From Raillietiella orientalis (Eukaryota), in NCBI GenBank assembly GCA_036172245.1, contig JAYWIR010000033.1, positions 1,364,001 through 1,428,000 on the forward strand: DNA of 64,000 nt, in the 5' to 3' direction. The translations under genes were made by a program, and so were the position numbers. Below, piece by piece: positions 1 to 64,000 of this stretch (position 1 is its first letter; each line of letters starts with the position of its first letter). Under the pieces are notes generated by a model. It saw only the letters and a list, made by a program, of their open reading frames with translations, searched no databases and was not told the origin of the DNA.

Positions 1-117
1 CCGGGAATACCGGGTGTTCGATAGCGCCGTATACCCCGCCGATCGGCTTTGGAACCCTCAGGTTTCACCACTCCGATTCCCGAATCCTCAAGTTCCAAGC
101 ATCCTACGACGATGATG

Positions 118-760
118 GGAATCCTCCTGGGCTCTTTCGTTTTCGCCGCTTTCCTTCCAGCTTTTTTTTTCGTTTTGGCTCGTCAAGTGCTGGAGAACAG
201 CTAGCTTCCTCAGGGTGGAGGTCACGAAGCTCTTCAAGCACTGTGAACGCCACCAGAGTTCGCGTAACTCTTCAGGTTATAGAGGGTAACCCGGGATGGA
301 CCACCCTATGAATCCAGGAAGGCACTGGAGGAAGGAGTCCGTTGCTCTCTTACGCTTGGGAGGGAACCTCTTCCTTATTTTCTCCGGAGGGGACCAGGGG
401 TTGTTTCTTCCTCAGAGTGACCCCAAGGAAAGGATCCGCTTCCTGTTTCCTCCCCTGAAGAGAACTCCGAAGGGAGCAGCTCGATTCTGACATTCCGGAG
501 AGATGAACTCCTGAAAGAGTATGAACGGGTTCCATGTTGCGCAATGGACGGTTCCGTTTTCACAAGAGGGCTTTCTGATTGCTGAAAAAACTCTAAATCC
601 CTGCCGGTCACCGGGAACATCCTCCCTTCATCAGTGCAGCACCCGAAACCCACACGCCTACCAGCGTCGTCCATGGCACACCCATTTCTCCAGGTGGGGA
701 TTCGAACACAACGCCTGGTGCTACGCGCGAAGACCTCAGTCATCACGGCCGCCGACGCAA
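118..760 (-). mobile_element. tRNA-derived SINE copy 1
   Basis: Reverse-complement B box (ggattcgaac, 698-707). Head and body are visibly homologous to the copies at 9985, 14100, 23160, 29140 and 31990. Ends are approximate. Confidence 0.7.
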
Positions 761-3700
761 GCGCGTGGCCACAAGGAACTCACCCACTGCCTCCAGAGCT
801 GTCCTGGAGGCAGTCCTCAGTACTTCCTCTGCCGTCGTTTCCTGCTGTCGGAAAAGCACCTGAAGTCCAGTAGTACCTTTCCTGCTCCCTACCCGGCTTA
901 GCTCCAGATCTGTTCCCTGTATGGGCTCATCATAGGCTTACCAACCTCCCGCTGTTTCCGGGGACCCCCATTTGATCTGGGCTGTCAGTTCCATGTTTTC
1001 TGAAGACTCGGGTGCGTCCTCGGGGACTCTTTCCATGCGGCTCACCTCCCGCGCGTGCCACCGTTCCATCTTGGGTGAGCGACGTCCTCACAAACAGGAA
1101 GTCAGGTCGCGCCACATCGAATCGATTTGCAGTTAGCGGATCGGAGGTGTTCGCTGTTCAGAAGAGGGTGATTCTGACCGCGGTCTTGCCCGAGGCAGGG
1201 CAAGCTGTCCCCTCAGCCCGGCTGTATCCTGTGGATCCGTTTGAAATCGGTTCATTAACCGTTTGGCTGCGTCCGTATCGTGCAGTTGGGAATAAGATTA
1301 TATCTGGGACACTCAGAGTAGCCTTACCTGAGTGACCACTTCGCCTGAATCGGGCATGTGCATTCCATTCTGGTTGTGGGTGGCTGGAGTAGATCTCCCC
1401 TACCAAGACTTTCAAAGGAACTCTCACCTTATCCCCTTTTTTTTTTTTGAGGAGGGGAAGGGGAAGGGACAGAGGGAACGGCTCTTCAGCTGTTTCTTTC
1501 GCGTGACTCTCTTCTTCTCTCTTCCGATGAAGGATTTTCCACGAATCCCATGTGATCTATTAGTTTGCAAGAGAAAATTCCAGCTGGTCCCCCACCATCT
1601 AGGAAACCGACAGTCTCTTGCTGACGCACTTCCTTAACGCCTTGCTGCTACTCCTTTGTTCCTCTATAAGGACCGTCTCTGTTTATCAAAATGACAGGTC
1701 ACGGAGATGTTGCTTCCAATCTCTCGAGTCTACAGACTGAATGTGGACAGCTAGGAGGCTGTTGAAGACGCATGACTGTTTTTTTGTTTTTTGCTTAATC
1801 TCCTTAGCGATTTTCGGCTGTTGCTCTTATACCGAGATACCGGTTACCCCCTGCCGCCACAGATTTTTGGGAGGGAACCGTCAGAAGGCATTTCTGCATG
1901 CCTTTGGAGGCTCTCGGTCTGGTCCGCAGTTCTCAGTGGGGCCGGCCGTATCTGATATCACTAACGAGAAGGAGCACGGAGACGCTGTTGCCTGGCCACC
2001 ACTGCTTCGCGCGCGCCTGGCGGAGTTTTTGCGACGAGATGGCAGCCAGGGAACCGCTCGGACGAACCGAGGTGCAACATCCTTCCACGTCTCGGGGAAC
2101 CGACGAATCACTCCCGCCGGAATAGCTCGAACTGCCACTTCCAAGATCCTCTCCGAAGACGCAATCCTGAGAAAGATCCCACTCTCTTGCTCTCCCAAAA
2201 AATTCTGCCGTCCTCGTTCGCTTATCCTCCTTCCCTACGTTTGTATCCTGCTGCTCGACAGCCTTGCAGCCGAGACCAGGTTTGCGAGCAGGGGTTGTTG
2301 GAACAAGTTCGAGGGGTCGCGCGGGACGGGCCGAACGGTGGGGAGTGAGTTGATCTGGGAGCTCCAAGTCACAGTTCATTTCCTGAGGTCGCTTCTCCCC
2401 ATCATCAACAACAGCAGCAGTAATCTCTTTCCCTTCTTACGCCCTCTCCCTCTTCTCTTCATCACCAGCAACAGCAACAGCCAGTTTCGCCGCCCACCTT
2501 ATCGCATACCCACTAAAACGTTGTTTTTGCCTCTCTCCGGACAAAAAATAATCCAGATCCCTCATCCTGATGCTTCGCTCGTGCAGATGCGTTCCCAGTG
2601 CAGGTACCGCATGCAGACTCTTTCTGTTCTGCTTGTCCGTTCCGCCTCTGCTGATCCCAGAAGTCCCGCTCGCGTGCCCATCCCTCCCAATCGATTCAGT
2701 CGCCAGCTGGCTTCCGGCATGTCTCCCGAGCCGAAAGTGGTGCCGAGAAAACACGGGGAGGACTTCTTCCTCACTCGTCTTCGACGCTCCCCTCTCGGGT
2801 GCAGGCGCAGGCAGGACCTTCGTAGCAGGTTCCTGGCATCCAGCCGGTCGAACCCGGAAGACCGTTTCATCGCGCAAACAACAGTCTGAGCTTCTCGGAG
2901 CGGCCAATTTCTTTTATCCACCTGGAGTTTCTGAGCACCCATCCGCCCCTGCATCTCTCCGAAAATGCCTCCATCCGGTTAGCTGAGCAGCCGCTACGCC
3001 CCTCCCGTCCCGCAGAATCCCTCCTCCCGAGACATTCGTTCCCCTGGCTCGCCGGGAAGGCTTCAGCAGGCAGCGAGCGCATTCGGTATCCTGGGGAGGT
3101 CTCTTGAAGGAGAGCGCCGGCTTAGAGGGGAATTTGGAAGATCGATCCCGGGAAACCTTCAGGAGTCGAGCTCACTCCTTTCTGGATCCTGGCCGCAGTA
3201 CCTGTGGCTGCCGCTCCTCTTCCGGTCGTTCCACATCTCCGCTCCAGAGTCTGCTCCGAGATACCGACGGTGCCTCTGCCTCGCTGGGGGCTTGCAGATA
3301 ACGGTCTTATCTTCCCTCTCGCACTTTCCCTGATGCCTCCTCCCTCCCTACAGTGGGCTGGAGGAGATTGGGAGCAAACTAAGAGCAGAAGGCCATTTTC
3401 TCCTCTTGTGGCGCCGCATTCGCCCACCTCGGGCGACCTGCAATGAATGTTCGAGAGGATGTTGGCGCCAGTGACCTTCGTGGAGGCCTCCCACAAGGAA
3501 CAGTTCTCTCCTCCCCTCCCGTTCTCGCTTCTCCCTTTTTCTCCCTTTCCCCTTCGTCACCATTCCTGCTCTTCCGTTCGCTTCTCCCCGAGGCTGCGAG
3601 GGTGAAGCGAACATCCTCGCCGTTTTCATCTCCCCCCTCCTCTCCCTCTTCCATCTCATCCTTATCATCCTTCTCATCTTCATCGCGCTCATCCTTCCTA

Positions 3701-5699
3701 TCCCTTCCCATCGAGTTGCTTTCCTTCTGCTTTCTTACTCCCATTCGGTCTTTCCGTCCGCCCATGCACGCAGACATCCCGCGCTCCGATTCTCGTCCTA
3801 CTCGGGGAACCACCATCTCTAAGCAACGGTACCCCTTCGGTCTGGTCGCGTTACGTGTCTGGACGCACGCGCGAAAGCCTTCCTCGTCAGAGGGAGTTTC
3901 GAGAGGTGTTCTCGTTGCGCCTTCCTGTACCTTCTACGGGATCGCCCGCGAGGCGCACTCACCAGGGGCATCTCGATGCCCGGAAGAAAGCCGTGACCGA
4001 GTCCCCGTCTCCCGGCAACCCTCATCCACATGCTTTTGGTCTCGCATCCGCTCTTTCTCGCCCCCTAGGAAGCGGAACGTGCGAGATCTGATGACGGTGC
4101 GGTCAGCCAGTGGCAGCCGCCGCAGGCGCCGTCTCCGAGAGGAGCGGGCTGCGACCGCAGACGGCGAAGAAGAGAGGCTGTCCTTCCCTCTCTGGTTTAG
4201 CGTACCGGACGCAGAACTGAGAAGCCCCTGGGTCCTGAGCGGCGCCTTTCCTCCTCCTCTGACAGAGAGCCTTCGGCCCTACCGCGGGACTGAGAAGCGG
4301 CATTACGGGCAGCTGCTACAATCTCCTGAGGCGACGTCTTCGAGAACGTCTTCCTCCGGCGACCCGCTCCAGCGGCAGGGCGCCGCGGCGCATCTTGTCA
4401 GCTTGGAGACTCTTTGCGGGCCCACATGCCGCCGTGGCGCGTGCAGTTGCGCTGGCGGCGACCCCTGCAGCGATGAGGGACTCTCGGGCCCGACAGCGCT
4501 CGCTCTCCTCTCCGAGACAAGGCTGCCAGTGGCAACCGCCTGGAGCTTCGAGCGATCGAGGTTGCCTGTGACCTCAACTCGCCGGAAAGTCTCCTTCTGA
4601 TGCCGGTGAAGGCGGCGGGCTCACGTCTCAAGCGACTTAGGAAATCTCGGGACAGCCCAAGGGCAACGGAGTGGTCAGGGCGATCAGGATCACGGCGGAG
4701 GTTTTCATCTTCGTGTCCCCCCCCCCCTTCTCCTTTTCCATTCTCTTCTTGGGATATCCCGGTGACGAGCGGGCCTTTGAGCTGGAGGACCACTGATCGG
4801 CTCAGACTCTCCCATCCCACCGCGCCTTCCGGAGCGGCGGCTCGGACCAGCGACTCCCGAGCTACCGCTTCTCCCCCTGAAGGACGGTAGAGGTCTACTC
4901 GCGTGCTCCCCCGCCCAATCGCTCCAGCCACCGTCCTCTTCTCGACGTACCACTCTTCTTTGCAACGGACCCCTGCCAGATCCAGGCTTCCCTTTTTTCC
5001 TCCTTCCCCTCTCCATGCAAATCGATCAAACCACTCCAGCGGGCCGAAAGCGGCGCTCGTTGCCATGAGAGTATCTTTCAGCGAGGACTCGGAGCAAGTC
5101 GACCGGGGCCCGCCATCGCTTGCAGCAGCCATAAATCTCGCCCGCAGCCTCCGCTTCCGGACGTGACCGGATGTCTGAGGAAACATCAGCCCCAGCCGTG
5201 GGGCGGGATGCCCGGCGCTTGCCGACTCCTTCCCAAAGGAGAATGTCGGCAAGGAGAGGGGAAAATTCCGAACCCCATCGCTCCTTAAAGCCACTCCCTA
5301 GAAGGGGAAGAGTCCTTGGGCAGTCATTGCGTGGCTGCGAGGGGTGCTTCCTAAGGCGGCAGCCCTGGGGCTACCAACGGCGTCGCACGCCACCGCAACC
5401 GAAAGCCATCCCGGCAATGGAGTGGAAAGACCAACGGGCAGGGTCAATCTGGACACGCTTACCAGTCCGTCCGGAGCCCACAAGGCTTCACTTCTGGCCA
5501 AGGGATAGTAACACCGCTTCCTCTGAACCCCTTGCCTTTTCTTTTCCTGTCTTTCTCGCCGGTCGACCCTCTATTCCTGCTCTCCGTGCCTCCTTGAGGC
5601 ATTTTTCCACCTCAAGGAATCTGCAAGAAAAGTTTGAAGGGTGGTCTTAAAGGGTCTTTCCACCATTAGAGAACAGCGCCGACGACCTCAAGGAATCTC

Positions 5700-5885
5700 T
5701 CAATCGGAGAGAGCTTTCTGTTCCTTCTCTTCCTACCTTCTCCCTTCTCCTCCTCCTATCTTCCTTTTCTCTTCCTCTCTTCTTCCTCTTCATTCTCTTT
5801 TCTATTTCTCCTCCTCCTCCTTTCTACCATACTCCGAGCTTTCCACTCCTTCCCTCGTTCCCCTCTTCCTTACACCTCCTTCGTC
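5700..5885. repeat. CT-rich low-complexity tract (similar tracts at about 3505-3740 and 11810-11900)
   Basis: Long polypyrimidine runs of cctt/ctct/tcc. Confidence 0.8.
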
Positions 5886-6899
5886 CGTCTGTCTCCAGTT
5901 CCTGACTTCCGTTAATTTCTTTGGGTTGCACGAACCTTCCCCTCTCTCCATGGTAGTGATGTGGACAGGAGAACCCAAGGTTCCTCAGTTGAGGAAGGAG
6001 GACGTTCCTCGAGCCTCCGATATTCCAGGGTGCACCACTGGACTTTCAGCAGCTCATTCCCGGTCTTTACTCATCCTCTGGCTGATGATCTGTGTCCTCC
6101 CGCTTCACTCATCTCCTTGGTTTCCTCATCTTGGCGCGCCCCTCCTTCCTTATCCTCTTCTCCCACCTCCGCACCGCTTGCTGCGGGGAGCTGTCGGCAA
6201 GACCACCTGTGGTCCTTCGCACCCGGAAGAGGTCTGACCCGTTGGACGAAGTGGGAGGGGGAGGAAGAGGCTTACCGAAAGCGGAAGGCCAACTCGTCGT
6301 CAGGCAGCTTTCGAGAGGAAAGGACGGAGGAGAGAGAGTCTTTTCTCCCTGAAGCGATTCGAAGGGAATCAAACAGTTCCCTCGTCCCCTGCCTCCTGCG
6401 GCCCATCGCCTGTCGGGTGTTCCCGGAAACTCCTATCGGCTCGGAGACCGAATGTTCTTGCAGATTACTCCTCGGAATCTTGTGGACGGCCTACCGCGGC
6501 GGGCGTCTGGGCAGGTGGAGTTTCGGTGGAGCGTCCTCGACACCCTGCGGGTCTCTTCCTTCCGCGCCCACCTCGGGAGACTTCCCCCACTCGTGTCCCG
6601 GTCCCTGGGCAGCCGATCTCTTCCGAAGGAACGCAAACGGAAGGGGGTGACCATCCTCCGTTCCGCTCTTCCCCTCGCCTTCCCCTCGAGAATCAAGGAG
6701 AGGGAAGGGAGGGGAAGATTGAGATGAAGGTGACGATGATCGGCAGAAGGGCGGTGGTGGTGAGGATGGGGAACCTATAGGATTCTGAGATGCTGCGGAA
6801 CCCTCGCAGAGATCCCGACCCCGGGTTCCCGGATCGATTCGCCTCCCTGTGGACCACCTCTCTGTCCTCCTCCCCTTTGTGCTAAAGAGTTCCTGCCGC

Positions 6900-8965
6900 A
6901 TGCCCCGCTCTGTGTCACGTGAGGGAGGGGAGGGCGCGAGCGGTTGCCATCCACGGGCGAAAAGGAGCGGTGTCGGCTCTGCCCTGCTTGGGCACTCTTA
7001 GCCTTGGTCTCTTGGGTCCTGGAGGGGCCGTCGCTAGGACCACGAGGCGGCATCGCGAGTGAAAAGAGAAACGACGATTCGTTCGCGGCCTTGCCGGTGG
7101 TGCCGCCACTGCAGCGTAAGAGCAATCCCGAGCCCTCCTCCTGCCGGGAAAAGCTTGCTCCGGGAACGCTTCAGACACCCGTTTACAAGGACATCCTTGC
7201 CTTCCCCCTTTCGGAGATGCCAGAGCTTTCTTGAAGCCGATCCTTCCGCCTCGTTCCATTGTGCTGAGCCCGACTCTGAAGAAAAGGCATGGATGGGAGG
7301 GACTGCTTGGATAGGTGGCTTCTCAGGGAAGAACAAGGATTGCACTCAGGGCTTTCCAGCTGACACTCAGACAGTCAAGGGGAGAGACAGGATTTCCATT
7401 TTCGGAACCGTGAGCTGCTTCGCACTTCGGCTGCGTTTCCATGGAGAGCTTCTTGCCAACGATCCGCGTTCCTTCCCAAAATTGGTGGCGGGAAGGAGGA
7501 AGAAAGGGGGGAGGGGCAGGTCAAGACTGGGTCAAGGTGGGTTTCAAGTGACCCCCCTCTTCCATCCCAAGACACGTGCAAGAATGCGGTGTCCGGTTCA
7601 TTCAACATCCCCTGTGCACGAGCGCCTTTCAGTGGTTCCGGAGACCTCGGACCCGAATCCAGGAAGAACTGTCCCCCTCCACTGCCTCAAAAAGGACACT
7701 CTTGCGTGTCCTCGAGGACGAACGATCTCCCTGCGCAAGGAAAGGACAGATCGCTTCCGGTTGCGCCCGAACCCAGTGCTCGTCCCAAGACGCCATTGCT
7801 CCCGACCTCACCCGAGTCTCCCAGACCCGCAGGACACTGGCAGCAGCCGAGTGTGACGAGCGGTTTTCCCGCGGAAACGTCGACTAAGGACGACGACGCT
7901 TCTCCTTGACCTCCCCGTGAGGATGCTCTGCGGAGGTCAGCAGGAGAGGACGAGGATGCACGGGAAGGGAGCGGGAGACATTCGGGAAGGGAGGGATTGT
8001 CTGATGGGAAGAGAGCCTGTCCTGCCTCGTCCACTTCCTCTCGATGTCCCAAGATAGGTTCGCGGTCCCACTTGTTCTGGATGCTCCAGGCGTATCCGCT
8101 GGTCATGACGAGGTCCGAACGCTCTCTGGAGGTCATCAGCGCGAAGGCATCGTTCAAGGCGTCGGACATGGCCCCGAGGGCAGCATGCTCAGCTAGCTGG
8201 AACGCGGGAAGATGGCGTGGAGGTCCCGCTTCGTTGTCCTTGCTGCCGCCTCCCCTCATGGTTGCTACGTGAGCCACGGAAAGCAACCCTTTTTTTTTTC
8301 GCGATCTTCGCTTCGTCTCCCAAAATGCCCTACAGATCACAGCTCCAACTCCACTTGATGGAAAATTCCATTCCTTCCTGCACATTACCCCTGCGACTGC
8401 CCCCTAACGTGATCTGTTATTGCTGCTCCTTCCAGCGTCCGACGCCTCCTCCTCCCGTCCTTGATTCGTGAAGGCGGTCTTGTTGTTCTGGAACACGCTA
8501 CCAAAACACCCCGCAGAACACCGGGCTCACTTTTTCGGGAATTAGGTGCACAAAGAGGCGCTTGGAAATGGAACGTTTCGGGAGGGCGATGACCCGGAAG
8601 GAGCCGCCAGAGCATGATGACCCCAGCTGCGCTGGATTTCACTGCGCGGCAGCTGTGCCCTCCTCCTGTTCCGCATTTGCGCGGTTGCGGAGTACTGGTC
8701 CTCGCTGTCCTTCGGACACGGCACTCCCAGAGCTCCTCCATCGAAGGGAACGTGTGATCCCGCGTTTGGGCATCCTCCCACCACTTCTCTTTTTGTGCGG
8801 CTGCCTTGAGTGCTCTCACGCAAGCGGACAGCATCGAGCGTGGTGGATCGAATGCCGTTCTGGAAGACCGGCTCCGAGAGAAACCCGGAGTCCCAGTCCT
8901 GGGACTTGCTGATCTGGGACCACCAGCTCCCCCGTTTTCGACGCAGCCAGCTATGCGCAGCATTT
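6900..8965 (-). mobile_element. Decayed non-LTR (LINE) reverse transcriptase relic(s)
   Basis: Degenerate motifs in RT order across frameshifts: KAAAQKEKWW, KSSAAG, TRPPS, ALGAMSDALNDAF…SDLV; then SVSWKALSAIL, GGRQGCP, SYAAV. These resemble DSV.W, GVRQGCPLSP and YADD. Judged by eye only. Confidence 0.4.
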
Positions 8966-9569
8966 ACTCCTGTTCCAGCGCACGTGGTGGAGTGTTGAGG
9001 GAGTTGAAAATTACCGAGAAACGGACGAAGCGCATTAGGAAAGAGGCTGCGGACTCTGTCGGTGCACCCAGCATCCTCGGGTTCGGGTCACCGCCTTCAA
9101 AACCGCAGGAAAAGTTGAAGTGAAGCCAAAGAAGATGGTGGAGACTCTTGCTCCTCTCGTCCCCAACATTTTGCGAGCCGAAATCTGGGCAGAAGTGGCA
9201 TCTGTAGCGGAAGCTTCTTCGGTTAGTCTTCAACAGACAAGATCGGAATCAGCGCTCGTTTCCCAACCAGTGCTGCTGTAACGCAAGTGCCTCCAGTTCC
9301 AATGTCTTCGTGAGTCCAGCTACGCTTCCGTGTTGGGTTCGAATTTTAGCCGCTTAGCTCGGCTCAGAGGAGCTCCGGTAGCTGTGCGTAGGGTTGATTC
9401 GAGAAGGCGCCGTCGGGAAGAACCTCTTCAGCTAGGGTACTCCTCAGTGGTCGCTGCGGAATGTCACTTGACTTTGTTTTCCATCTTCTCGTTAGGCCTG
9501 GAAGTCGAAGGGAGTTTTCCCTTTTTTCTATTCCGGTCATCCCTGTTCAAGACATGCTCCCAAAGGTTT

Positions 9570-9850
9570 TGTTGTGGTCACTCCATCTCGGCGTCAGGAT
9601 TGCAACCGACCAGTTCGTCCTTTCGAAAAAGATGTTTGCCTGAATTCTGAGGGCGCGCACGGATTTAAGGAGCGGGAATACTCGATCTACGGGAACAACT
9701 CGACAGCGTGCTCGGAGGCGTGCTCTGCGTGCTTGAAAATTCCCAAGTTCTGTGAGAAGTGTGGCAGAGGACATCACGCAAGAAAACGGAGGACCTGTGG
9801 TCCGCCTCCGTTGCTCTGAGCGCCGCTGTCGTCCTGGTCAAATCCCGAAT
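9570..9850 (+). mobile_element. Possible BEL/Pao gag zinc-knuckle relic
   Basis: CLNSEGAH…CSACLK…CEKCGRGHH followed by VALSAAVVLVK, resembling Pao C/H knuckles and the VLL.TAVV.V motif that precedes the protease. Confidence 0.35.
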
Positions 9851-9984
9851 CCCCACATTCTCAGGTGCCATCCTCCCGCATGTCTATCTTTTCGCGTTCC
9901 CCGTGCCTTCCCTTCGGCTTCCTAAGAAGAGCATGCCGCATGAACTCTCAAGGATCCGAGTTGTCTTTGTGAGCTGTTCCCCGC

Positions 9985-10575
9985 GCTGTTTCGGCCGTGT
10001 GGCTGACGTGGCACCAGGCGTTGTGGGTTCGAATCCCCACGCGGAGGATCGACGCCGAGAAATGAGTGCACAATGGATGATGCTGATTGACCTGTAGGCT
10101 TCGAGTGCGCTGCTGGTGGAAACCAGATGTCCCCGGTGACTGAACGGGATTGGAAGTTGGCCCATCCAGCGTCCCTCCAGAAATCAAGGAGTCGGTTGGT
10201 ACTCTCTCGGGAGTTTGCTTCTCCAGAGTGTCAGAAGAGCTCTCCACAGGAATCTGTAACGTAACAAGAAGAGGTTCCCTTCCCTCTGGAAAAGAAACTC
10301 CAGGAGTGCATCGTTCCCGGGTTCCCTTCGAAGATTGTTCCTCCGGAGAGAACAAGGAAGAACTAGGAAGAGATTTCCTTCGTTGTTCCCTTCCAGGCGG
10401 AAGAGGAACGGACCCCTTTCTCCTGAACGTCTTTGAATTTATAAGGTGGTCCCTCCCGGGTCACCCTTTATAACTTGAAGAGTTACTACACGCACCCGCG
10501 GGTGGCGTGGACAGTGTCGAAGCTCCCTCCTAGGGAGGCGAACGGTTCTTGAGTACGTCGTGGTGCATCCTCGTG
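9985..10575 (+). mobile_element. tRNA-derived SINE copy 2
   Basis: A-box-like tggctga near 10000 and B box GGTTCGAATCC at 10026-10036, followed by the shared body (gatgtccccggtgac…ggcgtggacagtgtc…cggttcttgagtac). Confidence 0.75.
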
Positions 10576-12306
10576 CCAAGGAGCTGGGAGGTCTCTTAGA
10601 GGGCTGGGCAACCACGACGCACTCCGTCTTGCTGTTCCCCGCCGCGATCGAGTCGCGCTCTCAACGTGTCCGCCAGCGCGTGCTCGGCGCAGGTCAAATG
10701 GCTGCGAAAGAGAGCGCCACCTCGGTCGCTCTTCCGCGTTCCGAGAAGCGCCGGAATTCGACCCGAGAGTCGGCTTCTGAAGCGAAGGCATTCCGTTCCC
10801 CTTTCGGGCCAGGAACGAGACTTCCGTTGGCCGAGGAGCAAGAGTAGGAGAGCAGGAACGCCGTCTGCCACACGGGTGGGGAAGGAGCAAGCGGGATGTG
10901 AAATATTTAGAGCAAGCGGACTGGAAATGCAAAGTCCTGCGCGGCGGTTCGTCGCAGACCGATTCGTCTTCCGCTCCAGGGACTTCCGTTGAAAAATTCA
11001 TCGCGCAAGCTGCGGTTCCTTGGTTACGGAAGCTGCTCTCGAACCGAGCCCGAGAGGCGCACGGTTCGTGCGGGGACGTAGTCAGGGCTGCGCAGCCACG
11101 CGGTCTGCTCCTCTCTGGAGACGGTGTTCCCTCCCAGAGCGAGCTGAAGGCACGCGAAGAACCTCTGGACCGTTCCTACGAAAAAAAGCGGGTGATTGAA
11201 AGGCTTCCCGATCGCCGGTGTTTAGTGGACTGTGCTGGGATGGAAGCAGCGACCGGGAAGAACGAAGCGTTTACGATCGATTTTCGGGAAGGAGTCGCTG
11301 CAGACGCTGGAGGGTTTTCGTGGAGGCGCACTGAGCACGACTCTGAGTAAACCAATGGACGATTTGATTGAAATTCGGAGTTTCGTTCGCCGGTCGCTCC
11401 GTTCGTTTCTATGACGAAGAAGCCCGTCGCCTCCGCTCTCGAAACCACTCGCGGACGCAATCTCTCTGGTCTTATGGACGCTTTACTTCAGGGCTGCTCA
11501 GTTTTTTTTTTTTGTGTGTGTGTGTCTGTTCCTATGAAGAACTGATCTTACGGGGAAGCTGCGGAGTACCGACTTTGCAAAATTCTCAGCCGAAACGAGG
11601 AATCCCTATCCAGATGCTTTGATTGGACAGGATTCCCCGTTTGCCGTTTACAGCTTGGAGAAGGGGACATTTTCGGGAGGGGGATGTCGGCTTCGCATCC
11701 CCCGAAGATGATGGAGCCATCCTCGCAGTGCTTTAGACACTCTAAAGCTGAACCTCTGCAGACGGATTCGCTCTCTCTCTCGTAGTTAATCAAAAGACGC
11801 TCAGTCGATTCCTTTCCTCTCTTCTTCGTCCTCCCTCTTTTCCTCTCCTCTCCTCTGCCTCCTGTTCCTCCCCATTCTCTTTTCTTCTATTCTCTCCTGG
11901 AACACAGCATTTTTCGTTCGCCAGCTTCCGTGCCACCCAACGTTCTCGGAACCCACAGCTCCTCAATCCTCATCTCCGGCAAACGCACGCTATCGAACCC
12001 TCTGCTCCGATGGAGGGAGAGCTGCACCAGCGATGCTGGCAAGTTCTCAGAGCTTCATCCACCGCCACCACCTGATACCTGCACTGCGGACGCTTGATCC
12101 CGGAGGTGCTCCGGAGCGCTCCCAGGGGGTTCCTGAAAATCCCGCGAAGAGTGGATGCATAAGAGCGAACGCCCCCGCGAAGACCCGAGCGTTTCTTGCC
12201 CCGCGGCTTTCCATGTTCGCCTCCCCAATGTAGCATCGATGATTGCATTACTGAAAGCGTGATTGCCAACCAATGCATTTTTCTAGATGCGGTTTTCTTG
12301 TTTCAG

Positions 12307-12383
12307 AATAGATGCGAACATTTCTTCAATCCTGGATACTCTACAGAGAGAATACGATAAGCGTGTCCGTCCTAACTATGGAG
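12307..12383 (+). CDS. Rdl: Rdl coding exon (Drosophila exon 2 equivalent): IDANISSILDTLQREYDKRVRPNYG
   Basis: Acceptor tttcag|a (a second possible acceptor, tag|, ends at 12311); donor G|gtaaga. Matches RDL NISAILD..YDKRVRPNYGG. Confidence 0.9.
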
Positions 12384-14099
12384 GTAAGACGAGCGAAATG
12401 ATCTCTCCGTGGGTTCGTGAGATTTGGGTCGGGTGGAGCATGACCTGCCTGCTTGGGAAGGGCTCCAGCAGGGCTTTTTCGAATTCCGTATCCACGGAAA
12501 TGGAAACACCGCTGCCGGAATGTTCCAGGGACCCAAATTAGTGACCATAATTCATCATAATAACGGCAACGATTCGTGATTCCATGAGAACCCTCCCACA
12601 GAGCCATCGAGCCATCGGCACCGCTGACTTTAAGCTGGCTGAATTTCCTCGGAGAGAAGCACTTTCACTCCCCTTTTGTTTATTTGTTTTTCTCATTCAC
12701 TTTGGCTCATTGGCTCATGATTAGATAATGGGGGTCAAACTGCTTCTCCCGGAAGTTCTCTCGAAAAAGCAAAGTCTGGACGCATGAGATCGATCAAACG
12801 GTTCCTCAGATCCTTCCTTTTACGTAACGAAAGGTGCGCCGATTTTAATTCCATTCTTCATCCACACCAGCTGATTAAAGTCACGGGATCAGCTGGAGCA
12901 AGCGTGCAGCAACGTGCAAAAAAAAATGCTTACTCCCGCCCTGGCATGAGTGGACGAATCACGCAACGTTCCGAGCATGGATCAGCGTGCTCTGCAACAC
13001 CCTCTGTCATTCAGGTTTGACTGAATGCTTCTTGTTGAGTCTCTCTCGAAGAAGGGTGCACCTACCACTAGTACAGAGTGCTCATTAGAAAGATGGAACT
13101 GTCGATCTGAGTGCTTCCCGGCTACGCGGGGAATATTCGGATCACCCCACTACTGTGCCGAACATCGGAGGCTGCTCACTGTCTCCATGGTCGGAAGAAG
13201 ACACTACCCATCTCTCCTTTAAGACCAGTGACAGATGCAGCGTTCTCCATCAGTGGTCTGAATTCTTTCCTGGATCTCGAAAGCACAGGCACTTGATCTT
13301 TGAATTCAGAACAAAAAGGATTTGGAGTTCATCTTTCACGGAGCTTGCAAGAATTCCGCACCTTGATCCATCTTCGAACGAAATCCCTGACTGATCTGCT
13401 GTTCTTCCACCTTCTTGGAATCGAGCGTGAACCCCTGGAATGCTGGGAAAAGTTTCCCTTCTGAGCTGTTGGAAATTTTTAAAGTTCTTGGAATTGTATC
13501 TTCTCCTGACTGAAGAGATGACCTTGCGTTTCTCAGTTCCTCTACGTTGCTGGCCGTTCTTGAGCTACCCACCTCGGAATGAAAACTCCTCCGTCGGGGC
13601 GCAGCGTCGTATGCACTCATTGTCAGTATGTGTTTCCACACTTTGAGTGATATCAGGTGATGCAGAGTTCATCTCGTCGTCAGCTGGTTTCTAAGCACAG
13701 CTTCCATTGTCTAACCACAACGCTGCATGCCACCAGACTGTTGCTGAACTTACCCGAATGGCTGACCGAGTCCCACCCACAAACAGCTCAGACGCAAGGT
13801 CAAAGGTGAAGCGGCAGGCCAAGACGATCTCAATCATCCTATTGACCATAACGAATTTTGTGTTTCTTCGTGTGTCGCTGCTGCTCCTTCTGCGGAATCC
13901 TGCCCGCTGCATGGTTCGTGCTCAAGTGCCTCCTGGGTCCAGGAAAACTTTCCTCAAAACCTCGCCGCTTGCCTTCTGGCAAAGAAAGGGAAACGTCGAT
14001 CGGTTTTCCAGATGCAGTGATAAGATGCGTTGCGTAGTTTACACAAGGAATCTTGAGGTCATTAGTGGTAGTGACCATGAGGATCATGGAGGCAGTCCA

Positions 14100-14494
14100 A
14101 CTGTTCCTTTTGGGTTCTTCCGTTTTCGCTGTTTTCCTTCCAGCTATTTTTTTTTTTTCTTTCGGATCAATCCTTTTTTTGGTTCCCTAAGTACTCAAGA
14201 ACCGTTTGCCTCCTCAGGGCGCTTTGACACTGTCCACGCCAAAGGGACGCGTCCAAATTCCTTTGAAGGGCGCAAAAGGACGGGATTGGAAGCTGACTTG
14301 GAGAGTCAACTTCCAATCCCGTTCAGTCACCGGGGACATCTGGATTCCTCCAGCAGCGCACTCGAAGCCTACAGGCCAACCAGCGTCATCCATGACGCAC
14401 CCATTTCTCCGAGTCGATCCTCCGCGTGAAGATTCGAACCCACAGCGCCTGGTGCCACGTGAGGAGACCTCAGCCACACGGCCGGTCCAACGCG
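14100..14494 (-). mobile_element. tRNA-derived SINE copy 3 (internally deleted)
   Basis: Reverse B box gattcgaacc at 14431-14440. The head is closely similar to the reverse complement of 9990-10170 and is joined almost directly to the 3' segment. Confidence 0.75.
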
Positions 14495-15078
14495 GGCAGA
14501 GACCTACAAAAAGCTCTAAAAACAGTGGCGGCGAATACAGTGGAAAATCTGTTCCTAAAAGCTCATTGGTGGATGGAGAGTGATTCCACGAGGATGGATG
14601 AAAAAGCCTGCAGGGATGAAAACTCCCCAGACCGAAAGTACTTCCTGAGATGGATGAAATTCTCAAAGGAAATCATGCCGAAGATGCAAACCTCCGTCTC
14701 AGTAGCAAAAGGTACCTGCAAGAAGAGTGGACTTGTGCCGTGCTTGCTGAGCAGCCACGCCGCTTGCGATTCGTCATGGAGGCTGGAAAACGCAGTCGTA
14801 TCTGTTTTTACCTAAAGGAGATCTTGAGATCTTGCCTGTAATCCTAGCCAGTCGCGGTTTGCCTATGGTTGCCCCCCACAACCGATAGATGATCCCATCC
14901 CATCCACGTTAGAGTGACGCACAGAAGGCTCCGTCACTCATTCGTGGTTTGGGGATCGCCAAGCCGCGGTTGATGTCTTTTGTGTGTGTGCCATGAAATT
15001 GGATAGATGCTTATTTTTTGAAAAGTTTTGAAAAATTAATAATTAAATTAAATAATTATGCAAACATTCTTTCCTTAG

Positions 15079-15146
15079 GAACCCCGGTCGATGTTGGAAT
15101 CACCATGCATGTGTTAAGTATCAGTGATTTTTCTGAAGTTCAAATG
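15079..15146 (+). CDS. Rdl: Rdl coding exon 3 equivalent: (G)TPVDVGITMHVLSISDFSEVQM
   Basis: Acceptor ttccttag|, donor |gtaata; 68 bp, phase 1 to 0. Matches PVEVGVTMYVLSISS.SEV.M. Confidence 0.95.
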
Positions 15147-17579
15147 GTAATAATTTATTTTACGTCATTCATGTCCGAGAATGCTGAGAAAGTCTGCTTA
15201 TTTTGTGTCGGAGTAAAGCTTGGTCCAGCAGCATTTCGTCCCCGTGGCAGTCAGGAGAAAATCCTTCTGCCTTTGCTAAGTGCTTTTGGCGAATGAGTCT
15301 GATAACGGGAAACTGACGACAGATGCAGTGTGTGATGCAGATCGGAGAAGCTGATGCACAGCGTAGTCTTAGAGCTCTTTTTTTTTCCTTTTTTTTTCTA
15401 TTGCAGTAGTTGCGTCATTTGCTTACTGTGGTTTGATCATCTTAGCAAACTGTGATCAATGCATTTCATGATTTGCATCCTTACAGAGTCTGATGTTTAT
15501 GTGCGCGAATTTGGTGTCTTCCGTGTTATCCCTACATGTGAAGTGCGATTTGCATCTCATGCAAGGACTTTTTGAATGCCTGTGTTCCGAAATGCAAATG
15601 ATGCAGATCCGTTGATGTGAGCGCCCATATTCCTTGGGAATGGATTTTTCTCCTCCTTGCTTATTTTTCCGGGGGGGGTGGATCACTGAATAGACTGCCT
15701 TTTTTTTTTTCGTCAAGCTTCCTGATTGGTCAGCTGTCGCACAAGTGACCGGAGAAACAAGTCACTCTCATTTATTCGATAAAAAGGAGATTGGTTCGAG
15801 AAGGAAACATGAGGTATTTAGGCACCAAGGAAGAACGAAGAAGGAAGGACCTTTCCCCATGCATCAGCGATGCAGAAGATTTTTCATGATCCTCCTCTCC
15901 TCCTTTTTCCGTTTACAGAAAATCAAGAGTCTGGCATTCATCCCTGAAAAGCCTTAATAAAGTCTCTGGAGAAGTTCGACAGAATGTCCCTTGCATGGGA
16001 ACCGAAGCAACGTTACGTAATTGCTGTTACTGTAGTAAAGCACACTATTAGTTCTCATCGACTGAACGGGGAAGCACGAGGAACTGAAAATTCTCGGCTT
16101 CGTATGATGCGGATGTTTCCTTGGATACCAAAGCAGATGGCCATACCTTCTTCCTTCTTGCACTTCCTTGGCGACATTCCTCGTACGCAGGCGGTAGCGC
16201 ATCATCTCTCCACCGCCACCTGTTGCTCAAAGAGCAAGAAGGTGATTCTGCGTCCGAACACGCTGTCGAGGTGGACACCTAGGCTTCATGGGGCTCGGCA
16301 TAAGCTCTTGTGATTTTTGTGTACTTTCCAAAGACGTTCTCTGCTCTTTCTTCCGACGTCATCCCATAGAAAAAACTGCGACCCGGCAACGCTCCCATCT
16401 CTGTCTTTGGTTGTGTGTGATGCAAATGCGCTCGGATGTAACCTCTTCCTCCTACTTTTACACGATTCGAGCTTATCACGATCCAAATCCTCTGAGTTCT
16501 AATGATTCGATTAGGGTCTATGGCTTTGTCGGGTAGCATGCTATGCATCGAATTGGCTTCCGCTCTCCGCAGTGGTACGTACCGCTCTTGCGTGCGCCAA
16601 TTTGAAATTTTCATAATTACACGAAACGTTGGTGGACTTTGGTTTGCTGGGGAATTCCTCGGACGAGGTCGACTCGCCAATCGAGGGAAGAGAACAGCCG
16701 GGAATTCCTCCGCCGGTGTGGTGAGTAGGCAGAGTCATTTTCGCGTCGTGGAATCTCCCGGGCAGTCTCTCCCCTCAACACGTCGCGAGTTCGGTTGACA
16801 CCTCCCGGATCTCAGAAAGACTCGCATCTCACGAAACGACCCCGCTGAGGGAATCGCGATGTTTGTCGCCAACGCCCACGCTCTCTGGGATGCGGGTAAC
16901 ACGTGGTAGAAATCGGGAATGCCGATCCAGGATCGCACCCACTCAGTAAAGTGGATTCGCAGGCATACAGGAACAGATGTGTACGGTGTACGGAATTCGA
17001 GTTCCCTTTTCCGGTTGAGGCGTTTACGGGATATTCGGTCTTCCCGGAGCTTTTTCCCCTCCATACCTGCTGAGAGATATCATGGAGACGATGGCATTTG
17101 ATGTGGATGCTGCGCAAGGCTGCGCTGGTATGCGGTGCAGCGGCAGGTTCATGCGAGAGCCCGTCTTCCTCCCTTTGGCTTCGCGGAAATCGGGTTCTTT
17201 GAGATGGAAAATCGCTTTCCGCGTGCTATTGTACAATAAGAATGATAAGAATGGATAGCACGTGAATTCCAATGTTTCATCAACCAAACTGGAAACTTCC
17301 GCACCGTCTTGAGCCTTACGCTAAAGGCGAAATCCGAAGGCATCTGACGGTTCTCCTGCCACCAACGTGGCGTCCTTTATCCACAGAACTGTTTCCAAAG
17401 CGAAAATCTGCAGCTAGACGATTCCTTCTTCCCAACCAGGGCTTCCTCTCAGATGGGAAAAGAAACGGCCGAGATTACGCTCATTCTGATGCTTATCACC
17501 GAGTCCCACTTCCTGAATGGATTTTTTTTTCCTTTTTCCAATACATATTAAATCAGAGTGTTCTTAATTTTATATCTAG

Positions 17580-17806
17580 GATTTCACTTTGGATTTCTAC
17601 TTTCGTCAATTCTGGAGAGACCCCCGATTAGTATTCGAAGCGAAGCCAGGCGTCGAAAAGCTTTCGGTTGGCTCCGAGTTCATCAAGAGGCTTTGGGTCC
17701 CGGATACCTTCTTTGCCAATGAGAAGAAATCCTACTTCCACACCCACACGACGAACAACGAATTCCTGAGAATCGAGCACAACGGGAACATCGTCCGCAG
17801 CATGAG
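17580..17806 (+). CDS. Rdl: Rdl coding exon 4 equivalent: [12 protein letters not shown]...[11 protein letters not shown]...IVRSM(R) (loops D, A, E)
   Basis: Acceptor atctag|, donor ag|gtgagg; 227 bp, phase 0 to 2. Confidence 0.97.
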
Positions 17807-18599
17807 GTGAGGTTTCTCGTCGTCTGCTGTGTTGCATCTCAACGTGCGATGGTTCTTTTCCTCTTTTCCTTTCTCCCGCGACATGAAGATCGTTCTGCTC
17901 GTGGAATTTCAGCCATGAGCAGAATGATTTGACCTCGGTCTGCCGACCTCGGTGGCTAAAGCAAACGGAAAACGAGGTGATGACTTCTTGAGAATCCGAA
18001 TGAACCACGGTCGGAGAGGCGCCTCGTGCTCTGGGACCCGAATGCCGGTCAGCTCCCGAGTCCAGCGTGATGCGCCCTTCTGCGATAGAGTCCATTGCAG
18101 GGTTCAGTTGCTCTTCCCGTAGACCTGAAACTTGCACAAACCCTTCTCAGGCTCCTGGGGCGCACTTCTGAATGAGATGAGCCGCATCTTATTCTTCTTC
18201 TTCCTCTTCCTCTTCTCACGTCATAGCCAGGTCTGTTCCTCCTGGACGCGATCGAAACGCTGCATCGGGGGACCACAGACTCTTTGGATTCTTGGTGCAT
18301 CCTGCCGACTTTTGCCGATTTACTTTTCTAAAACGCGTGCGAGATCACACGCTTTCGTCATCGCCTCATCCTTTTTACTGTAACGAGCGCTTCTTTTCCG
18401 TGAGCTTGACGAAACCTGCTCCTCTTTGCCTCAGCATCCCTTACCCACATTCTGCAACAAACCAGTGTAACATCCCAGAGCAGATTTCTCTAGGGGTCCT
18501 CCGCAGCCTCGCATGCGAACGAAATCCTACTACAGAATGGTTTTGGCTAAGGGGCATTCGTGCTCCTCCGTGGAATGGGAAGGTTTGCCACCTTTTGGG

Positions 18600-19250
18600 T
18601 GCCAAAAGTAGCAAAGTGTGCCACACCACATATCATGCTTGCCAAAAGTGATCATTCCGTGAGAATCCGCCAGGGCCATTTTGTGTGATATTCGCAGTTT
18701 CAACACCAACAACAACAACACATCGGTCCGTATGCGTTATCTTTGGAGCAGCCTCTCTTGTTGGCCTTATCTGATGAAGCACTGAAATAAGCAAAACTTC
18801 AAGGCTTTGAGAGTTCAGATGAGAGGACTTCGGATACACTCGCCGTTGCTTCACGCAAATCACTCCCTGTGCTTTTTCCAACTTCCAGGATGACCTTTTG
18901 GATCGTCCTCCTATCCCAGCTACCGTTAGCCTACTTATTCTTCGCCCAGGAACTAGAATTTCGTGGGTGATTCGTCCACTGCAGCCTGCTCTCTTGTCTG
19001 GTGTCCTCCTCCGAACGTGCTCTGCCTTTACTGCAAGCATGATGAACGCAGCGCATAAATCTTCGGGGAAATGCCATCCAAGGACCTGGAATATTGCAGA
19101 ATGCATTGAGTAGCAGCTGACGATGCCAACCACTCATCACTGATGCCCACTTCGCGAAGTGATTGAAGGAACCATCATTGCTCTTCAGCATCCACAGAGC
19201 CCCATGAGATAATTGCAGCTTTTCCGCGCACCAGGACGGCTTCCTGCGCG
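18600..19250 (-). mobile_element. Possible BEL/Pao gag-protease relic
   Basis: HFAK…WHRQLLL, then RITHEIL…RLTVAGIGG…VVVVGVE, in the expected order. Confidence 0.3.
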
Positions 19251-20499
19251 TGGGAGCTGCCCATCTTCATTCGGCAATGTCTGTTATTTACGGTAGTTGG
19301 ATCCACGACAAATTGCAGATAGATGTCACAATCACACATAACGGATTAAGCCCATCATCGGAGAGCATTCATTTCAGCCCAGTTGTTTTTGGGAAACTTG
19401 AGAGATAAAGGAGTAGAGTTGCAACATCGGGCTGCCAAAGAGTTCTAAGAAGAAGAGGACTCTTTTCCAACTGTCTATTAATGCAGTCTGCAATGCCTCA
19501 TTTTTCTTTCCGGTTGTCAGCATTCACTTCGCTCATTCGTTCCTTGTTTTAGATGAAGCTGTCTAATCAGGAACTCAGTGCTTAAAGCCTACCACTCGTG
19601 GCTTACAGCATCGTTCACTTTTCGCCTAATGAGGATTAAGATGAATCATTAGTCCACCAATCAAATCATACCCCTTTCCATCCAATTACCCTATCTAATG
19701 CACGTTCTAAATTAGACACGATGTTTGAATCGGTGCTCTGGAATGCGTCATTCTGTGCACTGGGGTTACTGTAATTCACGGAGTCTCTTTTCAATCCCAT
19801 CACCTTTTTTTGATTCAGGAACCTCTTTGATGGGTGTACTCTTCTGAAGTTGCGCTCAGGAACCATCACCTGGCGGTCCTGATGCTCTCTTCGTGCTTTG
19901 CTCCTGCTCTTCCGGCTTTGGTAGGGAGATGAATGGGCATGAAACGCAGAGCGAGATGCTCCCAAGCACTTGTTCACGCAGACTCGATCTGTCTCCATCA
20001 TGAATTTCCTTCATCCAGCGCAGTATTTGTCAGTAGGGAAATAGATGGGTTTGGTGCTTCAAAAACGAAGCTCAGGTATCTTGTTTTTTGCATGGTGACG
20101 TCATTCTTCTGAAAGATCGGCCTTAATTAGAAATGCGCATCCACGCCTCCCTGACTTCATAAGCGCCCAAACTAATAAAACCAGGAAGTGCTCTTAAAAA
20201 CTATTCACTTCTTCTATAGAGCTCTTCAGCAGCTACTTGAAATATCAACTTAAGTTACCTAAAGAACTCTATTTACGCTCCACACTGGGGCCTTCGGCAA
20301 CTTGAGCGTCGCCCACGCTATCTTCCGGAACATTGCCCGCAAGTTGGCGAGAAAGTTCGACCGAATACGAGCACTTGTACAAAGAAACTCTTCCTCTCTT
20401 CTGCAACCTGCCTTCGCAGCCGAGAGCTTTCTTTTATATCATTTTCTTAATCCATCTTTTTTTTTTTTTTTTTTTCCCTGCTTCGTACAAGACAAATCA

Positions 20500-21560
20500 T
20501 CAGTTGCCATCTTGGTTTCGAAACGAGACTTCACTTGCCCTTTCGTCCCCGAAATTCCCATCTGGGATGGCTGTTACGAGGAACCCATGCTCTCCCACCA
20601 TCGCAGAAGACGCCTTTATTTCTCGTCGATGCAAAACTAAAGGATCACCAAATGAGTGGGGAGAAGCAACGGCACGTGATCTCAAGGAAGCATTTGAGAT
20701 TTCCATTAGCAAGCCGCTAGAAGCACCTTTAACGAAGCTCAGAAGGATCAGAGGATTGAAGATTGAACAAGGGATACTGTACTTGGACTTAATTGGGACT
20801 TGGGGACTCTTTGGCTAACGTTTACGAACCAAATGAGCATCGCTTTGGTCGCAAAGGGCACAAATTCTCGATGCTTTTATTGGAGCAGGGTTGGGGAGCG
20901 AAAAAAAGTCCCTCGCCACGTAAAAGGGCACACGGAGGAAAGTGCCAGTCAAATCGATGCCGAAAATCAAGTATTCTTTGCCCACGGGGTTTTCCCCTTA
21001 AACATCTACCGCTGGAAGCAATTTGACGACCATCTGAACGCAAGAACCGCTTCTTTCCAGTTTTACGAGTCCTCGGTTCGGATTGTGCTGTGGTCCTTAT
21101 GGGTACAGGGATCTCCGGATCTCTGGAGCAGAAAGAGCACGAGGCGCAATGGGAAAAGTGCGCGTGCGCTCTGGCAAACTTGGAGAACGCGTGGACGCTC
21201 TTCTAAAAGAGCCGTCCCGTGGCCACGAGACTGGGATGTGCCAGTTTGATCTAGGAGCCGAGGTTTTTTCGTGCCTGGATGCGAACAGTCCTCTTAGGCT
21301 GTCTGCCTGCCGCGAAAAAAAAAAGGACCTTTCCCTGACGTCAGGCGGGCAAGAAATCCGCGTGCAGATAAAAATTGCCGCTCTCGAGAATCGAAGATGC
21401 TTCGGTCTGCGCATCCACCATCACTGCAAGGACGAAGGGCATCGGCAGCCATCTTGGGCAAAGGCACGCGGCGTGGATGAGAATTTTGGATCCCCTGGCT
21501 GCTGCATCGCGCGGGTCTTCGACCACTTTGGAGCAGGGAGCCCGGACAAGGGAAGCTGAC
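20500..21560 (+). mobile_element. Decayed BEL/Pao integrase and C-terminal relic
   Basis: Ordered motifs RCFYWSRVGERKKV, TWRTRGRSSKRAV, AEVFSCLDANSPL and VDENFGSPGCCIARVFDHFGAG. These resemble RFWI..GR, WER.VRSVKRAL, EVEACLNSRPL and DENLPP..W.LARV…G.DG. Confidence 0.5.
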
Positions 21561-23159
21561 CTCCTTACCGAGGTTTCCCGGCTGCTGGACAAAGTAGCTC
21601 GACAAACGGACACAGCCATTCCGTTGGCACACCGCGATGCATCGTGGATTACGAAGGGCCATCGTGCTCTTGCGAGTGGTGGAAGAACTGGGAACACGAC
21701 GTCTGGCCTGGCCCCGGGGATCCGCGCAGAATTACTCTCTCGTGGATCTTCCCAGGGGAGAGCGATCGGCAGACGCCCCTTGGCTCGCGGGCACTCGACA
21801 CATCACTCCGGCGTTGTGCCAGTGCAAAAAGGAAACCTTCCCCTTGACTGTCAAATTGAGGAAAACAGGATTTCTCCAACAAGTCGGGAGAGAGCCACTG
21901 GTGTCTAGAAAGTCGTCCTGGAAAAGACGGCCGATTGTGGCAACGTGGCTGCACGCAACTGGAAACTTGGTCCCACTAAAGAAAGGGCCAATCCAAATTC
22001 ACGCTCCTTCGTCTCCTCTGCCCCTTAAGGTCAACGAACCGCAAGTGTGTACGTGCACTGCTTCCAGTGCACTCTCGTTAATGTGGCGTCTCCACAAAGA
22101 TGGTTCAGTGGAAACGCGACGAAAACCCTCAGAAGAAAACAAGTGGAGAAAATCCTTGATCACTTCCGATCCTTCTATTCCGTCTTTCTAGCTCCTGTTT
22201 CCCGCATTCGGTTTTCCTTCTGTCAGTAACGACGCATGCGCAGATGCTGACAGCGTTTGAAATCGTTTGGCTGTAATGGCCGCGCGCTCAGCTTTTTGCT
22301 CGCACACGAAACCCTCGAGCTTTCGAGGGCGCCAACTTTATACCTTCATTGGAGCCAATGTGATGCACACAAATTGGCGCGAACGACCCCTCCCCCCACA
22401 CGCACGCACACGCACACGCACGTGAGTAAATCGAAAATCAACCGGAAGAAACGTCAGATGCTTCACGTACCTACACTTGGAGGAATGAAGTTCAAAGACA
22501 GTTGCTGATGCAGACGCCCCGGGGTTAACCCTGGGGCGTCCCAGACCTTCCCCAAGCTGATTTCTCCAGTCGTCTGCGCTTTCAGCAAACCAGGAAACCC
22601 GGATTCGATGGCACCCTGGCGAAAAGCAGGAGTTTCCTGTCGTCGATGCGAGACGCAGGCCATTTTGAAAGAGGAAATAGGTAGAAAGCAATCCTGTGCT
22701 TTTCTACGAATCATGCAGCAATTACGAAAGGCATTTTTTCTCAAAGGGAATGGTCGGAAGGGAAGGAGATGTCATGGAATAAGGCATAAATCCTGCCCAT
22801 GGGTTCCAGAGCTTTCGTTTTGATTCGCCCTGTAAATGATAATTATGCTGTCGGCTTAGGAGGGGCTGGAATGTTGATCAATGTGGGATCTTCAGAAAAG
22901 CCCACGCTTGGGAAAGCAAAATAGGATTCCTTCCTCGTGACCACTGTTCCTGGAATTCCTTCGAAACACAAGGAGTTAGTGGGTGAAAAATTCTTCCGGA
23001 ATATCCAACGACGTTCCCCCGCCAAGTGACATTCAGTCGCCAACTGTGCAACCTATGCATGGCCGCACGGTTGCCTGGAGGGAGTCTGTTGTCCCTCAAA
23101 CTGTGCTTGCGGTCCTTGCGTTGAGGCAAAGTCTTCTTTTTTTTTTTTCTTCATTAAAT

Positions 23160-23480
23160 GGAAATCCTTTTGGGTTCTTCTCTTTTCCTGCTTTTCCTTT
23201 TTTTCTTTTCCCTTTCGGGTTTTGCCCTTTTTCTGGTTCCCTAAGTACTCAAGAGCCGCTCGCTTCCTTGAGGGGCTCAGAAAACTCTTTTAGCGCTATC
23301 CGCGCCACCCGAGGGTGCGTGTAACTTCTCGAGTTATAGGGGACAACCCTGGAAAGATCACCTCATGGATCCAGGAAGGTTCCGGTGGACGGAGTCCGTT
23401 GCTCCTACTCTTGACAGCGTACCTCGGAGAGAACCTCCTCTTCCTCATTGTCTCCAGAACCCGAAAAGGATCCGTTCCCG
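23160..23480 (-). mobile_element. SINE copy 4 (3' half only)
   Basis: Shares ggttccctaagtactcaaga with 14181-14200, and similar gttatag…atccaggaagg…ggagtccgttgctc segments with copy 1. Confidence 0.65.
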
Positions 23481-24132
23481 AATTAAACCACCTTTCCAGC
23501 CACACAGGCTTCCACCCTCCTCCGCGCACGAATTCCATGCGAGTGGTGGTGGAGCCTTGTGGTGGGTATGACGTACACCTGCATGAGAGACCCGGCCAAG
23601 AACCAGGGTAGAAGAGGAAGAGCAACTTGTAAGATCCATCTTCGTTCGCTCTTTGATGCCCGCAATTGCCGGAGCTGCAACTGATGCTTCAGATGGGCCG
23701 AGTGGTACATAAAACGGTGCTTGATTCGATTCTCGGTGGCCACAAGCTATCAAAGCAGCCTGCTTTTAGCCATGACGTCACGTTTCGCAGGATCCGATTC
23801 CACAAACCGTTCGGACATCAAGAACGGTTTTTTCTTTTTTTTTTTTTTACCTTCCTCGGGACTCCGGAAGGGGGTGTCCAAGATTTGGCGACAAGACGAC
23901 CCTTTAGTTCTGTGGAAGTCTTTCTCAAACCGCAGCTTTGGAAAGGTCTCGAGGTATATTTCTTTTGGACCAGGCCGTTTTTGGTACACGTTTGAATCAA
24001 CGATGCAGTGTTTCTTCTACGCGGAAGAGACCTCAGCGCTCATAGCAATGCCTCTCTGTCTTAACAAGATTTGCATCGACATAATGAGTCCTTTTTATTG
24101 CGTTTTTGTGAATCTGCTGCTAAATTTCCTAG

Positions 24133-24215
24133 ACTGACAGTGACAGCTGCGTGTCCAATGAATCTTCAGTATTTCCCCATGGACAGTCCACAATGCAACA
24201 TAGAGATAGAAAGCT
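24133..24215 (+). CDS. Rdl: Rdl coding exon 5 equivalent: LTVTAACPMNLQYFPMDSPQCNIEIES (Cys loop)
   Basis: Acceptor tttcctag|, donor |gtgagt; 83 bp, phase 2 to 1. C-x13-C loop. Confidence 0.97.
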
Positions 24216-25609
24216 GTGAGTACCAAAAGCTCATTGAAAAGTTTTTGAATTCCAGATTGTTCACCTTCTCTTGAGTGACGTTGTGCAACGTGAGATTCTT
24301 GGGTTTCCTTTTTTTTTGTCTCTCTCTCTGGGGGGGGAGGGGAGGTGGGGACACATGATGATGATAGCTTTCGTCGCTCAGTTTAAATTCTTGCGACACT
24401 TGAGCTCGAGTATGCTCGCAAGAGCACCCTCTGTAGCATGCCCTCACCAGCTGAGCATTTTTCGTACTCGGTGCACGATGACCAAAGGATGGACGAAGGC
24501 ATCCGTGCGCTACTCGAGGACATGGAAGGCAGCTGACCGCCGGTTTTGAGCTCGCGAGACTCACCACGCATTGCTTGCGGTCGAAACCTCGAAATCTTGC
24601 GGACGAGAGGAGGGAGAGGAAGCTCCTGAATTTTTTTTCCTCCCATCTCAGGAAGATAGGATCAGCAAAATGATGACGCGTAGCTCGAAAGGTCACAAGG
24701 CGCTCTCCTGGAACGGAATCCTGTCAGCTTCTCCTCTTCAACCCTTGCACACGCTCCCGCATCGTGGAATCCTCCCGATCAGTGAACTTTCCAGCAAGAT
24801 ACAGCGACACAGCTCGTAAACGTGACGTCCGTGACGCGGGCTGTAAATCAGACGCGACATTTTAAGACCTACAAACCCTGAGGAGGACGAGTTTCTGATT
24901 CGCATTGACGGAAGCCTCGAGAACTGGATGGAAAGGGTCTAGTCGTAAGTGCGCCCTCGTACAATTGTACAGGGCTGCTCGGGAAAATGGAAAGTCTTGG
25001 ACGACCCTGCCCCCTGAAGCGCTTTCATAGAATCACGCCGTTCCTTCATCCAGCTTTTCAAAAGTCACCTGCTAGCGTAGCTCTAAGGATACGTGGAACC
25101 TTCCGCTTCTCCTTCCAACTTAAACACCTGATTCCATGACTTGAAGAGGAGGAGCCCGAGGTGGTGACCGAGGTTCCAGCCCAGAAAGGCAGGCCGCAGA
25201 ATTTCCCCTAGGAAGAACTGTTCCTATGCCTCCATGCCTTTCTGGCATGGAGAGAAGGAGAAATGGAGAGAAGAAATGCACACGACAGCTGCAGTGCGTG
25301 CCCAGTGACTTTCTCTGTACATCCCGTCCGCGGTTCCAGGTTGCGCCTTGGGCTGAAACAGGAACCAGCCAAGCACGAGACACTGCAGGATCCCGGCGGT
25401 TTCGTTTACTAGGGGGGACCTCTGGTGCATCAGCACGCGCGGTGATGACCCACCTATGATTCGAAACCCAGCATCAGGCCCTGCCTGTAGCCGCAAAAAC
25501 GCCATGAGCACGAAACGGAACTCCAGGAAGCGTGACACTTGATAGCATGCCTCACTGTTTACTGACCACTCTCAGATACTGTTCACTTGCCTCTATTCCC
25601 TTTTCTCAG

Positions 25610-25747
25610 TTGGATACACAATGAAGGACATTCGCTACAAGTGGAACGATGGACCCCGATCCGTGGACGTGTCGACGGAGGTGTCTTTGCCCCAGTTCAA
25701 AGTTATGGGCTACAAGCAGACAACGAAAGTTGTAAACATGACTACAG
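25610..25747 (+). CDS. Rdl: Rdl coding exon 6 equivalent: (F)[45 protein letters not shown]
   Basis: Acceptor ttttctcag|, donor g|gtgagg; 138 bp, phase 1 to 1. Confidence 0.97.
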
Positions 25748-25815
25748 GTGAGGTGCATGATCCTTTCGCCGTCAGCAGCAACGTGGAAACGGTCACCCTG
25801 ACACGATGCTTGCAG

Positions 25816-26100
25816 GCAACTATTCCCGTCTGGCCTGTGAGATCCAGTTCGTCCGCTCGATGGGGTACTACTTCATCCAGATATACATTCCTTCGTCCTT
25901 GATCGTCATCATATCATGGGTTTCCTTTTGGCTCAACAGGAACGCAAGTCCCGCACGTGTGTCTCTGGGCGTGACCACCGTGCTGACCATGACGACCCTA
26001 ATGTCCTCGACAAATTCGTCTCTTCCTAAAGTCTCGTACATTAAGTCAATTGATATTTACTTAGGCACGTGTTTCGTGATGGTATTTGCCTCTTTATTAG
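25816..26100 (+). CDS. Rdl: Rdl coding exon 7 equivalent: loop C, M1, M2 ([16 protein letters not shown]), most of M3
   Basis: Acceptor ttgcag| after a 68-bp intron, donor g|gtaagc; 285 bp. The PAR motif of anion-selective channels is present. Confidence 0.98.
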
Positions 26101-29100
26101 GTAAGCAATTTAAATATCACTAAAACTGACCCTCATATTTGAATGAACGGAGGAGTGTTGTTTTTGTGTCGCTTTTTGTCTCGGAGATCAAATCTCACCA
26201 CTCGCGTCAGTGAGAAAGGTGTTCTCGCGTGCTGCTATGGAACGTTTTAGGCGTGAACGAGAATCGAATTCGGACGGCAGGGACGTGATGCTGCGAAAGC
26301 CGAGGGAACAGCGCCCCGGGCATCCACCGGGGCTGCTGAGGGAACGCGCATCCACCGAGGTTCTGCCAGCTGGCCATAGGCCATCCCAATTCTTTGTCTG
26401 AATCCGAATGGTTGAGGATAGCCTAGTTTGCGAATGCTTTCTTCTGTCATCTATTGCGATCATTGTGATTCTGTGTGATCATGAGAGGAGCTCATGTGGG
26501 TCGTTGGGGTGCAGCCGAGGAAACTGTCGGCATCGTAGATCGAATGGCGTTCCCGCGAAAGATGCAATAGAAGCACCTCTGAAGTGTTTACAAGAGATAA
26601 ACTCACTCCGCCCGGCAGTGAATAGCTGTCTTCCTTGATAAAGTAGTATGATAGCAATTGTGTAATGACTGCAGGGATCGACGGTGGAAAGGTTAGTAAG
26701 CATCACGGTTTCTTTATCTTCCTCCAAAAAAAATAAAAAACATCCAGTTGCCCTCATTGAATTGGAAATTCCGAATTGGAAAATTTCCTCTCAGCGTTCT
26801 TGGAGCACTGGTAGCAGGACTTAAACTCAGGGGTCACGTTTTCACACCTAATGATTGCGAAAGTCATCACCGTGGTCTAAATTACAAATGCATGAAGCCC
26901 AAGACGAACACTCGGTTCCTTGTAAGAAAGGGTTGGTGCTGTTTCTCAGTGGATACCTGAACGCATGTGAAGAGGTTGCTGAGTGCAAAGCTTAGGAGCA
27001 TCCTTTTCACAGCTCCAGCTGTGGTTTCGAGGGTTAAGGCAGCCACGCGAGCGAACTCGTCCGAAATCCAGCAGCACCTGTGATGTCCGTTCGGGAACCC
27101 TTCTCGATTTCCACCGCCCGGTCGCGAGCTCGCTGACCCCTCTCGTACTGGAGGGCGACCGGCACGTGACCACCTCCGTGCTGCATCTCGACGTCACGCT
27201 CTCTTTCGTGAGTTTTTTTTTTTTTTTTTTTGGCCTGTGCGCGACGGATGATGCCGATGTCGAGTTTTCCGAATCTCGGACTCCCGGTGAATCCCAACGT
27301 TGGTGCTCTTACCAAAACCGGTGCTCCTCCGCAGGCAGGAGGGAAGCGCGTCCTTTCTTCGCCGCGCCTCTCCCGAGCTACCCATGCGGTCACGCTGAAC
27401 ATCCGGCGTGTAGATGAGTTGGCTCTCGTTCTTGAAGCACCAAGTCCGATCGGGGTTAGGGATAAGGTCACCTAAGGCCACCAGCCCTCCTCTTCCTTCC
27501 GCTGCTTCCTTGATGGAATCAACCACTCCCCTTGACAGTGAGGTTAGCATTCCCACACGCGTCGACTGAGGCTGCTGTTGCCTCCCGCACTTTCGATCCC
27601 TGTAGGATCCCTCATCTCGCGGCGGGCAGGAGGAGGTTTGCTGGAGCAGATGCTCGGCAGTTCCTGACGTACAGATAGTTTCTCTTCCACGAAGCTTTCA
27701 GCAGATCGAGAGCAGGACCACAGATACGCGAAGATGTTCACGTTCACCAACGCGTGATTAATGAGTGACGAGGAGCGAACACCGCTCGCGTTTGCGAATT
27801 CATCCAGGGCAGCTGTGCAGACTCATGTGCTGGTCTCATAGAGAGATTCGCTTTCTACGCACGGAAGTCGATGATACCGAAAAGAATTCGCAGTCTCGTT
27901 GCCAAGCAGCAGAAAGTGGAAAAATGGATAATTTCAATTGAAGGAGACCATGCCGAATAGGAGTGAAATGGGTCACAGGAACCATGAAAAGGGCATGCAT
28001 TCCTTGATAAAGGCTGAGAGAGAAACAGAAGAGAGAAAAAAAGTCTCGACGGTTTCGAAACCACAGAAGAGTCCTACACAAACACTGCAGTATGTTCGCC
28101 ACATATGTGGGTCGTGAACTTCTTATATGAGTAACAGTGGTATGTGTTGATGATGATCACATCTAATGAGATGCAGTTTCAAAGAAGCTCTTCAATCTCG
28201 ATCAGCTGCGCTTTTGGATTCGTCCACCTCCCATAAGAGTATGTTGCTATCCTCTTCTTCTTCCATCTCGCTTTGCGAGCTTTCTTTTTTTCCTGTGTCC
28301 GGTGACTGCACCATAATGTGGCGCCAAGTTCTCCATCGGGGCGACTGCTCACAGCAGCAGGAAGGAAACCAAACGATTCTTCTCCATTGGCCAACTCAGG
28401 CTTCAAGGTAGATTAGTTGGTGCCTGGTCAGAGATTCGCTTGCGGGCCCTCGACCAGAAAGCCTGAGGTTCTTGATGAGTTGAGAAGCTAGCACGAGAGC
28501 AGTACCATCCCCCTGAGGCTCAAGGAGGCATTATCAGGGAATGCCCTGGTAGTCTGCCACCGACATGGGAGTGGTGCAAAGGATCCGTACGACGAAAGTG
28601 GAAGCAGGAGTTAAGAGATGGTTTCCTGTGAAGACCCATCATCACGGAGATCTTCATGCAGATGGAATCGAGAAGGTTTGGCCGTGCAACTACAGGATCT
28701 GGGAGCTCGATGCGTCTGTTCGTTTGGGCGTTCTCGTACCCACAGAGGAGATTGGGGTGCGCCGTGAGTTGGAATTCCTCCCGCAAGATGACGCTGGTTG
28801 GCCTCCATTTGGGCGCGTGATCAAATATTCCTGAATGCTGAGCAAGTCGGCATTTCCGCGAAGACTCCTAGGATTCGGGAAACACGTGCAAGGTTCAAGC
28901 ACTTTCATGAGTCAGAAGAGGAAACCACAACGAGGCTAGGAAGAATAGTCCATCTTCCATCTTGATCGATCCACCTTCACCGGTATCCTTTCACCGGAAA
29001 GGTACACCAGGATACGCAACGAAGTGCATCGACCAATGGCGCCAAGATTATCTCTGTTGCCGGTACATCCCATTTCTTCGCAAACAAGGTCGCCACCATT

Positions 29101-29139
29101 TCTTCCGTCATACTACTATCTTAGGGAGTAGCCCGCGTC

Positions 29140-29905
29140 GGAGGCCCGTGATTGCGATCTCCGCATGTGGCACCACCAAGCGTTGCTGGTCCGAATACTT
29201 GGAAAGAATCGACGCCGAGAGATGGGGGTGCGTTGTGAGTTGGAGTTCCTCCCGCAAGATGACGCTGGTTGGTCTCCATTGGGGCGCAGTACCGGTGGCG
29301 GTTGAAACCGGATGTCCCCGATGAGTGGCCGGGCGTGGGTTGCCTTCCAGGAATCGAGGAGTGAGGAGTTCCCTTCCGGTTGTTCAAAGGAGCTGCCCCT
29401 CCCCCCTCGTAGATGAACCATCCTCTCATACCATGGAGATGGTTGATTGATGATATCTCTCCAGAGTGTAAAGAAGCGTGCTGCTCCCTTCGAGGAGCGC
29501 TCTTCAGAGAAAATTCGGAAGCGTCCCTTCGATGGTCTCTACAGAGGAGTAAACAGGAACGGTTCCCTTTCGGGGGTTCCCGCTGGAGAAAATAAGGAAA
29601 GAGATTCCCTTGAGGGTTCCTTTCACAGACAACCAGGGTGGAGGTGTTTCCTTCGGGAATCCCTCCTCAGGAATGAGAGGAACGGGACTCCCTTCTCCGG
29701 AGCCCTTCCTGGATTCATAAGGCGGCTCCCTCCTGGAGTGCCCCCTGTCTTGAAGAATTGCACACGTCTTCAGGTGGCGCTGAACAGCGTCAAAGAGCTG
29801 CGAGAGCCGCCATGCTCGCGACGGTTCCCGAGGTACCCAGCGAACCCCAAAAAAGGCTGAAAGGGAAGGCGTGAAGGCTGAAAAGAACCCGAAAAGATTT
29901 CCACC
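29140..29905 (+). mobile_element. SINE copy 5 (near full length, diverged)
   Basis: Degenerate B box ggtccgaatac; shared blocks atcgacgccgaga, gatgacgctggttgg, gatgtcccc and cttcctggattcataagg; A-rich 3' end. Confidence 0.65.
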
Positions 29906-30839
29906 TCCTCACCATTCCTTCTCTACGATACTTCCCCGGTGAACTTTTCTCATAGTCCTCAATTGCCACTGCCTTCAGCTACCGTCCGGGTCCAGGTGGC
30001 GACGGTCCGTGGCTCGGAATGATGGCGCGTATAGCTCCAGCCCTCCAGCGAGAACGGCTCAACCATCTTCCAAACTGGTTCTTAGCATCCTTCCTTCCCC
30101 GATGCTGCGTCTCGCCGGTTCCTCGAGATCTCGCCGTGCTTCAGTCCGCAGAAGGGTCGACCGCTAACGAGGCAACGGTGCCGCTCAAAGAGATGAAATT
30201 TCCTCTTGAATGATCTTGCGGCACGAGCGTGCAGCGAGCAGCGTGCGTGCAGCGCCTCCGAGGGTTCCCACGGACGGGGAACTCGTGCCACGATAAAACT
30301 GTTCTAAAAGCGGAAATCTGAATGAATCTTCGGATGTGGAAAACTGCGAAAAACAAAACAAAACACACACAAAAAAAAATGGAATGAAAACTTGCGTGCC
30401 GAAGCGATCGACAGGCAGAAATCGAACACAGGGCTGCCAAGCCAAGTGGAAGTTTTTATAAAGCGAATGAAACATGGATCAAATTCGTAAAAGCAAACCT
30501 TATAAAACAAGTACATAGCGATCGGTGCAGTGATAAATTCAATGGAACCTAGAAAATAGGGGCCAGTTCGATTGGAGGTTTTTATTCACTGTGCTGTTTA
30601 CGAAGTGTGCTAATAGGGCGCACGAACAGTGGAGCGGAATGTTCTCCACCTTCCCCGAAATCCACCTGGGCTCCTCGTCTCCTTCCGAAGAGACCGTGGT
30701 TTTTGAGGGTAGTTTCATCCTGATGGGTGGCTCGGCATTTGCCTTCCAGCATGTCTTCCGGGCGCACATTTTTTTTTTTTTTCCCCCCTCTCCTTGATGT
30801 GTTCCGCTCGCCTCATTGCGCTGTCCTTCGCTGCATCCG

Positions 30840-31760
30840 GCGACCAGCACTCGCACCGAGGCAGGTCCCCCCCCTCTTGCGCAGAGATGGGGAGTTGGTA
30901 TGGCGAACCAACATTCCTTCTCACAATCCAGGATAGCCCTGAAGTAGCTCCACCTCCTGAAGAGGTGCGTGGTCGCTCATTTCCAGACCGGTGGACCGAT
31001 GTTTGGCAGGTGTGGAATAAGATGGACGTCTGCCACATCCCGAGGCGCCATTGCTCTGCGGGGCAAAACTCGTGCGGAAGGTCTGGCACAGGATAGGCAA
31101 GCCATATCTACCAACGAAATGCCCCACCAAGTAAACAAAACAAAACCGGTTGGGAAGATGGGGCGAACTCTCGAATGAAATGGAGGATGGGTTGAAGAGA
31201 AGAAATCAGGGACGAGTTTGAGGAGTCCGGCATGTTCGACCGATCCCAGGAAAAGTGCCTCAGCAGGTTTCTCACCGAATCGAAAGTCCTGGAGCTCACT
31301 CCTCTACGGAGTAGCTCCGGTGTTGGCGCTTCGTTGCTGCCGAGCAACGAAGCGCCATCGGAAGAGATGTTTCTGACTTGAGGAAGGCGAACGGAATTTC
31401 GTTCCGAGGCAAACGAAAGGGAAAGCTCGTGCTTTCTCACCCAGGCCTTGCATCACGGCACTGAGCCATGGAAGAAGCGGGAGAAAACCATTCGCGGTGC
31501 AGAGGATGGCTGAGGGAGAAAGAAAGGAGCTCTTTCAAACGAGGAGCGGAAGAGTTGAGCTGAAACGAGCAACAGCCGGCCCATTCGACTCCTCGAGAGA
31601 CATCACCGACAGTTTTTGGGTTCCAGAGATTTCCCGATGCGGTCACCATTCTGTCCCCCGTAGAGAATGGACCACATGTTGGGATGCAGGTGCAAAGGAT
31701 GCAGAACTCCAAGTCCATATAAGAAATCCTCCTCCAGATTCGTTTGCAGATGCAGAGTTC
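30840..31760 (+). mobile_element. Decayed BEL/Pao pol relic
   Basis: HRGRSPP…SWYGEPTFL (like SRG…WW.GP.FL), then AGPFDSSRDITDSFWVP…TTCW…NPPPDS (like the integrase zinc-finger region). Confidence 0.4.
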
Positions 31761-31989
31761 TTGTTCCCCAGGAGGTTACCCCGACTTATCTTAGGGCTTC
31801 ACCTTTCAGATTCAACGCATCTGGAAGTGGGATTGAACAGTTTCATTTTGTTCTTGCTTTGACTGTCACTCTGAAGAAGGTCGTCGGGAAAGCTCCCATC
31901 ACGATAGGGGAACGGGAAATTTGGGGATCCTGAGCACAGGAGGACGGAACTGATGGATATTGTAGCTGATCGGCCAAGTAACCCCTCGC

Positions 31990-32405
31990 TTGCTGAAGGA
32001 GGGATCTGGAGGAATGGTGTTTTGTGAAGAGAACCCCTAATACCCCTAAGGGACGCTTCTGGATTTGTCTGAAGGGCATTCCCCGAAGGGAGCAGCAAGC
32101 TGCTTGACCCTCTGGAGAGATATCAACTAGCCCCATGGTACGGCTTCATTTTTCACAACCAGAAGGGAAAACCAGACAGCTCCTTGAATTCCTGGAAGGA
32201 CCCAATCCTGCCCGGTCAATGGGGACACGCGGCTTCCACCAGTGCCGTACCCGAAGCCTCAAAGTCAACCAGCGTCATCTTGCTGAGGCGACTCGAAACC
32301 CACTACGCGCCCATTTCTCGGCATCGACCCTTCCATTCGAACACGCAGAGCTTTCGTACTACGCGCGATTGTGCGCCAACCGACACGCCGATTCCACGGT
32401 CGCCA
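31990..32405 (-). mobile_element. SINE copy 6 (5' portion)
   Basis: caaccagcgtcatcttgc, cccatttctcggc and attcgaac are reverse complements of blocks in copy 5 or copy 2. Confidence 0.65.
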
Positions 32406-34539
32406 GAGTCGATGCCGGGTGGATGGACGATGGTCTCAGTGGCAAGATGGGAGCGGGCGCGGTACAAGAAAAGGCGGAAGAGGTGGGTGTACTCCAGGGG
32501 TGACCTTGGATCTCATCCAAGGTGATCCGTAAAGTGGATGAGCGCAAGTCCCATGGGAAACGGGGAAGGAGGTGCATCCCAAGTGGATGAGAAATGAGGA
32601 TGGCTCGCGTGCACCGGGATGCGCGGGAAAGAGACCGTCCGGACGATTCCTGGAAACGGAGGACTGCGTCGGCTGACGGCGAAACGGTGGTGGCACACGG
32701 CATGGTTTTCCTTCTGTCCCCCGGAGAAGAAGACTGGGACGTTCGAAATTCGCTTCTGTAATCACGATGGGAATCGTTCGCGAATGAGGTGGCCTTCGAC
32801 GCGAGCAGAAGCTGCGGAGGTTCGAGGAGGGAGAGAGGAAACGACACAGTTCCATCGCTATTCCAATCTTCCTCGACTCCAGTCGTCCAGGTCGCCTGCG
32901 GTCCCAGGCGACCCAGTAAACCGCGCAAAATGGGAAAAATGATTTGGGGTTCCAGGAAGAGATCTCTCGGGTGGGGGGATCCGATGGATTCTCGAGCGAC
33001 GGAGGTCCCACACTTGGTGATTGGATGCTTGTCTGGCCCGCGAGCCAAGCACCCGACGCATGGCTGCAAGTCTCCCGTGAAGCTTGTTGCCTGACAACGG
33101 AATGTCAAATGCGGCGCCAGTGACTCGATTCCTGACGCCATCGCAATGTTAAAGAGCCCCGAGGGTGTTCACGAAACTGCCAGAAGAAAAGAGAATCAAG
33201 GAGTAACGCTTGGTGACGGAACTTCCGCCGAGTAGGCAATTTTCCTGGCTCCTTGCTCTTAGACATCTCTTCCCTTTCCCTTCTTCCACTCCTCCTTCTT
33301 GAAAGCTCGTCAGGATGGAAGGTGCCTCAGCTGACGTCGCTGGACACCCGGAAAAGACTTCCTCCCCTGGGGGGACGAAAAATCGATCCGATTCGGCCGC
33401 ATTCCTCCGTTCATTCTTTTGATCCCTGGGAATGTAGCTGCGGTTGGCGCAGTTTCCCGACCCTGAGCTCCGCCATGGAGTTTCTGGAGCACCGAGGAAA
33501 CTGCGTAAAAGCGCATCCCCCTGCAGCAGCAAGGGGATCGGCCAGGAGAGATCGCCGGACGGCGGGTGCGCCAGAGCAGGCTCAACGTGGAAGAAGACCA
33601 GCGAAGAGAGCAGATTCCACCCGGGTTTGTGCCAGAACTGGGAAAATGGCTTCACGGCTGAAACTGGCGCCACGCTGCACCGTGAAGAACGAAGGAGAGG
33701 AATGTGCGCGAGGAGCTACTGAGAGAACGCCAATTCTCACACGGGATTCGGTGAGACTGGAAAAAAGAAACGCGGGAAATCTTTGGATTCCCTTCTTTTT
33801 TCTTGCTCCTGATGTTCAGCCTCCACATCTTGTTCAAGCATCTTTGGGGGAAAAATGCAAAAAAAAAACCTGGGAACCTGGTTAACGCGTTTTTTCCTGG
33901 AGGTGCATCACCATGCCAACCACTTCGAGAGTGCAGGCGAGCAGGCACGTGCGACGAGGAAGGGTTGCAGGGGAGCGAAAGAATGCTCCTTCTTCAGTGG
34001 CTCTGGAATCTGGGTTAGGAGGAAGGAGAAGAGGAGGCGCGCGCGCGCACAATTCGACTGCCTCCCTTCCTTCCCACCGCCGTCCTCGGAATCAGCTCCT
34101 GGGAAGCGCAGCGGTAAACAGTCGGAAAAGGGTTGCGGAAACGGGAGAGGGACGGATGCTTGCTGCTGCGGATGTGCACCGACGCCTACCGCGCAGCATC
34201 GTTGCCAGGAGCTTCTGAGCACGCGTGGTCTGGCACCGACAGTCAGCCATCTTTGCTGGCTCGTCGGCTGAGAGCTCTTCTCTTTCGCCGATGGACCGCC
34301 GGTAGGCGCCTCTGCGACACCCGACCGGAAATTTCCCTTTCTTGCTGTGTGAAGAGCGCACTCTGTTCGAAAAAACGCGGGCCCGCCGCCCTCTTCAGGG
34401 CGATGCCGATTTCACCCCCACCACGTCCATTCCGTTCCGGGAAATAAATTAAAAAAAAAAAAAAAAAAATCGAGACAAAGCAGAAGCCTCGCGAGGACGT
34501 CAACCAAATAAAAGAAAGAATGTTCCTCTGGCTTTCCAG

Positions 34540-35141
34540 AATACGCGGCCATGGGATACATCGCCAAGCGCATCCAGATGCGCAAGAACCGCGCCCTCAA
34601 CCTCCAGAAGCAGCTGGAGAGCAAGCTGCGCATGGAGCAGGCTCAGAAAGCGAGGGAGAGGAAGATGGAGGGCAGCCGACCGTCGGATCTGCTAAGCCAC
34701 TGCGCCGACGCAGGCTGCAGGTTACAGGACTACCAGACGAAACAGATGGACGAGAACATTTGCTCCTTGAAATACAGCTTCCGCCCCATCGATCACGGGA
34801 CAAGACCTTTCGAACCCTTGTTTCAGGCCTCCGAAAGAAGGTCCTCTCCCCAGAGCGACTTTGGAGACTACTCGCTATCGAAGAGCGCGCTCGATTACGG
34901 AACTGCAGCTTACGGAACTGCAGCTTACGGAACCGCTCACATGTCCAAGCGCAAGGGAAGGACCTCGAACTGCACTCCGAGGTACCTGCCGGGGAGGTTC
35001 CCGAATGCCAGATCCTCTCCGGAACAAGAAATGCTTTCTACCACCTGCTCGGCAAGGGTGCCAGACCAGAGGGACAACTTCTACGAGTTCTCCATCTCCT
35101 CTCCATCTTCCACGGCGTTTGGATATCAGTTCCGCAACCTG
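34540..35141 (+). CDS. Rdl: Rdl coding exon 8: end of M3 (EYAAMGYIAKRIQMRKNR) and a long intracellular loop
   Basis: Acceptor ctttccag|, phase 1. The 5' part matches EYATVGYMAKRIQMRK. The 3' end is assigned to the strong donor ctg|gtaagc, whose phase 0 matches the last exon; this boundary is less certain. Confidence 0.85.
34896..34937 (+). repeat. In-frame 15-bp tandem repeat (YGTAA, about 3 units) in the Rdl M3-M4 loop
   Basis: tacggaactgcagct twice, then tacggaaccgct. Confidence 0.95.
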
Positions 35142-35749
35142 GTAAGCCCAGGGTGCATCCACCGTCTTCCTCCTCCTTTGCAGAGAAATCTGGGGGACGC
35201 GCGCATTTGGCAAGTGATGGGGAAGGGACAGACCCTCTTTCGAAGAAGACCTTTTTACTGCTCCTCTCCTCCCTCCCCCGTTGTCTTCATCCTCACTTCG
35301 TCTCGCGTCTCACGTCATCTTCACCAGAGCCTATTGCGCGTTGCCTCTGTGCCTCGGCCGTCGTCGAATTGCTTGCATCCACTCGCTCCTGTAGCATTGT
35401 TTTCCTCGGAAACAAGAGCGCCTTTCTTCCATTCTTTCTCTAGAGCCTCAAACTCACAAAGTAGCCTCGGGCTATGGAATGAGCACATGTCTCTCCTCCC
35501 CCCCCCCTTCTTCCCTCTCTCTGGAACCAGTGTGATGCTCGTTTTTCACTGAGATGAACCACTGGCTCCTGCTTGCCTTCCTGGAAGGTGTGACTTCCGT
35601 CGCCATCGCCCCTAATCCATGGCGGAAGAAAGGTCTGCAGACCCTATTAAGGTCCTGCTAACCCCGTGAAACGAGCAAATAAAAGCTTTCAGCCGAAAGC
35701 TGCCCCTCTCGTGGACGTTCCGGCGTTTGCCCAGCCAACAGGAAGCTGC

Positions 35750-37000
35750 GGCGAAAGAGATGTCCGTTAGAGGTTTCGCGGGGTCACTCGGGGACTGCCT
35801 CCCGTCTGCACGGTCTGAGCTGCTTGCTTCTCATCCGGGCGCGTTGGTCCTATGCCAACTTGACCGACGTTCGCAACGACTCCGAGAGGAAGATCAGAAA
35901 CAGCTTCCCGGAGCTCACTGGGAAGACCGCGCTGGACATCTGCAAGCTCGCGATGGGGGAAGGGAACGAGTAACCCGGTGCAGACGTCGATGTCCGTGGT
36001 GGCGGGGTAGGGGAGGTGGGAGGAAGAAGGCCGAGTATCAAAAGAGAAGCTTTGAAACCTTCTGCAGATCCTACCCGGCTTCCTAGCCGACCAAGGAACG
36101 TCGGAGAGGGGCACCACTTCGAGAGCCGAGTCCCTGAGAAGAAGGGAAGGCCATCTACGGGAAGGAGGACGATAATAGGCACAAACGCCACCAACAGGAC
36201 CAAACACGAGGACTATCTCCCTTTCTCAGTACCAGTGGATCCCGGAATGGAGCTCACTGTGTTCCCAAAGGAAGGACTCCGTCGGGGAGTTCCGGCTGCA
36301 GCTTCCCCGGGTTCGCTCCGATTTCCCGTGGTTCGAACTTCCTCTGCCTTTCTCGCTTCCTTGAGATCTAGAAGGTGTGGGAACTCCCGAACGCTGCGAG
36401 TCCATGGGAGCGTGGTCTTCGGGTGGACAGAACTTCTTTCCCATCCTCCTGCGGGGGAAGAGGAAATCTGCAGGGAAGAAATTTCCAGTATGATTCTTCT
36501 GAATGGAAAGAGCAGGCATCCCCTTGTTAGCCCCGCGAGATGGTTTCGGTCTGCTTTGAGGCTCCTGGTGCGGATGCCCACCAGAGGCGGGTCGACTCTT
36601 TCGGCTGCCGCGGCAGCGGGGCAGCAAGAGGTCCTTCCGCGAGGTTCAGTTTCCCGACGGAGCCTCTTCATTGGATGAACAAATCGGGGATGCGTCTTCG
36701 AGGACGCTAGCGGGAGCGAGCCGTCGGCATAAGCGAAACCCATCCCGAGGAACCACGCCCACGCACTCCTGGAAGGCGCGTTTCTCTTGCCTCGCGCTTC
36801 TCGGAGCGCCCTGCTCCGGACCTCGTCGCCGGAGCGGGGCGCTCCGGAACGGCAGCCTCCGGTTCCTCCACGAGAACGCAGCCTCCTCCGCTTCCGGCCG
36901 GGAAATCGGAAGGGATTCCTGGCCGAGCGTGCGCGCGCGCTCGCGCCGGCAGGACCGACGAGCCTGAGAAAAAGGAGAAGGGGGGCGCGGGAACCAGCAG
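35750..37000 (+). mobile_element. Possible decayed LINE ORF2 relic
   Basis: CPWW…KRSFETFC, ASPGS and SPERGAPE occur in the order of the LINE tether, RT domain 0 and GVPQGS. Weak. Confidence 0.3.
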
Positions 37001-37694
37001 GGACGGCAACAGATGCCCCTGATCTCCTGGATTGCATCCGCCATCTCGTGGGGCGATCGGTCCCGCTTGGGATGGCAGAGGTGTCGCTTGGCTGAATGAA
37101 ACTCGGGTGGGGCAGATGGATTCCGCGAGCGGCTGCTGCGAGGTGACGCGGCTGGGAGGAGCGGAATCGACCGGCGGCACGAGTGCAGCCATTTCAAGGA
37201 CGGGAGCGTCGAAGCCACCGGCTCCATTCTAAGATGGAGAGTCGGAAGCGGCGAACGATCCCTCGCCTCTGCCCCCCTAGTCCGAACCCGTCGCGGGCTT
37301 CCACCCCATTCACTGAGATTCCCTCCCCGTTAAAGATTTCGGGACGCGCAGGATGCTGGAGAGGGTGGGAGAAAGCTGATGCTGGCTCTCTCGTTAGCTC
37401 CGCCCATTATGCAGCTCTCCGCCGCCGAAGGATCTCAAGGGGGTTAAGCTAGAGCACCGGAGAGTCAGGCGGAGATGGTTGTGAGGTGAGGCGAGGAGAA
37501 GGAAACCTCGATTCTCTAGATACAACAATGGGATAAAAGTCGGGCGGGATGAGTGCCCCGCATCTCATGGAATGGGAGCATCACCGCGCAGAGGACTGCG
37601 AGCGTCTTTCTCCTGGAATGGATGGGGAACGAGACGACGGGATGTCACAAAACATCACTTGGCTAACTGGACATTCTCAAGCATCCCCCCAAAG

Positions 37695-37790
37695 CATCAT
37701 CATCATCACGATGATCACGATGATGGCGATGACGATCGCGATGACGATGAAGGTGGTGATGATGATTACGACGACGACGACGATGATGAT
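37695..37790. repeat. Imperfect (CAT)/(GAT/GAC)n trinucleotide microsatellite
   Basis: catcatcatcatcacgatgat…gacgacgacgatgatgat. Confidence 0.85.
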
Positions 37791-38879
37791 ACGAAGTGCT
37801 AATACGAGTACAGCAATGGAGTGAAATAGGTGATTGCGAATTGCAAGAACGCCGCAGATAGGTTCGTGGGGACCAAAGTTTTGGGATTTAAGAACCCCTC
37901 GATTTCCCGCGAGGAGGCATCCTTTCCGCAGGTTCCTCGATCCTGAAAGAAAGAGAAAAGAGCGTCCACGAGCTGAAATGTGTGCTCACTTGCATAAAGC
38001 AAGGGGGAGTGCAGGAAGGCTTGGGGATGGAAATCGCGACGGCGATTCGTGGGGCCGGCGTGGCGAAAGAGGGACTCCCCGGCTGAGCCAGCTTGAGAAG
38101 GTCCAGCCAGCAAAGCGGTGGGAAGAGGCAATCCCATTAGCGTTCTTGCGTAAAACAGGACGCGCCCTACCAGACCGCTTGGAGCGCCTTTCTGGGGAGT
38201 TGCAATTGTGCCGCTTTGCCGAAGTTTCGTACTTGAGGTCACCGTCGCTATGCATACCCGACTTCATGGTGGTGGGCGTGCGTTCTTCAAGGACTCTTTG
38301 CATGGTGACTGTTTTTCCGGGGTCACTCTTGCCTCGCGAAGATCGGAGGCACTGCCAGGAGCAGGCGTTCAGGCTTTCCAGCCACCTTTGCGACGTAAAC
38401 CGTGAATCTCGGTGGATGGGATTGGCTTCTCTTCATTCTCCTGAGTTTACTGCTTGCATGCTTCTCTTCATCCTGAGCACTTTCTGCACTTACGCTGGGA
38501 TCAAAGCTTGAGTGGGATTATGAAAAGGAATGAAGGATTCTTGACAGCTTCAGCTACTTTCTCGGCACCTCCGGCTTCCCGTTGCCGTTCTCAAAGTCGC
38601 TCTCTTCCTGCCCTCTACGCGATTATGGCTTGTTGCCTTTCAGCTCTTTGGGTGCTGTGTTGATGTTTAAGAGACTCTCGTTCCGAGTTACCGTTTTCTG
38701 ACTGGACCCTTAGATCTCTTGCGCACCTAAAGACCCACTAATGAGGCTTCTTACCCAAACGCGAATTTCGTTTTGGTATTCTTGGAGTTCGGCACGGGCG
38801 ATCCCAAATCCCAATTCCACTTTCTTCCTGCTCCAGGCAACGGTTTTAGCATTTATGATGGAAAAACTCCCGAGCTGAA

Positions 38880-40750
38880 TTTCTTCTTTGGACCCCGATC
38901 TCCAATGTCCTTGAAAACACCAGAGATGTGTCCGTTCCCCGTTGCTAATCTTCCTTCGTAATACCACTATGAGGACCCATCCTTCACCGCTGCTCGATTT
39001 CTTTTGGGATCATCTCTTGATTTTCACATACCCTACTCTTCCAGCCAATTTGCTTGGACGTAAAATGCTTGAAGGGTTGGGCTTCAGGGATGAGTTTTCT
39101 AGGGCCGCGTATACAAAAACGGAAGCAAACCGAAACTTGGCATTTTATGGAACGCTTAATGACACTCTTGAGGATGCGCTTCCAGATAAGTTAGGTCGTT
39201 AAGGAAACCGCTTTGAGAAACCGTGAGCTGGGTCTCAGTGGCGGGTCGGTTTCCCCCATTTCTGATATTCGCTTACTCCGGAAGCTCAAAAGCTCGAAGA
39301 TACGTGTTGAAGGACGTCTTTCAAAGTTTTGCACGGACTCTGGAGGATCCAAAGGTTTGTCAAGTTTACTTCTTCGCAAAATTATGACGACTTCCCACAT
39401 CTTCCTTGCTCCCAGAGACAGACTCAAAAATCCATAAAGGCAGGAAGCAGGTGACAGCTTGAGCTGGTTCCCAGCAAATCCAAAACCCAAGATTTCTTTT
39501 TTTCTATCGGATCCAGCAGATTCCAGAAGCGGGATGCCAGAAAAATTTGATTATCGCCTTCTTCCTCAACTTTCTTGGGCACTTCAGGCTCTCATCTTCC
39601 TTGACTGCACAGCGGGCGTCTTAGTCATAGCCTGTTGTTGTTCACCCTTCATCTCTTCCTCCAAGAAGTCGAGCTGTTCCAAGAAAGGGGAAATTGGTTC
39701 GGTATTTTTGCACATGCCGTTCTGGCCCACCGGGATCGATTCGGAGAGTCTCCTCATGCCAGACCACAAATCCTTCGAGCTTGTTCCATGAGCCCCGCCG
39801 CCCTGTAATCCCTGCCTGATAAAGTAAATGTGGCTCAGTGATCTGCGTATCTTATCGGCTCATCGAAGCGTGCGTGCATGGGCATCCTTTGAAAAGCCCA
39901 GGTGGCTTGCGGGCGGTTGCGAATCTCAGGCGAGAGTCACTCGCAGCGCGGTCATAGGTACTTTGCTTTGTTCCTTCCTGAAAGCTCTGCAGATCCTTGG
40001 AGACCGTCGGAAGCAACTGCTTTGAAAAATCAATTCCTGGGAGCAGGATGTTTTTTTTTTTTTGGCTGGACGCTCTCCGAGGCGGAACAAGATCCAGGAA
40101 TCGTTCGATCATGAGTCACCTTGTCCTCATCGGTCCATTCCTCGACGCCTTAGGCGGAACAGACGTGTAGCGGACCCTCATTTTCGCGCACTGGGCAGCG
40201 CTTGGCCTCTCCTCGACCGTCATTTCGAGAGCTCTCGATGGAATTTTTCGGTTCGAATGACCAGGCATGAATGTACGAATGGTACATTGGCTCCCTTCAC
40301 TTCTGTATTCTGGCTCCTGGGAGAGGATCCTTGGATCCTCTCCCAGGAGCCATCGAGTAGCTCCTTATCCTGCTCCAAACTCTCTTCCTTCCACGATCGA
40401 CCCTCTGCTTTTTCGGATCGCCCAGACAGTTCTAGAGGTCCTTCATCTTCCTTGATGCTACTCGCTCACAGGATCTTCCTCGAGGCCAGCAGCCTTAGCT
40501 TACATATCTCAACCACCACGATGCCAGAGAACAACCTGGTGATCAAAAAAAGATTTGTTCGTAGCTTTTCGTCCGGTTTCCGTTTGGCGAAAGCCTTAGC
40601 GCGCCTCGTGACCTCGTGAACCTTTTTGCTCCGAGTTCTCTGTTTGCTCGTTCCCTGCAGCTCAGGCATCTCTCTTTTGGGAAGCCACGGGGTCATGAAC
40701 AGAGGGAATGACCTGGAGTGCAAACAGAACGATCCTTTCAGTTTGAGATG
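38880..40750 (-). mobile_element. Possible decayed BEL/Pao pol relic
   Basis: Minus-strand fragments in Pao order: LQVIPSVHDP, KKSWVL..IC…QAV, PLRPSSRFL, WLEE, GHISGVF. Confidence 0.35.
40311..40352. repeat. Perfect 20-bp inverted repeat with a 2-nt spacer
   Basis: tggctcctgggagaggatcc-tt-ggatcctctcccaggagcca. Confidence 0.95.
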
Positions 40751-40905
40751 TTTGCTTCCCTTTCGCAGCTTGCGGGAGGCTTCCACCCTCGAGGTCGGAA
40801 ATCTGTCCTTGCTTGCTTTCCAGCTCCGGGATGGGTGGAACGGTTCCTCAAACGCTTCTTCGCCTTGGAAACGAAGAAAAATTAAATTCGATTTCGTCTT
40901 TTCAG

Positions 40906-41199
40906 GATATGCCCTCCAGAGAAATACCTATCTCTCCTAGGTACGCTGCAGACAATCCCCTTGGAAACAGAGGAATGAGAAACGTTGACTCGTGTAAATC
41001 AGAGACTCCTGATTCTTCTTCTTTGCCTCCCAAGGAGAATCTGGACAAGTTCTATGGCCTGACCTCTTCCGACATCGACAAATACTCCCGAGTCATGTTC
41101 CCTGTGTTTTTCGTGTGCTTTAACCTCATGTACTGGATAATCTACCTCCACGTTAGCGACGTCGTCGCTGACGACCTTGTTTTGCTCAAGAAGAACTGA
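40906..41199 (+). CDS. Rdl: Rdl terminal coding exon: end of loop, M4, stop (…[43 protein letters not shown])
   Basis: Acceptor cttttcag|, phase 0; TGA at 41197-41199. The C-terminus is almost identical to insect RDL. Confidence 0.93.
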
Positions 41200-42949
41200 A
41201 GGAAGAATCAGCCCGAGTGTAGCAACGCGAGAAGTTCCCCAGAAGCAGTCTGGAGCCTCGCAAAACTTGGAAAGAACAGGCCGAAAAGTTCCCGGAGTGA
41301 TCCCTGTTGTAGCTGTCCCTCTGCTTCTCGCTCCCATACATCCCTTCCTCCGTTACTCGAGGTGGTCTGGTCCAGAGAGAAGCAGGAAAAGCTTTGGCCA
41401 TAGTAGAAAGAGTCGCGAAGCAGAAGAGGGAAGCTGAGAGTCCAATCCTGCAGTGAATCCAGAGTTCCAGGCAGCCCACAAGACTCCGGGATCCAATAGC
41501 CCAGTGAGCACTAGATGAGGTCGCAAAGCTGCAAGGAAGGGAACCAAAGCCAAAAGAAGGTCGTCATCGTCCATCGATTCAGGCCGTTCGTGTCCACTCT
41601 TTGCAATAAAGCTACTCCTCTCTGAAGGCTGCGCTGATGCTAGCCAGACGGCCATCATCTTCAATGCGCATCCTCGCGGGAGGACCATCCCTGTCTCTTA
41701 ACCAGGTCTTCTTGAAGCTCCGATGTCTCGATAAGTTCAGGACCCACGGGTCTCCCAAGCATCTGATTGATTACCCGGAGATTGAGCGAACGAAGGCGCC
41801 TAGCTTCCACGAAACTGGCTTTGTCCCTTTTTGTTCCCCCCCCTCTTCCAACCCAGGCGTTCCTAGTCACACCTCTTCCTGCTATGTTAAAGTCATCGGT
41901 CTTAGAATAGAGCCTGGAGGTCATCGAGAAAATGAGCTTGATCTCGAAGAGCAAGGAAGACATCAAACATCCAAAACATAGGTCTCTCGAGGATCAGATG
42001 ACAGCAGGTCGGAGCGCAAGGTGCTCCGACCTGCTGGCTGAGTGTCTCCAGCCGCATCCATCTGCACCTGCGAGGCGGCGGCTTCCGTGACTTTTTCCCA
42101 CCGGGGTCTCTCCCGCGGACTGTCCCTGAGGACAGAATGTTCTGCCATAATTCTAGCTCGCTTTTCATCGCTGATGGCCAAGATACTGGCACGGCTAGGA
42201 GGACGCTGAGGTTGCCTAGCCCCGATGACTTCTCTCTCAGTAAGGACGCATCCCGAGACGCATCCATCTTTCGCAGCCATAAGTAGGTCTTAAAAGAGAG
42301 AAATGACCATCGTCTTCTGGACGAGGAGATCTTCTCTTCCCTAGAAGACACCCTCCAGCAAAACCGCTCCAGGTCGAGCGCTTCCTGTGGATGCTTCCCA
42401 TTACCTTCGGGATTCGGGATCCCAGAGGACCAGACTACTGCATTCTTCTACTTGCAAGTCGCCCATCTTCCGCGTCAGTAACCTTTCTCGGATGCGTCGC
42501 TGCTTCGAGAATGCTCGATGGATGCCGAAAATCTGAGGCTCCATACGGAACGAAACTTGCAAACATGACACATGACACGCTGCTATAGCTTCCTTCACAA
42601 TGTGTCAATCATTACGCCACATTGTGTCCCTGGTAAGGACGGGGAAGATAGTTCGAGAGATACATCCCATTTTTCTCATCCTAACGAGACTCACCGTCGC
42701 GAGTACCGGAAGCCATGATCCTCGGTCGTGAGAAACGAAGCATGCCTTCACGCAACCCTCATCATTTAGAGCTCAGCGTGTTGTCTCCTGGCTTGGGAGG
42801 AGTAGGACTGCTCCATATCCAATCAGAGGTCCCCTTAAACCAAATCACCGAGTGATTTCGACCTTCATCCGTGCAACGCCATCATCTTCGGGTAGCACAG
42901 CACCATTTCCCGAAAACAGGGTGCTCGGTCTCCTTGAAACGCTCTTCTT

Positions 42950-43650
42950 GGATTCGCCCGACTCCGAGGAACGTGGAACACGGCAGGAATTTGATCAGAA
43001 ACTCTGCAATGTAAAAGCCGTCACTCATTGCCTCTCTCATTACGGTAAAGAGCGCAGCCATGTGCTTTGATGAGCAGCCTCCAGCTCAACTCATCTACAC
43101 AGGGGCGCGATCATAGCTCGAGATTAAGGCATCTTGATTCAATGTGAACAAGCATTCACAAAAAAGAAGGGGAATCGCAGATCGATAGGCGTAAGATTGT
43201 CATGGTCGCTCTATAGATCTGACCTTCCAAGTGAGGACTGAGCTGATTTTCCCTTCAAGTCACGTAGAACTCTCACAAGAAACTCGTGTTCATGTTAATC
43301 ATCCTGCATGTTTCTTCTGGTCCTCTCTCTGATTTGCCAATCGTGCTGCAGAATTATCCATTAGACGTCCTTGAGACTACATCTTCGATTTCTTGTTCGT
43401 CCGAGCAATTTGTCAATGTTGCTCTGATCCTGATTTGGAAATGGCCAGCATGCAACCTGGCATCGTAGGGCATAAATCGTCTGCCAGGTCAATCCAGCCA
43501 TGTCTCCATGATTCTCACAAATAAATCACTGCACCTGCTGCTCCCGAACACCACGCTGCTTCTGCTTGCAAGGTGTTTCTCGAGAGCAGATGCGCAAGTG
43601 GTGTCACCGTTTCCCTCGCCCGCTGCTTCCTTGTTTGTATCGAGAGACGT
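42950..43650 (-). mobile_element. Possible gypsy-type integrase relic
   Basis: LAHLLSR, RHGW, LHAGH…EIEDVVSR and FFVNACS resemble ADALSR, GWP, LH.GH…DIE..V..C and LVVVDAYSK. Confidence 0.4.
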
Positions 43651-43831
43651 CCTTCTTTCAGGAATCTCGAGGACAACCCCTGGTGTTCGAGGAAACACCC
43701 CTGCGCGTCTGCTCCTTCTTCTGTCCATCCGAAAGGGAAGCAGCATCCTCCTGCCCTTTCGAATTGTAAGGGCTTACCTGCCAGGTGTTTTGCGTTCCCA
43801 GTGAACACTGCAGCATTTAATTGCGAAATCA

Positions 43832-44046
43832 AATAAAAAAATTTCTCACAACACTGTACGAAACGGGAACTGTGCTCTCATTTCATTTTAAATGCTGATA
43901 ATGTGGATCGATTACATTGAATAAAGAGACTTCATTTACTAAATAAACCGTTGCTTCTTTTAAAAAAAAAAAAAAAAACAGGATTTTATTTCCAACACTA
44001 TATAGCTGTGCAATACTTTTTTTGTTGTGTTTTGTTCTTTTTTTTG
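43832..44046 (+). terminator. Candidate polyadenylation region of Rdl
   Basis: Three AATAAA hexamers (43832, 43920, 43942) followed by a T/GT-rich tract; a single proximal AATAAA lies at 41605. Confidence 0.4.
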
Positions 44047-45714
44047 GTCCCCCTTATACCATGTTCAGATCACCTCTGTTATCTTGAGAGGAATAGAGTA
44101 AACTTTATTCCTAAGAAATGCAAGCAATCACTGTCTCTGTTACTAGAAAAGCAAAAGAGCATCCCATCAGAATAGAATAAGGGGCAAAGAAAACACAGTC
44201 ATCTCAAGCATTATTCCGTCTCTCTCTTTTATCAATCACGGATAAAGAGAAAAGTGATCCAGCCTGCCACCAGAACCTTGAAAGTTATCTGTCAGTGTGT
44301 ATCTTTAGGAAAAGTCGGGAAGGCAAGTGCTTTGCTAGTCTTTGAAAAAGTACGTCCTGTGAACCCGATCATTTTGAACATCGTGGACCTCTCTAGAAGG
44401 AAGCTGATGATCAGCAAGGGAAGGAGCAAGGAGGCATGCAGCTCGCGTCGCAAACAAATCTTTAGAGAGAGTCAAAATGGAAGGAAGGGAACTGTAGCTA
44501 ATCCATCTTAAGAATGTTTGCCTATCTAAGAAAACCATTAGTACAAAAGCAGGAGAAGGCCTTTTTACCCGGCGACGCCGGCACATTTATTTAAAAAATA
44601 AACCACAGGTCAGCGGAGAACAGTGTCCCCTAAATATAAGAGATACCAAAAAAACAGAAGCAAAAGTTCTTCGGGAATGGCCACCGGCATGCAGACAGGC
44701 TTCTAAAAAAGTAGGGAACTGAGGTAGGGGACAATACATCAGTGAAAAAAGACGGAAGGGTAGGGACAAGGGTCTTTGGTTTCATTCGTTCCTTCCTTTC
44801 TAGTAGAAGCTATGTGGCGATCTCACTGATGACTTCTGGCAAGTGAGCTGTTCTCATGAGGACTGCTGCTGCCATGCTGGTGGCCTCCCTTCGCTGCGAA
44901 CGAGGCGCCATCACGGAGCGGACTGTGACGATAGCGTGGATGCAGCATCTCGATGCGATGGCAGCAAGAACCGTCTCCAAAGGATTGGAACGTTGGGCCG
45001 AACTCTTCTCGATTCAGCCCGAAGGATTGGAAGTCTTTATGGACAGCAAGCTGCTTCCCCTCAAGTGGCAGCAATCGGCGCTGCTGATACAGCACTGGGG
45101 TTTCCCGTGCAATGCGCGCCGGTACCACTAGTCCAGGGGGAGCTCATCGCCGAACTGCCCCAGAGAAGGAGACCTTCCCCTACCCCTTGCTGTAGTGCGT
45201 CTCGCCCTCCGGGACTTGTGGGAACGTTTCTCTGCGTCTCTTCCTCACCCGTGGACGATCCCAGAGACTCTTTGAGGTCCCACCTCGTGCGGGACGCCAT
45301 GACGCCCGCAGCCGCAGTGGCAGAGCTGTGCTGCGTGCTCCGTGTCGTCGCGGCGAAGTGCGGCGCCGAGAGGGGCCAGAGAGACGGGGGCCCGCCCTGC
45401 ACGCCATCCGCTTCCTGCAGAAAGCTTTAAGATGGCTCCACCTGGAATGGAGAGAAGGGGGTGCTCACGGGCATCCTTCAACGGATCCAGAGGTCTCACC
45501 CACCACGAGATCTGATCCCTTCCCTTCCCACTGACTAATCTTTTCTTGTTTGTTTGTTTTCATTTTCTATTTTTGTTTCATCCCCCTTCCCCTTCATGGA
45601 CGTGATGGACCTCTCTGCCCCCCCCCCTTCTTTCTAGTAGAACAATTGGACTTGGTGGGCCATCGGATCCATCGATTCCTGTAAGAGAATAAACGCCCCG
45701 GAGCACCCGGGTGT

Positions 45715-46200
45715 GAAATCACAGCGCCCTTCTTCAGCCCGCCTCCGGTGAAGAAGCGTCGCAGCAAGTCCAAAGCAGTGTTCTGAGGTTGTTGGAGAAC
45801 TGAAGGGAGTCTCCACCACAAGTCCTCGAGGGCACCGAAGTCCAACAGGAGTTGCGGGAGCGACTCTATCGCCCCGCACCTCGAACAGTTTGGAGGGGCA
45901 ACTACCCCGGAAACCAGGTGCCGGCTCACATAGCACCGGAATCCCCAGTACAGAAACAGCATAGCATCCTGTTTACGAGATAGCGGGAACACGGAGGTGT
46001 CCGCACACAGGGAAGGGACCACAAGTTCTTCGGGAGCATGCCAAGCAGTTCACTCCACCCACTCCACTCCCACTCTTTGCCAGGCAGGAAATGAGGAGCG
46101 GCAGCATTCACCAACTCCCTCCTCGTCTTCCAGCCGTCAAGGAACTTCTCGACTCCTGCAATTTTGCAGGAGAAGGAATCGTGGTATGCTATCACACTTC
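45715..46200 (-). mobile_element. Decayed non-LTR (I/R1-group-like) ORF2 C-terminus
   Basis: LSRKQDAML…(frameshift) FCTGD…SRHLVSG…PNCSRCGAIESLPQLLL…LLRRFFTGGGL resembles RLRTGH…CCHC finger…FL..TGL. Confidence 0.5.
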
Positions 46201-49200
46201 CGTTTCTTTCTTCAACAGCTGCGGAATATCATTAAGTCAATAGCTGAATCAGTGTAACTCTGAGTCCTGCATTTTTATTCTCATATGCTCACGAGCTCAT
46301 TCCAGTAGCCAACTAGCAGTAGACGAAAACCAACACTGTCTGATTCCACGATTCAGATCTGATCTGATTCCAGGGAATGGAACTCTTTGATACTGACGGT
46401 TGAAGGCTTCCAATATCTGAGACGTGATGCTTCCTTGCAGTTCGGATGAATTAGGAATTTTGTTTGTGGGTTCCTCATTTGAATGTGCTTCGGAATTAAT
46501 TCGATTATTCTTCAGCGGGCATTAGAAATTAGACGTGCTCAGAATGTTTTACTTTCATCCCTAACATAATGCAACATGAATAATCTTTCACATTTGGTAA
46601 TTAAGTGCAAATAAAAACAAAGTGATGGATATTCCGATGCCAACTGGGTGAAGACAGAGATAACTCTGAGGTCTCGAAACATTCTCATTGCAGAATTGAT
46701 TCCAAAAAACAATCGTGAACTCAACCGCTCTCAAAAAGAGGGAAAGGCACTCTATTTACCCTCCAACCACTGAAAGCTCTCTACGATGTGGTTTTTTTTT
46801 GTTTCAGCAGCTTGCTTGGAATGAGCGATTGCAGCCATAGTGCCATAGCAATCTTTTTTGAAGTGAATTAGGAAAATCTCATTTAGGTAAATCAGAACCG
46901 AGGACTGAAGGCTTCAACGGAATGCCGTTCATCAATTCATTTCAATGCTGAAACTTCCAATATCCTTGAATGACGTTTATTATGGAGACAATATTATGCC
47001 TATGGTGGAAATTTCATCCCACATCCGCGTGAACTGAACGTATCTTGGACAGCTATGAAGGAACTTTTGTTCCAGCGGGCCGCGTGTCTTAAGAAATGTG
47101 TTACGGACATGAACTAAACTCAGTGAATACCAGCTTCTTAAACGTGAAATTTATAATAGCCGATTATTAATTAATTTATTTTCCTATCTTGCACGGATGC
47201 CTTCTAATTTCGCCGGCTAAACCATGAGGTTAGTCAACTTACTCTAATTACTCTACCGCACTGAAAGTGCGGGCTCCAACGAAACGAATAAAACAGAAAA
47301 AAAATTCTTTTTCTCACAACCACATCCACAATACCGTAATCAGAGAGGAAGAAAAAGATCAGCGCCCTGAAGCAGCTTTTAGCAATCAGGTGTTCCTCAT
47401 TTGCATCAAGCTTGCGAATAGATTTCAAGAAAATGGGTATTCAAAAGGAAAGTATAAAGAAATCTCGAGGACTGCACACAAAAAAAATCTCCAGGCCTCA
47501 CGTGAGCAGGAGTCACATGTACACCATGGCTGTTTCAGAACATGCAATTACGGGAATACAGATGTTTTCAGGAAAGGTGCCTGGACAAACGTCCCCTGAA
47601 GTGAAAAATAGCTTGGTTGATTTGTTGCCATACCCCCGTTCTGCTCTTGCTTTCTTTAGTTACTTCCGGACTTTTTATCTCAGCCTGATAATGTACATCA
47701 TTAAGGTATACTGATAACAAGAGTATCAGTGTGTAAGAGTATTAAATCCTGTTTTTGTGTTCCCTTTGCATTTTTCACTTGTGGCATCCAAGATTGCCGT
47801 TTATTGCCGTGGACCATGGTATTGTGAGCAAAGGTTGCTTTTTTCCGGAAGACTGGATCCTGTTGCTCGATCTGGTGGCTTCCCGATCAGTTCTTTAAAG
47901 CAGTGAAAGGTTTGAAATGTGGTCTGTTTGGTCGGCTTTTTTCTTGCTATTATCACCAAATTCACTATTACGACTCATCTGGAAAACACGCATTTTCGCT
48001 TGCATCTGAATTTTCCTACTCTTTGTTCCACTCTGGCAGTTACAGATGCCTGGAAGCAACGATCCATCTTACACTTTCGCACATTAGTGAATAAATCTCA
48101 GATTGTCATGGATCGGCATTACTTTCTCAATTTTTCATTAATTTATTTTTGGAAGTACAGGTCAGTACGGTTGTTTTCCCCTAAGGAAGCATCTAGGAGT
48201 TCAAAATCAGACTGAATATTTGTATCCTTATAGTTCCTTTGGATGAGTTTTGTGGAAACCACGATTCTAAAAGTGAAAGTTCGAAATCGCATTTTTGATC
48301 TCCATGAACTTGCAAGTTTTTTTAAAAAAATCTTTAATTCTTCTACCGATTGCAACCTACTTTCCAAAAGTATTAGAACATTTGTGATTCTCCTTCATTG
48401 ATTCGAATCTAGAAAACTCGCGAAACGCTTTGTGTTCTATCGTGAGAAATAAATTTTTCATAGTCTGGTTTTATCAGATTCATGTAGCGTTAATTATTTT
48501 CTATCATGCTGTTCACATATTTTAAATCTAGCGCGCTTCGCTATCATTTTTATCACTTCATGTCCACTTCGTTAGGTATTTTCCGTTCACATTATGTGAA
48601 TAGTGAAGCAAGCAAGCGAAACCGGACACAAATTCCGTTGTTTTGAAGACTCCATGCCTTGAATACTCTGGAAGAGCCACATTTTTGTAGTTTTCTACAG
48701 AAGTTACATAGCAGTTTTCTATGTGCTTATGTTTACTCAGGGAGCTTCTTTTTAAGAGTTTTCCGCAACTCTGACGAAAGTCGTGGAATTTTTGTTTCAC
48801 ACACAACTTTATGCTTTCTATTTGTCTGATGACCATGAACTGATGGTCAGGTGGCCACAATCTCTAGCTGGTTAACGTGCATTTTCCTAGGGTGATGATA
48901 AGTTTGGGGATGGTGGTGTCTTTCATCAGATCATGGATTCTTGCATAAATTCGTGTATCATTTGAAGTAATTTTTCTTAATTCATCAGTAATAAACTTTC
49001 GTGCTGCTTTCCACATTGATTATATTCTTCTCAATGTAATGTACCCGCATAAGAAACTTCTAATGTTCGGAAGTCTTCCATTCTTAGATGAGATTAGCCT
49101 CCAAAATGTCATCAGACCATCGGCATTTTTCTTCACGTAACTCTGTAGCTTATGTGAAGTAGGATCTGCCACCTAATGAAAGGATCGTGGTTGAATCATT

Positions 49201-52200
49201 TTTTTTCAATTTTTTTAAATATTTTAAGCTGCTGTCACCCGTGACTTGGCGATGATGCCAACAGATCACGATGCGCCGCTTTTATCCGACGGGAATCGAT
49301 TACTGGGGGTCAATTCGAAAGGCTTGGTTTCGAATTCCTATCCCAACCATGGTAATATGCACATGTAAAACCACATGTAAAGATAAAAATATTGTGATCA
49401 CATAATGTGACACCAAATATTTTCCAATGTAAAGTTTCGTTCATAGTAACCCACATCCATACAGAGTTCCCGAGTATACAAACATTATGCAAAGTGTATT
49501 ATTCCTCCAAAACCATATACAAAGCCGTATCCAATTAATTGCATTGAGTCCGTTTATATGTTCACAATAAAGCTTGAACCAAATTAGTACATTTGCAATT
49601 TATCTTCATGAATGTGTTCAATCTTGTTCCCCCAGAATGGCATCTTCATTTCTGTCGCAGTGATTTCATTTATTTTGAGCTCCGTAAGTGAAATTTATTC
49701 AATTTATAAACATAATATTTAGTTATGTAAACCGACTGGGGAAGCGGCATTCAAATGATTTAATATCCTTTTGTGTAATTTGTTGTACAGGATTATAATT
49801 TAAAGTTATTTGTAATGTCACAATTGGTTCAGTTTTTAGCCAATCCATTTTTGATTAAGTTTTTGTAAAGATGAATATCTGTGTTTGGTGCTGATTTTTC
49901 TTAGCATCTGCATTCATACAACTTCCCGGTAAATGATTCGTAATTTCATTATCCTTATAATAAAAGAACTATCCAACTACTTATGCCTGAATTATCACAT
50001 GAAAATGCGTTTTTTTTTATTTTTTGCCTTCGAAATTCTCTCAAGAGGATGTGTGCAATAGTTCGTTGATTACCGTCTATTAGGTTTTTTATTACATTAA
50101 TATTTAAAGAGTGGGATTCCATGCCTAATGAGTTGACTTTAGTATTTACTATCAATAGTATCATACTGGAAAAGGCAAATTCTGCAGTGAAGTTTCCATT
50201 GAATTCAAAATTCCCAACAATTGTACAGATGCATGGTATAATTTTCCGATTTTGTTCAGTGAAAACAAAGTAACCGAAAATTTCCTAGGTGTAATAAACT
50301 GTGCGCGATGAGCACTGAGAATTTCTCCAAAATTTCAAGGTGCTTTAGTGGATTGCTGTTTATATGGCAACTCATAATATAGAAATTAGCGGTTTTTTAT
50401 TTTCTATATATTTCTAAATTCGTGTTTCCAAAGGAATGATGAATCTGTGCTCATCAATAAAGTATTGGCTGTGTTAAGTATATTTTAGTCAGTGTGCTAA
50501 CACCAGCAACACATCAGTAATCATGTGTTAAGGAGATCTTTTGTTTAGTGAATTTCTCACGTAAATAATGGTCCGCAAATTGCAAGTGTGCAAGCAGCTT
50601 TTATGCCCTTATCTAGAATCTGAAGAACTTGAGTAATCCATTGCTTGCTGAGCAGTTTTTATGAATTTTTTTCATCCTGTGTGAATACTCATTGTGAGTG
50701 AGAGACTTATTTTGTAGTCATTGAATAAGCTTCAGCCTTCTAAAAGGTTGTCCACTATTGATCTGTTTGTCTTTCTTCACAATTCTCATCAGGGATGCTA
50801 ACATAATAATAACCAAGTCAGTAATTCAGAATATCTGGAGTATGCTTATAAAATGTGTACTTTTATTTGAGATATCAGGTCAAGTTTTGTTTAAATGAAT
50901 TGGTGCTTATGTTTACTCAGCCATAACATGAGGAAACCAAAACTTCAATGGCTAAGGTGTGCAAATTCCAGTTTTATGACCTTTGAGTGAAGTAACTTTT
51001 TGTGGAAAAATGTTGTTATAATTGGTAATTGAATATAATTTTATTCAACTATGACAACAATGGTGGGATAATGATAGGTATTTTCATAATCTAATGTGGT
51101 TTTTATTGTGCAGCAGTAATACTGCTGAGCAAAATGAAGTCTTACTTAATGATAAGTCTTACTTAATATAAACAAATGTTCAATAATTTCTTATTACCAA
51201 TTCTGTTTATATCCTGCATGCTTGTATTTTATTGTTTTACTTGAAAGAATGGAAATGCATACAAAGTTTGCATGTAGTAACATGATTCAAATTTACAGAG
51301 TTACAAAATAATACCCAATTTCTTGCTACACTCCTGAAGTATACTAGAAGCCATATGGGGGCATGAAAGTGTCCTGCTGAAAATTGCATGGAAGATTGAA
51401 CGTGTTAGCTAAAGTAATTCTTTCAGATCACATTTGCACATATGATTTGTTGTAGCAGTTTTAGTAAAACTTCGAATTTGTGCTTATCCGTTTTGAAAAT
51501 ACGATGGCATTAAGCAGTATTTATGTAAAATGCTTTATGAGAATAATGATTTCTGTTCCAAAAATAATGAATTTTCTTTTAAACTTGCCTTGGTATCTTT
51601 TATTTTCCACACCTTAGCATCTTTGTACCCAGTGCTAATTTGATTAAGTAGAAAGAGTTGTGCATTATTTTCCTTCTTTTTTTTTTTTTTTTCTTTTTTT
51701 TTTTTTTCTGAGAAGAAGTTAGAAGTTCTTGAAAACATAGCATTGAAGTTAGTTCATTTCATACTAATATTAGCTTCGTATCCATTAGCAAATAGCATTT
51801 AATTCCATATTTTTCCTAAAAGTATACTTGAACTATCCACATAACTGACTATTTAGTATTCAAAGCCATGATGTGCATGATTTGACAAGCTGGTATTGAG
51901 TAATGTCTGTTAAAAACAAATAGTACTGAATAACAGCATTGGTTTGTCAGTATGAAATTTTTTCATATGAATTGTTTTTGTTTCAGTGTTTAATCACAAC
52001 AGGATGTATTCTGAAACTTTTCCCTTATTTTTCAAAATTTAGTAAGCTATTTTCTCGTTTACTTCTGTGTTCATAAAAAGATATATCTTTGACTTACCTC
52101 CATTTGCCTATCTCCTCTGAATTTGTTTAGGATCTTGAACAGTTTCAAGCCATCCAAGATTTGATTAAAACATGTATGGTCCTAACTAATACATGTGCTA

Positions 52201-55054
52201 CTCCGCGTGTGTGAACAGAAAAAGGGAGAACTTTTCAAACTAGCACAACCAAAATATATGTGTTTGAACTTTTTCTGTCACATATTGTTGGTGCTTTTCT
52301 TATTATTCACTATGATTGCAGTCTCATTTATCCCATATCATTTCCATTTTGACTTCAAACTTCCAGAACTTACAGTATTTGAATGTGTGAGTATTGCTTG
52401 AGGACATTTTGACACGTGATAATTTTCTGTTGGTCATTGTTTCAGAACTTATAGATTTTCTAGTGTTGCCCATTTCTCTTTGGTAATGTAAATTTAGTGT
52501 AAATACAGGTGTGTGTACTTTTCTTGTTCTCATAAACAAGTTTTAGAAAATTGGTGGGAGGGTCAAGCTCCAATGGTCTGAAGCTCATAATAGCTTAGAC
52601 TGGAAATGGAAACCTTATAGCAATGCTTTCATAAATCCAATTGCTATTCCTTCAACAAACCGTATGGTTTCATTGTGCCATAGAGAATGCAGAAGTTTAA
52701 TCTTCGTCTAAGATATTAAGAAAAAATGCCGCCTAAACATATTTGTGATCAATTTGTGCTAGAAAGATCCTTGACTTTGTAAAAAAAAAAAAAAAAATGT
52801 GAAGAAAAAGACTATTAAGGACTTATTTTTGGTTGGTACTGTTCGCAATTCATGTTGATCATAAAAAGAAAAGTAATTTAGTGATGCAGGGATTTTGGGA
52901 ACTTTTTCGGCAGCCTGTGGACGTTAACATATGAGAAACACGACTGTTTGCTGCTGTTTTGTGAACTTTTGGAAAAAGAAAACACTTGCTTAGTAACAGA
53001 TTGCAAGTAAATACCAAGTGGGCGGTCACTCGAGAGATCCGTCTCCTCACTTAAGATTTGAGCACGTTTTCTGGTGACCTAAAATATCTGCACATTATGT
53101 CTTCATTGCCTACGAGAATTCTATGGATGACGATGCATTCGTTGAAAGTATTACTTATGTGGTCACGAGTGTGATACACAAAATGTGCTTTTCAAGCATC
53201 CAATCCATGTGCTTTAGTAACCAACTGTGTTGAAACAGGAGGAGTACCCTCGATGAAACTATGATGATGACACTGTTCAAGGCTTGAAACTGATATAGCT
53301 GACACTTTCCAGCAATTCTGAAGACAGGAGTTCAGAAACCTGTGTTGTGCTGGATAAAGAGCAATTCTGAAATCTGGATGTTACGCCGGCTTCGAAAACG
53401 TATTGGATGCATCTAAATTCATTTGTGTCTGTCATAGCACTTTGTGCTATCAAAAGAACCACCAACTATATCTGAATTATTGCTATTACATCATGCACAG
53501 TAAAGGTATGTGGCCGTGAATGTCAGAGATATATGGGATTTGGTGTGTCTTCGAGAAACTCTTTGTTGGATGCATCACCCCAAAATTGGCGTCTTACATA
53601 ATGTGAGAGAAGACCTTCGTATTTCTGTATTCGTTGGATCGCAGATCGTATTCAAAAAAGTTATCTTGAAGAAGTCACGTACATGACATATAAGCATCAT
53701 AAATATCAGCTCAAATGGAGAAGATTGTGATCGAAGAATGAATAAAAGTTTATTTGCAAACTTGAATATGCTAATGGGGTCATTCAGTGCCTAAACTACG
53801 ATAAGTTAATTGAGAAAGCATTCTCTCTATGGAGTCACAGCATAAACATGTACGTACTCTTTTGGTCATGTGATTGCTGTTGGTAGCCCACTACCAGTGT
53901 TACTCTCCGATGCGAAAGTTATTCAAGTAATGCCATTGGTCTGAACTTCAGCTTCAAGACTTGAATCTTGGTGGGATTCGGTACGGTTGATGTGACGACG
54001 ACTCTCGGCAAAACTATCATGCTGGTGAACTGCGAGGAACGTACATCCTTGGAAAGTGCAAGCATTGAGATGTAAAACCCACTGTGAATGCTTCAAAAAT
54101 GATAAGCTCTCTCGGATGCTGACTGGTGACTAGATTTTAAGGATGCGGTTGTTGCTGAATAGTAAAAAGTGCAGTGGGTGTGGGAAAGCGAATGCTACTC
54201 CTTGCTTTTTCAGAGCATTTCAGCTAGGCTATGGCAGAGCCTTCAGTACATCTCGAAGTCTTTAGGATGTAGGCAGTAAATCGGTACTTGAGTTGGCCGT
54301 CATTCGTAGGGATCATATGATCTCCGTGTTTGGTTTTCAATTTTCGGTGCGTCCAGAGAAAGAAAAATGGAAGCGCAAATTGTCGAGTGTACTCGTCGTA
54401 ACTGTCGGTGATAGCTCACGAAGAACAAGAGGGACGCTGGATGGGGAAGAAAAAAAAAAAAAAAATGAGAATCCCGAAAGCAGCCCTTCATCTTTCATTT
54501 ACCTCACGCTCTTGCGTAGTAATGAGAAACGAGAACAGCGGACTTGGAGAATGAGGTGAAGCGTTTTGAAGGTTTGGATGTTCAGGCGTGCGAAATGAAA
54601 AGAAACCAGTGATTTCAGGAAAGAGTTCAGATTCTGTAAAGCACGGATTGGTGCCTGGTTCTGGTTTGAAATCAGTGGCATACCAAGTTCTGGAATCGAA
54701 GCTGCCTGTTTCCAGAAGTTTTGCGATGGGGTAACGAATACAATTTTGGATCTGGAGCTGCCGCCGCTACTATTGATGAGTCTGCCGACGAAAATAATAA
54801 ATACGCGAACTGTCTTTTGTCCTTTTCAAGTTGTTAATTTCATAATGAACTGTGCTGCCGAGTCTTATGAGCTCGGAATTCCAAGTGAAAGTTCCGTGAA
54901 GGAATTGGGGATGTGCTGACGTCACTCGGAGTTGAGGACGATTGTGTGCTTGTCCCATTATCATTGTGCTGGGAGCGTGCAGCATCTTTACGCAGCCATA
55001 ACGTTCGTCGTGTTATTCGTAAGCACGTGTTATTGCACGTGTTCTTCGCAAAGC

Positions 55055-55085
<31 letters not shown>

Positions 55086-55672
55086 CCCGCTCGAAATTGT
55101 GTTTGCTGTGAACGCCTGGTCCGAAAGCCCCGTGATGCTGTTGGTCGTCTGCGTCTTAAGAGTAGACGAATTTGGGGAAGCCGAAGTGGAAATCAATAGT
55201 GTCAGTCGGTGACTGTAAGCACACTCCGCTCCTTTTGTCTCTGAAGTTGTCCCCCAAGGGTTCCTCTCTCCTTTTGCTGTTGTTTGTTTCTTCCACAGTT
55301 TCCTTTACTCGAAGGCATCCAAGAACGAATCAGTAGCTGGAGATGGGTTTCAAGGCAGCAGATGATGATGGCGTGGGTGATCACGCTCTCCTCAAATGCA
55401 TCCGAACTCTTCGTCAGGATCGATTCCCTCGTGCTTTTTCACGTATGCGAGAGAAATCCTTGCGGTGAACGGAGTCACACTCTTGCGTGCAGGCATTTAA
55501 AGAAAAAGCGTTTGGCGGGAAAAGCGCGACGATTAGTAGGAGAAATGCAAATTCCCTTAGCGAATGACGGCGCACAGCACACACTTCAAACAGCCCTCTT
55601 TGCAAAGGAAAAAAAAAAAAAAAAGTTTTATCAGGTGTCTCCTATCTTATCAGCATTTATTCTTTTCTTTTC

Positions 55673-55707
<35 letters not shown>

Positions 55708-58465
55708 CCCTCCCCTAAGGACTTGGTCACACCAAAGCAAACCCCCCTTTATTTGAATACCTGGCGCACGTCTCCAAACAGAATTTTTCTGTGTGTGCTT
55801 CCGTCGCACCCAATTATGGCTAAAGCATTTCAATGGTGAACTGCTTGGTTGCCATGGAAAAGTGCTTGCGATGAATCACTATGGATGATGTAATCTGGAC
55901 TTCGTATTACTATGTTGTGGCTTTAGCAAGAATTCGGTCGTTCCACTGCCATTTTACTGATCCGGCTTTTCTTTTCTGTTCGGTGCTTGTGTTCGCATTG
56001 AGCATTTGTTCCAAGTATCTGCTGCATGATATGTCACAGAATCGGATTCCAGTTGCTCTCTTTTAATCAGCCATCTTCATTCTATGTTCAAAGTATGGGT
56101 TGATCACTGGGGCCCTGTTGCCCGGTATCATGTTGAAGGATTTCTCAGATCCGCCTTTCAGGTGGATCCGATGCTTCCCCTGAAGATTTTCAATTCGTAA
56201 AGTGTTCACTGATGTTTCAGCGGACTGACTGTTTTAGTCGCATCTTCGTACCATTCATTGCTTCCGTTGCTGTTTTTATACCTCGTTAAGCAAGCAAAAG
56301 TCTGCTTCACGTAATCATTTTTTTGCTTTTAGCGGGTGACTGTACTCCTCCGAGTACACATCGGAGAAAGAGATGTATTTGATCATTAGCACCACACCTA
56401 GTGTCAAAAATCTCCAAGAGTTTCCAGATTCCGCTTCCTTTTTCGTGTGTGTGTGTGTGAGAAGCCTCATTTTGTCTGAGAAGATTTTGTGACTTCCCCC
56501 GTGTCGCAATTAGGTGACCCACGAAGTTTACGTTTCCGAAAAGTTTCGTGTCGTAAGAATATTGTCTTTGAAGTGTTTGAGGGAACCTTTCTCTGTCAGT
56601 TCTTTCTTGCAATGGATTTGTGCATTTTGTGAAGAACTCGTGAATAGAGGCTGCAAGCACCGACTAAGGTCACTCTCGTCTTTCCCAAACCAACTGGAGT
56701 TTTTTTCCTATCCCCCCCCCCCCCCCGTGAAGGTCTGCGGCTGTTAATCCTTTGGGAACTTGTTTCTATACTGCTGAAGGAATGCGGTCGTCGAGGCCTC
56801 TGAAGCGCACGAGGAGTGAAACGCAGCAGATCAAACGATTTGTCCTTTGATCTTTTCGGGCTGTCCTTTTTCCGATTTAGTCTGACGGCTGCCGGTTTTG
56901 TCCTGTGCTGCCCACATTCTTTCAGGAATCCCAAATGCCAAATGCCCTCCTCTCGGTGATCGTGATTTTCTTCCATGTTGAGAAAGACTTTGTTTCACAA
57001 TCTTTGCCCCAAACAGATCTTTCTTTGCCCCTTCCCTCTTCGCCGATTAAATTCCGTTGTCTCTTCGTTCCGGCGCCGTGTCCTCCAATTTCATAGTCGC
57101 GAAGCTCTTGCAAGCCCTCAATGAGTAAACCTTTACCGTGGTCATCGGAGTTCATCCAACGCAAAATTCAGACAATAATAGAATATAGAATAGAATAATA
57201 GAATACAATAATGGAATTCGAATGTACGCATCATTGGTAGTTTGGTCCAATTTTCTTTTCTTTTCTCTTTTTTCCTGCCAACTGACTCTTTCAATTTGAT
57301 TTTCTTGTGTGTGCTCGCTGTGCGTTTCTAAGGCCTTTTTGTACGCTATGTTAAGACGATTAAGGGATGACAGGGGAGCATTAGCATCACTGAAAATGGT
57401 CATGAAGAGTCGGGAACTTGGAGGGGGGGGGGGGGGATTGATGCGAGCACCCGGCCGCATGGCTCTGTGAAGATGCAAACCATCCCCTCAGATCGCTTTG
57501 ATGCGAAGTTCTGCACGATTCCACCGGAAAAATGGAAACGTATAAGTGGTTGTTTTTTTTGCTCCCAGGTGTCTGTTCCTTCTCTTGGCTTGGGTGCGCA
57601 TGTTTGTGAGTTCGGGATGCTGGATCACTGCTTATCGTGCAAATCATTGCAAATTTCTTATATAGCAAGAAAAAAAGGTCGTTTTTGAATTTGTTTTTTT
57701 TTTTTTGGTTTTCCCATTTGGATAACTTCACAGCAAAGTACAACACGAAGCAAATTTTCAGGATTTTTAATCGTTCTGAATTTATTGGTCCTATCTGAGC
57801 AAGTGAAGGCTTCAGTGCGCTGATCCACGGGAGGATATCGCGTAGGGGTATTGCTGTACACGTTGTAAACGGGAAATTCAAATTTCACTTCGTACACAGT
57901 TTGTGCTTTCCAATGTTCCGGGACTCACGTCATCGGGTGATCTCCTCGTCAAAAGACGGATCACGCTTAGATATATGGCTGGCGACCGGGTCGCTGAACT
58001 CGTATGTCGTCATTTGTGCCATGCAGGTACTCCGGGAATTATCCCGCAGGACAGTAAAAAGCATTACAATGAAAAAGATTCATTCTCCTGATGCCATAAG
58101 TTTATCGTATGAGCTATCCTGGCGGCCGGTCATCACAGTCTGTTTTTTTTTTTCTTCTTTTCCGAATCAAGGGTATGAGTGTGATGCAATATTTTCAACG
58201 CCAAGAGCGACCAAAGCTCAGCATCAGCATGCTGTAGTCTCGTAAATTTTCATCCATATGTTAGTATTCAGACACTGTCGTCATGATAGTGTAATATGGA
58301 TGAAATTTTTGAAAACTGAAAGTAATTCTTGTGTTGAATTTTCTTAGGTATTGGTGGAATTAAGTATCTTGGACAATGGACATTGGACTTCTTTATTTGA
58401 ATGTGCTCTTACCGTTTAAGCTAATCACATTGAAATAACATTAGAAGATTTTCGGCAGTCTGAGA

Positions 58466-58651
58466 ATGGAGGCAGCGGAGGAAAACAGCATCACTATGGA
58501 TTGTTCGGAAAAGAGAATTCCGGAAGTAACCAACATTGCTGAAGTTCTCTCAAAGGACATGAACACAAAGCTTAAATTTATCATTCTCATCGATTTAATA
58601 GAAAAGAATCAGATTAGCAATCGTGATGTAGTGGGTGCTGTCCAGCATTTG
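58466..58651 (+). CDS. Neurobeachin/LRBA-family (rugose-like) first coding exon: MEAAEEN…KLKFIILIDLIEKNQISNRDVVGAVQHL
   Basis: Resembles the NBEA N-terminus MKFAVLIGLI..GEVSNRDIVETVLNL. In-frame stop upstream at 58436-58438; donor ttg|gtgagc, phase 0. Confidence 0.85.
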
Positions 58652-60124
58652 GTGAGCTATCCTTTATACGTTTTTTATTCCCTTCTTCAGCAATAATTCA
58701 GCTCCTTCGAAATAATGAAGCAGCGTTTTTTTGTTTTTTTTTTCTTTTGCTGGAGTGATGGGATGGCATTCAGAAATGAATCTTCTTTCCAAAATCTAAC
58801 AGCATACTGACTAGAGGCATCTGGACCTTGCAGAGTCACTTTACGTCACTGTGCTGTGTGTCTTGCACTGTTTCTTGAAGTTTCGTGAACGTGAATTTCT
58901 TCCCCTTGTTATATATACCTCCTTGTGTTCTGTGCGCAGCCTCGTGAGCGAACACTGACGTCTTCAGCTGACCATGCATTACAGCGTGTTCCAATAGCCT
59001 CGTGTGGATGTCACGTCAGTGTGTGTGCTATCCTTGATCGTGTGTTTGTCACCTGTTGAGGCGTCTGCATCAGTTGCAGGGACCGACGTCTGCAAGAAAG
59101 CGAAGTTGCGAAAGAAAAAAAAAAAAATTGTAAAGAAGAGAAAAGGGTTCTTAGCCGATGTGATGTGCCGTTCTAAAATTCTAAAGGATTCTGATATCCG
59201 CGAGGAGCATGCCGGTGATCCTACATCTGAAGCGGTTTCCAAGGGCCGTTCTTCCAAGGCGTTGCTTCTCCTTCCTTGCGTGAGGATGCAAAGGAAATTC
59301 ATCTGTGGGGATTCTCTTGGAGCTGCGATTGCTTCTTCGTGGGTTAACCCTTGAAGCACAGTTTTGTTTCGCGGGGGTGCTGCGAGTGCACTTTTTTCTC
59401 TTTCTGACCCGACACTCAGAATTCCTGAATCCGCGGTGGCGGTGGACTTCTTCGAGTCCTTCTACCATGCTTGCAGTGTGCATCCACTTGTGGTGTAGTC
59501 ATCTGTTCGGCTGCTCTGTGGATAATTTCCATCTTTTCTTGTTTTCGTTTTTCCTTTTTTTCTTGAAAGAAAAGTTTTTTCCCCTTTTCAATAATTCATT
59601 GCAGTTGAGTTCCCCTGTTCCTTCCCTTTCATTAGATGATGATTGCTTCCTTCGGCACAGTTTCCTGGAATTGCATTGCAATATTCCGAATGGCTGCGAG
59701 TTTTCACCCAGATGTTGACTCTCGAGTTCACCTCTGCAGGAATAGCCTGCGATGATTTCACCTTTTTCATTAACACTCGAGCTGGCTTGAATTATGAACG
59801 GATTTCCATTCGGCTACCCGTTTGTGCCTGTCAGTGCCTTGCTACGACTCTGTATTCGTTTTCGATTTACGGCTGGAATTTCACTGGTGTGAATTAATGT
59901 AGAACTGATTCTAAATTGATGGAGGAGGAAACGAAAAGCTCCCCATTTACCTTCCAGCATCACCATAAGGGTTTGCATACTTTGCACTCTTCTGATGAGA
60001 TTCTAATGAACTAAAAAAGTTCTCACCCTTAATTTTTTTTTCCCCCCTTTTCCTAAGCAAAGTGATTATTCCCGTGAAACTGTGTAAATTAATTTTCAAG
60101 TTAATGATTCCTAATTGCTTTCAG

Positions 60125-60229
60125 CTGGTTGGAAGAGATTATGATTTGGAATCTCACTTCGTGATCCAAGATAGGAAGAATGTTTTGCATATGCTGGAGC
60201 TGATAGATCATTGCCCCACCCCCTTACAG
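60125..60229 (+). CDS. Neurobeachin-like coding exon 2: LVGRDYDLESHFVIQDRKNVLHMLELIDHCPTPLQ
   Basis: Acceptor tttcag|, donor cag|gtgact; 105 bp. Matches LVGGEFDLEMNFIIQD…M.ELL.HC…Q. Confidence 0.9.
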
Positions 60230-63130
60230 GTGACTGTTTCAGATCTTCCTTTCTGTTTGTGATTGCCCTGCCTAGTAAGTAGAGATGTTGTCATGTAAAC
60301 CGTGGTCCGTGATTCCCGAGCGAATTTTAGAGTCTGCCGAGATGACTAAGCACTCCTAATCCACCAACTGTGTGCTTAGTCGTGAAATGGTCTCGAATTC
60401 GTATTTAACGCCGGAAAGCCCCACTGTTTATTGAATATTTCGTTCCCAGCGTCTTTGGTGTTTCATTTTCGAAGATCCTTGTAATCTATCATGCATCATT
60501 TAGCAGTGCATTATCGATGATTTTTCCATTGTACGTACAGCGGGTGAAATCGAGGTATCACGAAACAAATCATTGATTCTTTCACATCATTTATCGATTT
60601 TCATGTGACTTGATTGTTTTTTTGTCATTATTTCCCCCCCCCCCCATAGATTATTTACGAATTTAAGGGAAGGAATAAAAACGACGTATTCGTGTATTTA
60701 TTTGTGTTTCTCTGTGAATACTTTCGATTTTTCGGCGTGCACCGGCACGAGGGAACAGTTGTGCCTTTGGGAGTAATTACGCGGATATAGAATAAACTGC
60801 AAGATACTCAAAACAGATGAAGTTGTTTGGCAAGTGAACGCATCTCAAGGTGAATGGTCTCTCGATGCTGATATATAAACAGTCATCGACTATTTTTCGG
60901 ATCCCACACATCATGACGTCCACGAAATGAAACGAAAAAAAAGACGGGTTCTTCTCGTTGCTGGAGAGAAATTACCTTCCAGCATGTACGCTTGCAAACC
61001 ACGAAAATGACCCTTCTGCTATAGGAAAAGAAACGAACGATCCACGTGGGCTTTGTGGAGAATGCGGCGTGCATGCTGAAGCGAATTACCGAGTCGTTTT
61101 CCTGAATGATAATGAATGAGTTGCATGGAAATCGAGAATTCCCATGTGGTCTCACGACAGAGCACCGAAGGTCGTCGGCGGTCAACACGATTGAAATTCG
61201 CTTTCGACTTACGTAAACGGTGTGTGCTTTGAATCGTAATAAAGACCTGCAGAAAATGGGAAAGCAGCCCTGGGGGCTTGGTCGTGTTGCCAGAAGTCAC
61301 TGGCCAAATAAGCAGCTGCCCTAACGTGTTTGCTCCCGTGTTCAGTTTACATCCGAACACGGAAACCAAATTAAAACCCGTTGAATCGGCCATGCGGCGT
61401 ATTTTTGCATTCGAGGACCCAATCGAGAAATTAATAGGGAAGTTGAAGAAATGGGAGAACTTCAATACTTCAAGGGAATATTCACACTGTTAATGACGAT
61501 GCGTAAATTTTAGGGACGTGCAAAAAAGTAGATTCGAATGAATCGGTGAAGATCAAGCGTTGAATGAGGATGGGGTCCAGCGATCATTTCTTTGGTTTGA
61601 ATTCATCATAGCGAAGCAGAATCTATTACAAGTGACCTTATGGAAGTCAGCGGATTTACGAACCTTCAGAACTGTATTTTGGTCGTGATTACGAGAAGTT
61701 CGTGAATGCCAGTAAAATACTCAAAGAGCAGTATGTCCTTCATTTGATTTCCCAGAAAATTGTGGAACAAGTCGAAGACGGTGGTTTCTGGTATTTCATA
61801 AAGAGCATGAAAAGGATTGCAGATGGGATTAATGGATTGTGGATTCATCCTTCAGTATGAATTGATGTGTATTCCAAGAGTTTGAGCCAAGAAGTGAAAA
61901 GTGTGCAGCAATACTCTGAGAAGAGTTTACTTTGAGAACAGTCTGAACATAAACATGTTTGAAGGACAAGAACCCTATATGAATAGATAGCTTGATGATA
62001 TTGATAATAATTTCTAGAATCTTCAGCAATGGAGAATAAAAGCGACGATTTCTACGATACGTTAGTCACTCCTAGAAAAATAGAAAAAGGATCAAAAAAA
62101 TTGTTTCATTAAGGAAGCGATCCTTTTTCTGTTTCTTCCCTAATGGATATGAGGAATGGTTCCTCGATGTTGACGAAAACCACAATTCACACGCACGCAT
62201 ATGGAATTGAATTATTCTTGTATTTTTTATTTTACTCTACTTTTTTTTCTCATTCTCTCTCACCCCTTTTTTCTAACGAAATTGGATTAGCACCTTGACG
62301 TATTTCAGATTGAGCGTTTATACTGAGAGGGAAATATAACGTAATAATATCGTCTTTACATAAAGTAAAAGCTTATGTGAAGTAATAACTGATTAGCTGG
62401 TTTAAATTGCTTGGGATATAAAAGTTGTTTAGAATAGTTCTGCAAAGTACATAAGAAAGATATTTCTACTCCTTAAATAAGTGCTGTTTCCTAAAAACTC
62501 AGTGGAAGACAGGTTTTCAGAGGTCTCCATTGAAAAGTCTTAGTTTTTTAAAGAAATTTAACGACAGATTCATTAGGAACATGCACATACTCATATACTT
62601 ATTTAACATTATATTTAGTTTAAGAAGCAGCATTCCTTCCAAATGTAGGTGACTGTGGACAAAAGTTGAAGTACTGAATTTTCAGTACTGAAATCAGGCA
62701 GCCCATAACTGATGGAATTTTATTGTATAAATTGGCGATGTTTGCATCATTTTCCAAAAGACTGTAATAGCTTATCACGGAGTGAAATTTTTTCGGTATA
62801 GCTTTGAAAATGATTGCCTCAAATCTTTGAAAGAAAATTCAGAAGTACTCCTTAAGATCTCTGAGTAAACATCAAACTCAGAACATGCTGCACAATCTGA
62901 ATAATGAATAAGTAAATTGATTCACAACTGTGCAGCTAGTGGATTACATTTTCATTATTGGATTATCCTATTGCATCAGCACCGTGATTCCAATGTTTGA
63001 AAATTAGCCTTTGTGGCTTTTATTGCATTTTTTTTCCCCCTATTTTTAAGAGCTGCAATTCCATCAGCATTTATTAATTTGTAGAGTGGTATTTAAAATT
63101 GTAACCTGTCTTATGGATATGAATTTTCAG

Positions 63131-63257
63131 GCAGAAATCTGGAGCGTTTTCATCGCCATTGTCAAGAAAACCATTCACAACTTGGAATGTTGTGTTGAAG
63201 TTAGCCTTATTCAAAAAATTTTGGATCGCTTCAAATATGTAGATAGTCTGATTGCAG
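63131..63257 (+). CDS. Neurobeachin-like coding exon 3: AEIWSVFIAIVKKTIHNLECCVEVSLIQKILDRFKYVDSLIA
   Basis: Acceptor ttttcag|, donor g|gtaatt; 127 bp, phase 0 to 1. Matches AEIWSMFTAILRKSVRNL…EVGLI. Not in the ORF track. Confidence 0.9.
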
Positions 63258-63914
63258 GTAATTAATCTATTCAGTTATATAATAGTAATCATGAATGATT
63301 GATATGATCTAAGTAATCATGAATGATTAATTATAAATAGGTAAATTTATTTTATATGGCTTCTGAAGCAACCTTCCCACTGTATTCAGGAATTATGCTA
63401 TGCCTTTATCATTAATGCTATTATCATTAAAAACTAAAATAAATTTTTTTATTGTTCCCTTGATTAAATATTAAATTAAATTGATTATTTTTCTTGTAAT
63501 ATCCCGTGAGACCTTTTATGAGGGGCAGGTCTTCTCTGTTCCATTTCAGTAAAGTAAAGTAGACATCCAAAATTTCATAATAATGGAGTGTAAATGGGAT
63601 TCATCATTAATGTATCTTAGCTTACAAGGAACTAATATGCCTGCTCCCCAGTTTCCAATATTATGTATCGACATAATGACCAGCATTCTTTTAAAAATAT
63701 TAAACGGAAACGTGTAGTATTTGAAACAAGTTGTTTGAGTTGATTACTTCTTGTGAATTTTTTTTTGGAAATTACTTTATATGAATTTCATGTTTATCTG
63801 TTCAGTGTATGCTGTGGTGCATATATGAGTATGTTTGCATGTATGACATTAGAAATTTCCTTTATTTTATCTCTTGAATGGATGCTGTTTGTTGTACTCA
63901 TGTACTTGTTTCAG

Positions 63915-64000
63915 ACCTCTTGGTTGAGCTCTTGGGAGTATTAATTAACTATAGCATTACAGTTAAAGAATTGAAATCGCTACTAGGATCAATGAAAGCA
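63915..64000 (+). CDS. Neurobeachin-like coding exon 4, runs off the window: (D)[28 protein letters not shown]
   Basis: Acceptor gtttcag|, phase 1. Matches [23 protein letters not shown]. Confidence 0.9.

Follow-up and report, generated by a model that had tools for sequence, protein, structure and literature searches.

Is a serine at the M2 2' position of an Rdl gene the mark of recent insecticide selection, or has it long been the normal residue of the gene that carries it? The question is raised by the window, a stretch of 64,000 nucleotides of genomic DNA, in which the M2 stretch reads CCC GCA CGT GTG TCT CTG GGC GTG ACC ACC (25950-25979). Its fifth codon, TCT for Ser, occupies the 2' position (equivalent to Drosophila 301/302). 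The initial annotation had called this Ser at Rdl M2 2' under an 'A301S resistance' title and had offered two options, a selected allele or, as the preferred one, a natural paralogue. The residue call was correct, as TCT at 25962-25964 lies inside an intact Rdl-type gene. We mapped eight exons of this gene, which form a 590-codon open frame with a single terminal stop and with AG/GT at every internal exon junction:

12307..12383, forward strand: first exon mapped, with the N-terminal helix, YDKRVRPNYG
15079..15146, forward strand: equivalent of insect exon 3, of which the search of the window gave no second copy
17580..17806, forward strand: exon with binding loops D and A
24133..24215, forward strand: Cys-loop exon, with loop E, the Cys loop and the start of loop B
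25610..25747, forward strand: equivalent of insect exon 6, with loops B and F and the start of C; a 68-base intron comes next
25816..26100, forward strand: exon with the end of loop C, M1, M2 and M3; 285 bases, AG..GT
25962..25964, forward strand: 2' codon TCT, Ser in the exon translation
34540..35141, forward strand: exon in which the M3-M4 loop starts, EYAAMGY...; the T350 position is Ala
40906..41199, forward strand: final exon, with M4 and the TGA stop

The 3' end of the 34540..35141 exon was placed at the first in-frame GTAAG donor and is predicted from sequence. The M3-M4 loop in this exon is unusually long (about 200 residues), is unrelated to the canonical Rdl loop and contains a short YGTAA-like repeated motif. 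A scan upstream of 12307 gave no candidate for the signal-peptide exon (exon 1). Insect Rdl genes have mutually exclusive exons 3a/b and 6c/d; here, when the window was searched with each exon by tblastn, only the exon itself was matched, revealing no alternative exon 3 or exon 6. On either side of the gene, 89 open frames were scanned against Pfam (20 on the upstream side, each at least 150 amino acids long, and 69 on the downstream side, each at least 75); nothing exceeded the curated cut-off, so there was no neighbouring gene usable for synteny or for identifying the taxon. Past the 3' end of the gene (46000-64000), GC content is 31-45%, lower than the roughly 56-60% of 2000-8000 and 32000-38000.

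The top single-domain database matches of the gene were Rdl proteins. Its M1-M3 exon was identical to the best solved-structure match, 9she_A, at 85 of 94 residues (E 5.9e-52), with a bit score of 176.6 compared with 117.5 for the next family. M2 of 9she_A reads PARVALGVTT, i.e. with Ala at 2', and beyond the 2' serine the 25816-26100 exon differs from it at eight more residues. Together with 2'S, this exon carries G279S and V332I, the latter equivalent to Anopheles V327I.

The initial annotation had suggested a genome search for other Rdl copies and a tree to place them. The M1-M3 exon was searched against the animal's own assembly, which has 491 contigs and 210 Mb. Of the 12 matches obtained from 13 candidates, three are Rdl-type: the window gene, C13:299787 (96%) and C33:1261469 (82%), the last lying on the same strand as the window gene and 128 kb upstream of it. 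The same three loci were returned by a shorter M1-M2 query and by an extracellular exon query. After them, the next genome match was 57% identical, and from its motifs we take it to be GluCl-like. The 2' codon is TCT (Ser) in the window gene, TAC (Tyr) in the C13 copy and TCC (Ser) in the upstream copy; Ala at 2' is absent from all three Rdl copies of the assembly. The seven exons compared are common to the three, with identical intron phases and AG/GT borders, and the M4 exon is present in both paralogues too. All three copies keep the anion-selective PAR motif, T6', L9' and G335, and are identical to Nilaparvata P0105 at Y109, R111, F146, S176, E204, F206, Y254 and R256, which, in both list and numbering, we take to be the GABA-binding residues of Rdl. 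Judged from its sequence, the window gene is intact and codes for an Rdl-type subunit of a GABA-gated chloride channel. That the 2' states are fixed we infer from the one haploid assembly, and an Ala allele may still segregate in the population.

The three codons bear directly on whether the serine is real. A base-calling or assembly error, with a true G at 25962, is scarcely credible because both paralogues start the same codon with T (TCC and TAC), and the 590-codon frame, which has no other defect, argues against it as well. Two further observations concern the wider gene family. The third Rdl copy, with 2'Ser TCC (C33:1246730-1263260), is much more compact than the others, and it alone keeps the M3-M4 loop motif in its canonical form (EVRYRVNDPKAHSKGG). 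Among the 11-12 chloride-channel matches genome-wide, none was clearly an M1-M2 exon of LCCH3 or GRD type; by motif, the matches other than Rdl presumably comprise a GluCl-like subunit, a pHCl-like subunit and several divergent ones. This apparent absence may reflect loss, or a search miss resulting from short exons.

How old the three copies are was estimated from pairwise divergence over 351 aligned codons, with the variable loop left out. Amino-acid identity was 85% between the window gene and the C13 copy (pS 0.73, pN 0.09), 77% between the window gene and the upstream copy (pS 0.80, pN 0.14) and 76% between the C13 and upstream copies (pS 0.69, pN 0.15). Silent sites are at or near saturation (pS 0.69-0.80), so the duplications are ancient, and the much lower pN (0.09-0.15) places all copies under purifying selection. 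In the main tree (22 rows and 312 columns, built without the 2' column and without two nematode rows), the window gene and the C13 copy were sisters with support of 100/98, and 11 columns, one of them at the alignment edge, were unique to this pair. The three copies grouped together at 83/91, which is not strong, and the upstream copy stood apart from the other two in an exon tree of 93 columns; for these reasons Ser was possibly gained twice. By the 312-column tree, the Rdl genes of this animal are fast-evolving throughout.

Over the 312 core columns the window gene is 76-79% identical to insect Rdl, whereas Nilaparvata is 94-100% identical to five other insects over the same core. The broad divergence elsewhere in the protein, which the initial annotation had taken to favour a paralogue, was thereby borne out. 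The best named matches reach just 76-80% over the core, and the age of Ser is therefore bounded by paralogue divergence only. Orthology with lepidopteran Rdl2 was tried separately, and a clade uniting the window gene and the 2'Ser protein of Plutella was rejected (p-AU 2.3e-11).

Mitochondrial sequence indicates what kind of animal this is. Among the best 120 of 8000 scored, the best COX1 matches were three pentastomid proteins (72-73%), followed by insects (68-71%). In a 20-row COX1 tree the animal formed a long branch outside both the 16 non-pentastomid rows, 15 of which are named insects, and the Armillifer + Linguatula clade, and the diagnostic COX1 columns divided 17 vs 19 between pentastomids and the rest. 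COX1 thus shows hardly anything beyond a non-insect origin, the animal's placement below Pancrustacea being weak. The mitochondrial order is cox1-trnL2-insert-cox2-trnD-atp8-atp6-cox3-tRNAs-nad3-trnR-trnK-nad5, in which trnL2 was read by eye and trnK was called by ARAGORN on the opposite strand. A trnL2 between cox1 and cox2 marks Pancrustacea, and according to published gene orders trnK lies beside trnR in Argulus, a pentastomid and a cephalocarid (PMC1590035, PMC10999652) as well as in a podocopid ostracod (PMC4698455). On these sequences the animal is a non-insect pancrustacean, probably one of the Oligostraca. The insert between cox1 and cox2 is a non-coding stretch of approximately 500 bases with a partial second trnL2 (L030/L035; C282, C285), and the tRNAs E, N, F, A and S1 have been relocated in front of nad3. 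Genome-wide, 54 COX1-like matches were spread over many contigs, most of them with stops or in pieces; these matches are abundant nuclear copies of mitochondrial DNA, with three clusters on the contig that also holds the window (C33:100-138 kb).

An A301S-type allele that this population had recently acquired under selection from cyclodienes or fipronil would have both residue and position in its favour, as these are the ones of the classic resistance allele. The A301S, A302S and A296S alleles of Drosophila, Anopheles and other pests also share with the window gene the V327I-equivalent Ile and a position 345/350 that is not Thr; however, they are recent polymorphisms in conserved single-copy genes, whereas here Ser is common to deeply diverged paralogues (PMC5704519, PMC5664438). 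That TCT lies one base from the Ala codon GCT had also been put forward, and is true yet uninformative, because any TCN serine codon is one base off a GCN alanine codon. With a second paralogue also carrying Ser at near-saturated silent divergence, and the third having a T-starting codon, a recent allele would need independent recent sweeps in old copies. A non-insect animal further counts against an insecticide allele, as does the diverged background seen in the eight other differences from 9she_A within the same exon. We consider such an allele very unlikely, and neither the resistance title nor the selected-allele option is supported for a non-insect animal with no Ala copy in its assembly.

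Ser at 2' is most likely an old paralogue state rather than a selected A301S allele, because this non-insect animal has three ancient copies, of which a second has Ser and none has Ala. The natural-paralogue origin that the initial annotation preferred is in this respect supported. We therefore have considerable confidence that the serine is the long-standing state of one of three old Rdl paralogues in a non-insect pancrustacean, with a presumably weaker pore block. For resistance monitoring, a sequence-only 'A301S' call would wrongly signal insecticide selection here.

If the serine is indeed an old paralogue state, it would have been at 2' before or at the duplications, and two copies would have kept it, while the C13 copy would have changed from Ser (TCC) to Tyr (TAC) by a single base, an order suggested by parsimony only. 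Reversion from Tyr to Ser in the window gene is a possible alternative order, and two independent gains of Ser could be an alternative history. Most likely, tuning of pore and gating among the paralogues would have given blocker insensitivity as a by-product, and any such insensitivity would predate synthetic insecticides.

Naturally 2'-substituted Rdl paralogues are already known from moths, aphids, ladybirds and Varroa, and the window gene adds to them. As described for insects, Rdl2 and Rdl3 of moths, aphids, scale insects, leafhoppers and ladybirds have a fixed S, N, Q or P at 2', and the window gene resembles them in being an old duplicate with a fixed non-Ala residue; it also has G279S in common with the leafhopper and ladybird copies (PMC10482695). 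Unlike them, it belongs to a non-insect and is not orthologous to the Plutella copy, and the third state here is Tyr. Varroa RDL1 and aphid RDL2 are likewise natural 2'Ser paralogues in multi-copy families, the former being a non-insect example; Varroa RDL1 has Met at 6' where the window gene has Thr, and Varroa and aphids have retained Ala-bearing copies whereas this genome has none (PMC9146934).

Surveys of the 2' residue give the same picture more broadly. Among 166 Rdl-type M2 segments from the database, which include redundant isoforms and from which the search pattern excluded Tigriopus-type segments, 131 have A, 30 S, 3 N, 1 P, 1 Q and 0 Y, and Ser also occurs in database records close to the window exon. 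In metagenomes, we examined the best 80 of 233 confirmed loci, 67 of which passed a 66% identity filter; these have A in 24 cases, G in 22, S in 9, Q in 7, M in 3 and Y in 2 (A 15, G 14, S 9, Q 6, Y 2 and M 1 among the 47 distinct segments). The Met loci (3) and Gln loci fall among L073-L075 and L076-L079. Both copies of the millipede Chamberlinius (P0065, P0076) have Ser at 2' and G279S, like the window gene; tick P0006-P0008 and P0013 have Ser at 2', and the copepod Tigriopus (P0125) has Gly. Millipede, tick and copepod Rdl stand on separate branches from the window gene in the 312-column tree. Ser is thus nothing unusual outside insects; Tyr is rare, though not confined to the C13 copy.

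These surveys also bear on a further explanation, in which Ser (and Tyr in the C13 copy) would have been selected long ago by natural channel blockers in diet, host or habitat. Ancient selection of this kind has been proposed for terpenoid-feeding insects, and three copies, all changed at 2' and with the Ala copy lost, match what is described for scale insects and ladybirds (PMC10482695). Companion residues point the same way: G279S, V332I and a non-Thr residue at 350 lie at sites that change along with 2' in insect Rdl that is resistant or duplicated (PMC5704519, PMC11122182), and the sites equivalent to 279, 332 and 350 are linked to 296S in mosquitoes (PMC5704519). G279S, Ile 332 and Ala 350 are, however, no evidence of toxin selection, because they are also found with Ala elsewhere (Ile at 332 in 3 of 9 distinct Ala segments); the genes are, moreover, fast-evolving throughout. 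The widespread presence of non-Ala residues at 2' in unrelated non-insect records needs no special toxin, and for this reason pore and gating tuning is favoured over toxin-driven selection, which we consider unlikely. A three-copy, Ala-free Rdl family outside insects would be a counter-case for the terpenoid-coevolution model.

What the serine would do to the channel can be predicted from related proteins. Picrotoxin, cyclodienes and phenylpyrazoles act at a site made up of the 2', 6' and 9' rings (Guo et al. 2023, PMC10482695). In the window gene's product, the 2' ring would form the pore's cytoplasmic end, to which picrotoxin, cyclodienes and fipronil bind, and Ser would narrow and polarise it. 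In channels with Ser subunits, block by picrotoxin and dieldrin would be weaker and block by fipronil somewhat weaker; such channels would still be GABA-gated and anion-selective. In published models 2'Ser shrinks the pore from 2.8 to 2.3 A, and Drosophila S/S knock-in flies survive picrotoxin better (PMC10482695). Aphid RDL2, with 2'Ser, has a fipronil IC50 of 0.72 uM compared with 0.18 uM for RDL1, and Varroa RDL1, which combines Ser at 2' with Met at 6', is nearly insensitive to fipronil and picrotoxin (PMC9146934). By analogy, we would expect a clear loss of picrotoxin and dieldrin block with a modest fipronil shift, because Ser at 2' comes with Thr at 6'. Replacement of G335 by Met confers meta-diamide and isoxazoline resistance (PMC11122182); as G335 is kept, sensitivity to both classes would be retained. 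In the single functional study of a crustacean receptor that the literature search gave, fipronil acts on salmon-louse GABA1 with an IC50 of 165 nM (PMC5664438). The 2' states are S, S and Y in this animal, and G, M, Q and S occur in other non-insect records. In ecotoxicology, the 2' residue of crustacean Rdl would be a testable predictor of fipronil and cyclodiene sensitivity among non-target crustaceans.

The S/S/Y set in a crustacean, above all the Tyr subunit, is more unusual than the serine of the window gene. The C13 copy, sister paralogue of the window gene, is intact and constrained, and TAC at C13:299928-299930 gives Tyr at M2 2' (PARVYLGVTT). Two metagenome loci with 2'Tyr, L087 and L104, read PARVYLGITT and form a branch of their own (100/97), apart from C13, in the 93-column exon tree; a single clade forced on the three Tyr sequences was not rejected over these 93 columns (p-AU 0.28). 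Because C13 pairs with the window gene at 100/98, Tyr would have originated independently, and it apparently arose at least twice. In both metagenome loci, the 5' residue is Ile and the M2-M3 loop has a basic residue. A strict DNA pattern for the 2'Tyr stretch, which would miss PARVYLGITT loci, gave 0 matches in metagenome contigs. We found no report of 2'Tyr in Rdl in a literature search with thin coverage of subscription journals and supplements, which is weak evidence of novelty, and the words 'tyrosine' and 'crustacea' are absent from the main text of PMC10482695.

In published models, Gln and Asn at 2' bring the pore below 1 A, and Asn was homozygous lethal (PMC10482695). As Tyr is bulkier still than these two residues, a Tyr homopentamer may conduct poorly, and the Tyr subunit may work in mixed pentamers. 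Spider-mite Rdl copies carry His at 2', so a large side chain here would not be without precedent. It is possible, though doubtful, that Ala-type Rdl has been lost altogether and that GABA chloride channels of this crustacean lineage are built solely from 2'Ser and 2'Tyr subunits. If so, Tyr would place an aromatic ring in the picrotoxin/fipronil site, probably in mixed pentamers with Ser subunits, and the animal would be naturally refractory to pore-blocking insecticides. Extreme 2' diversification would then be general in non-insect arthropods and no signature of plant-insect coevolution. For channel biology, a natural 2'Tyr would test the side-chain size tolerated at the cytoplasmic gate and rescue in mixed pentamers. 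Apart from its 2' residue, the C13 copy differs in loop C, where the conserved Asn that precedes Y254 is replaced by Val, and it also carries T336A.
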